Source: a virus. Taken from it: DNA of 64,000 bases. This document shows, one piece after another, positions 1 to 64,000 of the stretch. The position numbers and the translations under genes were made by a program. The number at the start of each line of letters is the position of its first letter. Within the stretch, counting starts at the first letter, position 1. The stretch is from IMG/VR virus record IMGVR_UViG_3300045988_183378; one strand, written 5' to 3'. The notes below the pieces were generated by a model. That model had not been told where the DNA came from. It saw only the letters and a list, made by a program, of their open reading frames with translations, and searched no databases.

Positions 1-28
1 TGTACTACCCTCATATTTTTTATCTTCT

Positions 29-1234
29 TTATCTTAGATCAAATTGCTTAATTGCATGAATATTTTCTTTATCTCTTTTATGTTGTTCTTCAACTAACTT
101 ATTTAGTTGCTTATATAAATCTTTAGCAATATCCTTATTAGACTCATGCTTAAGAGCACGATTTAATGTTTCAAAATATATATAATCTTTTCTGATTTCT
201 TTTATTGATTTTTTTGTACTTTCTAATACACCTAATAGCTTTTGTAACTCATGTTCTTTTGAAATAAGTTCCTCTTCTTTTTGTTTTAACTCTGCATCTT
301 TTTTCTTTTTTTCTTTTTCAAATTCTTCTTTTTCAAGTTCAATCTTTTCAAAGTCTGCATCTACTTTTTTTATTTCTTGCTTTAGTTCTTCTTTTAATTC
401 CTGGCGTAATGAATTTTCTAAAACTAAATAATGATATTTCACATTCTGAAATTCATCTAATACTCTTTCTTCGTAAGATGGCAAAATATGCCCATTACTA
501 TCCAATTCTTTCGGGTTAACCTTTATTATTTCACTTTCATCCATTATTTTACCAAGAGTGGCTTTTTTGAATTTAGATATATCAGAATAGTTAGGATATA
601 ATTTATTTTCCAATTCTTTAGAAGCCCTTATTTCTTTTTTAGAAACACCCCTTGATAACCCAAATTGTGAACCTACTTTCTTTGCATATTCAGTCTGCAA
701 TTTTGATAAATCAGTCGGGCCATTAATAAATGATTTAGCACTTAACCTACCTTTATTATTAATAGGAACAATTAAAGCATGTAAATGAGGAGTTGATTCA
801 TCCATATGTAATACTAAATGCTTTAAATTGTTTTTACCAAAACGCTCTTCAAGCCATTTTTTATTTTCCTGACACCATTTATCTAGGTCTTTTTCTGAAA
901 TAATATCTTTCCAGTCTTTCCCATCTGCCGGATTAAAACCTAAACAAATTTCAAATGCATAAACTGCATCAGGACGAACTTTTCCCATTGTACCATTATC
1001 TTGAATTTCTTTAATTGCATTTTTTACAACAGTCTGATAGGAGTAATGGCTTCCATCAATCATTTTAGGAAGTTCAACAATATCTTTATTTAAATTTTGT
1101 TTTTCAGAATCACAATTATCTGGTACATACTCCCTTAAATTATGTTCGCCTGCAGATCTAACACTATATCTGCCATTAGCGTTTAGTGAATTTAATTTCA
1201 TGATTTTGCAAATTGTATAAGATTTATCTGACAT
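29..1234 (-). CDS. MobV/Pre-family plasmid mobilisation relaxase
   Basis: N-terminal YTICKI...EHNLRE (HxxR motif) and LHMDESTPHLHALIVP (HxDE..PHxH metal motif) typical of MobV/Pre relaxases; conserved promoter motif on minus strand at 1268-1283. Confidence 0.8.
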   Translation of the reverse strand: MSDKSYTICKIMKLNSLNANGRYSVRSAGEHNLREYVPDNCDSEKQNLNKDIVELPKMIDGSHYSYQTVVKNAIKEIQDNGTMGKVRPDAVYAFEICLGFNPADGKDWKDIISEKDLDKWCQENKKWLEERFGKNNLKHLVLHMDESTPHLHALIVPINNKGRLSAKSFINGPTDLSKLQTEYAKKVGSQFGLSRGVSKKEIRASKELENKLYPNYSDISKFKKATLGKIMDESEIIKVNPKELDSNGHILPSYEERVLDEFQNVKYHYLVLENSLRQELKEELKQEIKKVDADFEKIELEKEEFEKEKKKKDAELKQKEEELISKEHELQKLLGVLESTKKSIKEIRKDYIYFETLNRALKHESNKDIAKDLYKQLNKLVEEQHKRDKENIHAIKQFDLR

Positions 1235-1267
1235 TCAAATACCTCAACTTTCAAATAATATTAATTA

Positions 1268-1283
1268 AGATATGACAGAAAAA
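1268..1283 (-). promoter_or_regulatory. conserved CTGTCATAT-type promoter motif (minus strand) for relaxase gene
   Basis: + strand reads gatATGACAGaaaaaa = revcomp TTTTTTCTGTCATATC; about 35 bp upstream of start codon at 1234. Confidence 0.55.
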
Positions 1284-1285
1284 AT

Positions 1286-1312
1286 AATAAAGTGTATATA
1301 TACACTTATAAT
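1286..1312. promoter_or_regulatory. candidate oriT / operator palindrome between divergent promoters
   Basis: perfect 14-bp palindrome GTGTATATATACAC immediately upstream of the MobV gene, where MobV oriTs usually lie. Confidence 0.25.
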
Positions 1313-1348
1313 TAATTTATTTTTTTATTAATTTTGCAGTTTGATTTT

Positions 1349-1364
1349 TTTTTCTGTCATACAT
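1349..1364 (+). promoter_or_regulatory. conserved promoter motif TTTTTCTGTCATAc
   Basis: core CTGTCAT 1354-1360; ATG at 1401. Confidence 0.55.
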
Positions 1365-1400
1365 TATTTAGTAATAAAAAATGAAAGGAGCATATATAGT

Positions 1401-2222
1401 ATGAATATGCAGACAATAAGCCTTTTTGAAGAGGGTAATGGAGTACATATTGTTATTCCGAATACAAAAATTGAAGAAATAAAGAATCTAATGGCAGCAT
1501 TATTAATTAATAATGTTGGAGCAAATACAAAGGAGTCAGTTTTAAATGTAGAAGCTCCTGTTGTTGCAAAGGAAATCGCCCCAACACTTGAAGATATTAA
1601 TGCAGAAAAAGAAAAAATCTCGTCTAAAATTGCTGAATCAGAAATAACTGAAATGGTTGAAGAACCAGTTTTAGATGAAAAGGAATTGCCTTGGAATCAG
1701 GATGATACTTCTAATGATTCTGTTGATGACACTATTGCTGACACTATTGTTGATACCATTAATGAACCTATTAATGAAGAAGCAAATAATGATTCACAGG
1801 TATCAGAAAGTACAGCAGTTATTACAGAGGTCCCAGAATATAATGAACAGGTCGGTGATGAATTAGTTTCAAGTGAAAATGAAGATGTATCTGAAGCTGT
1901 TTACAATAATTCAAATACTGATGTATCAGACACAGTAAATGTTGACCCAGTAGAAGAATCATCAGAATCAGAATCTTCAGTTCCAGTAACATCTAATGAT
2001 AGTTCAGATGATTCTGAAATGGTATTAAAGATTTCTGCTAATAAAAATGCAGATGCAGTTATAGGCGGTCTTGAAGCCACATTAATGTACGCTAAGATTA
2101 CTCCAGAAATGAAGCTTAGCAATGATAAGACAGCAGTTATTATTAATGCAGAAAATCTTGATCAGAATACAAAGGACATTATCCTTAGAACGGCAAGAAT
2201 AACCAGAAACTTTGATATGTAA
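1401..2222 (+). CDS. highly acidic low-complexity protein (D/E/S/T/N-rich), unknown function
   Basis: ORF 1341..2222 in track; RBS aaaggag before ATG 1401; acidic repeats DSVDDTIADTIVDT; internal antisense ORFs 1675..1866, 1901..2122 are spurious. Confidence 0.5.
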   Translation: MNMQTISLFEEGNGVHIVIPNTKIEEIKNLMAALLINNVGANTKESVLNVEAPVVAKEIAPTLEDINAEKEKISSKIAESEITEMVEEPVLDEKELPWNQDDTSNDSVDDTIADTIVDTINEPINEEANNDSQVSESTAVITEVPEYNEQVGDELVSSENEDVSEAVYNNSNTDVSDTVNVDPVEESSESESSVPVTSNDSSDDSEMVLKISANKNADAVIGGLEATLMYAKITPEMKLSNDKTAVIINAENLDQNTKDIILRTARITRNFDM

Positions 2223-2244
2223 AATGAAAAGGAGAAAGTATATA

Positions 2245-2415
2245 TGAGTACAAGTGAGTATGTCGATATGTTGCTTAAAGGAAGAAAACAAATGATTTCA
2301 TATTTAGAATATCTGGAAACGCTTTCCATTTTCGATTTAGCGAAGGAATTGGAAGACAATAATATTAGAATCAATATTAACGATTCTCATATAACAGGCT
2401 GTATAACAGCTTAAG
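2245..2415 (+). CDS. small hypothetical protein (56 aa)
   Basis: RBS aaaggagaaagtatatATG; MSTSEYVDMLLKGRKQ...; followed by terminator 2421-2452. Confidence 0.3.
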
Positions 2416-2420
2416 AAAAA

Positions 2421-2452
2421 AAGGTTGGGCAATAAAGCTCAACCTTTTTTAT
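2421..2452. terminator. rho-independent terminator (bidirectional)
   Basis: aaggttgggcaataaagctcaacctttttt hairpin + T tract. Confidence 0.6.
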
Positions 2453-2577
2453 GTTTAATTATTGCAAATTCACCCGTCTTTGAATCTACAATACTAAATT
2501 AATTTTCAATCAAAAAACTACATAATATTTCCTCCTTTAATGAAACGCTATTTATATATATGACAGATTTTATTTTT

Positions 2578-2593
2578 TATGTCTGTCATATTA
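2578..2593 (+). promoter_or_regulatory. conserved promoter motif
   Basis: core CTGTCAT 2583-2589; ATG 2674; inverted copy ATGACAG at 2560-2566 forms palindrome. Confidence 0.5.
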
Positions 2594-2673
2594 TTTTTAG
2601 ATGTTTTGTGTAATAAAAACTTCAATATTATTTTAGAAAGGAAGTTGCTAATATAGCAACAAGGTAGTAATTT

Positions 2674-3390
2674 ATGAACAATAAAAATAACCCAATTAAT
2701 TCATATAATATGTTGAGTAAACTGCCGGATATCAGACCAGTTCATTCTCTTATTATTATTTTTAATCTTGCACTTATTATAGGTGGACTTGTTTGCGAAA
2801 TTATTTTTTACGGAACAGAAAATTTTGCAGGTGTAATTGCCAGCGGAATAATTGCGGGTTCAAATTTATTATGTTTTTTGATTCTTAAAAATGTTATTAA
2901 TTGGTACCCTCAGGCTAGATTTGAAATATATAATGAATATATTGATTTTAGCTATTTTGTACCTGGAATTGACAAAATGACAGATTATAAAGTTGAACAA
3001 ATTGACCATATTAAAGAAACATTTGATGGTTTAATAGTATCAGGTATTATAAAACATAAACCTGCAGCAAAACTTAATTATGAAGCACTTGATAAATACA
3101 AATTTTATATTGCTAATAAGGAATTAAAAAACAAAATATTATTAGAATTGCAGGAATTCAAAAAAAGGCAATATATTAATGAGTTAAATAATTGTTTAGC
3201 TGATAAACCAGAAGAAAAAAATAATGATTCAAATAATATAGATATAGTTACTGAATCTACTGAAATGCCTGATTTAGAACAAAATATAAAAATGGTTAAA
3301 GACGAAATGGCAAAAAAACTAAACGATTCTGATAGGATGGATATTACAATTGATAAACCAAATATAAAAGTAACTACTTCAACAAAATAA
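2674..3390 (+). CDS. membrane protein (2 N-terminal TM helices), unknown function
   Basis: ORF track; hydrophobic segments LIIIFNLALIIGGLV and IASGIIAGSNLLCFLIL; K/E-rich C-terminus. Confidence 0.5.
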   Translation: MNNKNNPINSYNMLSKLPDIRPVHSLIIIFNLALIIGGLVCEIIFYGTENFAGVIASGIIAGSNLLCFLILKNVINWYPQARFEIYNEYIDFSYFVPGIDKMTDYKVEQIDHIKETFDGLIVSGIIKHKPAAKLNYEALDKYKFYIANKELKNKILLELQEFKKRQYINELNNCLADKPEEKNNDSNNIDIVTESTEMPDLEQNIKMVKDEMAKKLNDSDRMDITIDKPNIKVTTSTK

Positions 3391-3393
3391 TAA

Positions 3394-3448
3394 TTATCGC
3401 AATTAAGCAAAAAACTCCATCCAACAATAGTCGGTTGTGAGTAGTTCA
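3394..3448 (+). repeat. 57-bp hairpin repeat element, copy 1
   Basis: TTATCGCAATTAAGCAAAAAACTCCATCCaACAATAGTCGGTTGTGAGTAGTTCA; followed by terminator. Confidence 0.7.
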
Positions 3449-3455
3449 GATAGAA

Positions 3456-3502
3456 AAAGACTTAGTATGTATATAATATATATCATACTAAGTCTTTTTA
3501 TT
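3456..3502. terminator. rho-independent terminator (bidirectional)
   Basis: aagacttagtatg...catactaagtcttttt long perfect hairpin flanked by A/T tracts. Confidence 0.65.
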
Positions 3503-3900
3503 TATTTATAAATTTTATTCCATTCTGAATTTTTACAGATTAAATCTATGTCATCATCAGACATATTCAACAACATTTTTATTTCTTTTTTACCGTTTTC
3601 CGTAAAACACATAGCAGCTAAATATTGATCAAAAGACATCCATAATTTATGTTTCTTTAGTTTAGAAATAATAAATAATTTTGCATATAATTTATCCTTA
3701 ATATTATTAGGCATTATATTAACAAATACATTGTTTTTTATTGCTAAATCGGTCATTACATTTATATTAACCACATCGTTATGAGTATCTTTCCAATTAA
3801 AATGATTTTTTATATATTTGATAGACTCATTCTTTCCAACAAAAAACATTTTTCCATTTCCAAATTCAATTGAAAAAATATTAAGTTTGTTCATATTCAT
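3502..3900 (-). CDS. hypothetical protein (132 aa), minus strand
   Basis: ORF track; one of only two minus-strand genes; ends at bidirectional terminator. Confidence 0.45.
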   Translation of the reverse strand: MNMNKLNIFSIEFGNGKMFFVGKNESIKYIKNHFNWKDTHNDVVNINVMTDLAIKNNVFVNIMPNNIKDKLYAKLFIISKLKKHKLWMSFDQYLAAMCFTENGKKEIKMLLNMSDDDIDLICKNSEWNKIYK

Positions 3901-3976
3901 TTTACTCTCCTTAATTTTACAATATTAAATAATATACTATATATAAAATGAATTTACAAATTTATATCCAATTTTA

Positions 3977-3992
3977 TTTTTCTGACATATAT
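3977..3992 (+). promoter_or_regulatory. conserved promoter motif variant TTTTTCTGaCATAT
   Basis: core CTGACAT 3982-3988; ATG 4027. Confidence 0.45.
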
Positions 3993-4026
3993 ATTACATC
4001 AATTAATTAAAGGAGGCGTATTCAAA

Positions 4027-4227
4027 ATGATAGAACATATTGTTTTTAATGTGCAGGCAAATAAAACTTTATCTGATACTAATGAATCATTCTATGGATG
4101 CTGGACAAAAGGACATACATATGAATGTATTGCATTTGGCGATTTCGTATCAGTAAGAAATGATTCTGGGATGTATACACAATTTACAAAAGAAGCTTTC
4201 GAAAAATTTAAAGATAAAATTGCGTAA
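4027..4227 (+). CDS. small hypothetical protein (66 aa), first gene of PARP operon
   Basis: RBS aaaggaggcgtattcaaaATG; ORF track. Confidence 0.5.
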   Translation: MIEHIVFNVQANKTLSDTNESFYGCWTKGHTYECIAFGDFVSVRNDSGMYTQFTKEAFEKFKDKIA

Positions 4228-4243
4228 TATATAAGGAGGATTT

Positions 4244-5530
4244 ATGAAACAGGCAGATATAAATACAATACCAAATCATGAATATTTGGAACTTAATTAT
4301 GTTGCAGAAACAGCTACAGGTAAAGGTAATAATCAACAGATTATTATGCAGGTTAATGCCAATAATAAGAATGTTTTTGATGTTACTGAAGGTAGAATTG
4401 GAATCAGGATAGGAAGGAACAGGCCAAGGACATATTCACTTCCTATGACTAATTGGGATTCTTTTTATTTGTCTAAGGTAAATAGAGGTTGGTTGCTTAC
4501 AAAGACTCAAAAAATGGAGAAAAAAAAGATTACAAAAAAAGGTTTAAGTTTTAATGGCGGCACATATGCACAGACTGGAATTTTCTCTGTTGATTCTATT
4601 ATAACAAAACTGCTTTCATACGCTAATAAGGTTATTTCAGATAATTATTCAACTTCAGTTGAAGATATTTCAGATGAGATGCTTGAATATGGTAATTCGA
4701 TTTTGACTGAATTAGCTAAGAACCATGATTCTATGTCAATTGCAGAGTTTAATAATAAATTAAAAGTATTATATGCTGCAATTCCTAGAAGAATGGATAA
4801 TTTATCTAAACATTTGGCTAAAAGAAAGATTGAATTTGTGGATATCATTGACAAAGAGCAGGAACTGTTTGATATTGTGTATTCTCAGGTAAGATCTAAT
4901 AGTAATTTAGCTAAATATGACACTATGCCAACAGTTCTTCAGGCCTATGGACTTGAATGGAGACCTGTATCTGACGAAGAAGAGACTAAAATCAAGAAGT
5001 TTATGGGAGAAAATGCAAAGCAATATAAAAATGCTTGGAGAATCATTAATAAAAAGACCGAAAAGGCTTTCAATGAATATTGTGCTAAAGAAAATTTAAG
5101 TGATGAAAATAATGGAATATCTCATTTATTTCATGGTTCAAGATCAGAAAACTTCTGGTCCATTATAACTAATGGTTTAACAATAAATCCAGTTGGAGTT
5201 GTAACTAATGGAAAGATGTTTGGATTAGGTACATATTTTGCTAATAAGGCAAAAAAATCGATGGGATATACTTCAAGCTCCGGTTCTTATTGGACTCATG
5301 GTAGTGAAGCAATTGGATATTTAGGCATTTTCAAAGTGGCTACTGGTAAAACATATGATGTAACATCTGCTGAAAGTGATTTAACTTATAATGTTTTACA
5401 ACAGAGATGCCCTGGCGCTCATTGTACTTTTGCTCATGCGGGCCATAGTTTATGTAATGATGAAATTATTGTATATCAGGATCAGCAAAGTACTATAGAA
5501 TATTTTGTTGAATTTACAGCAGCTCAGTAA
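4244..5530 (+). CDS. PARP1-like ADP-ribosyltransferase: WGR domain + helical domain + PARP catalytic domain (H-Y-E triad)
   Basis: WGR-like segment EGRIGIRIGRNRPRTYSLPMTNWDSFYLSKVNRGW; catalytic motifs LFHGSRSENFWSIITNGL (H-G-S), GLGTYFANKAKKSMGY (Y-F-A), NDEIIVYQ (catalytic E) colinear with PARP1 LLWHGSR...GKGIYFAD...YNEYIVY. Confidence 0.75.
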   Translation: MKQADINTIPNHEYLELNYVAETATGKGNNQQIIMQVNANNKNVFDVTEGRIGIRIGRNRPRTYSLPMTNWDSFYLSKVNRGWLLTKTQKMEKKKITKKGLSFNGGTYAQTGIFSVDSIITKLLSYANKVISDNYSTSVEDISDEMLEYGNSILTELAKNHDSMSIAEFNNKLKVLYAAIPRRMDNLSKHLAKRKIEFVDIIDKEQELFDIVYSQVRSNSNLAKYDTMPTVLQAYGLEWRPVSDEEETKIKKFMGENAKQYKNAWRIINKKTEKAFNEYCAKENLSDENNGISHLFHGSRSENFWSIITNGLTINPVGVVTNGKMFGLGTYFANKAKKSMGYTSSSGSYWTHGSEAIGYLGIFKVATGKTYDVTSAESDLTYNVLQQRCPGAHCTFAHAGHSLCNDEIIVYQDQQSTIEYFVEFTAAQ

Positions 5531-5542
5531 GGAGGAAATTTT

Positions 5543-5686
5543 ATGAAAAAGAAAAATATATATGAATTAAAACGAGCAGGTATATGCTGCGAAGAAGAAA
5601 TGAAAAAAGTATATAGATTTTCTCCATTGCCTCCTGAGGCAATCACTTTTATAAATAATTTACATCAGAAAAAAATTAATAAATAA
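5543..5686 (+). CDS. small hypothetical protein (47 aa)
   Basis: RBS taaggaggaaattttATG; MKKKNIYELKRAGICCEEE...; followed by terminator. Confidence 0.3.
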   Translation: MKKKNIYELKRAGICCEEEMKKVYRFSPLPPEAITFINNLHQKKINK

Positions 5687-5696
5687 TGATTGTGTA

Positions 5697-5733
5697 AAGC
5701 GTAGAATTAATTATTCTACGCTTTATTTATTTT
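5697..5733 (+). terminator. rho-independent terminator
   Basis: aaagcgtagaattaattattctacgcttt + T tract. Confidence 0.6.
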
Positions 5734-5748
5734 AATTCTGTCATATTA
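5733..5748 (+). promoter_or_regulatory. conserved promoter motif (drives short noncoding unit)
   Basis: core CTGTCAT 5738-5744; no ORF before terminator-like structure at 5795-5848. Confidence 0.45.
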
Positions 5749-5749
5749 T

Positions 5750-5848
5750 TATTAGCTAAAAATAAAGGAGCTAATTATATTTTTTATAAAAAGGGTTCAG
5801 CGGTAACGGTAAGCATGATCTTACTTAGTCACGTTGAACTCTTTTTTT
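5750..5848 (+). ncRNA. candidate small RNA (promoter-to-U-tract unit, about 100 nt)
   Basis: GC-richer structured segment gttcagcggtaacggtaagcatgatcttacttagtcacgttgaac followed by tctttttttaa; no start codon after the aaaggag. Confidence 0.25.
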
Positions 5849-5851
5849 AAT

Positions 5852-5867
5852 ATTATCTGTCATATAT
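5852..5867 (+). promoter_or_regulatory. conserved promoter motif
   Basis: core CTGTCAT 5857-5863; ATG 5905. Confidence 0.55.
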
Positions 5868-5904
5868 ATATTAATATAACTTTTTTTGACTATAAGGAGG
5901 ACCT

Positions 5905-7119
5905 ATGGATAGAGAACAAGAAAGATTAAATACATCACTTTTATGTGGTTGGTCAGTAATAACAATAACACTATTAGGCATTTATTTTGGTGAAATGTTA
6001 AAACATGCTATATCACCACCATATTTTGCAATATTTGCTATATTAATCAGTATCCCGAATTTAACAGGGTGGTTGGTTTTTATTTATAATAAAAACTGGC
6101 TATTTTTAAAATATTTTGTAACATTCTCGTTTTTAATAATGTATACATTTACCTTATTTACAGGAAATACTGTTTTATGTTTTACTTATATATTTCCAAT
6201 TATCCTGCTTTTAATTTTATATTATGATCCAACTTTAATTATAGTAACCGGGTTATTTTCGACAGTGTTGAATATTACAGCAATATTTATTAAGACATAT
6301 AATAAAATTGATAAATCAGGTGGCAAAGACATGGAGATACAACTTGCAATAATTATTTTATGCTTTGCTGCAGCATATATTGTTTCAAAGTTTTATAAAA
6401 GAAATACAGACCTAAATTTACAAAATACACAAACAATAATAAATCAAATAGAACAAATTAATAAAATGTCTCTCCAAACAATTACAACTATAGCAAATAT
6501 TATCGATGCCAGAGATAATTACACCAAAGGCCATTCAACCAGAGTGGCAGATTATACAGCCTTATTAGCATATAAATTAGGAATGAATAAAAATGAGATT
6601 GAAGATATTCATTCAATAGCACTATTGCATGATATAGGGAAACTAGGAATCCCGGATAGCATATTAAATAAACCAGGGAAATTAACAAATGAAGAGTACC
6701 AAGTAATGAAGAACCACACAGTAATAGGCGGAAATATCTTAAAAGATATGTCAATGCTTAAGGACATTGATTTGGGAGCAAAATATCATCATGAAAGATA
6801 TGATGGAAAAGGATACCCAGATGGCTTAAAGGGAGAACAAATACCTTATATTGCAAGAATTATTTCTGTAGCAGATGCCTTTGACGCAATGACAAGTGAC
6901 AGAGTATATAGGAAACATTTAGATTCAATAATTGTAATCAATGAGCTTGAAAAAGGTAAAAGTACTCAATTTGATCCGGTAATTGCAGATGCTATGTTAA
7001 GTTTAATTAAATCTGAGAAAATCAAAATGAATTATAATGCTTTACTTGAAGAAATTGATTTAGCAGAAAATTTGAATGAATTGTATCCGGAGAAAGAATT
7101 TTATGATGCAACAGAGTAA
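5905..7119 (+). CDS. membrane-anchored HD-GYP domain phosphodiesterase (c-di-GMP hydrolase-type)
   Basis: 5-6 N-terminal TM helices; HD motif ALLHDIGK, HHERYDGKGYP (GYP motif), ISVADAFDAMTSDRVYR. Confidence 0.8.
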   Translation: MDREQERLNTSLLCGWSVITITLLGIYFGEMLKHAISPPYFAIFAILISIPNLTGWLVFIYNKNWLFLKYFVTFSFLIMYTFTLFTGNTVLCFTYIFPIILLLILYYDPTLIIVTGLFSTVLNITAIFIKTYNKIDKSGGKDMEIQLAIIILCFAAAYIVSKFYKRNTDLNLQNTQTIINQIEQINKMSLQTITTIANIIDARDNYTKGHSTRVADYTALLAYKLGMNKNEIEDIHSIALLHDIGKLGIPDSILNKPGKLTNEEYQVMKNHTVIGGNILKDMSMLKDIDLGAKYHHERYDGKGYPDGLKGEQIPYIARIISVADAFDAMTSDRVYRKHLDSIIVINELEKGKSTQFDPVIADAMLSLIKSEKIKMNYNALLEEIDLAENLNELYPEKEFYDATE

Positions 7120-7258
7120 TGTTAGATTTAATTAAAAAATGATAATAACTTTGTAAAATGCTCATATATTAGAAACAAAAAGATGCAATATGGCAGAAAG
7201 GAGAATTGCTTCTTCCCTTATCTTCAGATAAGGGATTCAGTGATTAATAAATATTATT

Positions 7259-8392
7259 ATGAAAACAATAGAAAAAATTAAAATACAAGATAATACAATA
7301 GATCATACAGAAAAACAAACCAGTTTATACGCATATTTGTATAATAAATTTCAAAATAAAATAATGGCTATTAACCTTCTTATAATAATCACAATATTTG
7401 TTTTTGAATTATTATTTATACCAATACATATAATAATAGAAAAACAAACAATAAATATATTATCTTATATTATATTGAATGTATTTACACCTACTACATC
7501 TAATTTAATAATATGGTTTACCGGTAGACAAATTATAAGAAAATATCAAGATAATATTAAACCAGAAATATATGAAGCCATGCCTTTGTATATTTTAACT
7601 TTAATTATAGTGGTTTCAATTATCATTCATTATAATTATCCGGTATTATATACATTAATAGCCTGCCCAATTTTTATGTGTATTGTATATGGTAGTAACA
7701 AGGTTAATTGGCAATTATTTTTGATAAGTCAATTTGAAATTATTACAATTTCATTATCATCAATCTCTGAATTAAATAAGTTACCATCAAATTATTTAAT
7801 ATATATGTTTTTATCATGTATCATAACAATATTTGCATATATTTATTCGAGACTTGTTATTAAATATGAGAAAGAAAAAGAACTTAAACTGGTTTTATCT
7901 GAAAATAGAAATGCACAATTACTAAAAGAAATTTCACAAGATGGATTAACTCGATTAGATAATTATATGTCTCTTTTTAATACAACAAAGAAATGGATAT
8001 CATATAAGAAAAAACTTTATTTTTGTATAATAGATATAGATGATTTTAAATCAGTTAACGATACATATGGACATGAATTTGGAAATACTGTTTTAATTAA
8101 TTTAGCTAAGGAACTTCAAAATATTAACCAATCAAATATTTTTGTCGCCAGATATGGAGGCGAAGAATTCGGAATATTATTTGCAGATTATGAATATACT
8201 GAGGCATATAATATAATTAACGATATCAGAATTAAATTCAACAATATTAAATATGAGAATATTCCGCAGCAATTTACTTTCTCTGGAGGAATAACAGAAT
8301 ATAAGAAAAATAATACCGTTCACGATTTATTTGATGCAGCAGATAAAAATTTGTATAAAGCTAAAAGAACAGGCAAAAATAAAATTATGTAA
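7259..8392 (+). CDS. membrane-anchored GGDEF-domain diguanylate cyclase
   Basis: 6 N-terminal TM helices; DGLTRLDN, IDIDDFKSVNDTYGHEFGN, RYGGEEFGILF (GGEEF active site), DAADKNLYKAKRTGKN; no own promoter motif or clear RBS so probably co-transcribed with HD-GYP gene. Confidence 0.8.
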   Translation: MKTIEKIKIQDNTIDHTEKQTSLYAYLYNKFQNKIMAINLLIIITIFVFELLFIPIHIIIEKQTINILSYIILNVFTPTTSNLIIWFTGRQIIRKYQDNIKPEIYEAMPLYILTLIIVVSIIIHYNYPVLYTLIACPIFMCIVYGSNKVNWQLFLISQFEIITISLSSISELNKLPSNYLIYMFLSCIITIFAYIYSRLVIKYEKEKELKLVLSENRNAQLLKEISQDGLTRLDNYMSLFNTTKKWISYKKKLYFCIIDIDDFKSVNDTYGHEFGNTVLINLAKELQNINQSNIFVARYGGEEFGILFADYEYTEAYNIINDIRIKFNNIKYENIPQQFTFSGGITEYKKNNTVHDLFDAADKNLYKAKRTGKNKIM

Positions 8393-8405
8393 AAATTTGC
8401 AATCA

Positions 8406-8421
8406 AAAATCTGTCATATAA
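8406..8421 (+). promoter_or_regulatory. conserved promoter motif (drives short noncoding unit)
   Basis: core CTGTCAT 8411-8417; next terminator at about 8591-8618; no credible ORF (track ORF 8331..8543 overlaps gene end and is likely spurious). Confidence 0.45.
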
Positions 8422-8618
8422 TGATTAAATCAATATTGTATTATAATTTACAATGTGATAAAATATTGTCGGTACATATTAGGCATACATATATGCCTCC
8501 TCAAAGACTAGCACTTTTGTTAAAGCCGGTAATTTTGTCGTAAAAATACACTTTAATAGAATTTTACAATTCTACTAGCAACTTTGATTATAGCTCTCAC
8601 CTTAATGGTGGGAGCTTT
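8422..8618 (+). ncRNA. candidate small RNA (about 200 nt) between promoter motif and terminator
   Basis: hairpins ggcatacatatatgcc and agctctcaccttaatggtgggagcttttt; noncoding. Confidence 0.25.
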
Positions 8619-8623
8619 TTGTT

Positions 8624-8639
8624 ATTCTCTGTCATATTT
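8624..8639 (+). promoter_or_regulatory. conserved promoter motif
   Basis: core CTGTCAT 8629-8635; ATG 8671. Confidence 0.55.
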
Positions 8640-8670
8640 ATTGTGTAAATAAATATAAAGGAGAATAATT

Positions 8671-11004
8671 ATGAGTTCTAAAAAACAACCACTTTATAAT
8701 GATGATAAAAATATTCCACTAAAAAAACAAAAAAATCATCTTTTAACCATATTTAAAATTTTTTTATTGATTATTATGATAGTCATATTATTATCTTTAA
8801 TATCATTATCAGTATTTTATATCAAATTTTATAGTAAATTCAAATTGGCACAGGAGAATGCGTATGAGTCATTACAAAATATGAACCAAGATGAATTTAA
8901 TAAAGAACTGAATACATACTTTTATTATGATGACGGTACATTAATGGCAGCTAATATTAACGGCTCTTATGAATATGTTAATATCAGCGATGTTAGTGAT
9001 TATATAATACAAGGATATATTGCTGTGGAAGATAAGAATTTCTATATTCATAAAGGTATTGATGCTAAAGCATTGTTACGAGCTTCTTTGGCTTATATAA
9101 AGAATAAAGGAAAAATAACTCAGGGCGGCAGTACAATTACACAACAGGTTGTAAAAAATATTGTTATAAAAAATTCAGACAAAACAATAGATAGAAAACT
9201 TACTGAAATAATAGCATCACTTGAAATGGAAAAATCATATTCTAAAGAACAAATACTTGAAATGTATTTAAACTCTAATTTCTATGGCAGCAATTGTTAT
9301 GGAATTCAGGCAGCTTGTAAATATTATTTTGGATGTGATGTATCTGATGTAACAATATCTCAAGCTGCAATGTTAATAGGCATTTCAAATGCCCCTACAA
9401 AATATAATCCTGAAACAAATTATGAATTAGCAATATGTAAAAGAAATCAAGTCCTTAATACAATGTATAATCAGAAAATAATTACAGAAAAACAATACAA
9501 TGAAGCATTAGAAGATCCTCTTGATTTAATTTTATATAAAGAAACATCTGATTTACCAACATCTTATGAATTTTCATATACACTTAAATGTTCTATTGAA
9601 TATCTTATGGAAATGAATGGATTTAATTTTAAATACCTTTTTGATTCTTCAGAAGATGAGCAAGATTATATTAATCAATATAATAGAATATACTCTAAGT
9701 ACAAAGAAGAAATATTAACTGGAGGATACAGGATATATACTTCAATAGATAAAGATAAGCAGCTTGAGCTATTACAAATTTCAAAAAATGTTTTATCACA
9801 ATATGATAACAGCTTATCCGAGGATGGGCGGCATCTTCTTCAAACATCATCCATGTGTATTGATAATGAAACTGGATATGTTAGAGCAATTATAGGTGGA
9901 CAAGAAGATAATGAATATATAAATAGAGCATATCAATCTCCTAGACAACCAGGCTCTTCCATTAAACCAATATTAGATTATGCTCCGGCTTTTGATATTT
10001 TAGACTATCATCCATCATCTATGATTTTGGATTCTCCACTTGAGGGTAAATACCAGCCTAAAAATCATGATGGATATTACAGAGGCAATATTTCAGTAAG
10101 AACAGCTTTATTACAATCAGTCAATACAACGGCTGTTAAAACATTAATGAATGTTGGAATAAACAATTGTTTAGAGTATTTAAATAAAATGCACTTTTAT
10201 AATATTTCATATGAAGATAATAATAATGCTGCAATTGCCATAGGTGGTTTTACAAATGGTGTAACAGTAGAAAACATGACTAAAGCATACAATGTATTAG
10301 CTAATAATGGTAAATACAATAATAATACATGCATCAAACATATGTTGCGTCAAAATGAAGAAATATATCAAAATAAAGAAGATATTCAAGTATATAAAAA
10401 AGGCACCGCTTATATGATGACAGATTGTTTAATTTCAAATTTTACAGAAGGATACGTCAAAAATTATCAAATAGATAATCAAATTTGTGCAGGGAAAACT
10501 GGAACAACGAATGATAACAAGGACTCTTGGCTATGTGCATATACACCATATTACACAACATGTATATGGACCGGATATGATATTCCTAAAAATTTTGATA
10601 ATGGTTCAGCAATATGTGGAGAAATATGGAAGCAGTTTAATGAATATTTACACCAGAATTTAGATAATAAGGAATTTGAGAAACCTGAAACTATTTATGA
10701 GCATTATATTGACTGGGAAGGGAAAAAATGTAATTATAATTCTGGTAAAAAAGATTTTTTTCAAATCGATTTTCCTAATTATGAAAATGCCAGTTTTTGT
10801 TACAAAAAAGCATATGATGCTTTAAAAAAAGCTGAGAATACTAATATTTCAGATTATAAAACTGCTAATACTGTTATAAAAAGTCTTGATGATATTATTA
10901 TCGATAAGAACGCATTAACTGATCAACAAGAAATTGATGCTATAAATAAATACTGGGATGAAATATATAATAATATTTTAATAAAAAGACAACAGTTTGG
11001 ATAA
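8671..11004 (+). CDS. class A penicillin-binding protein (GT51 transglycosylase + transpeptidase) with N-terminal TM anchor
   Basis: GT51 motifs [28 protein letters not shown]; transpeptidase RQPGSSIKP (SxxK), KTGTT; about 150-aa C-terminal extension. Confidence 0.8.
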
Positions 11005-11022
11005 ATCTTTAACATATACTGT

Positions 11023-11038
11023 TTTTTCTGTCATATAT
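11023..11038 (+). promoter_or_regulatory. conserved promoter motif
   Basis: core CTGTCAT 11028-11034; ATG 11090. Confidence 0.55.
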
Positions 11039-11089
11039 TTTTTATCAATAAATTTAATGGAGAATAACTCCAAGAAGGGAGTCTTATAT

Positions 11090-11377
11090 ATGAGACATTT
11101 TAAGAAAGCAAAGGAAGAATTAATTCCTTATATCAACAAAATTCTTGAAAGAAAGAATATTGATTATTTCTATAGAGATAACGAAATAATTGTAGATTTA
11201 TCTGGTAATCAGTTTCATAAGATTGTTACACGAGCTAAGTGCGAAATGCTTAATGAAAAGGATGGGTTGGATAACAGACATACATATTATGTATCCAAAG
11301 CAGAAAATATTGCCCGCTTAATGAGCGACAATCCGGAATATGAATTCTTTATAGAATATCCATATAATCCAGATTAA
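11090..11377 (+). CDS. hypothetical protein (95 aa)
   Basis: in-frame ATG with RBS aagggag inside track ORF 10997..11377. Confidence 0.45.
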   Translation: MRHFKKAKEELIPYINKILERKNIDYFYRDNEIIVDLSGNQFHKIVTRAKCEMLNEKDGLDNRHTYYVSKAENIARLMSDNPEYEFFIEYPYNPD

Positions 11378-11481
11378 ATAATTTTGAAAATTAGAACTAT
11401 TTGTTTAGCTACCTTAAAATGTCTTTATAGACTTTTTAGGGTAGCTTTTTTGTTCGCACATTGCGAAGAAAGGGCTGCACT

Positions 11482-12129
11482 ATGGCAGAATTAAATGAAA
11501 TTATGTCAGACAAAAAGGCTGGCACATATAAAAAGGATTTTTTTAATGTAGCATCATATATCGAAAAATTTTATGATGCAGAAGAATATCTTTTCAATTT
11601 CGAAGCTAATGATTTGGTTGAAACCAGATCAGGAGCAAATGATTATGTTGAGGAACATACTCCTCATGTGCTACAACATATAGCTCCAGAAATTTCATGG
11701 GCTATAAATAAAATTTCTGAAGCTACAAAAGAAAAGAAAGGAATTAAAGGCGCTAAGAATGGTACCTTTCATCCTACATGGTTTGATTCATTAGAAAGTG
11801 CATCTGAAGCATTAGAGAGAGTTTTAATTGCTTCAAATAATACCTCTATTATTTCTAAAATTCAGAACTGGTGTGAGGATAGAGATATTTATTACAACGA
11901 CAGAAGGCATAATCGTTTAGTTATAGATATAGTATCTAATACGGTTATAGGAAAAGGAATTGTAAAAGGTACAAATTATGATATTCCTTTTGACTGTCAT
12001 GGACTTCATATTGTTTTAGAATATACAATTTCTAAAAAAGATGGAGAATTTGCAGTCTATGATATGTATCCATATTTCACAGAAGAGGATTGGAGCATAA
12101 TTAAAAAAGCTAAAAATAAAAAATCTTAA
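11482..12129 (+). CDS. hypothetical protein
   Basis: track ORF 11461..12129 (TTG); first ATG at 11482; terminator downstream 12131-12168. Confidence 0.45.
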   Translation: MAELNEIMSDKKAGTYKKDFFNVASYIEKFYDAEEYLFNFEANDLVETRSGANDYVEEHTPHVLQHIAPEISWAINKISEATKEKKGIKGAKNGTFHPTWFDSLESASEALERVLIASNNTSIISKIQNWCEDRDIYYNDRRHNRLVIDIVSNTVIGKGIVKGTNYDIPFDCHGLHIVLEYTISKKDGEFAVYDMYPYFTEEDWSIIKKAKNKKS

Positions 12130-12185
12130 GCAAAAACAGTCATCATTTGATGGCTGTTTTTTATATTGTTTTTCAAAAAATATTT

Positions 12186-12201
12186 TTTAACTGTCATATA
12201 T
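12186..12201 (+). promoter_or_regulatory. conserved promoter motif
   Basis: core CTGTCAT 12191-12197; ATG 12244. Confidence 0.55.
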
Positions 12202-12243
12202 TAATAAAAATATTGTTTTAATTTAAGGAGTTAAATAGATATT

Positions 12244-12858
12244 ATGTTTATTAATGTACCATGTATTGAAAATACCAAAAAAGAAAATGGACTGTATTCA
12301 TATGAATTAAAATTCCCAGATATCATACAAGAAAACAAAAAGCATATAATACAAAATTCAAGACTTTCTGAAAATAACAAAATTGATTTAAGTGGAACAC
12401 TTGCATATAACAATAATTATTATAATTTATTTTCAGATAAAAACAGATTATTCGTTTTTAATTTTCAATCAAGTGATTTTTATATTATTGATCAGGAAGA
12501 AAGTTATTATGAACGAAAAAAATATTTCTATAGAACAATTAGAGATGGAGGAAATGTCTATTCATTATATGAATCAAAATTATTTAATAAAAATCTTATG
12601 TGTATTAAAAAAAATAATAAAATTATTGTTGTTGTATTACAGTCAATTAATCATGAAACAGAAATATACAATAAATTCTTTTGCTTAGAAAAGAATAAAA
12701 GAAATATATCTTATAATTGCAAAATTAATAACGATGAAAATAATTTTATTATTTATGCGCTAATCACAATAGGACACTATGATTGCGTAAAATATTCTAG
12801 TAAATTCATAGAATTACAAGACACAAGTAAATGGATAGAATGGTTTTCTAAACACTAA
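12244..12858 (+). CDS. hypothetical protein (204 aa)
   Basis: ORF track; RBS aaggag; overlapping ORF 12392..12688 is spurious. Confidence 0.45.
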   Translation: MFINVPCIENTKKENGLYSYELKFPDIIQENKKHIIQNSRLSENNKIDLSGTLAYNNNYYNLFSDKNRLFVFNFQSSDFYIIDQEESYYERKKYFYRTIRDGGNVYSLYESKLFNKNLMCIKKNNKIIVVVLQSINHETEIYNKFFCLEKNKRNISYNCKINNDENNFIIYALITIGHYDCVKYSSKFIELQDTSKWIEWFSKH

Positions 12859-12924
12859 TTTAAACAATCACAGCATTTAAGATTTTAATTTAAGAAACAG
12901 TATCATATTTTTTATCTTATTTTA

Positions 12925-12940
12925 TATTTCTGTCATTCAA
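12925..12940 (+). promoter_or_regulatory. conserved promoter motif variant (CTGTCATtc)
   Basis: core 12930-12936; ATG 12974. Confidence 0.45.
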
Positions 12941-12973
12941 TATATATGATAACAAAGCCAAAGGAGAAAAATT

Positions 12974-13189
12974 ATGAAGAAGAGATATCAAAAAATGATA
13001 GGTGACAGAAAAATATTAATGCCAATTACAGATGCACAACAATTAATGGTAATAGCAGATGATTTTTGTGTATTAAATGATAACAGAACTCAGGATTCTA
13101 TTATTAATATTATTTGCGGAAGCAAAACATATAATGATGGATTGAGAAAAGTAATCGATATTATTGATGCAACTGTATTGGCATCTTAA
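12974..13189 (+). CDS. hypothetical protein (71 aa)
   Basis: ORF track; RBS aaaggagaaaaattATG. Confidence 0.4.
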   Translation: MKKRYQKMIGDRKILMPITDAQQLMVIADDFCVLNDNRTQDSIINIICGSKTYNDGLRKVIDIIDATVLAS

Positions 13190-13201
13190 GGAGGTAATTT
13201 T

Positions 13202-13714
13202 ATGTATAAATATTATGCTTTAAAGGATACTATAGAGGAAATCCCGGATTCAATTGAGCCAATAGCTTTTCAAAATTTTAATGAAGCTAAAGATATCATT
13301 ATAAAGAAGCATGAATCTGAAAAGTCAGAAAGAATAACTGCATTTGGATTTTTATTATCCAAAAGTATTATTTCTAAGGCTGATTTAGAAAAGTATAACT
13401 GGTATGATGCAGGTATAGTAGATCGACATACATGTGTATCAGAGCTTCCGAGTATAATACAAGAAGCTTTAAGAAGAGAAATAAATCAATTTTATAAGCA
13501 ATCTGATAGCAATTATAGTATGAATCGTGAGAATTTTCTGAGTTTTTACGGAAGTTTTAAACTTGAAGATTTACATAGAATGATGCCAAGAATTGCTAAT
13601 AAATATAATTTGATTTCCGATAAGGACAAATCACCAATAGAAAAATTATTTGATGATAATATAAGAATTGAAAATATTGAACATACAATTACTTCTTCGA
13701 ATTCATCAATTTAA
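13202..13714 (+). CDS. hypothetical protein (170 aa)
   Basis: ORF track; RBS aaggaggtaattttATG; same operon. Confidence 0.45.
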   Translation: MYKYYALKDTIEEIPDSIEPIAFQNFNEAKDIIIKKHESEKSERITAFGFLLSKSIISKADLEKYNWYDAGIVDRHTCVSELPSIIQEALRREINQFYKQSDSNYSMNRENFLSFYGSFKLEDLHRMMPRIANKYNLISDKDKSPIEKLFDDNIRIENIEHTITSSNSSI

Positions 13715-13744
13715 AAAACAACTAGAAAAAAGGAGAATACAATA

Positions 13745-14113
13745 ATGGTAACAACAGCAACAGTGTCAACAAATGCAATAAATAAGACAAATAAGACAAT
13801 AAAGGTAGGACTCAAAAGATGTCCATTTTGTAGAAAGTGGGACTCAATGAGTATTATCCCTATTAAAACTAATGGCTTTAAGATTACTTGCGATTACGCA
13901 AAAGGAGGCTGTGGAGCCAGCGGTGGAATGGGTAAGACTAAAGATGAAGCAATAAAAATGTGGAATCTAAGAGTGCCTATTGATCATTTACGTCATGATG
14001 TTTCTGAAAAATCATATCATAATAGTTTAATGAATTGTGAAGTAATTCCTTCTACGGAAATATATGATGCATTAAATGATGAACAAGAAAAATATTTAGA
14101 AATAAAGATTTAA
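13745..14113 (+). CDS. Lar-family-like zinc-ribbon protein (possible restriction alleviation)
   Basis: CPFCRKW...CDYAKGGCGASG...EAIKMWN resembles Lar family CPFCG...C..C...WN pattern; N-terminal extension unusual. Confidence 0.4.
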   Translation: MVTTATVSTNAINKTNKTIKVGLKRCPFCRKWDSMSIIPIKTNGFKITCDYAKGGCGASGGMGKTKDEAIKMWNLRVPIDHLRHDVSEKSYHNSLMNCEVIPSTEIYDALNDEQEKYLEIKI

Positions 14114-14133
14114 AATGTAAAATAAAGATTTAA

Positions 14134-14164
14134 AACAGGGTATATATTACCCTGTTTTTTATTT
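14134..14164 (+). terminator. rho-independent terminator
   Basis: aaacagggtatatattaccctgtttttt. Confidence 0.6.
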
Positions 14165-14179
14165 TGTTCTGTCATATAT
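14164..14179 (+). promoter_or_regulatory. conserved promoter motif
   Basis: core CTGTCAT 14169-14175; ATG 14240. Confidence 0.55.
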
Positions 14180-14239
14180 ATTATATAGAATTAATTTTCT
14201 ATCAAACAATATAAGATTAATATATTTTGGAGGATTTAT

Positions 14240-15559
14240 ATGATAACAAAAGTTGAATTTAAGGAAAATAGTAATAAAAACAATAATGTAAAAAAAAGAG
14301 CAAATAGGAAATATCCTAAAGAAATTTTAAAAGCATTTAAATATGATTATAACAAATGTGATATTTTTTATAAAACAATGTATGGATATATGTGCGGCAG
14401 GCATATATTAGATTTATCACCATTACATATTTATAATTTACAAAATGGATATAATGCAAAAAAGAATGCCCTCATTAATTTATTTAAATATGATGATGTT
14501 GTTAAATTAAATATTGAAAATTTACCTACACGCTCTATTATCGAATTAGCCGATTTAGCTTATGGAATGATTTATAAGGGTTTGGTATTTAAATTAAAAG
14601 GATTAGATTTAAATTATTTTATGACTCCTGACAAAATTATTAATGCCGGTAATGTCATAAAAAATCATAACGGCACTGAAATTTATGGAGGAAATACAAT
14701 AAGAGATTTCTTAGCTCATTATAGTGTTAATGAAAAAAAATCAAATCTTACAGAAGATGAATTAAATAATATAACAAATTTTTTAAATGAAAGAATAAAT
14801 ATATATAAAAATTACGGTTCAATAAAAAGTATCCCTTTTTCTGTGTTCAGATATTCTTTATATATAAAGACTGATGAAAACAAAACCATTATTGTCCCTG
14901 ATATAGAAGCAAAACATAATTTACAAAAAATATTAGGTGTGGAATTATATGAAAAATATCATATTAAAGAACTTAGTATGATAAAAGCAACATATTTCGA
15001 AGCAAAAATTATTAAACAGATAAAGAAAACATTAACAAAAGAAATGAATTCTGTAGCAAATAATCTTTTAATTGATATTCCAGAGGGAAAATTAAAGGAA
15101 CACGCTATTTTAGCATCGTCTATTGATAATGTAACAGCAATAACTGGTAGTGGAATTATTTGTAATATTCTTGAATTTATGTCAAATAATATTATAAATA
15201 TTAAAAAATTGTATGCTGAGCCTGAAAGATTATTTACCGCTGAAGAACAGAAGTCATTATTCCAAATTGAATATACAGCTTTGCGTATGAATCAATTTGA
15301 AGCAGGACATAATGTTTTATGGATTAATGATATTTCAAAGGCTATTAAAGGTAAATATGCAAATTTAAAGTCATTGCAATTATGCATAGAATATAATTTT
15401 GCTCCTGTTATTAATGATAAGTCAATTTTAGATTACAAAATCAGTTATGATGTACTTTATAATTTTTATGTTCAATATATAATTGGCTTTGATAAAAACC
15501 AAATAATAGAAAATAATGAAGAAATTATGACTGCATTATCTAATATTATTACTCATTAA
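14240..15559 (+). CDS. hypothetical protein (439 aa)
   Basis: ORF track; no recognisable motifs. Confidence 0.5.
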   Translation: MITKVEFKENSNKNNNVKKRANRKYPKEILKAFKYDYNKCDIFYKTMYGYMCGRHILDLSPLHIYNLQNGYNAKKNALINLFKYDDVVKLNIENLPTRSIIELADLAYGMIYKGLVFKLKGLDLNYFMTPDKIINAGNVIKNHNGTEIYGGNTIRDFLAHYSVNEKKSNLTEDELNNITNFLNERINIYKNYGSIKSIPFSVFRYSLYIKTDENKTIIVPDIEAKHNLQKILGVELYEKYHIKELSMIKATYFEAKIIKQIKKTLTKEMNSVANNLLIDIPEGKLKEHAILASSIDNVTAITGSGIICNILEFMSNNIINIKKLYAEPERLFTAEEQKSLFQIEYTALRMNQFEAGHNVLWINDISKAIKGKYANLKSLQLCIEYNFAPVINDKSILDYKISYDVLYNFYVQYIIGFDKNQIIENNEEIMTALSNIITH

Positions 15560-15581
15560 AACCAATTTTTTAGGAGGCCGT

Positions 15582-16202
15582 ATGAAAATAAAATGTTATG
15601 CAAATAACTATATGAATATTCCTGAATATATGGAAATAAAACTTAAAAATAATCAATCTGTTTTAATAAATATTAGTGATTCTGAAACTCAAGATGAAGA
15701 ATACTTTGAATGTTCAGAAGCTGAAATTTTAGGAGATGCAGCAGATGAATATGATAGCGACACAAGATTTTTAGATGAAGAACTGAATATTATAGTAAAT
15801 GATTTTGATTGTGGATTATTTTGGGAAAAAGTAATATTTGAAGATAATGAAGGTACTGTGATCTATACAATTAATGATGATGAAATCAATATAAGTTCAC
15901 AATGGAATAATAAAATTGATTCTGATGCTGTTAATAAAGATGATAATTTAAATAATAATAAATCTGAAATAAAACAAAATATAAACAGTAATGTATTCGA
16001 TTTATTAAAAGAGGATGAAGGATATATTGAAAAAGGAGATATTATGATAATTAACGGTCAGGAGTATTGTTCTTTTAAAAAGCTTGCTGAATTATCACAA
16101 AGCCTGTCCCCAGATGATAGAATTAAAATTATTAAATCTATTCAAAAAACACAAAATAAACAATTAAATATAAAAAATATGGAAGAAGATATATCCAGAT
16201 AA
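15582..16202 (+). CDS. highly acidic hypothetical protein (206 aa)
   Basis: RBS aggaggccgtATG; D/E-rich (DEEYFECSEAEILGDAADEYDSD). Confidence 0.45.
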   Translation: MKIKCYANNYMNIPEYMEIKLKNNQSVLINISDSETQDEEYFECSEAEILGDAADEYDSDTRFLDEELNIIVNDFDCGLFWEKVIFEDNEGTVIYTINDDEINISSQWNNKIDSDAVNKDDNLNNNKSEIKQNINSNVFDLLKEDEGYIEKGDIMIINGQEYCSFKKLAELSQSLSPDDRIKIIKSIQKTQNKQLNIKNMEEDISR

Positions 16203-16260
16203 TACTTTACTTTATCAAACTATTGTAAAAGTCTTTATGTTTAATCGCATAAAGATTTTT

Positions 16261-16276
16261 TTTCTCTGTCATATAT
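16261..16276 (+). promoter_or_regulatory. conserved promoter motif
   Basis: core CTGTCAT 16266-16272; ATG 16308. Confidence 0.55.
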
Positions 16277-16307
16277 ATAATGAACAATATATTAATGGAG
16301 AAACATT

Positions 16308-17051
16308 ATGAAAAAATTTTTAAAACAATTCAATGTTACTTTAAGTTTATTTTTATTTTCACTGTGTATTTGCTTATGTAATTTTAAGCCATATGTGTAT
16401 GCGGCTGAAAACAAAAAATGTTCTAATTTTACAAACCATACAATAAAGCCTAATCAATCAGCTTTTTTTACAACAATTCAAAAGAAAATATCAGATAATT
16501 CATTAGATGATGATATTAATTGTCAAACAATTGAAGAAGTTGAAGTTAATGAAGATAATTCAGATTTAGAATCCGATTCGGATAAAAACGATATTCCTAA
16601 TATTTATTTATCTGAATATGAATTATATGATACTCCTGATAATTGCCATTTCAAATCCTTTATGGATTATAGAACAATTACAGATAAAACATCTAAGCAA
16701 TTTGATATACAGGATAATGAAGCTTATACAGATATTAATACCGGTCTTAGAATGGTAAATGATAGATATTGTATAGCAGTAGGTTCATATTATACAAAGA
16801 TTATAGGTAAAAAAATTGATGTGGTTTTAGAAAACGGAACTATTATTCCTTGTATTTTTGCTGAAGCTAAATCTGATGAACATACAGATAAACTGACGCA
16901 TAGGCAGAATCCAAATGGATCTGTAATAGAATTTATTGTAGATACTCCATTATTGGATAATAAAGTAATACATTCAGGTAATATTGAATCTGTTAATGAT
17001 TATTTCAAAGGTGAGATTGTTGAAATAAGAATTGAAAAAGAGGAGCAATAA
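16308..17051 (+). CDS. secreted hypothetical protein with signal peptide
   Basis: MKKFLKQFNVTLSLFLFSLCICLCNFKPYVYAAE signal-like N-terminus. Confidence 0.5.
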   Translation: MKKFLKQFNVTLSLFLFSLCICLCNFKPYVYAAENKKCSNFTNHTIKPNQSAFFTTIQKKISDNSLDDDINCQTIEEVEVNEDNSDLESDSDKNDIPNIYLSEYELYDTPDNCHFKSFMDYRTITDKTSKQFDIQDNEAYTDINTGLRMVNDRYCIAVGSYYTKIIGKKIDVVLENGTIIPCIFAEAKSDEHTDKLTHRQNPNGSVIEFIVDTPLLDNKVIHSGNIESVNDYFKGEIVEIRIEKEEQ

Positions 17052-17084
17052 GCTTCTCTTTTTTTATGTAAGAAAAATCCACTA

Positions 17085-17100
17085 TAAATCTGTCATATTT
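17085..17100 (+). promoter_or_regulatory. conserved promoter motif
   Basis: core CTGTCAT 17090-17096; repeat element then ATG 17204. Confidence 0.5.
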
Positions 17101-17114
17101 TAAATAAAAGATTT

Positions 17115-17171
17115 TTATTGAAAAATAGTAAGAAAACTCCATCTGACAATAGTCGGTTGTGAGTAGTTCAT
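17115..17171 (+). repeat. 57-bp hairpin repeat element, copy 2 (in 5' leader of helicase gene)
   Basis: ...AGTAAGAAAACTCCATCtGACAATAGTCGGTTGTGAGTAGTTCAT. Confidence 0.7.
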
Positions 17172-17203
17172 AAATTTAATAATGGAAAGGATTGTAATAA
17201 TTT

Positions 17204-19131
17204 ATGATTGATTATAAAGCTGTTTTAAATGAGCAGCAATATGAAGCTGCTACAACAATTGATGGGCCATTACTTATTATTGCAGGAGCAGGTACAGGTA
17301 AAACAGCAACATTAATACATAGAGTTGCATATATGATAGAAAATGGAATTCCACCTCAGAGTATTCTGCTTTTAACATTCACTAATAAGGCAGCTAATGA
17401 AATGAGTGAAAGAGCTGCACAAATATTAGATGAAAGATGCAATAAAATTACTGCATGTACATATCATTCTTTTTGTGCCAAAATGTTAAGGATATATGGG
17501 GTTTTAGTTGGGCTAAGAAAAAACTTTACTATACTTTCTGAGAGCGATGTTGTAAATACAATTAAACTTCTTATAGCTGAAAATCCAGAAAAATATAAAA
17601 TAAAAAGCGGCTTCTCTGTATCTGAAATCGCCAAAATATTTAGCATGTCAATTAATCAAGATTTACCATTAGAAACAGTTATTGGGCTTAAAGATAGTAA
17701 CTTGGCATTTTTATCATATATATATATACTGAGCTGTTTGAAAAATACAAAAATTATAAAAAGGAAAATAATCTGGTAGATTATGATGATTTGTTAATAT
17801 ACTTTAACGAATTATTAGATAATAAAGCTGTCAGAAATCAAATTTCAAGCAGTTATAAATATATTATGGTAGATGAATATCAAGATACCAATAATCTGCA
17901 GGAAAGAATTATATTTAAAATGGCTCAGAAATATGAGAATCTAGCAGTTGTAGGAGATGATTATCAAAGTATTTATGCTTTCAGAGGAAGTAATGTGTCT
18001 AACTTTATTAATTTCCCTAAAAAGCATAAAAATTGCAAAGTAATAAAACTTGAAAAGAATTATCGTTCCACTACAGAAATACTTAATTTAGCAAATTCAG
18101 TTATGAACCGGTATGCTAATTTTGGATATCCTAAGAATATGACAAGTAATAATAAACAAGGAACTATGCCTGAAGTCATAAGCCTTCAAAATCAGGCAGA
18201 AGAGGCAACCTGCATTTTAAATAGAATAATTAAGCTGCATAATAAAAATGTCCCATATAAGGATATAGCAGTGCTAGAGAAGTATTCCAGAGATTCAGCT
18301 ATATTGGAAACATTGTTAATGAATAATAATATTCCGTACAAAAAAGTTGGAGGACCTAAATTTTTTGAAAGAGAAGCTGTCCAGGATATCTTAGCCTATT
18401 TAAGAGTTATCGCTAATCCAATTGACACATTAGCGTGGTTTAGAATATTGCAATTAATATATGGAATTGGTGATACATATGCAAGAAATATTGTAGAACA
18501 TGTAACAGAAAAAGATTTCTTGCTGCATGAATATCCAACAAAAAAATTTCATCAAGACATGGAAAAATTGCATGATACAATTTTGAATTTTAGAATCAAG
18601 TATTATAGGAACCAGTTAAGTATCCCTGATCTTGTGCTAAAAATAAATGAATATTATATTGAACAAAGAAAAGAATTATTGGAAAATGCTAAATTAAATG
18701 AAGAGCAAAAAATAAATGAACAGGATAAATTAGATGATGATAAAAATATTTTAAAACAGTTATATGAATTATGTACAGTGTTTAATAATCACAAATCTTT
18801 AAACGCTTTTCTTGATAATTTAACTTTAGGGATGGATAACAAAGATGAAGAAGAGGGCTTGGTTATTTCAACAGTACATTCAGCAAAAGGTTTGGAATGG
18901 GAATATGTATTTGTACTTGATTGTGTTACAGGAGTTTACCCAGGATTTAATGCTATGAGCATGGCTGAAGAAGAAAGACAGGAAAATCTAAGAGTATTCT
19001 ATGTTGCTATTACAAGAGCAAAAAAACAAATGTACTTATGTGTCCCAGAAATATATCATGAACGTAAAGTGTATCTTACCCCATATTTAAAACATTTAAA
19101 TAATCATATGTCATTTTCGTATAATTACTGA
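17204..19131 (+). CDS. UvrD/PcrA-like SF1 helicase, reading frame broken within an (AT)6 tract at 17716-17728
   Basis: track ORFs 17204..17779 (GAGTGKTATL Walker A, LTFTNKAANEM) and 17791..19131 (VDYDDLL, MVDEYQDTN, VVGDDYQSIYAFRG, STVHSAKGLEW, FYVAITRAKK); frame ≡1 already open from ~17692 reads ...LFEKYKNYKKENNLVDYDDLL; removing one AT unit restores a single ORF. Confidence 0.7.
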
Positions 19132-19145
19132 TATATTCAAGTTTT

Positions 19146-19176
19146 AATAGTGCCATTTTTGGCACTATTTTTTTGT
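19146..19176 (+). terminator. rho-independent terminator
   Basis: aatagtgccatttttggcactattttttt. Confidence 0.6.
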
Positions 19177-19193
19177 GTAAGAAAAAAAATTTT

Positions 19194-19209
19194 TTTGTCT
19201 GTCATAAAT
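19194..19209 (+). promoter_or_regulatory. conserved promoter motif (CTGTCATAa)
   Basis: core 19199-19205; ATG 19242. Confidence 0.5.
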
Positions 19210-19241
19210 ATATATATAAGATTTTCATAGCGAGGTTATTT

Positions 19242-21008
19242 ATGACAAAACAGAAATTTTTAAATTGTGCAGATAAAAATGAGAAGAGAGCTATTAAATT
19301 TATAACAGAACAAGAAAATGAGCAGTATCAATGCCATTATCAATTTGTTGCATTAAATGTTAATGATTCATCTAAGACAGCAGTTTTTAGGTCTAATGCA
19401 AAAGATGTGCTTTCTAATCTCAATAAAGATTATTTAAACGAAGAATATAATAGATATATGTGCATTAACCCATTAAAGACATCTGTTGTTTCAGATAAAG
19501 AATTCTACGACAAAATTGAAATAGGTTTTTCTACTTCAGGGTATAGTACTGGTAAGACACCACATAGTAGAATACAAAAGCGAATGGCTAGGTGTGAAAA
19601 GAACATATTCTGTCTAAAAGCTATATGTGTAAGAATAATATGGCCAGAAGAAGATTATAAAGACAATATTCAATATTTCCTCAATAACTATGATTATATT
19701 TTAGGAGATGCCCCAAAGCCTAATATTATTAACGCTATATATAATGAAGTTGAATTAATATATGGCATTGAAGAATTATCAAAGGATCTCTTGTGGAAAT
19801 ATAATCTGGTAGGAAAGGTATTGTCACAGGTTATAAATAAACAAATAGACATAAATGGAATTTCATTAGGTTTCCCTGAAGTAGACAAAGAGTCAGTAAA
19901 ATGTGACTCTTTAATTCGTGTACCTGGAACTTATGATGCAATAAATTTTGAGACTCCAACATTATTATTTATTAATAAGAATAAAACAACTGTACATGAT
20001 TTATATAACACATTACACCCTTTATATTTTATAAAGAATAATGACAGATTGCATGATATTGTAAACTATGAAGATTCAGACAGCAAAAGTAGCAATAAAT
20101 TAAACCTTCCTTCATATTTACAGGATAATTTAATAAACAGAATAGAATTCCTTAATAATTTTGCTAAGGATGCTGTTCCTAAGTATGTTGATAAATTAGA
20201 TTTTGCATATTACGCATACAATACTTTGAGAGCAGCATATGATGATGAAACTGCAAAAAAGGAAATGCTGAAGCTAACAAAGAAAACTTTAGAGCCATTA
20301 TCAATTGATGAATTAGAACTATTTACATTCAAAGATTTTAATAATGTTAATAATGTGAATTGGTGTAAATTTAAAACAACGACCTTCATAAAAGGGTTAG
20401 GGTTGGATCCACTTACAGCAAGAAGAGAATATGGTCTTAAAAATCTTGAAGGCTATAGAATGGAAGAAAAGTTAAAGAAAAAAGAACAGGTAGAAAGAAA
20501 CAAAAAACGAAGAGAATTTAAATATAATAAAATTGTAGAATTATATGCAATGGGTAAAACATATAAGGAAATAATGAAAGAATTGCATGTATCTTCAAAT
20601 GTAATTTCACGAAAGCTTACTGAAGATGCTGACAGACTTGAACAGATAAAAAATAATATCAAAGAAGTTAATAAAAGAAAAATTGTTGGCGCTACACGGA
20701 GGAATCCCATAGTAGACAAACAAAAGCTTGTAAAAAAATATAAAGAAAAGTTAGATACAATAAAAAAATATGCAAACAAATATAGAATACTTAAAAAGAA
20801 AATAAAGGAATTTATTTTAAATTCAAGCTTTTTTAATTTATTTGAAAAAATATATTATCAGGATAAAAAATGGGGACTATGGAAAGATGATGTTGACGAT
20901 ATCATCTTTAAACTTGATGTCTGCGGATTTATGAATAAACATAGCTTAAGTCATAATGACGTAAGTATTGCTCTTAATGCAAATTACAGGCTAGTATTTG
21001 ATTTATAA
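19242..21008 (+). CDS. putative primase-polymerase (AEP-like) replication protein with C-terminal HTH
   Basis: AEP-motif-III-like CDSLIRVPGTYDAIN, possible motif II FSTSGYSTGKTPHS; C-terminal HTH ELYAMGKTYKEIMKELHVSSNVISRKL; start at 19242 after gcgaggttattt. Confidence 0.4.
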   Translation: MTKQKFLNCADKNEKRAIKFITEQENEQYQCHYQFVALNVNDSSKTAVFRSNAKDVLSNLNKDYLNEEYNRYMCINPLKTSVVSDKEFYDKIEIGFSTSGYSTGKTPHSRIQKRMARCEKNIFCLKAICVRIIWPEEDYKDNIQYFLNNYDYILGDAPKPNIINAIYNEVELIYGIEELSKDLLWKYNLVGKVLSQVINKQIDINGISLGFPEVDKESVKCDSLIRVPGTYDAINFETPTLLFINKNKTTVHDLYNTLHPLYFIKNNDRLHDIVNYEDSDSKSSNKLNLPSYLQDNLINRIEFLNNFAKDAVPKYVDKLDFAYYAYNTLRAAYDDETAKKEMLKLTKKTLEPLSIDELELFTFKDFNNVNNVNWCKFKTTTFIKGLGLDPLTARREYGLKNLEGYRMEEKLKKKEQVERNKKRREFKYNKIVELYAMGKTYKEIMKELHVSSNVISRKLTEDADRLEQIKNNIKEVNKRKIVGATRRNPIVDKQKLVKKYKEKLDTIKKYANKYRILKKKIKEFILNSSFFNLFEKIYYQDKKWGLWKDDVDDIIFKLDVCGFMNKHSLSHNDVSIALNANYRLVFDL

Positions 21009-21366
21009 AAAAAAATAATATCAATATTTTAGAATTTGGAATGGCGTATACACGGTATTCTTATTAAAGTTACCCTAAAATCAAATGAATCATTTCATAT
21101 ATTATTTTTATAAATTTTAGAAATATCAACAGCATCCAGAATTATATTTTTGAATATTTTTGATATACAAATTAATCTATTAATAAGCTGATTCATATTT
21201 TAGTAACTATTTGTTTTCTAAAATGTAATTTTACAAAAATTATAGTAAAACTCCATACTCTATTATTAATAAATTTGATATTTTCATATTAATTAAATTA
21301 AGTCTAAAAATTACTTTATTATTTATTGTAATAAAGGAATAAAAATTATATACATACTCCTATTAA

Positions 21367-21382
21367 TTTTTCTGTCATATAT
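21367..21382 (+). promoter_or_regulatory. conserved promoter motif
   Basis: core 21372-21378; ATG 21417. Confidence 0.55.
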
Positions 21383-21416
21383 CTATCAGAATATAATTAA
21401 TAAAGGAGAAGAAATA

Positions 21417-21803
21417 ATGAATAAAAATATATTAAATCATTTTTTCTTAAAGAAATATAACTCTGTTGCTGCAGGTTATACAACTTATTGGCGTGATATT
21501 GAAAAATATACAGCTATGCAGCAGACAAAGTTATGTGTAACTTTGTTAATTTCTATTTTTACAAATTCGAATTTATTAACTACAGGTTTAATACATATTA
21601 TATTAAGTATAATAAGTATTTTGTCTTATGTTATATTCTTTACTATTCTTATAGGATTTATAAATGATGTACATTATTTTAAATCTGATGTAAGAAGAGT
21701 AAAACAATATTCTTTTTTAGTGGATGAAAGAATTATTCAAGTTTGTAAAGAGATAGATAAACTTCCTAAGTATTATTATTCAGGGTTGTTTTTCTATTTA
21801 TGA
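21417..21803 (+). CDS. small membrane protein, unknown
   Basis: ORF track; hydrophobic core LCVTLLISIFT...IIILSIISILSYVIFFTILIGFI. Confidence 0.4.
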   Translation: MNKNILNHFFLKKYNSVAAGYTTYWRDIEKYTAMQQTKLCVTLLISIFTNSNLLTTGLIHIILSIISILSYVIFFTILIGFINDVHYFKSDVRRVKQYSFLVDERIIQVCKEIDKLPKYYYSGLFFYL

Positions 21804-21858
21804 TTCAGAAGCATACATTGTATTGCATAAAACAATATAATGTATGCTTTTTATTTTA

Positions 21859-21874
21859 TTTTTCTGTCATTAAT
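21859..21874 (+). promoter_or_regulatory. conserved promoter motif (CTGTCATta)
   Basis: core 21864-21870; ATG 21909. Confidence 0.5.
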
Positions 21875-21908
21875 TTGTTAAATAATATTGAAAAGGAGAA
21901 CAAATTAT

Positions 21909-23660
21909 ATGTGTATAACATGGAAGAAGAAAAATACTGATGAGGTAAATTTTATTGAAAAAGCAAATAAATATTTTGCTGATTTTAATAATGGTAGAGA
22001 AACATCTGAATATTACAAAATTTCCGATTTTGACAAGGCGTTTAATTTACTTAGTTTATTTAAATATAAGCCAGTTAGAATAATAGGAGATTATGATACC
22101 GATGGAATATGTTCAACATCTGAATTAAATCTTATGTTATTAGACCTTAAATTCTCAGATGTAAAATGGTATATACCAGATAGAGAATTAGATGGATATG
22201 GAGCTTCTGCAAATATTGTAGAATATTTATGTAATGAAATATCAATTCATGGTTTACCAGTTATAAAAAATTATGATACAGGATTGTTAATAACTGTAGA
22301 TAATGGTATCGCAGCTCTTGATGCAATAACAAAGGCAAAAGAATTAGGTTGGAGTGTTCTTATTTTAGATCATCACCTTCCAGTTACTGACGAAACCAAT
22401 AAAAAAATATTGCCACCTGCAGATGTAATTATTGATCCTCATGCAGTTGATTGTGGTGCAAAATTCTCAGATTATTGTGGTGCAGGACTTGTATATAAAT
22501 TTGCTCAGCATATTAAACAATTAAATTTGCCAGAATGGTATATCAAAGATGAAACAATAGATAAGATAAATGGTCTTGCTGCTATTGCAACTGTTGGTGA
22601 TAGTGTTAATTTAATTGAAAATATTAATGGAGTATATGGATATGATAATTATTTAATACTCAAGAACGGGCTATTCACATTAACACAGAATTCTGGACGT
22701 ACAACCGGGATGTTCTGCTTACTTGTAGGCCTTAAACCAGATCTTGAAACTGTTGTAACAACTGATGATTTAGCTTATTTAATAAGTCCTACCATTAACG
22801 CTATTTCAAGACTGGAAACTTTTGGTTCTAATCAGGTAGTAGACCTTTTCCTTCAGAATGACAATGACTTTGTTACAGCAATTGCAAAAGCAAAGGTTTT
22901 AGTAGAAGCAAATGAAAGAAGAAAGGCATATACTAATGACCTTTTACCTGTTTTAAAACAGCGTATAGAGGAAGCTCATATGGAAAATGACTATCCTATT
23001 GTTATATGTGGTAAGGAAGGAGAAATACATCCGGGAGTTATTGGCTTAATTGCCGGTAAGTTACAGGAAGAATACAATACTTCTGTTATTGTATTTGCTC
23101 CAATAAATAATGGTACCGCCTATAAAGGTTCTGCAAGAGCACCAGAAATTGAAGGGGCAAATGTTAATATGAAGTTATTATTAGATCAGGTTAAGCAGTA
23201 TATGGGTAATTATGGAGGACATCCGTATGCAGCAGGTATTTCAGAAGTTAAAGCTGAAAATATGGATAAGTTTATTGAAGCTATACATGAAGCTGCAGGA
23301 GAAAAGCCAAAAGAGTTCAATTACAAGTATTATGATTACGATATTACAGTAGAGCAGGTAAAGGAAGAGCAGGAAGCCTTTCATAATTATATCTTTGGCA
23401 AAGGATTTGAAGAGCCAAGATATAAAATTTCTTATATGACAGAACTAAGAAAAGGTGTATATTATCAGCTTTTGGGTGCTGAAAAAAAGGTTTTAAAACT
23501 CTTTAATAATCAGGCTAACGCAATTAATTTTGGCGGGTTAGTTGAAAAATTTGAAAAGCTTGGAGAACCAACTGTTTTAACTTTATATGGAAGATTAAGT
23601 GAAAATACATGGAATGGCGTAACAACTCCACAGATTATTTTCGATGATATTGATTATTAA
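21909..23660 (+). CDS. RecJ-like DHH/DHHA1 single-strand DNA exonuclease
   Basis: DHH motifs GDYDTDGICS, ITVDNG, LILDHHLP; DHHA1 GGHPYAAGIS; RBS aaaggagaacaaattatATG. Confidence 0.7.
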   Translation: MCITWKKKNTDEVNFIEKANKYFADFNNGRETSEYYKISDFDKAFNLLSLFKYKPVRIIGDYDTDGICSTSELNLMLLDLKFSDVKWYIPDRELDGYGASANIVEYLCNEISIHGLPVIKNYDTGLLITVDNGIAALDAITKAKELGWSVLILDHHLPVTDETNKKILPPADVIIDPHAVDCGAKFSDYCGAGLVYKFAQHIKQLNLPEWYIKDETIDKINGLAAIATVGDSVNLIENINGVYGYDNYLILKNGLFTLTQNSGRTTGMFCLLVGLKPDLETVVTTDDLAYLISPTINAISRLETFGSNQVVDLFLQNDNDFVTAIAKAKVLVEANERRKAYTNDLLPVLKQRIEEAHMENDYPIVICGKEGEIHPGVIGLIAGKLQEEYNTSVIVFAPINNGTAYKGSARAPEIEGANVNMKLLLDQVKQYMGNYGGHPYAAGISEVKAENMDKFIEAIHEAAGEKPKEFNYKYYDYDITVEQVKEEQEAFHNYIFGKGFEEPRYKISYMTELRKGVYYQLLGAEKKVLKLFNNQANAINFGGLVEKFEKLGEPTVLTLYGRLSENTWNGVTTPQIIFDDIDY

Positions 23661-23741
23661 TATCTGAATACACAACACAACAACTAAATATTTTAATAAA
23701 TAAGGCAATTTTATTGATTTGAGATTGTCTTATTTTTCTTT

Positions 23742-23757
23742 TTAAGCTGTCATATTT
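23742..23757 (+). promoter_or_regulatory. conserved promoter motif
   Basis: core 23747-23753; ATG 23791. Confidence 0.55.
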
Positions 23758-23790
23758 TTAATATAAAGTTTTATATATTGGAGGAAAAAT

Positions 23791-24282
23791 ATGGAAAATA
23801 ATAGACAGATTATATTAGCAATAGATCCAGGAGATGTTAAATCGGCTTATTCATTATTAGATAGTAATTATCATATATTGGACAAAGGATTATTAGATAA
23901 TAATGAATTATTAAAATTAATGAATAAAATTGATTTTGATATTTTAGCAATAGAAATGATAGCTTCATATGGTATGGCAGTAGGAAAAACTGTATTTGAT
24001 ACATGTGTATGGATTGGCAGATTCATTCAAGTAACTGAAAGCAGAAATATTAAATGGACGCAAATATACAGAATAGAAGAAAAACAATTTATTTGCCATG
24101 ATTCAAGAGCAAAGGATGCGAATATAAGGCAAGCATTAATAGATAGATTTGGAATTGTAGGAACTAAAAAGAATCCGGGATGGTTTTATGGCTTTAAAAA
24201 AGATATCTGGGCTTCATATGCTGTTGGTGTAGTCTATTTAGATAAAAAGAGAGAAGAGTTGCTTAAACAAAATGTCTCTTAA
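23791..24282 (+). CDS. RuvC-like Holliday junction resolvase
   Basis: N-terminal IILAIDPGDVKSAYSLLD (RuvC catalytic Asp motif), LAIEMIASYG second acidic motif. Confidence 0.6.
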   Translation: MENNRQIILAIDPGDVKSAYSLLDSNYHILDKGLLDNNELLKLMNKIDFDILAIEMIASYGMAVGKTVFDTCVWIGRFIQVTESRNIKWTQIYRIEEKQFICHDSRAKDANIRQALIDRFGIVGTKKNPGWFYGFKKDIWASYAVGVVYLDKKREELLKQNVS

Positions 24283-24320
24283 ATATAAATTAAATTAATT
24301 TATGTAAAAAATTGTTAAAC

Positions 24321-24336
24321 AAAAACTGTCATATAT
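24321..24336 (+). promoter_or_regulatory. conserved promoter motif
   Basis: core 24326-24332; ATG 24373. Confidence 0.55.
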
Positions 24337-24372
24337 ATCAATGTATAAATCATTTTTTAGGAGGAATTAAAT

Positions 24373-25467
24373 ATGGGAAGACCACCAAAGAATATTAATA
24401 CCGAAACACAGGGTAACGAATCAATTTCAAATGACAAATTAAAAGCACTTGATGCTGCAATGTTAGAAATTGAAAAGACCTATGGCAAAGGTTCTGTCTT
24501 TAAATTAGGTGATACAAAGAAATTAAATGTTGAAACATTTTCATCAGGTTCCTTAGCACTGGATCAGGCTTTAGGCGGAGGAATTCCAAAAGGAAGAATT
24601 ATAGAAGTATTTGGCCCGGAATCAAGTGGTAAAACAACTTTAACCTTGCATATGATTGCAGAAACACAAAAAAATGGTGGAATTGCCGGGTTTATTGATG
24701 CTGAACATGCATTAGACCCTGTTTATGCTTCTAATTTAGGTGTGGATATAAATAATTTATATATTTCACAGCCAGACAGCGGAGAACAGGCTTTAGAAAT
24801 AGCAGAAACAATGGTAAGATCCGGAGCTTTAGATTTGGTTGTAATAGATTCTGTAGCAGCTCTTGTACCTAAGGCAGAAATTGATGGAGAAATGGGGGAT
24901 TCACATGTTGGATTACAAGCAAGACTTATGTCGCAGGCTTTAAGGAAACTGACTCCCGTTGTAAGTAAAAGTAATTGTTCAGTTATTTTTATTAATCAGT
25001 TAAGAGAAAAGGTTGGAATTATGTTTGGCAACCCAGAAACAACAACTGGGGGACGAGCATTAAAGTTTTACTCTTCTGTAAGAATTGATGTACGAAGAAT
25101 TGAGTCAATTAAGGAAGGCGGAGCTATTGTTGCTAACAGAACAAAAGCAAAGGTAGTTAAAAATAAAATAGCTCCTCCATTTAAGGAGGCAACATTTGAA
25201 ATTTCATTTGGTAAAGGTATAGACAAGAATGGCGAAATAATTGATTTAGCTGTTGAACATGGATTTATCAATAAAACTGGAGCTTGGTTTACAGATGCAG
25301 AAGATTCTAGTTTAAGATGGCAGGGCAGAGCAAATGCTAAATTATATATAGAAGAGCACTCGGAATATAAAGATAAATTAGAAACTTTAATCAGAAAAAG
25401 ACTTAAGGGAGAAGACGACATTTCACCCTTTATTGAAAAAAATATAAAAAATGTAATTGATGAGTAA
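24373..25467 (+). CDS. recA: RecA recombinase
   Basis: [18 protein letters not shown], Walker [98 protein letters not shown]. Confidence 0.92.
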
Positions 25468-25486
25468 AAATCATCATATTATTTTT

Positions 25487-25502
25487 TATTTCTGTCATAT
25501 TA
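25487..25502 (+). promoter_or_regulatory. conserved promoter motif upstream of 460-bp noncoding leader
   Basis: core 25492-25498; next gene ATG only at 25953. Confidence 0.45.
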
Positions 25503-25546
25503 TATATGCTTTCAAATTAATGGAGTATTTTGAGTATTATTTACAA

Positions 25547-25560
25547 CATCCTACTTTTTA
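25547..25560 (+). repeat. direct repeat CATCCTACTTTTTA, copy 1
   Basis: three copies at 25547, 25636, 25801 in the recA-downstream noncoding region. Confidence 0.5.
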
Positions 25561-25635
25561 AAATAAAAAACAATTTGGTTATTATATTTGTTGTAAGCTG
25601 ACTCAGATTTATATTTTAAGGCATAATATATATAG

Positions 25636-25649
25636 CATCCTACTTTTTA
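25636..25649 (+). repeat. direct repeat CATCCTACTTTTTA, copy 2
   Basis: identical 14-mer. Confidence 0.5.
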
Positions 25650-25800
25650 ATACTCAAATAGTAAGTATGATTATATCAGGTTTTCTTTTGAGATATCCTG
25701 CGGGATTAAATAAAGAATAAACTTGTTATAATCATAAATCCTTTTGCTATATGCTGATGTATTAAAATATAAAAAAATATATAATAATATTTATGCTAAA

Positions 25801-25814
25801 CATCCTACTTTTAT
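25801..25814 (+). repeat. direct repeat CATCCTACTTTTaT, copy 3
   Basis: 13/14 match. Confidence 0.45.
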
Positions 25815-25952
25815 TCTAAATTATGAAAAATTATTTTTTTTGTTTAACGCTGATTATTATATTATTTGAGTCTTAATGTCATAGTAAATAAACTATGATA
25901 TTAAGACTTTTTTTGTAAGAACTATTGTGTTTATTTTTTTGGAGGTTATATT

Positions 25953-28487
25953 ATGAACAAATCTATTAATTCTATTTTATTTAACAATCTATCTAAGTTT
26001 TCAATCCCACAAAATCCCATTGATATTGAATATGAAAACATTAATATGGCTTTATCAGTCAATAGAAATTTGGAAAGTTATGGTTATACATTAAGCACGG
26101 ATGCTATATCTGCATTAGCTAAATTGCCTGCACAGGAAATATGTGAGGTATATAATGATTTGACAGATATTATTAAAGAATATAAAGGGATTGATGAATT
26201 TAATTCTGTTGAGTTATTCTATCCTAATTTCCCGGAAGAAGTCATGGATAAATCTGAGGAAGCATTATATATTAATTCGTTATTATATTATACATTTTCC
26301 CAGACAGATGATGAAAGATGTAAAACGATAGCACAAATGATAAGAGATTCTGTAACTGAGGAAAAAGTTGACAGGCTCCCATTATTGGAAAACTTCCCTG
26401 ACAAATTAAAGGTAATTAATAATACAAATATAAAAGAATTAGATGAATTAATGATAAACAGAATTCATGCGCCAAAAGGTATGAATGAAGAAAACTTGAA
26501 AGATGTTGAAACATATTTTCGTGAATATCCATTTAAAATTGACCAAATTGTTTCAACCGAGATACCTTATCAGAGTAAAGAAAATTTAGTTAAAACAGCT
26601 AGTCTATTATATAAACTGGGTGCAAGAAATTCAGCAGTTAATATGATAAAGGATTCTAAAGATGTATTAAGATTTGCAGCAGAACTTTCAAATCAGAATT
26701 TTGGAAACAAAGTTAATGATATATCATTAAATACTAAGAAAACAGTTTCAAATAAGAACGGCAAAGTTAAATATAAGTTAACCAATTCAGACAAAAGGTT
26801 AATAAAGGATATGTTAAATAACTGTCCAAATCTTTACTATGATATCTGGAAGGATGAAGGATTATATAAGAGATTAATGAATAGAATTGATTCACATACT
26901 GGTCCTGAAAGAGTAGTAAAGGCATTTGATAATCTTGCTAATAAAATAAAAAAGGATGAAAATGGTAAGGATATTATTCCAGTCCCAAGACAGTTTGAAA
27001 AAGCGATAGATAATCTTATTAAAGTTTCATCATTTGAAAATGTACAAAAATTTAATAAGCTTGCGGATAATTTCCCTGGGTATTTTGTTCAGCATTATAT
27101 TCAGTATGTTGATGAAGCAGCAAAAGAAGGCAATGGTTTAGCTTTAACTTCAATTGCAAACAAAATTATGTATTGTAATGTTCCTGTGCAGTCAATGCTT
27201 ACTATGTATAATTCGTTTGAATTAAGAAATAAAGAACATGAGAATAGAATTTATAAGAATAAAAATGGAAAATTATTAGTTTCAGACAATAAACCGTTAC
27301 ATCTTTCAGATGCTCAAATGAATAATATAAGAAATATTATTAGACAGACTATTGTTCATAACATTTCAGATACAAAACAGTTGGGTAAAGTATATATTGA
27401 CCCTAAATTAGAAGATATTAAAATTCCTTTAAGAGATATGAGAGATTGTTCTGCAGGTAATATTATTCCTCCATATAGTAGATTATCAGGTGATCAGAAT
27501 AAAAACTTATTAGCTTATGGAATATACTGGAAAAATTATAAGGATAATAATGGACATGAAGTAAGAGGGGACATTGATTTAAGTGTTAAGTTTTATAATG
27601 ATAAAAACATAACAGTTGATACCCTGTATTATTATAATTTAAAATCCGGAAAATTTGGTGTACATAGTGGCGATTACACAGATGCCCCAAATGGTGCTAC
27701 TGAAATGGTTTTATTAGATAAAAAAGCTATGAAAGATGCCGGTATTAAATATGCTGTTGTAGAAATTCATGGATTCTCAGTGCCATTTAATAAAGCTGAA
27801 GGACTTAAATTTATTGAAATGGAAAAAGAGGGTTCTTTAGGTGAGTATATGGATACAAGAAAAGCATGTCATAGGGATCATGATGCTGAATATGATGATT
27901 ATGATGAGGTTATTGATTTTACTAAAGATGAACGATCTGTTATTTTCCTTGGAAAACAGTTCGAAATATCACAGATTGAGCATCCAATTAAAATAAATGC
28001 AGCATCAACCATGGCAACTCCATGTGTTTATGATGTAGAAAACGATGCGACATATTGGATTGATCATGTAGGCAGTTTAAATTTAGGGCAGAATGTTGTT
28101 TCAAATGATTTAAATAAACAGACATCAGTTGAATTAGGATATATATTAAATAACGCTATTCCAGATATGAAACAATTATTTGATTTATATGCCGAAGGCT
28201 GCGGAGAGCTTACAACTGATATAAAAGAGGCTGATACAGTGTTCTCATTATATCCACTAGATGTTCAAAAAGAAGGTCTAAAAGAGAATGCAAAGGTAGT
28301 ATCATCGTATGACCTTGATTATATTTCTAATGAATTTTGCGGTAAATCTGAAAAATTAGATAATCCTGTTGCAAATAAGGAATTAGAAAAAGTAACAGTA
28401 AAGGCAGCAGATGAATTAGATTTAAAGAATTTATCTAAAGTAGAACATAAGGAAAATAGAATATTTGATGACGAATTAGAATTATAG
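25953..28487 (+). CDS. large hypothetical protein (844 aa)
   Basis: ORF track; RBS ttggaggttatattATG; no recognised motifs; TAG stop. Confidence 0.5.
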   Translation: MNKSINSILFNNLSKFSIPQNPIDIEYENINMALSVNRNLESYGYTLSTDAISALAKLPAQEICEVYNDLTDIIKEYKGIDEFNSVELFYPNFPEEVMDKSEEALYINSLLYYTFSQTDDERCKTIAQMIRDSVTEEKVDRLPLLENFPDKLKVINNTNIKELDELMINRIHAPKGMNEENLKDVETYFREYPFKIDQIVSTEIPYQSKENLVKTASLLYKLGARNSAVNMIKDSKDVLRFAAELSNQNFGNKVNDISLNTKKTVSNKNGKVKYKLTNSDKRLIKDMLNNCPNLYYDIWKDEGLYKRLMNRIDSHTGPERVVKAFDNLANKIKKDENGKDIIPVPRQFEKAIDNLIKVSSFENVQKFNKLADNFPGYFVQHYIQYVDEAAKEGNGLALTSIANKIMYCNVPVQSMLTMYNSFELRNKEHENRIYKNKNGKLLVSDNKPLHLSDAQMNNIRNIIRQTIVHNISDTKQLGKVYIDPKLEDIKIPLRDMRDCSAGNIIPPYSRLSGDQNKNLLAYGIYWKNYKDNNGHEVRGDIDLSVKFYNDKNITVDTLYYYNLKSGKFGVHSGDYTDAPNGATEMVLLDKKAMKDAGIKYAVVEIHGFSVPFNKAEGLKFIEMEKEGSLGEYMDTRKACHRDHDAEYDDYDEVIDFTKDERSVIFLGKQFEISQIEHPIKINAASTMATPCVYDVENDATYWIDHVGSLNLGQNVVSNDLNKQTSVELGYILNNAIPDMKQLFDLYAEGCGELTTDIKEADTVFSLYPLDVQKEGLKENAKVVSSYDLDYISNEFCGKSEKLDNPVANKELEKVTVKAADELDLKNLSKVEHKENRIFDDELEL

Positions 28488-28505
28488 TTTATTATTTTAT
28501 AATTA

Positions 28506-28537
28506 AACTGTCAGGACGATTCCTGACAGTTTTTTTA
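28506..28537 (+). terminator. rho-independent terminator
   Basis: ctgtcaggacgattcctgacagttttttt. Confidence 0.6.
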
Positions 28538-28538
28538 T

Positions 28539-28554
28539 TTCCTCTGTCATATTA
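28539..28554 (+). promoter_or_regulatory. conserved promoter motif (CTGTCATATTAAAAATATA, same extended form as 59239)
   Basis: core 28544-28550; ATG 28590. Confidence 0.55.
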
Positions 28555-28589
28555 AAAATATAATATATTTTTTAATTATGGAGGACTTT

Positions 28590-29012
28590 ATGTTTAAAAT
28601 TATGAGAAAAACAAAACAAAAACAAGTGTCAAGACAAAAAATTAGATATGAATTAAACCAGATAATCAATAATTTCATTTCAGAAATTAATTACGAATAT
28701 ATTTTTAGTTATAATTTTAATATATACAATGGAATTTCTGCATTTACAATTTCGGAAGACAGAATAAGATTTAATGCTAAAGATAAGAAGGTTCATATTA
28801 TTCAAAATGATCACAAAGATAAATTCATAATGAATTATGATAAGTTAAGAAATTTACTAATTAAATATTATGATCTGGATAAATCAGTATTAGAAAATCC
28901 AGTATTAACATATACATTCGTGGATAACAAAAGCAACATTATAAAAATAGTTTTAATAGAAAATTTTGTAGCAGATGCAGATTCTAATTTGATTAGAATT
29001 TTGATTAAATGA
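28590..29012 (+). CDS. hypothetical protein
   Basis: track ORF 28578..29012; ATG 28590 has better RBS (ggagga). Confidence 0.4.
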   Translation: MFKIMRKTKQKQVSRQKIRYELNQIINNFISEINYEYIFSYNFNIYNGISAFTISEDRIRFNAKDKKVHIIQNDHKDKFIMNYDKLRNLLIKYYDLDKSVLENPVLTYTFVDNKSNIIKIVLIENFVADADSNLIRILIK

Positions 29013-29027
29013 TATTTTATGTCATAT
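29012..29027 (+). promoter_or_regulatory. promoter motif variant (TTTTATGTCATATATA) driving standalone repeat-element unit
   Basis: core aTGTCAT 29017-29023. Confidence 0.35.
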
Positions 29028-29058
29028 ATAAAACATTCAATTAAAAAGGAAAAATCAA

Positions 29059-29115
29059 TTATCGAAGAATAGCAGGAAAACTCTATTCGACAATAGTCAA
29101 TTGTGAATAGTTCAT
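29059..29115 (+). repeat. 57-bp hairpin repeat element, copy 3 (standalone, between promoter-like motif and terminator)
   Basis: TTATCGAAGAATAGCAGGAAAACTCtAtTCGACAATAGTCaaTTGTGAaTAGTTCAT; compensatory changes keep hairpin. Confidence 0.7.
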
Positions 29116-29140
29116 AAAATAATTTAGAAATTAATATTTT

Positions 29141-29173
29141 AGCAGGAGATAAGCAAGCATCTCCTGCTTTTGT
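29141..29173 (+). terminator. rho-independent terminator
   Basis: agcaggagataagcaagcatctcctgcttttg. Confidence 0.6.
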
Positions 29174-29214
29174 TATATCATCATGAATTTAGAATCTCCT
29201 TTCATTAATGATTT

Positions 29215-29230
29215 TTTTTCTGTCATATCC
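29215..29230 (+). promoter_or_regulatory. conserved promoter motif
   Basis: core 29220-29226; ATG 29263. Confidence 0.55.
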
Positions 29231-29262
29231 TTTATATCAAAAATTTAAAGGAGGAATTTGTT

Positions 29263-29535
29263 ATGAATAAATTCGATTTTACGCCATGGAGAAAGGCTTT
29301 AGCAGTAGAAGTTAACAAAAATAAGGAGGATAATTATCCATATGTATGCAAAAATGTTTCTTCATCAGAAGGCATTGAATTAATAAACAGTGAAGAAAAT
29401 GTTTTTTATTTAGCTCCTGGAGATCATTTATATGCTACAAAGGATCTGGTTGTCGAATCCCTTAAAGCAATTGGCGGATATTGCAGCAATGCGCATATTG
29501 AAGGTAATGAAGTTGTTGTGGAGGCAGTTGCATGA
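29263..29535 (+). CDS. hypothetical protein (90 aa)
   Basis: RBS aaaggaggaatttgttATG; stop overlaps next start (ATGA). Confidence 0.4.
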   Translation: MNKFDFTPWRKALAVEVNKNKEDNYPYVCKNVSSSEGIELINSEENVFYLAPGDHLYATKDLVVESLKAIGGYCSNAHIEGNEVVVEAVA

Positions 29536-30470
29536 GATATGATAGACAAGCTATTGTAGATAGCATTAATATGCTAGATGTTATAAACAAGCTTAATATT
29601 AAAATTTCAAATGCTACTGCAGGAACGGATATAGTTACTGGGAATAAACGAGAAATTTTATGTCCGTTTCATAATGATAAACATTTTGGTTCAGCAAGTA
29701 TATATGTGGATTCAAAAAAGCATTTTAAGGGAATCCATTGCTTTGCTTGTGGAGAAAGTTGGAATGTAATTAAACTGGTCCAATTAAAAACAGGGCTAAA
29801 TTATGGACAGACATTAAATTGGCTTGCTGAATTATGTCCTGGAGATAAGTCAAACTACGCATTAGAAGAAGCAAATAATAAATCATCTTGGGGTATTGTT
29901 TCTATAGATTCTTCAGGAAAGTTATCTGTTAAAAATAATAATTCTAATGAAGAAAAATCTAAAGCCATTGACAATCCTATCAAAAATATATTTACATCTG
30001 AAGACTTAAAATTAATAGGAATTCAGGATTATCCATTAAATATATTTGATAAAAATGGTTCTATAATAGATTGTTTGCAATATGAACCGTCTATAATTGA
30101 TATACCGGATAATTGTGTTGCAGAAAAGGATTATGTTTATAGTACAGATAAGAAAGCTTTAAATGTAAAATTTGATGAAACTCTTGAAGCCGTTTGGTTA
30201 ATTAAAAAAAATGGCATTAACTCAAGATTTACATTCAATGATTTGATTCAGGAAAATCCAGATTGTGCAGTAAATTTGGCTTGTACACGAATTGTTTATC
30301 TAATTAAAGATAAACAGGTTATCTTGAATAAATTAGCAGGTTCTTCAAATAAAATGTTAGTTAATGTTGTTCATTTAACGAAAAAAGAAATAAAGAGACT
30401 TAAAGAATTATATAACAAAATCATGAATGCATGGCTCAAAACTGAAGAATTAAAAATTGAATATATTTAA
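29532..30470 (+). CDS. CHC2 zinc-finger protein (DnaG-primase-type Zn-binding domain), no TOPRIM seen
   Basis: CPFHNDKHFGSASIYV...IHCFACGESWNVIKLV matches primase CHC2 zinc-ribbon pattern CPFH.e.tpSf.v......yhCFgCg..Gd.i. Confidence 0.55.
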   Translation: MRYDRQAIVDSINMLDVINKLNIKISNATAGTDIVTGNKREILCPFHNDKHFGSASIYVDSKKHFKGIHCFACGESWNVIKLVQLKTGLNYGQTLNWLAELCPGDKSNYALEEANNKSSWGIVSIDSSGKLSVKNNNSNEEKSKAIDNPIKNIFTSEDLKLIGIQDYPLNIFDKNGSIIDCLQYEPSIIDIPDNCVAEKDYVYSTDKKALNVKFDETLEAVWLIKKNGINSRFTFNDLIQENPDCAVNLACTRIVYLIKDKQVILNKLAGSSNKMLVNVVHLTKKEIKRLKELYNKIMNAWLKTEELKIEYI

Positions 30471-30531
30471 TTGTGTTAAATGCATTTCTATATTAATAAA
30501 TAGAAATGCATTTTTTGTTTATCTTATTTTA

Positions 30532-30547
30532 TTTTTCAGTCATATAT
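30532..30547 (+). promoter_or_regulatory. promoter motif variant (TTTTTCaGTCATATATA)
   Basis: core 30537-30543; ATG 30581. Confidence 0.45.
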
Positions 30548-30580
30548 AAGATAAATCAATTTAAAAGGAGGACATACAGT

Positions 30581-31006
30581 ATGTTAGATTTATTTGATAT
30601 AAAAGAAGAAGACATTGACATATTTGAAAATAATATGTTTGATGAATCAATTGGAGAAACAGAGGTCTATATAGATGAAGATGAATCTTACATTTATATG
30701 GATAAAAAATTAGTGTTTGGTGAAGGTAAATATGTGCTTTTTATGGGTAGCGAATGCTATTATACAGATGACGGAATGCCTGAACCAGATTGCAATGTTG
30801 TTAGTATTTTTATTAATTCTGATAATATTGACATGAAAAATGACTGCGTATATTCAGAATTGCAGTCATCAATTGAAAGCTGTTTACATAATTTCCAGAA
30901 TATTGTTAAGTCTTACGAAAAAAGAATTAACAAAGAATTTATTCAAAGAGATATTACGGCAGCAAAAAGTTTGACTCATAAGCATACGTTTGCACTGTAT
31001 GCTTGA
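30581..31006 (+). CDS. acidic hypothetical protein (141 aa)
   Basis: ATG with RBS aaaggaggacatacagtATG inside track ORF 30506..31006. Confidence 0.4.
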   Translation: MLDLFDIKEEDIDIFENNMFDESIGETEVYIDEDESYIYMDKKLVFGEGKYVLFMGSECYYTDDGMPEPDCNVVSIFINSDNIDMKNDCVYSELQSSIESCLHNFQNIVKSYEKRINKEFIQRDITAAKSLTHKHTFALYA

Positions 31007-31080
31007 CAATAAATTTTAAACCTCCCTCCTGAATGGCTATGTGAAAACATAGCCATTTTTTATGTAAAAAAAATAAATTA

Positions 31081-31096
31081 AATATCTGTCATATTA
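31081..31096 (+). promoter_or_regulatory. conserved promoter motif
   Basis: core 31086-31092; repeat element then ATG 31224. Confidence 0.5.
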
Positions 31097-31133
31097 CTAA
31101 TGACTGGCGTAAACAAAATAATTTAAAAGATGT

Positions 31134-31190
31134 TTATCGCAATCAAGCAAGAAAGCTCCATCCGACTAATGTCGTTTGTGAGTAGTTCAT
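31134..31190 (+). repeat. 57-bp hairpin repeat element, copy 4 (5' leader of flotillin gene)
   Basis: TTATCGCAATCAAGCAAGAAAgCTCCATCCGACtAATGTCGtTTGTGAGTAGTTCAT. Confidence 0.7.
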
Positions 31191-31223
31191 GCTTATTTTT
31201 ACTAAAAGAAAGGAATAAAATTT

Positions 31224-32798
31224 ATGGGAATTGAAGTAACGATTGGAATTGTAGTAGCGGTGGTTGTAGTATTAATTGCATTATTATTTGCAAGTTATAT
31301 TAAGGCTCCGACAGACAAGGCACTTATTGTATCAGGACTTAGAAAGACACCTAAGTATGTTATCGGAAGGTCATCACTTAAGATACCATTTTTACAGAGA
31401 GTAGATAAGCTTGATTTAAAGATGATTTCTGTTGATGTAAAGACAAAGGAATCAGTACCAACAAATGAGTATATTAATGTTAATATTGATTCTGCTGTAA
31501 AGATTAAGATTGGTTCATCACCTGAAATGCTTGGAAAGGCTGCAAGTAACTTCCTTAATAAAAATTCAGATTATATCAGAGAATCAGTTGTAGATGTACT
31601 TGAAGGTAATGTCCGTGAAATTATAGGACAGATGAAGCTTGAGGATATTGTACAGGACAGAAAGTTATTTGCTGAAAAGGTACAGGAGAATGCTGCTCCT
31701 GATATGGAAAGAATGGGTCTTGAAATTGTAAGCTTTAATGTTCAGAATGTTACAGATGAAGGTAATGTTATTGAAAACCTTGGTATTGACAGGGTTGTAA
31801 GTATCAGTAAGTCAGCACAGATATCAAGAGCAGAATCAGAAAGAGATATTGCAGTTGCAAAGGCTAATGCTGAAAAGCAGGCTAATGATGCAAGAATTGA
31901 AGCTGAGACAGCTATTGCAGAAAGAAATAATGAACTTGAGATTAAGAAGCAGGAATTAAAGAGAGCAGCAGATGTTAAGAAGGCTGAAGCTGATGCGGCA
32001 TATGAAATCCAGCAGCAGGAACAGAGAAAGACAATTGAAATCACTACTGCCAATGCTAATATTGCAAAGCAGGAAAAGGAAATTGAATTAAGAGAAAAGG
32101 AAATCACTGTTAAGGAAAAAACACTTGATGCTGATATCCGTAAGCAGGCCGAAGCTGAAAAGTATGCAGCACAGCAAAAGGCAGATGCAGAACTTTATCA
32201 GAGACAGAAGGAAGCAGAAGCAAAGCAGTTTGAAATTCAGAAGCAGGCTGAAGCTAAGAAATCACAGGCAGAAGCAGACAGATTTGCTAAGGAACAGGAA
32301 GCTGAAGCAGTAAAGGCACAGGGCTTTGCAGAAGCAGAGAGTATTAAGGCAAAAGGTGTTGCTGATGCTGAAAGTATTAAGGCAAAAGGATTAGCTGAAG
32401 CTGAAGCTATGGAGAAGAAAGCAGATGCAATGGCTAAGTATGGTAAGGCTGCCATGACTGAAATGATTATCAAAGTACTTCCAGAGATGGCAGGAGCTAT
32501 TGCAAAGCCATTAGAAGCCATTGATAAGGTAACTATTATTGACAGTGGTAATGGTGAAACCGGAGTAGGTTCATTTAGCAGTAATGTACCATCAGTACTT
32601 GCAAAGACAATTGAATCTGTTAAGGAAACAACTGGTTTTGACCTTACAGAAGTAATGAAGGCTAATACATATGATGCCAAGACAACAAAGAATGTGAACT
32701 TTACAGGCATTCCAGAAGATGTTGACCCGGAGATTAAGGTAACTGTAAAGAATGTTCCTGAGAAAGTGTCTAAGTCAGAAAAGAATTCTACTAAGTAA
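31224..32798 (+). CDS. SPFH/band-7 flotillin-like protein
   Basis: N-terminal TM then YIKAPTDKALIVSGLRK...; long Ala/Glu/Lys-rich coiled-coil repeats (AEAE-KQAEA) typical of flotillins; antisense ORFs 31742..32107 and 32237..32875 are repeat artefacts. Confidence 0.75.
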   Translation: MGIEVTIGIVVAVVVVLIALLFASYIKAPTDKALIVSGLRKTPKYVIGRSSLKIPFLQRVDKLDLKMISVDVKTKESVPTNEYINVNIDSAVKIKIGSSPEMLGKAASNFLNKNSDYIRESVVDVLEGNVREIIGQMKLEDIVQDRKLFAEKVQENAAPDMERMGLEIVSFNVQNVTDEGNVIENLGIDRVVSISKSAQISRAESERDIAVAKANAEKQANDARIEAETAIAERNNELEIKKQELKRAADVKKAEADAAYEIQQQEQRKTIEITTANANIAKQEKEIELREKEITVKEKTLDADIRKQAEAEKYAAQQKADAELYQRQKEAEAKQFEIQKQAEAKKSQAEADRFAKEQEAEAVKAQGFAEAESIKAKGVADAESIKAKGLAEAEAMEKKADAMAKYGKAAMTEMIIKVLPEMAGAIAKPLEAIDKVTIIDSGNGETGVGSFSSNVPSVLAKTIESVKETTGFDLTEVMKANTYDAKTTKNVNFTGIPEDVDPEIKVTVKNVPEKVSKSEKNSTK

Positions 32799-32977
32799 AA
32801 ATATATAATTTTAAGGACAGGTTGAAGTATAATCAGCCTGTCCTTTTTATAATAAAGGCCTTGAAAATAAAGCAATATCGCATAAAGAAACTAATTTAAA
32901 GCTAAGTTAATTAAATAAGAAGCGCTGTGAATATTGATATTAAATTCCAAGATGGAATTATTGTTACTCTTGAATAT

Positions 32978-32993
32978 TTTTTCTGTCATATTT
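32978..32993 (+). promoter_or_regulatory. conserved promoter motif
   Basis: core 32983-32989; ATG 33024. Confidence 0.55.
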
Positions 32994-33023
32994 TCTTTAT
33001 CAAAATAATAAAGGAGATATTTT

Positions 33024-35945
33024 ATGAAAGTATTAAAATCAGAAGAGTTAAGAGGCAAATATCATTGTCGTCTTATGAAGAACTTAAAAAAGGAAATTGA
33101 AGTTACTACAAAGAAAAATGACAATTATGATAATGCTATTATCATTAAGCAGATTATTATGGGTTATTTAAAAGGTGAGTTTCAGATTAATGAATTTCAT
33201 GATTTAGTGTCTGAAGGTGTTGAAGAGAATAATTTACCTGCGGAAACTAATGAAGGAAGAATTAAGCGTCTTACAGAAATTCTTACAAGATATGCGTCTT
33301 GCGAAAAAAGAAAACTTGAAGTTGAAGTTGATGCTAAGGATATTCCTGTAAGTCAGGATTACGCAATTCATATTAGACCTGATGCTGTTTCTGTTAATAA
33401 AAATGAAATTGAAGCAATCAAGTTTTTTGCTTCAAAGCCCGTGGTAACTGTCTCAGGCAAGAAACAGGATTTATCTGTTTTAAAGTGTCCGGAAATATAT
33501 GCATTATATTTATATGCAAAATCATTACTTAAACCAGGTGAAAAAAAGATTATTAAAGGATCTTATTATTACTTAAGAAAAAGCACAGATACTTCTAAAA
33601 GTATGACTGATGCTGATTTCTTTTCAGGCTATGGTGGTAATGTTGTTTCATTTGAAAAAGAAGTTGAATGGGGTAAAGATAGCCTTTGTGGAGAAGAATT
33701 AGATTATATTAAGCAGATCAATTTATCTGAGCAGGGCCATATTCAGTGTACAGAAGATGATTGTAAAACATGTTCTTATAATATGCTTTGCCATTATACA
33801 AAAACTCCTGCACATTTCGAAAAGAAAACGCTTAAGAAGAGAGACAAAATTATTTTATCAGACGAACAGCAGCAGATAGTTGATTTTAGAAAAGGAATTG
33901 CAAGGGTAATTGCTACAGCCGGTGCAGGTAAAACAGAATGTGTTACTGAAAGAGGAGCACAAATGTTTGTTGAAGGTGTCAAGCCGGAAGAAATGTTATT
34001 TATAACATTTACAGACGCAGGTGCAGCAGAAATGAAAACAAGGATCGCAAGTAAGTGTTTAACTTATGGACTTTCTGTAAGTCCTGACGATATTCAGGCA
34101 ATGACTTTTAATAGTTTTGCTTATAATATTGTTAAATTTGAGTATAAGGAATTGGGATTTACAAATCCTCCTGTTGTAATTGATGATGTAAGAAATCGTA
34201 AGATTATTACTCAATTATTAACTGATAATCATATTAACGGAATCGATTACTTGAACTTTATGACAGATACACCGAACTTAAGAGGTGCATTAGCTTGTGC
34301 TGAAAAATGCTTTGAGTTGATTAAAACTGAACATGTTGATATTACACTTCCAGATGCAAATAATCAGCTTACAGAACTGTTAAGAGATAAAGGTTATTCA
34401 AGATTTATGGGCACTGGTATTGCTGTTACACAGTTAATAGATTTATATTCTGAATACCAGAAACAGCTACTTGAAGATTCACTTATTACATTTGCTGATC
34501 AGGAACCAATGATGTTTAACATTATCAATGCGCATCCGGGTTATTTAGAAAGATTAGGTTTTAAGCATATTATAGTAGATGAGTTTCAGGATTCTAATGA
34601 TATTCAGATGGATACAATAAAGGAGCTATGTAATTGTAAATGTTTTGAGTCTTTAATGGTTGTAGGTGATGATTCTCAGAGTATTTATGGGTTCAGACAT
34701 ACATCTCCGGAAAACATGATTCATTTCTTCGATAAGTTAGGCATAAAAGGTATAGATATTAATTTATCAGTTAATAGAAGAAGTACTCCTGAAATACTTA
34801 AGGTTGCAACTGATATAGAAGCACTTAATAAGGAAAGACTTATTAAAGCTATGAATCCATGTAAGGATCATGGTGCACCTGTAACAGTAAAGGGCTTTTA
34901 TAGCAAAGATGAAGAAATTGAGTATATTGTAGATACAATTAAAGAGATGTTGGATTTAAACGAACATATTCCAGAAGACATTGCAGTGCTTACATATACA
35001 AAGGCTGAACTTGTTTCTATTGGGGCCGCATTATCAAAAGCAAATATTCCTTGGGTTATGATGAATCCAATGCCATTAGCTGAAAATGGAAAGGTTAAAG
35101 CTGCATTATCTTTAGCTGATGCATTTTATCAGCCTGAAGCAGATAAGCTTTATTTAGATTATCTGGCTGCGAAATATAATGGAGAAATATTAAATCTTTT
35201 ATCATTTAATGATATTAATGATGAAATCTCTAAACTAAAGCAGCAGTTTATGAATATGGATATGATAGCGATTCCGTCTCAGAGACAAATCTTCCATAAT
35301 ATGCTTGATGCACTTAAGGGAGATGAAGGCGATGAAATCTATGAGTATTTCTTAGATTTAGTATATGCAAATGAGGATTTACAGTCTGAGTTAGAGTATA
35401 TTCAGGATTTTAAAGTATTTGGAACTAATTGCTGCAAGAAAATGGAACAGACTTACGAAGGTGTTGTACTTACAACAGCTCACTCATCAAAAGGACTTGA
35501 ATGGCCGGTTATATTTAACAGTGTCACAAAGTATGATAGCAAGCATTTGCATAGCATTCGTAATAAAGTTAATCATGAAAAAGAAATTGAGGAAATGAGA
35601 AGATTATTATTTGTTTCCTTAACCAGAGCAAAGGATGAATTATTTATAACAGGTCAATATGTTTGTTATTCAGATAAGGAACATGGAGAAATATATAACA
35701 CATTCCTTAAGGAAGTATTTGATGTAACTGATACTAATTATGTTCCTATTGATCCAAACAAGGCATTAAAGGAAGCTGCTAAGTTAAGAGAACAGGATGC
35801 TAAGATTAAAAAGGTAAGAGCTAATTCTCATGCATCTTCTCCTGCCAAAACTAAGAAGAATTCATCAGCACTTACAAAAATTGATACTAAAAAAATCGCT
35901 GCAGCGTATAGTACTAAGCCTAAAAATAAGAAGTCAGTATCTTAA
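33024..35945 (+). CDS. nuclease-helicase fusion: N-terminal Cas4/Dna2-like Fe-S PD-(D/E)XK nuclease domain + UvrD-like SF1 helicase
   Basis: Cys cluster C15 ... CKTCSYNMLC (C-x2-C-x5-C) as in Cas4/AddB/Dna2 nucleases; helicase motifs IATAGAGKTEC, HIIVDEFQDSN, VVGDDSQSIYGFR, TAHSSKGLEWPVIF, LFVSLTRAKDELFI. Confidence 0.65.
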   Translation: MKVLKSEELRGKYHCRLMKNLKKEIEVTTKKNDNYDNAIIIKQIIMGYLKGEFQINEFHDLVSEGVEENNLPAETNEGRIKRLTEILTRYASCEKRKLEVEVDAKDIPVSQDYAIHIRPDAVSVNKNEIEAIKFFASKPVVTVSGKKQDLSVLKCPEIYALYLYAKSLLKPGEKKIIKGSYYYLRKSTDTSKSMTDADFFSGYGGNVVSFEKEVEWGKDSLCGEELDYIKQINLSEQGHIQCTEDDCKTCSYNMLCHYTKTPAHFEKKTLKKRDKIILSDEQQQIVDFRKGIARVIATAGAGKTECVTERGAQMFVEGVKPEEMLFITFTDAGAAEMKTRIASKCLTYGLSVSPDDIQAMTFNSFAYNIVKFEYKELGFTNPPVVIDDVRNRKIITQLLTDNHINGIDYLNFMTDTPNLRGALACAEKCFELIKTEHVDITLPDANNQLTELLRDKGYSRFMGTGIAVTQLIDLYSEYQKQLLEDSLITFADQEPMMFNIINAHPGYLERLGFKHIIVDEFQDSNDIQMDTIKELCNCKCFESLMVVGDDSQSIYGFRHTSPENMIHFFDKLGIKGIDINLSVNRRSTPEILKVATDIEALNKERLIKAMNPCKDHGAPVTVKGFYSKDEEIEYIVDTIKEMLDLNEHIPEDIAVLTYTKAELVSIGAALSKANIPWVMMNPMPLAENGKVKAALSLADAFYQPEADKLYLDYLAAKYNGEILNLLSFNDINDEISKLKQQFMNMDMIAIPSQRQIFHNMLDALKGDEGDEIYEYFLDLVYANEDLQSELEYIQDFKVFGTNCCKKMEQTYEGVVLTTAHSSKGLEWPVIFNSVTKYDSKHLHSIRNKVNHEKEIEEMRRLLFVSLTRAKDELFITGQYVCYSDKEHGEIYNTFLKEVFDVTDTNYVPIDPNKALKEAAKLREQDAKIKKVRANSHASSPAKTKKNSSALTKIDTKKIAAAYSTKPKNKKSVS

Positions 35946-35974
35946 TCAATATTTAATACAATTGAATATAATAA

Positions 35975-36008
35975 AAAATAGCAGGTTAATTCCTGCTATT
36001 TTTTTTGT
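35975..36008 (+). terminator. rho-independent terminator
   Basis: aaaatagcaggttaattcctgctatttttttt. Confidence 0.6.
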
Positions 36009-36009
36009 T

Positions 36010-36025
36010 TCACTCCGTCATATTA
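36010..36025 (+). promoter_or_regulatory. promoter motif variant (CcGTCATAT)
   Basis: core 36015-36021; ATG 36062. Confidence 0.4.
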
Positions 36026-36061
36026 ATATATATAAACTTTTTTTAGGAAGGAATTATAATA

Positions 36062-36352
36062 ATGGACTTGAATCAAAAATTTAATATTGCAATACAATTA
36101 AACAAAGCTTTTAATACAAGAAATGAAGAAAAGAATATTGCGGTAATAAAATATAGTGAATCAACACAAACTTATTATTCGGATGAAAATTTAGCTAAAG
36201 AGCATGTAAAACAAATAACACAAAAAGATATTAATACAGCAAAAACAAAAGCTTCATTAGAAGATTGTATGCAGCAGATAAAAGACCATTTGGAAATTGA
36301 AAAATCATATCAAAATAAAAATAAGGCAAAATGGAGGTCAACTAAAAAATGA
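36062..36352 (+). CDS. hypothetical protein (96 aa)
   Basis: ORF track; stop overlaps next start. Confidence 0.4.
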   Translation: MDLNQKFNIAIQLNKAFNTRNEEKNIAVIKYSESTQTYYSDENLAKEHVKQITQKDINTAKTKASLEDCMQQIKDHLEIEKSYQNKNKAKWRSTKK

Positions 36353-37215
36353 TTAAACAAATTACAAAGATGATTGGAATAGTATTTGTTTTTCTTATTA
36401 CTCAAATTATATGTACATTGGGTGTATTTATTTTTAAATTGTTTTCTGACTCACAATGGTATGATAATTTATATGTATGTATAGAAACAGGTAATTTACT
36501 TTCATATAGTTATCTTAGTATGCTCAGTGAATTAATTATGCCTGCATTATTTGTTTCCGATATTATAATACTTGGGTTTGTTATGCTTAAAGAATATAAA
36601 GTTAATAAATCAATCATATTTATTTCAAAATTATCATTAAAAGATGTCAAGACATTTATTTTAACAGGCATTATTATGAATTTTTTAGCTTCTGTGGTAA
36701 TAGATTCCTTACCTAATAATTTGGTTTCTAATTCATATAATTCTTTGATGAATGTTGCTGTAACCGGAAATTGGCTTCAAGTACTCTTAATAACAGGTGT
36801 TATTACGCCAGTTGTTGAAGAATTAATATTTAGATACGGTATTACAAAAATAATAAAGCAAAACAAATTCTTTAAGAAACCAGATGTAAGCTCAATTTAT
36901 ATATCAGCTTTCGTTTTTGGATTAGTGCATTTTAATATTATTCAAAGCACTTATGCATTTATTTTCGGTATTATATTAGCCTATGTATATATAAAAACAG
37001 ATAATTTATTGTCCTCTATTTTAATTCATATTGGAGTTAATGCAAGTAGTGTATTGTATTCTTTTATGCCTGTTATGTTACAAAATATTTGTCTAATCGT
37101 AATGAGTATTATATTTTTCATAATTGTTATCAGAAATATTTTAGTAATAAGAAATAACAGTTCACATTCTAATGTAAATAATTTTCTGTCATATCTTCTT
37201 TATCAAACAAAATAA
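36349..37215 (+). CDS. CPBP-family (CAAX protease/Abi-like) intramembrane metalloprotease
   Basis: multi-TM; motifs VVEELIFRYG (EExxxR) and FGLVHFN (FxxxH). Confidence 0.65.
   Translation: MIKQITKMIGIVFVFLITQIICTLGVFIFKLFSDSQWYDNLYVCIETGNLLSYSYLSMLSELIMPALFVSDIIILGFVMLKEYKVNKSIIFISKLSLKDVKTFILTGIIMNFLASVVIDSLPNNLVSNSYNSLMNVAVTGNWLQVLLITGVITPVVEELIFRYGITKIIKQNKFFKKPDVSSIYISAFVFGLVHFNIIQSTYAFIFGIILAYVYIKTDNLLSSILIHIGVNASSVLYSFMPVMLQNICLIVMSIIFFIIVIRNILVIRNNSSHSNVNNFLSYLLYQTK
37181..37196 (+). promoter_or_regulatory. conserved promoter motif inside 3' end of CPBP gene
   Basis: core 37186-37192; ATG 37229. Confidence 0.5.
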
Positions 37216-37228
37216 AGGAGAATATATT

Positions 37229-38125
37229 ATGAGTGTTTTATCAAATCTGTTAGCGGCTTTTAAACCAGGAAAGCAGTTTACACTAAAAGAAGCATATGCT
37301 GTTAATCCCTCATATCCAAAAGAGTCAGTTAGAGCAAGAATTTATGAAAATTTAGGTAAAGAATTTAAGAAACTATCAAAAGGACTATATGTAACAGATG
37401 ATGTAGTTCTTATTGAAGGCGATGGAAGAGATTTATCTGTTTTTGAAAGTGAATCTATGGATTGCATAATTACTGATCATCCATGGGATGATAAGAAATC
37501 TAATAATGGTGGAACAAGACATTTAGCTCAGTATGATTGTTTTAAATATACCTTATCAGATTTTATGGAAAAAGCTAGGGTATTAAAGGAAGGCAGTTTC
37601 TTAGTAGAAATTTTACCTGCAGAAAATGAAAATAATTTTGATTATTTGTATGAGATTAAGAAGATGGCAGAACAGGCAGGGTTTAAGTATTATGCAAAAG
37701 TTGCATGGAAAAAAGGTACATTTGTAAGTAATACAGGCAGAAAAGCTAAAAATACAGAAGACATAATGATTTTTAGTAAAGGTAAGCCAAGAGCATTAAG
37801 ACCAGATAAGCAAAGAGGCGTTATAAATGGAGTACCTACCAGATTTATGAGTGGAGCTAATGGGATGCTGCCTACTGAATTTAATGTGCAGGCCATTCCC
37901 AATAAATTAAAGAATGTCCAGACAGAAAAACCAGTTGCTTTGTTTGAACAATTGTTAGAATATTTTACTTTACCTGGTGAATTAGTTTTAGATCAATTTG
38001 CGGGTAGTGGTGTTACAGGAGAAGCATGTCTTAATAAAAAAAGGAAATGTATTTTAATTGAAAAATGTAAGGAGCATGTAGTAAGTATAATAAACCGGTT
38101 AAATTTGCAATGTGCAGTAATTTAG
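37229..38125 (+). CDS. orphan beta-class DNA methyltransferase (N6-adenine/N4-cytosine)
   Basis: motif IV DHPW (DPPY-like) upstream of motif I LDQFAGSGVTG (FxGxG): beta-class order; no adjacent restriction endonuclease. Confidence 0.7.
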   Translation: MSVLSNLLAAFKPGKQFTLKEAYAVNPSYPKESVRARIYENLGKEFKKLSKGLYVTDDVVLIEGDGRDLSVFESESMDCIITDHPWDDKKSNNGGTRHLAQYDCFKYTLSDFMEKARVLKEGSFLVEILPAENENNFDYLYEIKKMAEQAGFKYYAKVAWKKGTFVSNTGRKAKNTEDIMIFSKGKPRALRPDKQRGVINGVPTRFMSGANGMLPTEFNVQAIPNKLKNVQTEKPVALFEQLLEYFTLPGELVLDQFAGSGVTGEACLNKKRKCILIEKCKEHVVSIINRLNLQCAVI

Positions 38126-38151
38126 TATGGAAAGAAAAAAAGGAGAACATC

Positions 38152-38241
38152 ATGGATAAATATATAGTAGGCATAAGAAAAGGAATAGATAGTGTAATAT
38201 TCCCTTGTATAATTGAAAAAGAAGTCGCCACAATCCTCTAA
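38152..38241 (+). CDS. small ORF (29 aa) running into IS left end; possible 5' fragment of a gene split by the IS
   Basis: RBS aaaaggagaacatcATG; stop lies inside IS left-end hairpin. Confidence 0.2.
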   Translation: MDKYIVGIRKGIDSVIFPCIIEKEVATIL

Positions 38242-38308
38242 GCTTTAGCTTAGGGGTTTAGGCGACAAAGATACAGCCGACCTAAGTCGGCAGAAAGGAG
38301 TAAGGTTT

Positions 38309-39433
38309 ATGGCAAATCGAGCAATTATATACAGATTATATCCAAACGAAAAGCAAAAGGTTCAGTTTCAGAAAACATTTGGCTGTGTTCGATTTGTTTA
38401 TAATCAGATGCTTACCGTTCAGGAAGAACGTTATAAAAATAACGAAAGCCATCTTAGTAAATTTGAGATGAACTATTATTGTAACAACGTTCTCAAAATA
38501 GAGCATGTGTGGTTAAAAGAAGTTGATAAATTTGCGTTGACAAATGCTATATATCATTTGGAAGACGGTTATCAACGTATGTTTAAACATTTAGGAAAAC
38601 ATCCCAAATATAAAAACAAACATACTGCAAAACGTTCCTATACCACCAATTTTACAAATAACAATATCAGTATTGGTGATAATTATGTAAAACTTCCGAA
38701 AGTAGGTAAAGTAAAGGCTAAAATCAGCCTTGATGTAAGCTTGTTAAAAATTAAGTCAGCTACAATCACACAAAACAGAGATGACTCTTATCAGGTGTCT
38801 ATACTTGTAGAGTATGATGAAGTTCCTATAACAGTAGGCGTAGCTACAGAGGATAATACAATCGGTCTGGATTATAAGTCAGATGGTTTGTATGTTGACA
38901 GTAATGGGGATATTGCGGATATGCCCCACTATTATAGAAAATCAGCCCATCAGCTGGCAAAACGTCAACGAAAACTTAAAAATAAAGTTGTAGGAAGCAA
39001 TAATTATTATAAGCAACAGAAAAAGGTTGCTAAAATTCACAGACATATTGCAAACCAGAGAAAGGATTATCTGCATCAAAAATCTACTGAGATAGTCAAT
39101 CAGTATGATTTTGTATGTGTGGAAGACCTTAATATGAAAGCGATGTCTAATAAAGGTTTTAGTAACGGAAAAGCCACTATGGATAATGGCTACGGAATGT
39201 TTCTTGTATTCTTAGATTATAAATTACAGGAACGAGGTGGAAAACTTGTTAAAGTGGATAAATACTACCCAAGCAGTCAGTTATGTAGCTGTTGTGGTTT
39301 TCAAAATGCAGAGTTAAAAAATTTATTCATAAGAGAATGGATTTGCCCTAATTGTGGTACTTATCACGATAGAGATAGAAATGCAGCTCTTAATATCAAA
39401 ACAGAAGGATTAAGATTGCTTGGAGCTTCTTAG
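38309..39433 (+). CDS. tnpB: TnpB (OrfB) RNA-guided nuclease of IS200/IS605 family
   Basis: N-terminal IIYRLYPNEKQKVQFQKTFGCVRFVYNQML; C-terminal RuvC/zinc-finger region CSCCGF...WICPNCGTYHDRDRNAALNI. Confidence 0.85.
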   Translation: MANRAIIYRLYPNEKQKVQFQKTFGCVRFVYNQMLTVQEERYKNNESHLSKFEMNYYCNNVLKIEHVWLKEVDKFALTNAIYHLEDGYQRMFKHLGKHPKYKNKHTAKRSYTTNFTNNNISIGDNYVKLPKVGKVKAKISLDVSLLKIKSATITQNRDDSYQVSILVEYDEVPITVGVATEDNTIGLDYKSDGLYVDSNGDIADMPHYYRKSAHQLAKRQRKLKNKVVGSNNYYKQQKKVAKIHRHIANQRKDYLHQKSTEIVNQYDFVCVEDLNMKAMSNKGFSNGKATMDNGYGMFLVFLDYKLQERGGKLVKVDKYYPSSQLCSCCGFQNAELKNLFIREWICPNCGTYHDRDRNAALNIKTEGLRLLGAS

Positions 39434-39589
39434 ATGGCTTCTTAGTCTATAAAAACATGGTAGGTGGGGACAACACCGAACCTAAAGCTTGTGGACACTG
39501 ATGGGAAAACTGCCAAAAGGTGTGATAATAACCGTAGTGGGTGAAGCAAGAATCCCCTGAGCTTTAGCTCTGGGAAGTGTCAAGCTTTT
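39434..39589 (+). ncRNA. candidate omega RNA (TnpB guide RNA scaffold) / IS right end
   Basis: GC-rich structured 3' region directly after tnpB stop, ending at right-end palindrome; position typical of omega RNAs. Confidence 0.4.
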
Positions 39590-39772
39590 ATGTTCATTCC
39601 TGATATTGCTTTTGATGTTATTAAGCACTTTGATAACATAATCCCAGGAGTTATTTTAATTGTAGTTAACGCTTTATTTATTGCAAAAATAATATCATCT
39701 TATATAATAATAGCTGATAAAAATGATGTCATTAATATTGATAATATTAATGAAAATATGGATGATAAATAG
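39590..39772 (+). CDS. small membrane peptide ORF lacking own RBS/promoter; possible 3' fragment of the IS-interrupted gene
   Basis: starts exactly at IS right boundary; hydrophobic IIPGVILIVVNALFIAKIISSYIII. Confidence 0.3.
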   Translation: MFIPDIAFDVIKHFDNIIPGVILIVVNALFIAKIISSYIIIADKNDVINIDNINENMDDK

Positions 39773-39796
39773 CATTAATTCATAAAAATAATTTTT

Positions 39797-39826
39797 AGTC
39801 CCATTTAATTAAATGGGACTTTTTTT
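39797..39826 (+). terminator. rho-independent terminator
   Basis: agtcccatttaattaaatgggacttttttt. Confidence 0.6.
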
Positions 39827-39837
39827 CTGTCATATAT
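39822..39837 (+). promoter_or_regulatory. conserved promoter motif
   Basis: core 39827-39833; ATG 39870. Confidence 0.55.
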
Positions 39838-39869
39838 TTAATAAATTTTAAGATAAAAGGAGTTAATAT

Positions 39870-40019
39870 ATGAAAGAAAATGGTAAATATACAAGAATAA
39901 AAAAAGAAATTCAAAATTGGGAAATTAAAAGGGACCAGTATTCGGAATCCGGTAATGAATTAGAAGCTGACAGATGCCAGAATCGCATTGATGAATTATA
40001 TAATTGCTTATGGCATTAG
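39870..40019 (+). CDS. small hypothetical protein (49 aa)
   Basis: RBS aaaggagttaatatATG; MKENGKYTRIKKEIQNWEIKRDQY... Confidence 0.35.
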   Translation: MKENGKYTRIKKEIQNWEIKRDQYSESGNELEADRCQNRIDELYNCLWH

Positions 40020-40076
40020 TTATCGAAGAATTGCAAGAAAACTCCATCCGACAAAAGTCGGTTGTGAGTAGTTCAT
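40020..40076 (+). repeat. 57-bp hairpin repeat element, copy 5 (5' leader of kinase gene)
   Basis: TTATCGAAGAATTGCAAGAAAACTCCATCCGACAAAAGTCGGTTGTGAGTAGTTCAT then taggagatttttaatATG. Confidence 0.75.
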
Positions 40077-40091
40077 TAGGAGATTTTTAAT

Positions 40092-40655
40092 ATGGATAAA
40101 AAGACAATAATTGCAGTTATAGGAAAGACATCAAGTGGCAAAGATACAGTCGCAAAAGTATTAAATGAAAAATATGGAATTCCTTCAGTTGTTTCAATGA
40201 CAACCAGACCAAAAAGAGAATATGAGACAAATGGTGTAGAACATATATTTATTTCAAAGGAAGAAATGAGCAATATTTTAAAAGAAAAAACAATCATTGC
40301 TTATACAAAAAATGATAAAACTGGAATAGAATATTGTGCTGCATTAGAAGCTTTGCCATCAAATACATGTGTATACATTATAAATCCAGATGGCGTTAAA
40401 TGGTTAAAAGAGCATAATAAGCATAATTTGTTTAATTTAATTTGCGTATATGTTGATTTGGCTGAGGATAAAATAATTAAAAGAGGACTTCTAAGAGGAG
40501 ATAATCCTGATACTTTGCGAATACGCTTGGAGAGTGAAAGAGAGGAATTTGATGCATATAAAAATTCAAAGGAATATGATTTCTTAATAACTAACGATAA
40601 GGATTTGCAATATTTGTATCATCAGGTTGATTTATTTTATTCGAGATATTTTTGA
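40092..40655 (+). CDS. guanylate kinase-like deoxynucleoside monophosphate kinase
   Basis: P-loop IAVIGKTSSGKDT; SMTTRPKREYETNGVEHIFIS matches GMP kinase S.TTR.pR..E..G..Y.Fvs motif. Confidence 0.65.
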   Translation: MDKKTIIAVIGKTSSGKDTVAKVLNEKYGIPSVVSMTTRPKREYETNGVEHIFISKEEMSNILKEKTIIAYTKNDKTGIEYCAALEALPSNTCVYIINPDGVKWLKEHNKHNLFNLICVYVDLAEDKIIKRGLLRGDNPDTLRIRLESEREEFDAYKNSKEYDFLITNDKDLQYLYHQVDLFYSRYF

Positions 40656-40667
40656 ATTATTTTAAAA

Positions 40668-40698
40668 AAGAGGTGGCAAAAAACACCTCTTTTTTTTA
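40668..40698 (+). terminator. rho-independent terminator
   Basis: aagaggtggcaaaaaacacctctttttttt. Confidence 0.6.
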
Positions 40699-40716
40699 TG
40701 TAAAAAAATGAGTAAT

Positions 40717-40732
40717 TAAATCTGTCATATAT
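40717..40732 (+). promoter_or_regulatory. conserved promoter motif
   Basis: core 40722-40728; small ORF ATG 40777. Confidence 0.5.
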
Positions 40733-40776
40733 TAAATGTCTTTAAAAAATATTTTAATCAAGAAAGGATTTAACAA

Positions 40777-40890
40777 ATGGGAATTACAGCAAAGCCTTTT
40801 GGCAAGAAGAAATCAATTTTTGTAAAGATGGAGAATAGTCTTTTAAAGGAAAAGGAAGAAAACAAGAAGAAAAATAATAAGGCAGAATAA
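40777..40890 (+). CDS. small basic peptide (37 aa)
   Basis: RBS aagaaaggatttaacaaATG; MGITAKPFGKKKSIFVKMEN... Confidence 0.3.
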   Translation: MGITAKPFGKKKSIFVKMENSLLKEKEENKKKNNKAE

Positions 40891-41038
40891 TTTATTATTC
40901 AGCTTTAACATTTTCCTTTATTGTTTTTCAATAAAAGTAAATAGTGAAACTCAACCTAAGCATATTGCTTACCTGTAAAAGGCAGGATTTTAATAATAAA
41001 GATTAGAGAAAAAGAAATAAAATAAAGGGGGACAGGTT

Positions 41039-41206
41039 ATGTTAGATTTTTTGCATGATTATGGTATTTATGTTGTTATTATAGCTGTTATTTGGATTAG
41101 TACAATAATGTTTGTGGTAGGCTATAGTGTTATAAATACAGCTAAGAATACGAATGTTGAAACACAGCAGACAGAAGCTACAGTAGAGAACTATGCAAAT
41201 GAATAA
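41039..41206 (+). CDS. small single-TM peptide (55 aa)
   Basis: RBS aaagggggacaggttATG; hydrophobic YVVIIAVIWISTIMFVVGYSVI; region 40890-41470 lacks promoter motif. Confidence 0.35.
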   Translation: MLDFLHDYGIYVVIIAVIWISTIMFVVGYSVINTAKNTNVETQQTEATVENYANE

Positions 41207-41470
41207 TAATTGATGTGTGATGTGTTTTGGGGGTAGTGTTGATTGATAATAAAGGTTATGACTATAGCTGACATTTTGAACAATAAAATGAGGTGAATAA
41301 GACGTTCATCGATGGAATACATGCCGTTGCCAGTGAAATATCTGAAGATGGGATTTCAGTCGATGTTTATTTGTATATGATGATATTGAAGTATTAAAAA
41401 TGCTATTTTAAAACTCTAAGTTAATTTTTAAATTATAGTTTTAGAGTATATTTAAATGTAAGGAGTTTTT

Positions 41471-42088
41471 ATGTTAAATGTAATAAGCACATGTTTAGGC
41501 TGCTTAGGGGTTATCATTGTTGCTACAGGTTTTTCTAATATACTTGGATCAGTTTTAAATGATGATGAGTCAGGAGTATCTATTGGAGTTGGTAACTGTA
41601 TAGTGGGGACAATCTTGATTTTTTCAAGATATATATTTTCTATTTTAATTTCAATTTTAAGAACCGAATATAATACTTCACAAACAGATTCGGAAAGTAC
41701 TACAGAAGCTACAGATAATATTGGAAATAGCATATCAGATGTTTTAACTAATATTCCGATTAAGGGTATATTAATTTGTATAGGTATTTTTATAGTTATT
41801 GTTATTGCGATAATAGTTATCGGTAATATAATTCGTAAGAATAATGAAAAAAGAAAAACTGAAAAGGAAAAAATGGAGCATGTTCTTAAGACATCACTAT
41901 CAGATCTTGTAAATGAAGAATTAGAAAAAGCTGATTATGCTAATAATAATTCTCAGAATTTAAGAACTGATTTTGATGAATATGTAGATTCTTTGGCAAA
42001 AAAGTATGATACAGAAAAGCAAAAATCATATAAAATAAATGATAAAAGAAGTAAATATCAGCAATCAATTAATTTAAATAAATTTTAA
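41471..42088 (+). CDS. membrane protein (2-3 TM) with S/T-rich and charged C-terminal segments
   Basis: ORF track; RBS aaggagtttttATG. Confidence 0.5.
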   Translation: MLNVISTCLGCLGVIIVATGFSNILGSVLNDDESGVSIGVGNCIVGTILIFSRYIFSILISILRTEYNTSQTDSESTTEATDNIGNSISDVLTNIPIKGILICIGIFIVIVIAIIVIGNIIRKNNEKRKTEKEKMEHVLKTSLSDLVNEELEKADYANNNSQNLRTDFDEYVDSLAKKYDTEKQKSYKINDKRSKYQQSINLNKF

Positions 42089-42145
42089 TAATTAATAAAA
42101 ATAGGATTTACAAAAAAAACAAGTCCTATTTTTTGTTTATTTTTA

Positions 42146-42161
42146 TTTTTCTGTCATATGT
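42146..42161 (+). promoter_or_regulatory. conserved promoter motif
   Basis: core 42151-42157; ATG 42200. Confidence 0.55.
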
Positions 42162-42199
42162 AATTTGTATTAAATAAAAAATAAAAGGAGGACTTAATC

Positions 42200-43249
42200 A
42201 TGAGAATAAACAAGATTAAGACTAATGTAACAGTATTAAACAAGGTAGACCGTAAGAATTACCAGATAATTAATGTTGATGGTTCAGGTGATTCCATTAA
42301 AGGAACAGCCAAGTTAATCAAAGAGGATGGTTCACTTGATGATTCGGTTACTGCAGTAATTACAGCTAATAATGCAATAGCTTACAAGCTGATTGATGAT
42401 CCTAATATTCCAGATGTTCCAACTGGATATACTGTAGAAAACGGAATTTTGCTTAAGGATGGAGTCCCTGCTACAGAACAGGGTTCACTAGTAATTAATA
42501 GTATTATTGCAGGTGTTGCAGGAAGGCTTATTTTATCTGTTGAACCAAGAGAGCCAAGAGAAGGTTATTTCGATATTATGTCATATACAGTTGAGTCAGA
42601 TAAGTTTAATAAGCTTATCAGAAGATCTATTCCAGAAGTTACAATCATTGCTTCTTCTGAGAATAAGATGCAGTTATATATGACATATTCAAGAACTTAT
42701 ACTAAGGATAAGAAGCTTGAAGATGGAACTATTGAAACAGATAATATCTTTGATGCTGCAGCAATCATGTTATATGATGTAATGTCTGATGCAGTTGTTG
42801 ATCATGTTTCTTTTGCGGAGCCAATTAAGGCTGTAGATTCTGTTAAGGCACCTAATGAAACAATTTTCGCAATTGAAGCAGATACAGTAGTCGATTCTGA
42901 CGGAGTTATCAAGGAAGATGATTATATTACATTAAGATTTGTTGCTTCTGAAGGTCATTCATTAAGTCTTTATAAGACAACAGCAATTGACAGTGTTCCA
43001 GAATCAATTTCAAAGGGATATAATGCAAGCCTGATTAAAGCTTCTTCAGGCAAGTGGTATATTAATGATATCACATATAAGATCCCAGATAAGATAGTTG
43101 CTGAGCTTGCAGGTTATAATGTAATTGTGGATATTACATCTAAGGATCATGTTACAAGAATTTCTCTTGCTAATACAAATACTATGGAGATAAAGACTCT
43201 TGTTATTTCTGAAACAAGAGATAGAGGAGACATTATAACCATAGAGTAA
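42200..43249 (+). CDS. hypothetical protein, paralog A of tandem pair
   Basis: N-term MRINKIKTNVTVLNKVD..., C-term VTRISLANTNTMEIKTLVISETRDRGDIITIE colinear with next gene. Confidence 0.55.
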   Translation: MRINKIKTNVTVLNKVDRKNYQIINVDGSGDSIKGTAKLIKEDGSLDDSVTAVITANNAIAYKLIDDPNIPDVPTGYTVENGILLKDGVPATEQGSLVINSIIAGVAGRLILSVEPREPREGYFDIMSYTVESDKFNKLIRRSIPEVTIIASSENKMQLYMTYSRTYTKDKKLEDGTIETDNIFDAAAIMLYDVMSDAVVDHVSFAEPIKAVDSVKAPNETIFAIEADTVVDSDGVIKEDDYITLRFVASEGHSLSLYKTTAIDSVPESISKGYNASLIKASSGKWYINDITYKIPDKIVAELAGYNVIVDITSKDHVTRISLANTNTMEIKTLVISETRDRGDIITIE

Positions 43250-43330
43250 TTGATATTAACGGAATTCTCTATAATTAATTTAAAAAGTAGGGTTAAGGCA
43301 TGTATATGCTTTAATCCTATTTTGTTTTAA

Positions 43331-43346
43331 TTTTTCTGTCATATTT
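43331..43346 (+). promoter_or_regulatory. conserved promoter motif
   Basis: core 43336-43342; ATG 43382. Confidence 0.55.
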
Positions 43347-43381
43347 TATTTGAATAAAATAAAAAAAGGAGATTTTTCATT

Positions 43382-44533
43382 ATGAGAGAAAACAAAATTT
43401 TAGAAAATGTAACAGTATTAAACAAGGTTGACAACAGACAGTATTTAATTACATCTGTTACCGATGGCGTAGGAACGGCTTGTCTTTTAGAAAATGGTGA
43501 AGTAAACGAGGATATATCTGTTATGATATCATCATCTAACGCAATTGCATTCAGGCTTATCAGCAATCCTAATATTCCAGATATTCCAGATGGATATTCA
43601 GTAGAAGACGGAATTTTACTTAAGGATGGTGTTGCTGCTACACAGCAGGGTTCACTGGTAATTAAGAGTATCGTTACATCTGTTCCAGGTAAGCTTTTAT
43701 TATCTGTATTACCTAGAGAAAACACAACAGAACATGATGATTATATTGATTTATTTGCTTATAAGCCGGATGAGGATAAGTTTAAGAAACTTATTCCAGT
43801 TTCAATTCCAATGCCGGAAGTTATAGGTGTATGTGACAAATATGTGATACTAAAGACTTCCTATACACACTTTGAAACAAAGAAGGATTTTAATGGAAAG
43901 GATATTTTCGCTGAATATTTTGATAATGCTGAAATTATCGTTTATGATGGTGCAAAGAATTATATTTCAAGTTATTTAATGCTTGACGCACCAATAAATA
44001 ATGTCATTACTGTAAGAAATTCAATGAATGTACCTACATGGGTCATTGAATATACAGAGCAGGTATGTGATAATAATTATTATAATCCTGATTGTGATTG
44101 TGGTTATGACTGCGAAAATGATTGTGGAGATTATGATGAATGCAATAATTGTGATTATCATTTAGATACAATTACTAATACTAAGGAATTAATCGAAATG
44201 GATCATATTAAAGCAGAAATGATTGCTCTTAATGGTGGTACATTAATGAGGCTCAATAGTATTAATATCCCTTCACATATTAAATCTGTTTCAATTGGTT
44301 GGAATAGTGCTGATTTTATCAGACTTGAAGACAGAATTATGATTGGAGAGTATGTTGATAAAATCATTACTGATTCAAAGATAATGTCTGCAGTTGAAGG
44401 ATATGATTGGATTGTCGATACAAGTAAGGAAGATAATGTAACAAGAATTGCTCTTGCAAACGACAATATGGAAATCAAGTATATTGTTATTACTGAAACA
44501 TCAGATAGAGGAGACGTTGTTAAGGTAGAATAA
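43382..44533 (+). CDS. hypothetical protein, paralog B with Cys/Asp-rich insertion
   Basis: about 50% identical ends to 42200 gene; insert CDNNYYNPDCDCGYDCENDCGDYDECNNCDYH. Confidence 0.55.
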   Translation: MRENKILENVTVLNKVDNRQYLITSVTDGVGTACLLENGEVNEDISVMISSSNAIAFRLISNPNIPDIPDGYSVEDGILLKDGVAATQQGSLVIKSIVTSVPGKLLLSVLPRENTTEHDDYIDLFAYKPDEDKFKKLIPVSIPMPEVIGVCDKYVILKTSYTHFETKKDFNGKDIFAEYFDNAEIIVYDGAKNYISSYLMLDAPINNVITVRNSMNVPTWVIEYTEQVCDNNYYNPDCDCGYDCENDCGDYDECNNCDYHLDTITNTKELIEMDHIKAEMIALNGGTLMRLNSINIPSHIKSVSIGWNSADFIRLEDRIMIGEYVDKIITDSKIMSAVEGYDWIVDTSKEDNVTRIALANDNMEIKYIVITETSDRGDVVKVE

Positions 44534-44566
44534 TAAAATAATTAACAATTAAATAATGTGTATTTA

Positions 44567-44602
44567 TACACCAGTTGAGATTAGTCAACTGGTGTATTTT
44601 TT
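44567..44602 (+). terminator. rho-independent terminator
   Basis: tacaccagttgagattagtcaactggtgtatttttt. Confidence 0.6.
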
Positions 44603-44613
44603 CTGTCATGTAT
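44598..44613 (+). promoter_or_regulatory. conserved promoter motif (CTGTCATgT)
   Basis: core 44603-44609; ATG 44645. Confidence 0.5.
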
Positions 44614-44644
44614 TAATTATAAAATTTATAAAGGAGGAAATTTA

Positions 44645-46438
44645 ATGTCAATGTTTGAACATGTAAAAATTGGAGAATTAACAAAAAAGGTTATTGAGTC
44701 AGGAGTTACAGTGTGTGAACATAACCATCCAGGAGGCTCTTTGTTTGATGCCGTAGATGAACCTAAAAGTTATTTAGATGCTGCATTTAATGCAGGATAT
44801 ACTAAATTTGCTGTTACGGACCATGCATCATTTTCAGCAATGCAAACATGTATTGATTACGCTAAGAAAATAAGTACTGAGGAACATCCATTTAATATCA
44901 TTTATGGCGTAGAGGCTTATATTGAAGTGCCACCATTTAAGATAAATGAACAGATTGGCCATATTATTATGTTAGCCACTTCAGAAAGAGGCAAGCATAT
45001 TATTGATAAGTTAAATTCTAAGGCTTCTGAAAAAAGAATGGGAAAGCCTGTTATTACAATATCAGATTTAAAGAAATATAACTTTAACGGTGATATAATA
45101 GCAACTTCAGCTTGCGTTTCGGGTGCACCAGCTCTGCAATTATTATCAGATGATGTTTTGGATAAAATGATTAACAGAGAAAGAAAAGCACAGCAGCATA
45201 CTACTGAAAAAGACGAGCTAGTTATACGTGATTGTATAAGTCCTGATGATAAAGAATATCTTTCAGCTAAAGATGAATTTGAAAGGGTATCGGCAGATTT
45301 AGATGAATTGATTAATATTCGTGATTCCAAGGAACTTAAATCAGAAAGAACACAGATTTCAAGAAAATTAAGAGATGCAAGAAAGTGTTTAAATGATGAT
45401 GATCCAGAGCTTATTAAACTGATTAACGAATATGAGGAGATAAATAATAAAATTCTGGAAGCTAAAGATAAAATTCCTAATGTCAGAAAATTAGTTAATG
45501 CTAAGAAAGCCGAGTTAAAGGATATAAGTCTTAAAGTAGAGGAATATATTAATCATGAAAATAAGATACAGCATTATGAATCATTAAAGAAAAGCCCAAT
45601 AGAATTAATGTCTGAAGCAGAAAAGACAATGCTTTTTTATCAGGAAATTTTTGGAGCAGGTAATTATTACATTGAAGTTCAGAATCATGGGCTTGAAATG
45701 GAAAGCAGAACATATCCTGTGTTAGCTCAGTTAGCAAGGAAGCATAATATCCCATTAGTTGCTGCTAATGATGCACATATGGCAGATAATTCTGATAGAA
45801 GTATTGATATGCGTAATGTAGCTAAATTTTTAAGATTTATTAAGATAAGTGAGTCGGAATCAGATAAAGAGTTATATGTAAAAACACCTTACGAACTTGC
45901 TCAGGCCTTATCAGCTATATTAACAGATGATCAGGTTGCAGAAGCACTCAATAACTTAAATGTAATTGGAAAAAGATGTGCTTATATTCCAGAAAAATCT
46001 AATCATTATCCAGTATTTGATAAGAACAAGGACTCAAACGAATTATTAAGATCTGAAGCAATTAAGGGAATTAATTGGAGATATCCTAACGGAAAAGGAT
46101 GGGATGAAGAACATCAGAAACGAATGGAATACGAACTTAATATTATCATTCAGATGGGCTTTGCCGATTATCATTTAATTGTAAAGGACTTCCTGGAATA
46201 TGGAAGAATTTGTGGATTAGTACCTATGGATAAACTATCAGAAGTACCTTTAACAATTGAAGGTGCAAAAGAGTATGTTAAGGCTCACAATTATAATACC
46301 GGAATTGGAATAGGCATTGGAAGAGGTTCAGGTGCCGGTTCATTGGTTACATATTTACTTGGTATTACCGGAATTGATCCATTTAAGTATAATCTGATTT
46401 TTGAACGATTCTTAAATCCAGAAAGAGTAAGTATGCCT
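44645..46438 (+). CDS. dnaE: DNA polymerase III alpha (DnaE-type) N-terminal part, exon 1 (PHP domain through ...[10 protein letters not shown])
   Basis: PHP motifs [15 protein letters not shown]; YYIEVQNHG; [10 protein letters not shown]; [42 protein letters not shown]; about 190-aa coiled-coil insertion in PHP region. Confidence 0.8.
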
Positions 46439-47378
46439 AAATATATTGGGCGTTCAGCGTGGACTCTAACTCAGAGGTGTGCTTAATATTTTATTATTAA
46501 GTGCTAACGGTAGAAGTTGAATAAGACTGCTATATAAAGTGTCACAACAGGATATATAGCTTAACCCATAGACGAAGCAGCTTCGTAAGAGAACCTACGG
46601 TCCTAATATTTTTATATAAAAGATATTGAAGGATAGCAGGCGATACCGTGCTAAGATTATAAATAATATTATATAAATAAGGAGGTGTATATTTATGATA
46701 GATTATATCAATTTTACATCATTCCTTGAAAAAGGTGAAAAAATAGTAGAAATTAAAAATCACCACGAATATTACATAACTTCATATGGAAAGATTTTTA
46801 GTATAAAACAAGGGAAAATTCGACAACTTAAACCTTTTTTAGATAGTAAAAAGAATTACAGGATGATAAGATTAGATAATAAAAAATATTTATTGCATCG
46901 ATTAGTTGCGATGAATTTTATTCCTAATCCTTATAATCTACCAGAAGTTAATCATAAAGACAAAAATAAACAAAATTGTAAGGTGAATAATTTAGAATGG
47001 TGTACTAGAAAAGACAATTTATATGATAGTTATAAAACTATGTCTCCTGTAAGAAATTATAAGTGTTGTAAATTATATAAAGGAGATATATTAATTGATA
47101 GATTTGAAAGCATATTAGCAGCAGCTCGATATGCTAAAGAAAAATATAACGCAAGTTATTCCTCAATGCATAAATATTTAAAATGGAATGACTTAAAAAT
47201 TGTTCGTATATAATATTATTTATTTTAAAGTGTAACGACTATCCTTTTTAAGGAGTACAACTGAGAATGGTTACAGTTGGAAGTGCGTTGAAATATAATA
47301 TTAACAATATTATATTGAGATATAGTCTAATCCCACTTATACAAGTGTTAAAGTACTACGAAAGTAGGGGTATATTTG
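46439..47378 (+). ncRNA. group I intron (940 nt) carrying an HNH homing endonuclease ORF
   Basis: exon1 ends ...AUGCCU with IGS-like GGGC at intron 5' end (U.G P1 pair); intron ends ...UUUG before GAUAUCGAU; joining gives ERVSMP|DIDSD contiguous with DnaE consensus; GC-richer structured segments. Confidence 0.65.
46695..47213 (+). CDS. intron-encoded HNH homing endonuclease
   Basis: HRLVAMNFIP...EVNHKDKNKQNCKVNNLEWCTRKDN (HNH with conserved N and H); own RBS aaggaggtgtatatttATG. Confidence 0.75.
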   Translation: MIDYINFTSFLEKGEKIVEIKNHHEYYITSYGKIFSIKQGKIRQLKPFLDSKKNYRMIRLDNKKYLLHRLVAMNFIPNPYNLPEVNHKDKNKQNCKVNNLEWCTRKDNLYDSYKTMSPVRNYKCCKLYKGDILIDRFESILAAARYAKEKYNASYSSMHKYLKWNDLKIVRI

Positions 47379-48134
47379 GATATCGATAGCGATCTTGCTC
47401 TTGGAGTAAGAGAAAAGACAATTGAGTATGTAAGAGCTAAATATGGTAGTGAAGCTGTTGTTGGAATTATTACAGAATCAAGACAGCAGGCTAAAGGTGC
47501 TATCAGAGATGCTGCAAGATATTATGGAAAGAAAGCTTATGATGATGAAAAGAAATTCTTATCTTTAGGAGATCAGATTCGTAAGAAAGTGCCTGCTAAA
47601 GCAACTAATTTTGAAGATATTGTTGGCATGAAAGATACTAATAAGGTTGATGAATTAGGCATTAATATTCAGGACAGCGTTTCTTTGTTAGATTTCTTAA
47701 AGGATGAATATAATAGTAATCCAGATGCTATTTCTATTCTTAATATTGCAGCTCATTGTGAAGGTATGCTTACGACATACGGACAACATGCCGCAGGTGT
47801 TATTATTTATGATAGTAATGATGTTACTGATTATATTCCTATTAGAGATGGAAAAAAGGGAATTAAAACTACAGAAATGGATATGATTCAGTGCGAAGCT
47901 AATGGATTATTAAAAATGGATTTTCTTGGATTAAAAACTCTTACAATTATTACTGACACACTCAGAATGATTCAGAGAGATACAGGAGAAGTAATTGATG
48001 TAATGAATATTCCATTAGAGGGTCCTAAAGCTGATAAGGTATACAAAGAAGTATATGCAAAAGGAAGAACTAAGAATGTTTTCCAGTTTGAGTCAGCCGG
48101 TATGAGGAATAACCTTAAGAAGTTATGCTCATAG
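47379..48134 (+). CDS. dnaE: DnaE N-terminal part, exon 2 (DIDSD...FQFESAGM...)
   Basis: DIDSDLALGVREKTIEYVRAKYG..VVGIITE...AKGAIRDAARYYG matches DnaE PDIDIDF..R.EVI.YV..KYG; ends LKKLCS* with TAG. Confidence 0.75.
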   Translation, partial: DIDSDLALGVREKTIEYVRAKYGSEAVVGIITESRQQAKGAIRDAARYYGKKAYDDEKKFLSLGDQIRKKVPAKATNFEDIVGMKDTNKVDELGINIQDSVSLLDFLKDEYNSNPDAISILNIAAHCEGMLTTYGQHAAGVIIYDSNDVTDYIPIRDGKKGIKTTEMDMIQCEANGLLKMDFLGLKTLTIITDTLRMIQRDTGEVIDVMNIPLEGPKADKVYKEVYAKGRTKNVFQFESAGMRNNLKKLCS

Positions 48135-48187
48135 TGAATAGTTAATTGAATATTTTGTATTAAAACGCATGTCATTATGATGTGCGT

Positions 48188-48203
48188 TTTTTCTGTCATA
48201 TTT
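48188..48203 (+). promoter_or_regulatory. conserved promoter motif
   Basis: core 48193-48199; ATG 48239. Confidence 0.55.
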
Positions 48204-48238
48204 CTTTTAAATTATAATAAATAAAGGAGAACAATATT

Positions 48239-48475
48239 ATGGAGAAAAATAATAAAACTCTTATGCAACGATTCATTGAAGCTGGATATTCTGCAAAAGA
48301 TATATTTCATCATGAATCAGATTTATATGTATTTGTCACACCAATTACTACTAGAGTTATTAATGAATGGTGTAAGGAAACAGGATTTGATAAGGATTGG
48401 CATTGCCCTATATTCACAGATCAGATAACTGGGAAACAAATGTATGATTGTGCATTCCAATACTATACTGAATAA
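48239..48475 (+). CDS. hypothetical protein (78 aa)
   Basis: ORF track. Confidence 0.4.
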   Translation: MEKNNKTLMQRFIEAGYSAKDIFHHESDLYVFVTPITTRVINEWCKETGFDKDWHCPIFTDQITGKQMYDCAFQYYTE

Positions 48476-48502
48476 AAATAAATAAAGTTTAAGGAGAAAA
48501 AT

Positions 48503-49135
48503 ATGGCAATATTTCATGAACATTTACAATACCATCCAGACACAGTAGAGAAACATAAAATTACAGATAAAGAAATCAAATTTTTGTCTGATTTGCAGCA
48601 TGAATTAAATACACAGGACCATGTAGGACAAGCTGATCCTCGATTTTGGGTTATTATGGGGAAAGAAAAGTGTATTGTTCCAGAAGGATATGAAGACGGT
48701 GTAACATTAATAGATAATGAGGCAGTCGAAGAAGTTGCTGATAATATTGATGATGCAATTGTATTTTTTAATAAGGAATTTGAAGAAAACGGTGACTCTT
48801 GGGTTATTTCAAAAGAATATGATGGATATTATGTTACATCAAAAGAAGATAATGATTATGAGGAATGTTTAGCTGATCTTGATGATTTAAAGACTTGGTT
48901 GAATGAGCATAATTATGGCAGATATACTTTCACCTGTTATGCATATAGAGATAAAATTTATGAAAACACAATGTTTTTAACAGAAAAGGCAGCCGCTGAA
49001 CATCTAAAGGCAAATCATTATCATTACGATGAGTACGCTCATACCTATGCTATGACTGCATGGAGAAGTCCTGAAGTAGAAGATATCATTAAGATTTTAC
49101 AGTCAGTAGATTTTTCTGCTATTGTTAGAAAATAA
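48503..49135 (+). CDS. acidic hypothetical protein (210 aa)
   Basis: ORF track; RBS aaggagaaaaatATG. Confidence 0.45.
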   Translation: MAIFHEHLQYHPDTVEKHKITDKEIKFLSDLQHELNTQDHVGQADPRFWVIMGKEKCIVPEGYEDGVTLIDNEAVEEVADNIDDAIVFFNKEFEENGDSWVISKEYDGYYVTSKEDNDYEECLADLDDLKTWLNEHNYGRYTFTCYAYRDKIYENTMFLTEKAAAEHLKANHYHYDEYAHTYAMTAWRSPEVEDIIKILQSVDFSAIVRK

Positions 49136-49145
49136 AAGAATGATA

Positions 49146-49202
49146 TTATCGCAATTAAGCAAAAAAACCCCAACCGACAATAGCCGGTTGTGGGTAGTTC
49201 AA
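49146..49202 (+). repeat. 57-bp hairpin repeat element, copy 6
   Basis: TTATCGCAATTAAGCAAAAAAACCCCAaCCGACAATAGcCGGTTGTGgGTAGTTCAAT; compensatory base changes preserve extended stem. Confidence 0.7.
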
Positions 49203-49224
49203 TTACAAGGATAGGGAAGAGAAT

Positions 49225-50214
49225 ATGATAAATAAAAATATATTAAATATGCCTGAGTATTCATTTTTAAAGGAAAATCAAAATTTAGATAAAAATATTT
49301 GTATACTTGGATTAGGTGGTAGCAGAGCATATGGGACAAATCTTCCAGAAAGCGATATTGATATAAGAGGAGTTGCTATTAGAAGAAAAGAAGATATCTT
49401 GTTAGGTAATGATTTTGAAAATTTTGTAGACGTTAATACAGATACAACTATTTATAGTTTTGATAAAATTATTGATTTATTAACAAAATGCAATCCAAAC
49501 ACTATTGAACTTTTAGGATTAGATACAGATGATTATATTTATAAAAATGAATTTGGGGAGCTTTTATTAAAAAATAAAGATATTTTTTTATCGAATAGAT
49601 GTATTAATACATTTAGTGAATATGCATTACAACAGTTATACCGTATGCAGCAGAAGACCAACGCTGCTTTAACGGAAGAAGAATTAAATAGACACATTTC
49701 TGGAGTGCTTAATAATATGTCCAAGAAAATGAAAGATAAGTACAATTTAGATGAAAATAATCTGTCTTTTTATTTGGTTGATGGCAAAATCAAATGTAAT
49801 ATTATTGCAACGCAGTGTTCAATAGAAGATTTGTCAGGAATGCTTTCGGAATTTAATAACACTTTAAGAGATTACCGGAAAACAAGTAAAAGGAATGAAC
49901 ATGCATTAAATCATGGTAAAATAGCAAAACATAGTATGCATTTACTTAGATTGTATATGATGGGAATTGATTTAGTTTCTGAAGGGAAAATTCAAACAAA
50001 AAGAATTAAAGAACATGATTTGTTGATGGATATTAGAAATGGTGTATATCTTGATGAAAATGGAATTCCTAATAAACAGTTTTTTGAAATAGTAGATGAA
50101 TACAAGAATAAGTTTGAAAATGCATGTAAAAACTCTGTATTGCCAGATGAGCCGGATATAGACAAAATCAATACATTTAGAATGGAAGTTAATGAGAAAA
50201 TTGTAAAGTTATAA
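49225..50214 (+). CDS. Pol-beta-superfamily nucleotidyltransferase-fold protein
   Basis: ILGLGGSRAYGTNLPESDIDIRGV = GS-x9-SDxD minimal NTase signature. Confidence 0.45.
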   Translation: MINKNILNMPEYSFLKENQNLDKNICILGLGGSRAYGTNLPESDIDIRGVAIRRKEDILLGNDFENFVDVNTDTTIYSFDKIIDLLTKCNPNTIELLGLDTDDYIYKNEFGELLLKNKDIFLSNRCINTFSEYALQQLYRMQQKTNAALTEEELNRHISGVLNNMSKKMKDKYNLDENNLSFYLVDGKIKCNIIATQCSIEDLSGMLSEFNNTLRDYRKTSKRNEHALNHGKIAKHSMHLLRLYMMGIDLVSEGKIQTKRIKEHDLLMDIRNGVYLDENGIPNKQFFEIVDEYKNKFENACKNSVLPDEPDIDKINTFRMEVNEKIVKL

Positions 50215-50250
50215 AATTAAACTGGTTACTATTAGTAGCCAGTTTTTTTA

Positions 50251-50266
50251 TTTTTTTGTCATTGTA
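50251..50266 (+). promoter_or_regulatory. promoter motif variant (TTTTTTTGTCATtg)
   Basis: core tTGTCAT 50256-50262; ATG 50299. Confidence 0.4.
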
Positions 50267-50298
50267 TTATTATAAAATTTAAAAAGGAGAATAAAATT

Positions 50299-50757
50299 AT
50301 GAAAACTAATGCATTTGAAATTAAGGAAAACAACTTAGAAACAATAAATGATATGATAGAAGCATTATTGGAAGTGCCTAAGAATTATTTATTGCATCCA
50401 TTAGGACAGAAATGCGCAATTGCAGTTGATAATTACCATAAATGTGTATATTTAGACGATCCTAATATGATGAGCGAGTTTAAATATGAATTAGAAGAAG
50501 ATATAAAAGAAAATGATGATTGGGATGGAGAAATCCCTGACGACAGTGATAGCCTTGAAAGCTTTTCATTATATTATGTATGGATAGGATATGAGTCAGA
50601 TAGTGGAGACAATTCAGGAGAATATTCATATTTTTCAAATGAGGATATGGCAAATGATTTCTTTGAATCTTCTAAAAATACTGATAAAACATTAGGAACA
50701 GCTTCATTTATAAACGGCAGATTAGAACCTGTTAAGGTTCTAAAAAGTACATTGTAA
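50299..50757 (+). CDS. very acidic hypothetical protein (152 aa)
   Basis: D/E/S-rich DDWDGEIPDDSDSLESFS..SDSGDNSGEYSYFSNEDMANDFFE. Confidence 0.45.
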   Translation: MKTNAFEIKENNLETINDMIEALLEVPKNYLLHPLGQKCAIAVDNYHKCVYLDDPNMMSEFKYELEEDIKENDDWDGEIPDDSDSLESFSLYYVWIGYESDSGDNSGEYSYFSNEDMANDFFESSKNTDKTLGTASFINGRLEPVKVLKSTL

Positions 50758-50788
50758 AAAGAAAGGGATTTTATGAAAACTTTAAATA

Positions 50789-50845
50789 TTATCGAAGAAT
50801 TGCAAGAAAACTCCATCCGACTAATGTCGGTTGTGAGTAGTTCAT
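50789..50845 (+). repeat. 57-bp hairpin repeat element, copy 7
   Basis: TTATCGAAGAATTGCAAGAAAACTCCATCCGACTAATGTCGGTTGTGAGTAGTTCAT. Confidence 0.75.
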
Positions 50846-50876
50846 TAAAACTTCAGAATCAGAAACAGAAAAGAAT

Positions 50877-51083
50877 ATGTTAAATATCATTAAAAATACT
50901 TTAATAAGTGAGATTTCAGAAGCTTCTATAGAAGTCTCTGAGACAAGTTGGTTGACTGAAAGTACATATGATGACGATGGATATTCTAACGATGATGGCG
51001 AGGAAGTTATTTATGCAAATACAGCGGTTAATATAATTGAAAGCGTCATATATGATAATTCTGACGAAAATAATAACAACTAA
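50877..51083 (+). CDS. small very acidic protein (68 aa)
   Basis: TYDDDGYSNDDGEEV...DNSDENNNN. Confidence 0.35.
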   Translation: MLNIIKNTLISEISEASIEVSETSWLTESTYDDDGYSNDDGEEVIYANTAVNIIESVIYDNSDENNNN

Positions 51084-51096
51084 AGGAGAATAAGAC

Positions 51097-51354
51097 ATGA
51101 CAATAATAAGAAATGGTAAGGAAATAAAATTAACATATGACGAAATTTATGCTGCTCATAAGGAATTTGTTTCAACATGGATGATTAATACAGCTAAAGA
51201 GATTATTCAGCCTCAGTATCATTCTGATATTACTGAGAATGATTATATTGATATTGGTGAAGCAGCTTATGATACTTACGCAGAAGGTAACGGTCTTACT
51301 GAATATGAAGCTGTTGAAGATGCTGTGGAAAAATTCTTAAGTGAAAGAAATTGA
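51097..51354 (+). CDS. acidic hypothetical protein (85 aa)
   Basis: RBS aaaggagaataagacATG. Confidence 0.4.
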   Translation: MTIIRNGKEIKLTYDEIYAAHKEFVSTWMINTAKEIIQPQYHSDITENDYIDIGEAAYDTYAEGNGLTEYEAVEDAVEKFLSERN

Positions 51355-51417
51355 ATATTTTAATTTTTCATAACTGAATAAGATTTTTTGAAAGCGGGAG
51401 ACTTATGTTTCCTGCTT

Positions 51418-51433
51418 TTTTTCTGTCATAAAT
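51418..51433 (+). promoter_or_regulatory. conserved promoter motif
   Basis: core 51423-51429; ATG 51463. Confidence 0.55.
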
Positions 51434-51462
51434 ATATTAAAAATTATAAAGGAGAAAAATTA

Positions 51463-52344
51463 ATGAAAAATATTATGATTTTTGATGGGAATTACATTCT
51501 CAGAAGATCTTTTTACGGTGTTCCAGAATTAAAAACCTCAAAGGGATTTCCGACTAATGCAATTAAAGGAGCTTTAAATACAATTCTATATATGAAAGAA
51601 AAGTATAGTCCTGATGAATTAATTGTTGCGTTTGATACTGCAAAGCCAACTTTCAGGCATTTAATGTATAACGGGTATAAGGCAACTAGAGATCCTGCAC
51701 CGGAAGAATTTAAGATTCAGAGACAGGCTATTGTTCCTATTCTTAAAACAATGAATATATGTGTTATTGAAAAAGAAGGATATGAAGCAGATGATATTAT
51801 AGGAACAATTTCAACTATTGAAAGTAAAGCCGGAAATAAGGTTAATATTATATCTGCAGATCATGATTTGTTACAATTATGTAATGATTTAGTATCATTA
51901 GTTGTTCCAAACAACCCGGAAGATATTTGGACTCCGGTAGAAATTATGAATGAGTATTCCGTTACTCCTAAACAGTTTATTGATGTAAAAACATTAATGG
52001 GAGATAAATCGGATAATATTCCTGGAGCTGCAGGTATTGGTCCTAAAACTGCAAGTAAACTAATACATAAGTATGGAAATTTGTTTAACATATATATGAA
52101 TATTTCAGATATTGAATCTAATATGTCTAAAGGAAAAAGTATTTCAACTTGTTTAATAAATAGTGAAGATAATATTTTGTTGTCAAAAATTTTAGCAACA
52201 ATAAAAACAGATGTAGAACTTGATGCTTATAACGCTAATGTATCAGATAATATGTTAAATGAAATTAGTGAGCAGATATTAGGTTTGTATGAACTTAACA
52301 GTATTATAAGTATACTTAAAAATGGCAACATTGTTTGCCTATAA
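51463..52344 (+). CDS. 5'-3' exonuclease / flap endonuclease (Pol I N-terminal 5'-nuclease family)
   Basis: IFDGNYILRRSFYG, LIVAFDTAKPTFRHLMYNGYKATR, GYEADDIIGTIS, TLMGDKSDNIPGAAGIGPKTASKLI. Confidence 0.75.
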   Translation: MKNIMIFDGNYILRRSFYGVPELKTSKGFPTNAIKGALNTILYMKEKYSPDELIVAFDTAKPTFRHLMYNGYKATRDPAPEEFKIQRQAIVPILKTMNICVIEKEGYEADDIIGTISTIESKAGNKVNIISADHDLLQLCNDLVSLVVPNNPEDIWTPVEIMNEYSVTPKQFIDVKTLMGDKSDNIPGAAGIGPKTASKLIHKYGNLFNIYMNISDIESNMSKGKSISTCLINSEDNILLSKILATIKTDVELDAYNANVSDNMLNEISEQILGLYELNSIISILKNGNIVCL

Positions 52345-52364
52345 TTATATTTAAGGAGAAAATC

Positions 52365-52781
52365 ATGATAATTGAAATTTTAACAAATGGTTGGTGTAAT
52401 ATTAAATTCGAAAAGACAAATTGTAGAGTAAACGCTTCATATTTAACCGATGTCCCAAATGACTTATTAGATATGTGCATTAATTATTATAACAATAATA
52501 CGGCATCCTGTTATTTTGATTCTGAAGGCTCTACAGCAACGCTAGTTTTGACACCAGATACAGCTTTCATAATTCATGAAGGGGAGCATTTAGGCTTAAT
52601 TAAACTATTGGAATCACCAAAGGAAATCATCGATTGTATAGTAAAGGAAATTGTAAAACAGATTGATTCTGCTGCAAGTTTTTTATCATGTAAATGTAAT
52701 GATTTATTTCAGTATGAAAAAAGAAAATCTGAATTAATACAAAAATTATATTTTGTACATGATAAGAGTAATTCAAATTAA
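52365..52781 (+). CDS. hypothetical protein
   Basis: ATG with RBS aaggagaaaatcATG within track ORF 52335..52781. Confidence 0.4.
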   Translation: MIIEILTNGWCNIKFEKTNCRVNASYLTDVPNDLLDMCINYYNNNTASCYFDSEGSTATLVLTPDTAFIIHEGEHLGLIKLLESPKEIIDCIVKEIVKQIDSAASFLSCKCNDLFQYEKRKSELIQKLYFVHDKSNSN

Positions 52782-52829
52782 AACAAATGCTTAATAACAA
52801 GTACCTATTAATGGGTACTTGTTATTTTA

Positions 52830-52845
52830 TTTTTCTGTCATTTAT
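52830..52845 (+). promoter_or_regulatory. conserved promoter motif (CTGTCATtt)
   Basis: core 52835-52841; ATG 52881. Confidence 0.5.
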
Positions 52846-52880
52846 TTATTATAACAATAAATGGAAGGAGAGTAAAAAAT

Positions 52881-53462
52881 ATGATTAAAGAATTTAAGGA
52901 ATTAGTAAATGCAATAAATTCGCCAGATAATGAATATAGAGAGAATGATTTAGATATGTTAAATTACAATATGGCCGCATTTGGAGAATATGTACAGATT
53001 GTTTATCATCAAAACTATTCAACTCCAATTAAATATGCTACACTTGAGGGAGAAGAATTACGAGAAGCTATTCAGTCTATGGATAAAAATCGGAGAATTA
53101 AACATGAAGCTGCAATAGCTGCGTGTTCCCAAATCAATAGAGATTGTGAATATTATAATGTTCCTAAGTTTTGCCCTGAAACAACTGATAGACATATAAT
53201 CGCAGATTTTTGCGCCCAGGTAACGGCTGCTTTTTATCTTGACGGAATCGGTAGAGATGCTAAAACTATAGATGATGTTATAAAGGCAATGACTCAAAAT
53301 TGTAAAAGTGTTAATATTAGTAATATAACAAACAATATTGACACAAATGAACTATCAGATATTGATTTAGATTTAGGCGGAGAAGATGATGAAGATAAAA
53401 TTATGCCAGATGTAATTCATACTGAAATTAATAAAGATAACAGAGAGGAAGAAGTAAGATAA
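52881..53462 (+). CDS. hypothetical protein (193 aa)
   Basis: ORF track; RBS aatggaaggagagtaaaaaatATG. Confidence 0.4.
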   Translation: MIKEFKELVNAINSPDNEYRENDLDMLNYNMAAFGEYVQIVYHQNYSTPIKYATLEGEELREAIQSMDKNRRIKHEAAIAACSQINRDCEYYNVPKFCPETTDRHIIADFCAQVTAAFYLDGIGRDAKTIDDVIKAMTQNCKSVNISNITNNIDTNELSDIDLDLGGEDDEDKIMPDVIHTEINKDNREEEVR

Positions 53463-53767
53463 TGGTAACTTTTATTAGAACATATGAATCCGGTCCATGG
53501 ATAATAGATGAATACGATAATAAAACATATAGAATTCTATTAAGAAGAGATTTAAGAACAGGTAAAGTCATAAGATTCTTTTTTACTCCAAAGATTCCAT
53601 ATTATGATATTGAAATTAAAACCATAAAAGATGATTTTTATATTAGTATTACTGGTAATGTTTCATATGATATTAATGATATTGATAAATTAAAAGACAG
53701 AATAGATTATGCTAAAAATTTGATCACTTATATAAAAGAAAATATATGTAATAAGTATTCTTTTTAA
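53462..53767 (+). CDS. hypothetical protein (101 aa)
   Basis: start overlaps previous stop (TAATG). Confidence 0.4.
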   Translation: MVTFIRTYESGPWIIDEYDNKTYRILLRRDLRTGKVIRFFFTPKIPYYDIEIKTIKDDFYISITGNVSYDINDIDKLKDRIDYAKNLITYIKENICNKYSF

Positions 53768-53777
53768 TATTCATGCA

Positions 53778-53803
53778 AGCGTCCAAAATTGGACGCTTTT
53801 TTT
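53778..53803 (+). terminator. rho-independent terminator
   Basis: agcgtccaaaattggacgcttttttt. Confidence 0.6.
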
Positions 53804-53804
53804 A

Positions 53805-53820
53805 ATTTTCTGTCATAAAT
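53805..53820 (+). promoter_or_regulatory. conserved promoter motif (CTGTCATAa)
   Basis: core 53810-53816; ATG 53854. Confidence 0.5.
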
Positions 53821-53853
53821 TATATAGTTATGAATTGAAAGGAGAAATTTAAA

Positions 53854-55539
53854 ATGAATAAAACAGGTATTGAAGATTTAATAGCAATGAATGCTTTATA
53901 TCGTCCTGGTCCTGAAAAGTTTATACCTGATTTCATAGAAGGTAAAAAGGATGCATCTAAGATTAAATATTTATGTCCTCAATTAGAGCCAATTTTGTCA
54001 ACTACTTATGGACAGATAGTTTATCAGGAACAGGTAATGCAGATTGTTCGTGATTTAGCAGGATATACATGGGGGCGTTCTGATTTAGTCCGTAGAGCTA
54101 TGTCAAAAAAACATCAGGATGAGATTGATGCTGAAAGACACACTTTTGTATATGGTAATGCTGATACTAAAAAAGAAAATGAAGCATTAGTACCAGGTTG
54201 TATTGCAAATGGAATTCCAGAAGTTATAGCTCATAAGATTTGGGATGCAATGGTTGACTTTGCTAAGTATGCGTTTAATAAGTCACATGCCACTGCTTAT
54301 GCTGTTACATCATATTGGACAGCTTTTCTTAAGTATTATTATCCGGCTTATTATCTTACAAATGTAATAAATCATACTGATAAGATTGATGAAGTCGCTG
54401 ATGATATTAGTGATGCCCTTGATTTTGGAGTAAAGGTATTGCCTCCGGACATTAATGCTTCAAATTTACATTGTGATGTTGTAGATGGGAACATTTTGTA
54501 TGGTCTGAGTAATATTAAGAATGTTGGAGCAGAAGCAGCTAAAATTATTGAAGATAGAAATGTTAATGGAGAATATTCTGATATTAAGGATTTTATCAAA
54601 CGAACAAATATTAATGCAGAAGCATTAAGTTCCTTAATTAAAGCAGGTGCTTTCGATTGCCTTGGTTATACAAGAACAATGATATCATTAGATATGATTT
54701 GTATGAAAGAAATTCAGGATACAATTAAGAAAATCAGAGAGAAGAGTAAGTTTATTGAAAACGCAAGTAAAGTTATTGAATTTGTGGAAGATTATATTGA
54801 TCTTGATGAGTTTAAGGAAAGAATTTCAGAAGAAAATATTTCCTTTCAAGTTACTTCAAAAAAGATGCCAACTAAGGATTCCATAATTAAACGTATCAAT
54901 TCAGCTAAGACAGTTATAGAAAGCTTAGAAGATGATCTTGAAAATATAGATATTGATTATGTAGAAGATGATTTAGGTCAGATTCTAAATGATGAAAAAG
55001 AAGTGTTAGGCGTTTATATTACAGGGCATCCAATTGATGAGTATAATATTTATACAGATCCCATTTCTGATATTTCAACAGAAGTTAACGATGTATCTGG
55101 TATAATTAAAAATCTTGTTGTAAGAAAGGATAGAAATGGATACGAATGGGTAACTTTTGAGGTAGAAGATAAAACAGGTTCTATTAATGGTGTATGTTTT
55201 TCTAAGGATTATGCGAATATTAGAGACTTACTTGTTAATGATGCTAAATTATGTTTATCAGGAAAAATTCAAGTAGATGATTTTAGATCTTCAGATGACG
55301 AAACTGTATATCAGATTATTGTTAAGTCTGTTAAACCTTTAAAGAAAAATAAGTCTTCATACAGATTTATATGTACTGTTTCTGAAGTAAATGATATTCT
55401 TGATTCTATTAATGAATATCTGGTAGATAATGACGGGGATTATTTATATTGGCTTGATTCAACAACCGGAATTGAACATTTATGCAAGAAATTCATTAAC
55501 CCTGATATGTCAGCACCTTCAATAGTCCGTAAATGCTAA
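53854..55539 (+). CDS. dnaE: DnaE C-terminal part as separate gene (fingers/thumb, OB-fold region)
   Basis: IAMNALYRPGPEKFIPDFIEGKK, LEPILSTTYGQIVYQEQVMQIVRDLAGYTWGRSDLVRRAMSKK, FAKYAFNKSHATAYAVTSY colinear with E. coli DnaE; own terminator, promoter motif, RBS and ATG. Confidence 0.8.
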   Translation: MNKTGIEDLIAMNALYRPGPEKFIPDFIEGKKDASKIKYLCPQLEPILSTTYGQIVYQEQVMQIVRDLAGYTWGRSDLVRRAMSKKHQDEIDAERHTFVYGNADTKKENEALVPGCIANGIPEVIAHKIWDAMVDFAKYAFNKSHATAYAVTSYWTAFLKYYYPAYYLTNVINHTDKIDEVADDISDALDFGVKVLPPDINASNLHCDVVDGNILYGLSNIKNVGAEAAKIIEDRNVNGEYSDIKDFIKRTNINAEALSSLIKAGAFDCLGYTRTMISLDMICMKEIQDTIKKIREKSKFIENASKVIEFVEDYIDLDEFKERISEENISFQVTSKKMPTKDSIIKRINSAKTVIESLEDDLENIDIDYVEDDLGQILNDEKEVLGVYITGHPIDEYNIYTDPISDISTEVNDVSGIIKNLVVRKDRNGYEWVTFEVEDKTGSINGVCFSKDYANIRDLLVNDAKLCLSGKIQVDDFRSSDDETVYQIIVKSVKPLKKNKSSYRFICTVSEVNDILDSINEYLVDNDGDYLYWLDSTTGIEHLCKKFINPDMSAPSIVRKC

Positions 55540-55560
55540 TTTAATATTTATTTTATGTTT

Positions 55561-55591
55561 TACCGCTGTTTATTGCAGCGGTATTTTTTTT
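55561..55591 (+). terminator. rho-independent terminator
   Basis: taccgctgtttattgcagcggtatttttttt. Confidence 0.6.
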
Positions 55592-55610
55592 ATGTAAAGA
55601 TTTTTAAAAT

Positions 55611-55626
55611 TGTATCTGTCATATAT
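55611..55626 (+). promoter_or_regulatory. conserved promoter motif
   Basis: core 55616-55622; ATG 55653. Confidence 0.55.
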
Positions 55627-55652
55627 ATATTAGAAAGGTTGGAGGAAAATAT

Positions 55653-56564
55653 ATGATACTTAGTAACAATAACAGTAATATTAAGGAATTAAGAAATAAA
55701 AAAAATAAGCATGATTTAAATTCTTATATGGATTTTATGGCAAAAAACAAAATGAAAAGTAATTCTTTTTTTTCAAAATCAAAACAGTATATAAAGATTT
55801 TTATTCCATTTATTATTTCTGTTTTTATAATTTTATTTTCAATGTTTATTGCAACATTTATAGACAGTCTATTAAATATGTATATGAATGATGCAGGAGG
55901 AATTTCAACTAAAATAGATTATGAAGGATTTCGATTAATTTACACAATATCAACATATACATTAATGTTTGTTATGTGCATTATTTGTATAAAAAGCTCA
56001 TTTTACAATTATAAAAAAGATTTGTTTATGAAAAATAAATTAGTAGTAAATTGGAATTTTGCATTTTGTTTCATATTAATTTCTGTAATATTGCAGCTTA
56101 TTTCAGGAATTCAAATGCATTTTGTAAATGTATCAGATATTGATTATGGAAGTTTAGGAATAAAAACAATTATATCTACAATAATAGCAACTTTTGTGGC
56201 ACCTATTATTGAGGAATTGACTTTTAGATATATAATTTATGGCTATGCATATAAAGCAAGCAACAATAAATTATGTGCAAATATAATCCAAGCATTTTTA
56301 TTTGGAATAATTCATTTTAATTTTATTTTATTCCCTATATATGCTTTTGGCGGATATTTGTTAGGTGCTGTAAGAGATAAATATGGTATTAAACTTAGCA
56401 GCTTATATCATATTCTAATAAACTGTGTGGCATTAATACCATTTACGTTTTTTATAACAAATATATATTTACAGGTATGCATTTTAATAGTCTGCATAAT
56501 GAGTTTAATTTATTTTGTAATTAAGTGTTTTGAAAATATCAATATAGAAATTAAGGAGCAATAA
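55653..56564 (+). CDS. CPBP-family (CAAX/Abi-like) intramembrane protease, first gene of sigma-factor operon
   Basis: multi-TM; APIIEELTFRY (EExxxR) and FGIIHFN (FxxxH). Confidence 0.6.
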   Translation: MILSNNNSNIKELRNKKNKHDLNSYMDFMAKNKMKSNSFFSKSKQYIKIFIPFIISVFIILFSMFIATFIDSLLNMYMNDAGGISTKIDYEGFRLIYTISTYTLMFVMCIICIKSSFYNYKKDLFMKNKLVVNWNFAFCFILISVILQLISGIQMHFVNVSDIDYGSLGIKTIISTIIATFVAPIIEELTFRYIIYGYAYKASNNKLCANIIQAFLFGIIHFNFILFPIYAFGGYLLGAVRDKYGIKLSSLYHILINCVALIPFTFFITNIYLQVCILIVCIMSLIYFVIKCFENINIEIKEQ

Positions 56565-56567
56565 TTT

Positions 56568-56963
56568 ATGAAAACAAATATGAATAATGAATTAAAAAAT
56601 AAGTCTATAAGTGATATCCTTGAAGCTTCTTCAACAGATTTATATGAATGGTATTTAATTAATTTTAAGAAAGAAATTCCTAGATCAGATGAAATAGATT
56701 TATTGGAAATAGGAAATTTATTGAGTGAAGTAGGAAATTATTTTACCTATTTTTCTTCAATGCATTCTATTTTAGATTCAATGGTAAAAGAAATGAAATT
56801 ACACAAAGAGTCTTCAGATAAATGTAAAGAGCTTATGATTAAACGAGATATATTAGGAACCTTTGAAGAGCAATCTAAATTTACATATAATGCAATTAGT
56901 AGAATATGTACAATGAAAATAGAAGCAAATAATGAATTAAAAATGCTAGGACATCAATGTTAA
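56568..56963 (+). CDS. hypothetical protein between protease and sigma factor
   Basis: ORF track; 4-bp spacing to both neighbours. Confidence 0.4.
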   Translation: MKTNMNNELKNKSISDILEASSTDLYEWYLINFKKEIPRSDEIDLLEIGNLLSEVGNYFTYFSSMHSILDSMVKEMKLHKESSDKCKELMIKRDILGTFEEQSKFTYNAISRICTMKIEANNELKMLGHQC

Positions 56964-56975
56964 GAGGAGATTTTT

Positions 56976-58004
56976 ATGGCAGATAAGAATTTATTATTAA
57001 ATAAAAAAAACAATAAAGATGAATATGTTGATGAATTATTTGATACAAATAAACCAATAGAAAACATAAATATTTTATCAGAGGATAATTATACCGATAT
57101 TTTAAATGATAAAGAGATTTTAAATGAAAAAGAGAAACTATTATTAGAAAATAATATAACTTATTATATTAAATCATTCGCTGATTATCCGGTTTTATCC
57201 AAAGATGAAACTCTTAAATTATTTGAAGAGATAAAAAAACATCCTAAAAAGAAAAAAGAAATAACCGAAAAATTGATTTTATCTAATATGCGTTTAGTCA
57301 TCAGTATTGCTAAAGCTGTTACAGCTAAAACGCAAAGTTTTGAAATGGATGATTTATGTCAGGCCGGTATTTTCGGGTTATACAGAGCTATACAAATGTT
57401 TGATTATAAATTAGGATATGCATTTTCAACTTATGCAACTCATTGGATTAGACAGAGTATATATAGAGAATTAGCCAATTATGATTTATTAGTTAGATTC
57501 CCTGTACATGTAAGAGAGCAGGATTCTTTTGTTAAGACTACATTTGTGGATTTAACTAATAAACTTCAAAGAAAACCTACAATTGATGAATTATATGATG
57601 TAGTAAAACAAAGATATCCTCTTTTAACTAAAGAAATGCTTGTACATATTCAGAGCTTTAATGAATTGGTTTCATTAGATGCACCTATTCAAAGTGATGA
57701 AGGCCATGACGATTCGTGTTTGGCTGATTATATAGAAGCTCCTGAACCTAAAGTTGAAGATACGATTATTCAAAAAGAAATGAATGAACTGCTTTGGAAA
57801 GAAGTTGAAGATTGTCTCACTCCTAGAGAATTATATGTAATTAAGAGTAGAATGGGATATGGTTCAAAGGTTAAAACTTTAAAAGATATAGGTACTGAAT
57901 GGAATGTTTCCAGAGAACGAATCAGACAAATTGAATCAAAAGCAATAAAAAAGATTAGAGTTCGTTTCAGACGGAAAGGATATAGTATACAATCTTTTAT
58001 GTAA
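56976..58004 (+). CDS. sigma-70-family RNA polymerase sigma factor (regions 1.2-4 present)
   Basis: region 2 LILSNMRLVISIAK...DDLCQAGIFGLYRAIQMFD...FSTYATHWIRQSIYREL; region 4 LTPRELYVIKSRMGYG..KTLKDIGTEWNVSRERIRQIESKAIKKIR. Confidence 0.8.
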   Translation: MADKNLLLNKKNNKDEYVDELFDTNKPIENINILSEDNYTDILNDKEILNEKEKLLLENNITYYIKSFADYPVLSKDETLKLFEEIKKHPKKKKEITEKLILSNMRLVISIAKAVTAKTQSFEMDDLCQAGIFGLYRAIQMFDYKLGYAFSTYATHWIRQSIYRELANYDLLVRFPVHVREQDSFVKTTFVDLTNKLQRKPTIDELYDVVKQRYPLLTKEMLVHIQSFNELVSLDAPIQSDEGHDDSCLADYIEAPEPKVEDTIIQKEMNELLWKEVEDCLTPRELYVIKSRMGYGSKVKTLKDIGTEWNVSRERIRQIESKAIKKIRVRFRRKGYSIQSFM

Positions 58005-58018
58005 TATATAAATAAAAT

Positions 58019-58049
58019 GCAGTTATCAATAGGTAGCTGTATTTTTTTA
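58019..58049 (+). terminator. rho-independent terminator
   Basis: gcagttatcaataggtagctgtattttttt. Confidence 0.5.
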
Positions 58050-58832
58050 TGATTACACTTCCTTTAAGTGTAATATGTCATACACCTTCTTCAAAGCCCT
58101 TCTATTATTTTCTTTTTCATTGACACGCTTTTTATTATTAAAATATAAATATTAGAGCCTTATATAATACATTTGAGTATTCCTTAATAGCGTTTTAAGA
58201 CTTAATATAATAACCGCCAGAACATTATTAAGGATTAAAAGCGTATAACTATTATTGTTATATCCTTATACAATATCATTTATCAGCTTAATACATTTTG
58301 TGTTTATTTCCCTGGCAATTCCTTATCTGTCTCTAGCAAGCACTCCATTTATCCCAATTAATGCCTTTAATACACTAATAAATAATATAATTCCCTCATA
58401 TATAATATATGATAATTACAAAATTATGATTACTAGATTCCTGTAAATCTATTCTTCGCCCTGTAAATGCCTTAATAAGCCCAATAATCCCATTTCTGTC
58501 TCAATAGATGCATTCATATACACTAATTCTTTCTTATTTGTTCTTAGATCTATTTCCTTTACTCTATCATTCCTATATGTGTTTCCAGTAATTCCATTAA
58601 TTAACTTTAGTAAATAATAATTATATCCCATTAATCAGTTATATTTATTTTTCTCACTGATCATACAGTCTATTGTACCCAATTAATCCATATATAATTG
58701 CTAATATTACCAATTATATGTTATCAAATTAACATTTTTTATCTCTTAAATCAGCATATGATAACTACATCATGGTATTATTCTGACACATATAAGGCAT
58801 TTTATTGGCTATGCAACGGATAATACATTACT

Positions 58833-59094
58833 ACATATTGTTATCATTATTACATTTATGTATCAAATATTTAGCTATATATTGTTAATTTTATTGCACA
58901 AGTTCTTCTATTCTATAACATAATGATGTTAATTTTAATGTATATTAAACCATATTTTATATCTATATATTGTTATTATTTTTGTATCTTAGCTATATTT
59001 TGATAAGTCTCAAATAACTATATATTGTTAATAAAGTTAACATATTAAACTAATATACAACAATAAACGTACAATATATTGTTATTATTTTTTA
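58833..59094 (+). repeat. array of 5 iteron-like direct repeats (C)TATATATTGTTA(A/T)T in 1.28-kb noncoding region
   Basis: copies at about 58833-58849, 58875-58890, 58963-58980, 59018-59034, 59073-59094. Confidence 0.5.
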
Positions 59095-59233
59095 CAAGCA
59101 AAGGCATGGCATACCCAATAAAGTGCTTAGAAGAACACAAAAACGGGATATTTTAATAAATAAAAGGCATTTACATTTAGTTGCTGTCTTATTTTAACAC
59201 ACATCAATTATTTTATGTAAAATAATAATTCAT

Positions 59234-59249
59234 TTTTTCTGTCATATTA
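59234..59249 (+). promoter_or_regulatory. conserved promoter motif (CTGTCATATTAAAAATATA)
   Basis: core 59239-59245; ATG 59283. Confidence 0.55.
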
Positions 59250-59282
59250 AAAATATAACTAAATAAAAGGAGAACTAATTAT

Positions 59283-60218
59283 ATGCAAAAAATGAATTAC
59301 GAAGATTTTCTTAAATATCTTAAATTCGAATTACTTCAAAATATTGAAGATATTACATCAACAGATATAGCTTACACATCAGATAAGCTTATTTTTCATT
59401 CTAAAAATCAGTTTATGCGTCTTTTAGAATTTAAATTAAATCAATTATATAAACAATATTTAAATAATTCGTCAATAGAAGAAATTGCATTGTCAATATC
59501 TAAAGCATTTTATAGAAACGAAAATTCTAATGGTAGTGAATATAAACTTAATAATTTAGCTCCAGAAATTAATTCAAATGATATAAAACACTATATTATG
59601 CCTCAATTAATACAAAAGCCGGACAATATGGAAGATTTAAGCAGTATTACTCATAGGCCATTTTATGAGTTTGAAATAATTTATAATGTGATCATACCTG
59701 AAGAAAATTCAGAAGGTACAATATTTGTAATTGATAATAACTATATGAGAGACATACTGAAAATTGATGAAAACGAATTATATAATCTTGCAATTCATTC
59801 AATATATTCCAACAAATATTTTATCAGTGTATTAGGTGATTATTTTTTGACGCAACTGGCAGATAATGATAATTATGAAAAAACAAAGAAAGAATTATTT
59901 TTTCTAAGTAATTCTGGTGGTTTTGAGAGCAAATGTATTAAAGGAATATATGCAATTCAAAATGTAATTGACTTTTATAATACAAGTGCAATTCTGAATA
60001 ATAATTTGCTTAAGAATATTTCAGAGAAATTGAAAACAAATTTATACATTGTTCCTGTTACAGCACATATTTTGTTGATATGTAAATACAATGAATTTAC
60101 TCCTGAAGAAATTCAAATGGCATTAAAGATATTTGGTATTCAGGAAGAAGAAGATTATCTGAGTTCAGATATATTTATATTTAACAAAGAATCAGGTGAA
60201 TTCAATAAAATAGAATAA
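59283..60218 (+). CDS. hypothetical protein (311 aa)
   Basis: ORF track; RBS aaaggagaactaattatATG. Confidence 0.45.
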   Translation: MQKMNYEDFLKYLKFELLQNIEDITSTDIAYTSDKLIFHSKNQFMRLLEFKLNQLYKQYLNNSSIEEIALSISKAFYRNENSNGSEYKLNNLAPEINSNDIKHYIMPQLIQKPDNMEDLSSITHRPFYEFEIIYNVIIPEENSEGTIFVIDNNYMRDILKIDENELYNLAIHSIYSNKYFISVLGDYFLTQLADNDNYEKTKKELFFLSNSGGFESKCIKGIYAIQNVIDFYNTSAILNNNLLKNISEKLKTNLYIVPVTAHILLICKYNEFTPEEIQMALKIFGIQEEEDYLSSDIFIFNKESGEFNKIE

Positions 60219-60257
60219 ACAATAAAATATATATTAAAACAGAAAGGAAAGAGAAAG

Positions 60258-60773
60258 ATGATTATAACTATATTAGTAAATGTAGTCTTTGTTGTTTCAT
60301 TGATTATGCTTAGTTTTTATTTTGTGACTGCAAACATATACGATATGACTCTTATGGATAAGGCGTTTATGTCCTTACTTATGGGAGCATTGCCAGCGCT
60401 TGTTAATATAAGCTTTAAAAATTTTATAGCTACTGTGATAGCCTTATTAATCAGTGTAATGGCTCTTATATGGATAGCTTTTACAAAATTTTTTGAAAAA
60501 GAACATGAAAAAGAACTTCTTTATGATTGTTTGCTTGATGATATATCACAGGATGATTTAAAGAAATTCAGACATATGAGCCGTAATGAACAGATTGCTT
60601 TTCTAAAGGCTGTTATTACAACTGTAGAATCAACGGAAAAGGAAGAGTCCACTGATGAGAACGGTAATAAGGTTATTACAACCAAGACAGTAATACAGAA
60701 AGTACCTTTAATTGAAAATGATGAAGAATTAGCAGAGTATGAACCAATCCTTAGAAAGGAGATAAAACTATGA
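60258..60773 (+). CDS. membrane protein (3 TM), paralogous C-terminal motif with 61522 gene
   Basis: DISQDDLKKFRHMSRNEQIAFLKAV vs 61522 product DEIITFKKQLSREEQITFLKSL. Confidence 0.4.
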   Translation: MIITILVNVVFVVSLIMLSFYFVTANIYDMTLMDKAFMSLLMGALPALVNISFKNFIATVIALLISVMALIWIAFTKFFEKEHEKELLYDCLLDDISQDDLKKFRHMSRNEQIAFLKAVITTVESTEKEESTDENGNKVITTKTVIQKVPLIENDEELAEYEPILRKEIKL

Positions 60774-60989
60774 AACAGAAAAATTACAGAATAAAGAAAA
60801 TTAAAAGTATATTACCAGCATTAGGAATAAATTATTATAGCTCTTATTATATTTTTTTATGTTTATATAATATGTAGCTCTGACATACCAGTATGGGCTA
60901 AATGGCTGATATTAACAAGGTAAAAGGCAGCTTTTTAAGAAAAGACAATAAAGACTATTTTATATGATAACTGAGTATGGAGAACTTAT

Positions 60990-61163
60990 ATGAAACTTAC
61001 AGGAAATGATGCTGTTGGGTTTCTTGAGTCAATGCGGCATCCGGATGAAAAACAGCAGACAAAATTAAAAGAAATATCTACGAATATAACCTTAAGGAAT
61101 ATTCCTAATGGGTATGAAGCTGATATAAAGAATTTGGATATGTCTTTTTTAGGAGAAAAATAA
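60990..61163 (+). CDS. small hypothetical protein (57 aa)
   Basis: MKLTGNDAVGFLESMRHPDEK...; stop overlaps next start (TAATG). Confidence 0.3.
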   Translation: MKLTGNDAVGFLESMRHPDEKQQTKLKEISTNITLRNIPNGYEADIKNLDMSFLGEK

Positions 61164-61438
61164 TGACATTTAAAGAAGCAAGGAAAGAGGCAAGAGAAAT
61201 AGCACAGCGAACCGGATATTGGGGATATATTTTTAAAGATAAATCCGGGGAATGGTTTACATCAGACTGTAATAATTTTACTTCTGATAATTCATTCTAT
61301 GTAAATAAGGCCGGTAAGATCCTTAACATGCAAAAATATGAGAAGATAAAAAAGAAGCTTGATAAGCAGGGGATAAGAGGACTGTGTTTATTTTCGCCCG
61401 AATTAATGAAATATATTGAACAGCATGGCGGTTATTAA
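61163..61438 (+). CDS. hypothetical protein (91 aa)
   Basis: RBS aggagaaaaataATG. Confidence 0.35.
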   Translation: MTFKEARKEAREIAQRTGYWGYIFKDKSGEWFTSDCNNFTSDNSFYVNKAGKILNMQKYEKIKKKLDKQGIRGLCLFSPELMKYIEQHGGY

Positions 61439-61521
61439 AAATATGATAAAAAAATTATAATATATAATGATTTTTCTTTAATTTAAGTTAATACATTTAC
61501 ACTACTTAAATATAAAATAGT

Positions 61522-61830
61522 GTGGATTTTACACTATTTATGAAGATTATTATACTTTCGTTTATTGTAACTTTTATGGTAATAATGCTGTTTAAATCAA
61601 CTATTGATTTAATTGACAGAGTAAAAGAGAAGTCATTTCTATATAGTCTTATTGAGCAATGTACTGATTGCAGCCATGATGAGATTATTACCTTTAAGAA
61701 GCAGTTATCAAGGGAAGAGCAGATAACATTTTTAAAGTCACTTAAGTATAAGGAGTCTTATAAGAATGGATTTCTTATTACAGAAGAGATAGATTTAAAA
61801 ATATATAAACCAATACTAAAAAGGAGATAA
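61522..61830 (+). CDS. small membrane protein, paralog of 60258 C-terminal region
   Basis: shared FLK motif. Confidence 0.35.
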   Translation: MDFTLFMKIIILSFIVTFMVIMLFKSTIDLIDRVKEKSFLYSLIEQCTDCSHDEIITFKKQLSREEQITFLKSLKYKESYKNGFLITEEIDLKIYKPILKRR

Positions 61831-61833
61831 GTT

Positions 61834-62508
61834 ATGAAATTTAAGAAAAAGAAATCATTTTGGAAAGTTTTTTTAGATGAGTGTGCAGGAGTAATATTAG
61901 CCGGGGCAATTATGATATACATTGCCTTATCTGCCATTATAGGAAATCTGATATTGCCATACATAAATAATGGTAAGTTGATAAATCCATATGTAGAAGA
62001 TATAAGCAATAAATTTACATTATTTGTAATTAGAACATTCATAAGCTGTATATGTTTATTTGGCGTAATTTTCATGCTGTTAATTGCTTTTGCTATTATA
62101 GGCGTAATTGTAATAGCAATAATAACCGGAATAACACATATAACAGCCGTAAAACGATATACATATTTGCCTCTTACAGCAGATGAAGTAAGAGAAGCTA
62201 TAAATGCAGGATTATTTAAAGATACTCCTGAAAGCTATATAGATTATCTTACAAAACAGATGAAGTATTTTGATGGCAGTATAACCTTTTCAATAAATGA
62301 TATGAAAATGATAATAAAAACAGTAAAGGAAATATGGGATAAGCCATTTAAGCTTAATAAAGATTATCTTATCAGGAATGAAATAGAAAGTTATGATTAT
62401 TTCCCATTTAGATTTAGGGATGACAGAGATGATTTATTTCAGTTAAAGAAAGGCAAAACAGTAACTTTTGATATGGATAAAGGTTCTTTGATTCAGGATA
62501 TCAAATAA
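61834..62508 (+). CDS. membrane protein (3-4 TM)
   Basis: ORF track; RBS aaaaaggagataagttATG. Confidence 0.4.
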   Translation: MKFKKKKSFWKVFLDECAGVILAGAIMIYIALSAIIGNLILPYINNGKLINPYVEDISNKFTLFVIRTFISCICLFGVIFMLLIAFAIIGVIVIAIITGITHITAVKRYTYLPLTADEVREAINAGLFKDTPESYIDYLTKQMKYFDGSITFSINDMKMIIKTVKEIWDKPFKLNKDYLIRNEIESYDYFPFRFRDDRDDLFQLKKGKTVTFDMDKGSLIQDIK

Positions 62509-62523
62509 AAAGGAGCATATAAG

Positions 62524-62937
62524 ATGAATAGAGATAAAATTTTTAATTTAGTTATATGTTTAACATTTAGTATTACACTTATTTCGATTATAACAGCATT
62601 GCAGCTTGGGCTTAGATATGAAATTAAGAAATTTTCAAAAGAAACCACAGAAGAAGCCCAGCTTTACAGTATCAGCACGGATAAAGAATATGAAGGTTCA
62701 TTTGTATTAGGTTCGGGAAGTATTGGTTCACAAGAATATATAACTGCTTACCAGATTACAGAAGACGGTGGTAAGAAGTATTTCAAGATGAACAGAGATA
62801 AAGTAACAATCTATGATACATTAAACAATGATGAACAGGCTTATGCAGAGATAAAGAAGACTTCATTAGGAATTAAAGAAATTAAGCTGTACGTTCCTAA
62901 AAATACAATAGAAAAGGAAATTAATCTTAATTTATAG
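62524..62937 (+). CDS. hypothetical protein with N-terminal TM/signal anchor
   Basis: ORF track. Confidence 0.4.
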   Translation: MNRDKIFNLVICLTFSITLISIITALQLGLRYEIKKFSKETTEEAQLYSISTDKEYEGSFVLGSGSIGSQEYITAYQITEDGGKKYFKMNRDKVTIYDTLNNDEQAYAEIKKTSLGIKEIKLYVPKNTIEKEINLNL

Positions 62938-63142
62938 TAGGGATAAATTTGGAATTGACAGATATGATTTATTCTGCCAGTTAGAGAGAAACAAAACAGT
63001 TGTTTTTGATATTGATGGTTGTTCTTTAATTCAAAATGTCAAATAAAGAAAAAGGAAAAATTTTGATACATTTGATGATACTGATATAAAAAATCAAAAA
63101 GACAAAATTAATAAAGAATCATTAATAGTAGGAGAATAAGGT

Positions 63143-63664
63143 ATGAATTTAAAATTAAAAACACATAACGAATATTTGAATATTAATTTTGATAATGCGA
63201 CTGATGAAAATATTAATAAATCTTTATCAAAAAAACGAATAACTAAAATTGTTTTAGCAGGTATTCTTATATGTTTTATTTTAAGAATTATAAGTTTGAT
63301 TATAAAACTTACATTTATTTCAATAATCGCATTAATAGGTTTTGGTATTTTTATATATTTAAGCTTATTTATATGTATCAGTAAAGACATTGATTCCACT
63401 GTTATAGGTATTAAAAATTCAGAATATTGGGATAAAATAATAGCTTTAAAAAAGGTTATTCAAGAAATGGACATAAATAAAGAAGTATATTTTCAATCAG
63501 ATTTTACAGAGCTTCTTTATTTAAAAAAAAATAGCAGCATATATTCTGAATATAAGTTGCCTTTAAGTGAAATAAAATATTCTGAATCGGATAACTTTGA
63601 ATTAACTTATGACAAAAATACATTAAATATAATTTTGTATGTTCCTATAAAATACATGTATTGA
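63143..63664 (+). CDS. membrane protein (2 TM)
   Basis: RBS aggagaataaggtATG. Confidence 0.4.
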   Translation: MNLKLKTHNEYLNINFDNATDENINKSLSKKRITKIVLAGILICFILRIISLIIKLTFISIIALIGFGIFIYLSLFICISKDIDSTVIGIKNSEYWDKIIALKKVIQEMDINKEVYFQSDFTELLYLKKNSSIYSEYKLPLSEIKYSESDNFELTYDKNTLNIILYVPIKYMY

Positions 63665-63746
63665 AAAAGCAACAAATGATTTTATTCTTAATTCTAAAAG
63701 AAAGGATGATAGTTATGACAGATAAAGAATTTCATGATTTGAATAA

Positions 63747-63797
63747 TTATCGAAAAATAGCAAGAAAACTCCATCCGACAAGAGTCGGTTGTGAGAT
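63747..63797 (+). repeat. 57-bp hairpin repeat element, copy 8 (diverged 3' end), immediately upstream of TnpB-like gene
   Basis: TTATCGAAAAATAGCAAGAAAACTCCATCCGACAAGAGTCGGTTGTGAG then atgaattgctctg. Confidence 0.65.
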
Positions 63798-63849
63798 GAA
63801 TTGCTCTGATATTTTTTAATTTAACTAATAAGGAAAGGAGATAAAGTGG

Positions 63850-64000
63850 TATGTATCGAACACGACAATACCATATTCGAAAAGGTCATAAAATGTACTC
63901 TTACTGCTCTGATATTTGTAAGAAGTCAACAAATCTATATAACAGGGCGAACTACATATTAAGACAATATGCTACTGCTGTAAGAGATTTTGAAAACCTA
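63850..64000 (+). CDS. TnpB-like N-terminus (partial, runs off window)
   Basis: MYRTRQYHIRKGHKMYSYCSDICKKSTNLYNRANYILRQ loosely fits TnpB N-terminal pattern (..R.Y.....Q......G..R..YN.....R); RBS aaggaaaggagataaaGTGgtATG. Confidence 0.3.

Follow-up and report, generated by a model that had tools for sequence, protein, structure and literature searches.

Within the 64,000-nucleotide window, i.e., the whole stretch of DNA that was analysed, the replicative DNA polymerase DnaE of a phage-like element from gut bacteria is divided between two separate genes, whose products no intein rejoins, and the first of these genes carries an intron. The arrangement is probably best explained as a C-family polymerase (Pol III alpha, DnaE type) made from two genes, together with one mobile group I intron. 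An earlier sequence-only reading of this DNA was confirmed nearly whole, and the sequence features described in it were all found in place, small corrections aside. The gene for the N-terminal half (N-half) comprises:

44566-44608, plus strand: terminator-like hairpin, then TTCTGTCATG, a one-mismatch variant of TCTGTCATA, upstream of the N-half gene
44645-46438, plus strand: dnaE N-half, exon 1; 598 codons, PHP domain with helical insertion and start of the palm
45116-45676, plus strand: helical (coiled-coil-like) PHP-domain insertion, protein residues about 158-343
47379-48134, plus strand: dnaE N-half, exon 2; 251 codons plus TAG, catalytic DIDSD, remaining palm, thumb and first ~65 fingers residues

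The upstream region shows a 13-bp stem (44566-44597), a T-run and then a CTGTCAT motif, and an AAGGAGG ribosome binding site (RBS) lies ahead of ATG 44645. Exon 1 lines up colinearly with P0121 and L081, homologs that lack the intron, and its open reading frame (ORF) extends to 46486 solely by reading into the intron. Exon 2 begins with the residues DIDSD, where neither a start codon nor an RBS was found, and ends in GMRNNLKKLCS followed by TAG. The TTG 'start' of ORF 47376 was rejected as an ORF-finder artefact, as it lies inside the P9/terminal-G region of the intron. At 849 aa, the spliced product matches P0121 in length, and the spliced ORF is colinear, without gaps, with an uninterrupted 893-aa homolog. 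The proposal that the two exons are contiguous in DnaE and separated here by 940 nt (46439-47378) is borne out by the Pfam profile DNA_pol3_alpha, which runs up to position 102 in ORF 1 and resumes from 103 in ORF 2. A ~190-aa coiled-coil insertion in the PHP domain, described earlier as an unusual trait of exon 1, is real: 186 residues separate C157 and E344, compared with 35 (33-39) in canonical DnaE, and the AF2 model places helices at 168-184, 203-226, 229-248, 254-314 and 318-336 with a pLDDT of at least 90. However, it is not peculiar to this exon, being common to a wider clade that includes members with an unsplit DnaE, and it predates the dnaE split.

The element between the exons and its parts are:

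46439-47378, plus strand: group I intron, subgroup IA, with a T4 td-like core; 940 nt, boundaries exact against the intron-less L002
46433-38/46448-53 and 46443-47/47379-83, plus strand: modelled stems P1 and P10
46454-59/47286-91 and 46507-12/46644-49, plus strand: modelled stems P3 and P4
47235-41/47323-28, 47242-45/47251-54 and 47258-63/47274-79, plus strand: modelled stems P7, P7.1 and P7.2
47292-95/47313-16, 47356-59/47364-67 and 47378, plus strand: modelled stems P8 and P9b, and the terminal G
46695-47213, plus strand: ORF of the intron's HNH homing endonuclease (172 aa), within the P6 loop and its closing stem 46659-68/47214-23

The earlier claim of a group I intron stands on an exact intron-less allele, ORF-less alleles, occupation of the same codon in distant DnaEs and covariation in the P1-P10 model. 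The intron is missing exactly at the predicted junction in a 99%-identical phage, L002, which reads agtatgcct/gatatcgat with the exons directly joined. L111 and L119 carry the same intron minus the HNH ORF, of which the last 18 nt remain, and ORF-less copies at this site measure 398-465 nt. Homologous introns occupy the same SMP/DID codon in DnaE genes that are 25-31% identical (L026, L091 and others), and also in Staphylococcus phage SPbeta-like (KT429160) and Mammaliicoccus phage phi116, whose intron cores share 74-76% identity with the present one over the aligned parts, at the same P/DID site of a phage dnaE. In KT429160, the gene is annotated as 'dnaE_2' and 'dnaE_1' with the intron left unannotated, and the phi116 record does not annotate its intron either. 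Unlike the present gene, the dnaE of these two phages has no fingers split, as dnaE_1 (828 aa) runs to the C-terminus.

Checking the element against a covariance model, as had been suggested, gave a divided outcome. Scanning the whole 64-kb window with Rfam returned no match at the gathering threshold, and RF00028 stayed below threshold, its best hit, to a single ORF-less copy, scoring 14.4 bits (E=0.4), with none on L111 or L098. In contrast, the explicit P1-P10 model was 95.0% paired across 10 distinct intron copies, compared with 33-43% when the partners were slid, and 48 of its 98 pairs had changed on both sides (9-15 when slid), a count reached by 0 of 500 shuffles. RNAalifold likewise recorded compensatory changes in 41 of 88 intron pairs. 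The splice-site signals are U46438, paired with G46448 of the GGGC, and G47378 just before the 3' splice site; the U.G pair is present in 10 of 10 copies, and the terminal G is off by one nucleotide in two divergent copies (L103 and L147). In the model, P3 reaches only 80% pairing and lies directly after P1, out of the textbook order; P4 and P7 are invariant and so provide no covariation evidence.

The failure of RF00028 to match agrees with a different reading, in which the 940-nt element is a free-standing HNH gene between two cistrons and the polymerase is in three pieces overall; free-standing homing endonucleases do split phage genes, e.g., mobE in nrdA (PMC2988022). Yet, this is highly unlikely: the 398-465 nt ORF-less copies persist, which fits an RNA element but not an inserted endonuclease gene; exon 2 lacks start signals of its own at DIDSD; the 48 covarying pairs belong to a fold of group I type that includes the P1/P10 guide pairings; and the core resembles sequences of phage groups known for group I introns. 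The comparisons support instead a probable mobile group I intron whose HNH endonuclease is of SPO1 type (I-HmuI-like). The ORF matches Pfam HNH_3 (5.9e-9) plus NUMOD4, its sole PDB match is I-HmuI (1U3E, E=1.2e-8), it has its own Shine-Dalgarno sequence, AAGGAGG, and the copy in the L091 intron is 56% identical, so that the parallel drawn earlier with SPO1-type polymerase introns holds.

The intron itself is ordinary. As in SPO1/SP82 (I-HmuI, I-HmuII), a mobile group I intron with an HNH endonuclease sits at a catalytic-site codon of a phage polymerase gene, although the host gene is C-family dnaE and not the A-family polymerase gene of SPO1. The 3' core (UAACGACUAUCC...GGAGUA...GAGAUAUAGUCU) and the P4/P6 segment resemble those of T4 td, with which the ORF in the P6 loop and the presence of P7.1/P7.2 agree as well. 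Unlike the SPO1 and td introns, the present one has a P5 domain enlarged to several hairpins and goes unscored by the Rfam model. The upstream gene transcript would self-splice to give the mRNA for the 849-aa N-half, with the U46438-G(GGGC) pair in P1, P10 aligning the 3' exon and G47378 in the P7 G-binding site. The intron is probably selfish, its I-HmuI-like endonuclease predicted to cut or nick intron-less dnaE alleles at the highly conserved SMP/DID catalytic-site codons, after which repair would copy the intron in. Every stage of such a homing cycle is seen in this phage population: alleles without the intron, alleles with both intron and ORF, and alleles whose intron has lost the ORF.

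The second gene and its flanks comprise:

53777-53853, plus strand: C-half upstream signals; terminator-like hairpin 53777-53798, TCTGTCATA at 53809-53817, AAGGAGA RBS
53854-55539, plus strand: dnaE C-half; 561 aa, fingers remainder (RRAMSKK and FNKSH motifs), HhH beta-binding domain and OB fold
55653-56564, plus strand: Rce1-like (CPBP) membrane protease gene, Pfam PF02517 (2.2e-15)

The C-half gene thus has its own terminator, promoter motif and RBS, as originally reported. Its Pfam matches are the fingers profile (positions 63-162/166), HHH_6 and an OB fold; it aligns to Taq Pol III alpha from residues ~685-843 onward; and homologs standing alone form 36 clusters. Every relative examined (L081, L084, L148 and L149) has the Rce1-like protease gene as the immediate downstream neighbour of the C-half. 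The LKKLCS-TAG stop had been placed at the palm-fingers junction; the stop is present, but the break falls about 65 residues inside the fingers domain, in an inter-helix linker. There, the profile DNA_pol3_finger is interrupted at 59/63 on passing from ORF 2 to the 53854-55539 gene, and the profiles continue seamlessly from one gene to the other. In the suggested comparison with structures, the N-half chain in the AF2 model (pLDDT 94.9) ends 2 residues past helix 838-847, and a gap in the HMMER alignment against Taq Pol III alpha falls at the break.

The break is shared by ~20 N-half and ~30 C-half clusters, whose identity falls as low as 44-47%, and the catalytic and motif residues are intact in both halves. 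The ~20 N-half clusters (47-99% identity) end at the same residue, LKxLxx plus 0-2 aa, and the C-halves open with M, 1-16 further residues and IEDIIAMNALYRPGP, each behind its own strong Shine-Dalgarno sequence. The gap between the halves ranges from 125 nt (L148) through 0.8 kb (L149), 2 kb (L081) and 5.7 kb in the present element to 18.4 kb (L084/L094), and the intervening DNA is unrelated among relatives. These observations support the 'naturally two-subunit Pol III alpha' of the two readings first offered. The other, a gene invaded by a mobile cassette, or a pseudogene, is not supported, as the break is conserved while the DNA between varies. A decaying or recently disrupted dnaE, with dead fragments and replication by the host polymerase, could draw on the 5.7-kb block of mostly accessory genes of unknown kind and on a TnpB element elsewhere in the window. 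This is likewise highly unlikely, given the conserved break and motifs, halves that remain intact at separations of 125 nt and of 18.4 kb alike, a start codon and strong RBS exactly at the break in each C-half, and clusters that hold 203 and 251 member sequences (the latter P0121) from many samples. A relative lacking the cassette yet keeping the stop had been named as the mark of a pseudogene; such a relative occurs (L148), but its intact C-half with an RBS and the clade-wide conservation point to a maintained split. Most plausibly, the break after LKKLCS reflects an old and genuine gene fission. DnaEs of more distant relation are unsplit; P0127 is unsplit too, yet inside the split clade, so the history needs either a re-fusion or more than one fission at this site, and an apparent re-fusion is seen in one relative. 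The fission probably occurred once, in an ancestor of a gut Firmicute phage-like clade, and has been retained ever since.

Accessory genes have probably come to accumulate in the space between the two halves:

48135-53853, plus strand: variable cargo, ten genes; relatives have other content or none
51463-52344, plus strand: 5'-3' (flap) exonuclease gene, Pfam 5_3_exonuc_N (4.6e-47) and 5_3_exonuc (6.9e-28)
52881-53462 and 53462-53767, plus strand: DUF3232 gene and 101-aa gene, immediately before the C-half, in synteny with L081

The products are a 78-aa protein, a 210-aa protein (phrog_3205), a 329-aa RlaP-type nucleotidyltransferase, three small acidic proteins, the exonuclease, a 148-aa protein, DUF3232 and the 101-aa protein. 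The ten genes with exonuclease and nucleotidyltransferase are as first described, except that five ORFs, not four, are acidic (pI < 4.7). The exonuclease, also found between the halves in L081-L083, is preceded by a terminator (51390-51419) and TCTGTCATA (51422-51430), and most likely starts at ATG 51463, not TTG 51388.

Cyanobacterial dnaE is the classic split-intein gene, and its intein site, which lies before CFNKSH and corresponds to about residue 128 of the present C-half, differs from the break here, about 128 residues upstream. As with cyanobacterial dnaE-n/dnaE-c, Pol III alpha comes from two separate genes, possibly far apart in the genome; unlike there, no intein is present, and the termini are flush with extein sequence. 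Inteins occur in phage DnaE, and fractured genes with split inteins have been described in metagenomes (PMC2677866). Post-translational joining of the present halves by a split intein is nonetheless extremely improbable, as the termini extend only 2 and about 4 residues beyond unsplit DnaE homology, leaving no room for intein fragments, and Pfam found no intein or Hint domain in either half. With no intein to ligate them, the halves must stay two chains. A single polypeptide made by removing the 5.7 kb from the RNA or the DNA (as a giant or trans-spliced intron, or a developmentally excised element) or by ribosome bypassing, suggested by the intron in the same gene and by the translational bypassing of T4 gene 60, is just as improbable, as no intron family in the window reaches the Rfam gathering threshold (so neither group II nor another intron explains the 5.7 kb), the intervening DNA is unrelated across relatives and holds independently expressed genes, terminators and promoter-like motifs, the 125-nt spacer of L148 has stops in all frames with the C-half in a different frame behind its own RBS, and the L084/L094 halves lie 18.4 kb apart.

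The two-gene polymerase would work as a heterodimer. The N-half supplies the catalytic aspartates and the C-half the remainder of the fingers and the beta-binding and OB domains, so non-covalent assembly would be required; no dedicated docking sequences were found at the termini of either half. The 561-aa C-half would be expressed from its own terminator/promoter-like cassette and Shine-Dalgarno sequence, and the two polypeptides most likely associate non-covalently, re-forming the fingers across the broken linker, with an active site drawing on both chains. Physical assembly and polymerase activity are predicted from sequence.

Comparable 'genes-in-pieces' are the split B-family DNA polymerase gp43A/gp43B of Aeromonas phages 25 and 44RR, NrdA of phage Aeh1 (mobE) and the T4 topoisomerase genes 39/60 (mobA) (PMC2988022). 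They share with the present case an essential phage replication enzyme in two cistrons, a break in a conserved region and a need for non-covalent reassembly, and the short untranslated spacer of 44RR gp43 recalls that of L148. Split Aeh1 NrdA is reported to be fully functional (PMC2988022), whereas the function of the two-piece DnaE is a prediction. Unlike gp43A/gp43B, the polymerase is C-family; no homing endonuclease lies at the break in any relative examined, and the split is kept over a deep clade (down to about 45% identity), with gaps of up to 18 kb and one apparent re-fusion. What is new here, within the 'genes-in-pieces' type, is an intein-free split C-family polymerase.

The dnaE homology of the window is distributed over collinear pieces, all on the plus strand, which were delineated from the ORF listing and the raw sequence:

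44645-46438, plus strand: piece 1, an ORF starting at 44645 with DnaE homology up to 46438.
46695-47213, plus strand: piece 2, a 172-aa ORF with an HNH_3 domain (Pfam).
47379-48134, plus strand: piece 3, the DnaE stretch DIDSD...LKKLCS, closed by the TAG stop codon at 48132-48134.
53854-55539, plus strand: piece 4, a 561-aa gene with finger, HHH_6, and OB-fold domains (Pfam).

Together, these four pieces lie in a sequence of ~28% GC in which nearly all genes share one strand. Pieces 1 and 3 form the N-terminal half of the polymerase (N-half) and piece 4 the C-terminal half (C-half), and the pieces join without loss of DnaE profile in Pfam. The DNA_pol3_alpha profile is covered at positions 55-102 by piece 1 and 103-260 by piece 3, while DNA_pol3_finger is covered at 1-59 by piece 3 and 63-162 by piece 4. 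According to Pfam, the PHP, palm (with three catalytic Asp), thumb, fingers, HhH beta-binding, and OB domains thus follow in DnaE order over two genes. Residues D599, D601, and D779, which we take to be the catalytic aspartates of DnaE, are invariant alignment columns. An AlphaFold2 (AF2) model of the N-half, built from 99 homologs (mean pLDDT 94.9, pTM 0.88), has 2HPI, 7PU7, 5LEW, and E. coli alpha as its best Foldseek matches, with E-values of 1e-28 to 1e-36. The two genes together encode a DNA polymerase III alpha of the C-family DnaE type.

The second interruption, between the N-half and the C-half, is an old, maintained gene fission. Protein searches retrieved ~20 stand-alone N-half clusters (808-893 aa, 47-99% identical to the window N-half) and ~36 stand-alone C-half clusters (540-660 aa, 44-99% identical to the window C-half). 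All aligned N-halves end at one place, ...FQFESxGMRxxLKxLxx followed by 0-2 residues, where unsplit relatives read on in the alignment as ...LKxxxP-xxIEDII..NALYRPGP. All C-halves start with Met and 1-16 residues ahead of (S)IEDIIAMNALYRPGP, with a strong Shine-Dalgarno at the start in 5/5 sequenced examples. Wherever a contig extends far enough, it carries the N-half and the C-half on one strand, N before C, separated by gaps of variable length and content:

Locus L148: gap of 125 nt, no content between the halves.
Locus L149: gap of 0.8 kb, an ADP-ribosyltransferase-like gene and a 32-aa ORF.
Loci L081-L083: gap of 2 kb, a 5'-3' exonuclease, DUF3232, and a 107-aa ORF.
Window: gap of 5.7 kb, ten genes.
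Loci L084/L094: gap of 18.4 kb, ~20 genes including MCM-like, UvrD, PARP, ParA, and Rep3.

An Rce1-like gene is located 3' of the C-half in every relative looked at, and the more distant DnaEs (≤41% identity, loci L003-L080) are unsplit. Hence, as in genes-in-pieces, two cistrons jointly cover one ancestral protein without loss, and both are conserved. The sequence-only reading had proposed either a naturally two-subunit Pol III alpha or a gene invaded by a mobile cassette, and the break shared by the N-half and C-half clusters across variable gaps favours the former, so that the split is probably a maintained, functional two-chain polymerase. Because the catalytic PDIDSD and the third invariant aspartate column are in the N-half, while RRAMSKK, FNKSH, the HhH domain, and the OB fold are in the C-half, an active enzyme needs both chains, and the fingers domain would be reassembled non-covalently from the two.

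Ways of restoring a single chain fare poorly. In a split-intein DnaE, trans-splicing depends on N- and C-intein fragments at the broken termini, and none are present here; Pfam finds no intein or Hint domain in either half, and since the termini are in addition flush with unsplit homologs, no intein is possible. Within the 5.7 kb between the halves, Rfam detected no intron family. Nor can read-through or bypass yield a single chain, given the stop codons in every frame and the separate RBS.

The sequence-only reading was right about a break after LKKLCS but assigned it to the palm-fingers junction; it lies instead ~65 residues into the fingers domain, at Pfam finger position 59-63 of 166. Aligned with Taq Pol III alpha (2HPI), the N-half reaches ~residue 684 and the C-half picks up at ~685, with a HMMER gap of 3 residues falling exactly at the break, which corresponds to ~residue 625 of E. 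coli alpha. As the chain of the N-half model ends two residues past its terminal helix 838-847, the break is located in an inter-helix linker. Some C-half homologs (clusters P0012, P0016-P0018, P0021, P0022, P0026, and P0030) carry a 40-90-residue N-terminal extension before IEDII...RPGP, which is absent from the window C-half and could be a docking or regulatory module.

The history of the split was followed in bootstrapped neighbor-joining (NJ) trees of the N part and the C part separately. In the N tree, the split forms and one unsplit protein, P0127 (1403 aa; L096 10001-14212), form a clade with 100% support, in which P0127 has the split P0129 as its sister (82%); just 2% of replicates place it outside the split forms. 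In the C tree, a clade of the C-halves together with P0127 has 71% support, and a clade of the C-halves alone appears in 0% of replicates. P0127 is therefore nested within the split clade in N and C trees alike, the nearest outgroups being the unsplit P0139 and P0145. Its junction, LKELLH-DGKGS-IEDII, lacks the ancestral proline and is like the leader of split C-halves such as P0011 (MGKAS-IEDII), and P0127 looks like a re-fusion of the two genes. Repeated fission, which is compatible with the NJ trees, may have occurred instead; on the simplest view, the gene split once and was later re-fused at least once.

Both halves are embedded in a repeated set of putative regulatory signals. The motif TCTGTCATA has 32 occurrences in the window (for example at 1353, 5737, 8410, 48192, 51422, 53809, and 55615) compared with 0.92 expected, 27 of the 32 being on the plus strand. 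As a rule, it immediately follows a terminator-like hairpin and precedes a start codon by 35-45 nt. Around the polymerase genes, it is placed as follows:

5' of the N-half: cassette with a one-mismatch variant of TCTGTCATA.
48192: TCTGTCATA directly after the N-half stop.
51390-51430: cassette 5' of the exonuclease gene.
53777-53817 and 55561-55623: cassettes flanking the C-half.

The 125-nt spacer of L148 likewise consists of a hairpin, the TCTGTCATA motif, and an RBS, and nothing else. With its hairpin, TCTGTCATA resembles a terminator/promoter cassette used throughout the genome, which the sigma-70-like factor of the element itself (56976-58004) may read. Sharing the same hairpin/motif/RBS cassettes, the halves appear as separate transcription and translation units under a common promoter-like signal, and recombination between repeated cassettes may explain the build-up of cargo between them. 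Known defence genes were also considered for this slot, but PADLOC found no matches among the cargo genes between the halves, leaving that idea unsupported.

The first interruption, the 940-nt element at 46439-47378 within the N-half, is almost certainly a group I intron with an HNH ORF, as had been proposed from the sequence, and is now backed by an exact empty allele, same-site copies, and a covarying fold. Joining 46438 to 47379 yields an open 849-codon frame that is gap-free over the junction compared with an uninterrupted 893-aa homolog (L081, a relative 65-69% identical). In L002, a 99% identical phage contig, the gene is uninterrupted and reads ...agtatgcct/gatatcgat..., the intron-less junction sequence being ...AGTATGCCT/GATATCGAT...; its product (P0121, 849 aa) stands for 251 database sequences. 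The intron is present in L001, also a 99% identical contig. The intron boundaries are unambiguous because the L002 allele fixes both. At the 5' end, U46438 pairs with G46448 in P1, a U.G pair in 10/10 copies, while G47378 is the terminal (omega) G at the 3' end, which is shifted by 1 nt in 2/14 copies. In these two divergent copies (L103 and L147), the terminal G lies one nucleotide 5' of the GAT codon (...AAAG/A GAT), and in-frame splicing would thus need a 5' exon ending in ATGCC, which puts a C in place of the U at -1.

Presence and absence at one site in near-identical genomes, together with occupation of the same site in divergent hosts, identify the element as a mobile intron. In L111 and L119, from the same phage, the P6 loop measures 63 nt compared with 578 nt, and retention of the last 18 nt of the HNH ORF marks these copies as deletion derivatives. 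The same ...SMP/DID... codon boundary is occupied by homologous introns in DnaE genes that are 25-31% identical and unsplit downstream; examples are the 452-nt, ORF-less intron of L026, up to 94% identical, and the 1340-nt intron of L091, with a 56% identical HNH ORF. A further 48 loci turned up when metagenomes were scanned for a 20-nt word of the core, and at distant BLAST sensitivity the intron core matched 180 GenBank phage records, most of them from phages of Staphylococcus, Bacillus, Enterococcus, and Streptococcus. In an SPbeta-like Staphylococcus phage (KT429160.1 99208-103605, L152), the match is the ~460-nt spacer between dnaE_2 and dnaE_1 at P/DID, and Mammaliicoccus phage phi116 has the same arrangement at P/DID, with a homing endonuclease. 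Published annotations of PV389079.1 131757-134038 (L151) and KT429160.1 give dnaE_2/dnaE_1, or list a 'homing endonuclease' behind a truncated 'DNA polymerase'; since the intervening sequence is a homolog of the window group I intron, the intron annotation is missing from those records.

The 172-aa ORF scores 35.9 bits for HNH_3 (cut-off 24.8) and 20.8 bits for NUMOD4, just below the cut-off of 23.4 (Pfam), and in the PDB it is related only to I-HmuI, which comes from the polymerase intron of SPO1 (1U3E, E=1.2e-8, residues 20-112). By homology, it is a predicted HNH homing endonuclease of the I-HmuI type that would cleave DNA. In L097 (6122-6641), a 66% identical relative, the HNH ORF is broken into 67-aa and 108-aa pieces within an intact intron core, which suggests that this endonuclease is decaying.

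Rfam at the gathering threshold gave 0 matches over the whole window, with no intron family, and a permissive scan of the window intron region returned nothing relevant. RF00028, the group I covariance model, stayed below its gathering score of 50, reaching at best 14.4 bits (E=0.4) on the ORF-less L026 and giving no match on L111 or L098 in the permissive scan; presumably, the model is weak on phage IA introns. With Rfam useless for classification, comparative analysis was used instead, based on an alignment of ten distinct intron copies with the ORF loop trimmed, from which L027 was left out as its same-site insertion is GC-rich and unrelated. Run by itself, RNAalifold gave 88 pairs, of which 41 show compensatory changes. 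An explicit model was then composed of P1, P2, P2.1, P3, P4, four P5-domain helices, P6a, P7 (pseudoknot), P7.1, P7.2, P8, P9, P9a, P9b, and P10. Here, 95.0% of 956 cells are standard pairs, compared with 33-43% for partners displaced by 1-3 columns and 80.3% for shuffles, and both-side changes occur in 48/98 pairs compared with 9-15 in the displaced controls; the observed pairing and covariation values were reached by 0/500 shuffles. The internal guide sequence forms P1 with the 5' exon (AUGCCU/GGGCGU, 100% paired) and P10 with the 3' exon (AUAUU/GAUAU, 88% paired across copies). The core helices P3-P9 with the P3/P7 pseudoknot are backed by covariation, which is found at nearly every pair of P7.1, P7.2, P8, and P9b, while P4 and P7 are invariant and thus uninformative, and P3 is the weakest helix (80% paired, three covarying pairs). 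Alternative pairings chosen by eye for P5 (CUGC/GCAG) and P3 (GUGCU/AGUGC) are broken in other copies and were dropped.

P7.1 (47242-45/47251-54, 4/4 pairs covarying) and P7.2 (47258-63/47274-79, 5/6 pairs covarying) come after the 5' strand of P7 and ahead of the 3' strand of P3, a position that assigns the intron to subgroup IA (td-like). The segments UAACGACUAUCC...GGAGUA and GAGAUAUAGUCU look similar to the T4 td intron, as does the CUAACGG...ACCGUGCUAA layout of P4/P6, in which the P6 loop houses the ORF. GTP-dependent self-splicing is predicted.

A coiled-coil insertion in the PHP region had also been described as unusual. The insertion is real, with 186 residues between the conserved Cys157 and Glu344 of the window N-half compared with 33-39 (median 35) in 59 canonical DnaEs. 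It is mostly helical in the AF2 model, including one 61-residue helix (254-314), and weak Foldseek matches to antiparallel coiled coils are in line with this. However, it is not peculiar to this gene, being found in all clade members down to ~30% identity; as these include both split and unsplit forms, the insertion predates the split and is unrelated to it.

Many other insertions are found in dnaE of gut Firmicute phages, as in L088/L089 (~860-2310), L004 (1655-3941), L027 (8244-9307), L046 (~7980-9290), and L099 (1940-4150). Among them are a paralogous intron core that occupies a second fingers site and has a different ORF on its 5' side, an insert of 2.3 kb elsewhere in the gene, a copy carrying two ORFs for endonucleases (LAGLIDADG_3 and NUMOD4), and, in L027, a GC-rich 1.06-kb insert at the same SMP/DID site that is unrelated to the window intron.

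The near-identical contigs L001/L002 (95 and 103 kb) are classed as viral in IMG/VR, and one database source of the C-half is a 157-kb contig named after a Lachnospira pectinoschiza MAG, which is the sole pointer to a host. Identical intron and flanking exons also occur on L119 (OCHC01000010.1, 322 kb) and L128 (400 kb). Relatives carry Rep3 and ParA/ParB, and the window encodes UvrD, RecJ, a PARP-like protein, a class A PBP, flotillin, TnpB, and a sigma-70-like factor, with no virion genes among the window genes sampled. The following set is unusual cargo for a phage replication region:

38309-39433: TnpB/IS605 OrfB-type protein.
8671-11004: class A penicillin-binding protein.
4244-5530: PARP-like ADP-ribosyltransferase.
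31224-32798: flotillin/Band 7 protein.

In L149, a Y1 transposase and TnpB lie directly 5' of the N-half. Megablast of the 10.9-kb region against GenBank phages gave no match, and searches of a plasmid collection and species-representative genomes returned only distant relatives (≤41% identity, mostly unsplit), except for L178 and L206, partial MAG matches at 49-55%. As the lineage was not found in any isolate genome, plasmid, or cultured phage of these collections, it is referred to as a phage-like extrachromosomal element of gut Lachnospiraceae-type Firmicutes, either phage or phage-plasmid.

The intron adds one more case to a well-known kind, the group I introns of phage polymerase genes that carry an HNH endonuclease. 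To our knowledge, the sole naturally split Pol III alpha is cyanobacterial and re-ligated by an intein. Inteins likewise rejoin the split 'fractured genes' (PMC2677866), whereas the window DnaE has none. The same kind of split is seen in genes-in-pieces such as the B-family polymerase gp43A/B, NrdA of phage Aeh1, and T4 topoisomerase (PMC2988022), but here it affects a C-family polymerase. No description of an intein-free split DnaE was found in the literature, searched mainly in non-subscription journals; as far as this searchable literature goes, the split DnaE is a previously undescribed form of genes-in-pieces enzyme, although an earlier description is possible.

For the intron, itself ordinary, the copies display a homing cycle within one phage population, from empty site to intron with endonuclease to intron with the endonuclease deleted, and the 'dnaE_1/dnaE_2' pairs of published phage genomes turn out to be introns that lack an annotation. 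The split outweighs it in importance, as a whole clade keeps two chains broken inside the fingers domain, and such a conserved intein-free fission would be a moderate surprise to a replication specialist. Quite tentatively, the enzyme could be an obligate heterodimeric, intein-free C-family replicase, with the catalytic Asp on one chain and the dNTP-binding fingers, clamp-binding, and OB functions on the other, whose fission would have persisted through a long divergence and been undone at least once. The same tentative picture would make the slot between the halves, with its own terminator/promoter cassettes, a preferred landing site for accessory genes, and the split might perhaps be exploited, either by making polymerase activity dependent on expression of both units or by docking of the C-half to other partners. 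The break marks a permissive site in C-family polymerases, offering a natural system for studying replicase active-site assembly from two polypeptides and a possible starting point for engineered split polymerases. Finally, as a caution for annotation, what gut viromes list as a stand-alone 'OB-fold protein' or a 'partial DnaE' is half of one enzyme rather than a fragment or pseudogene.
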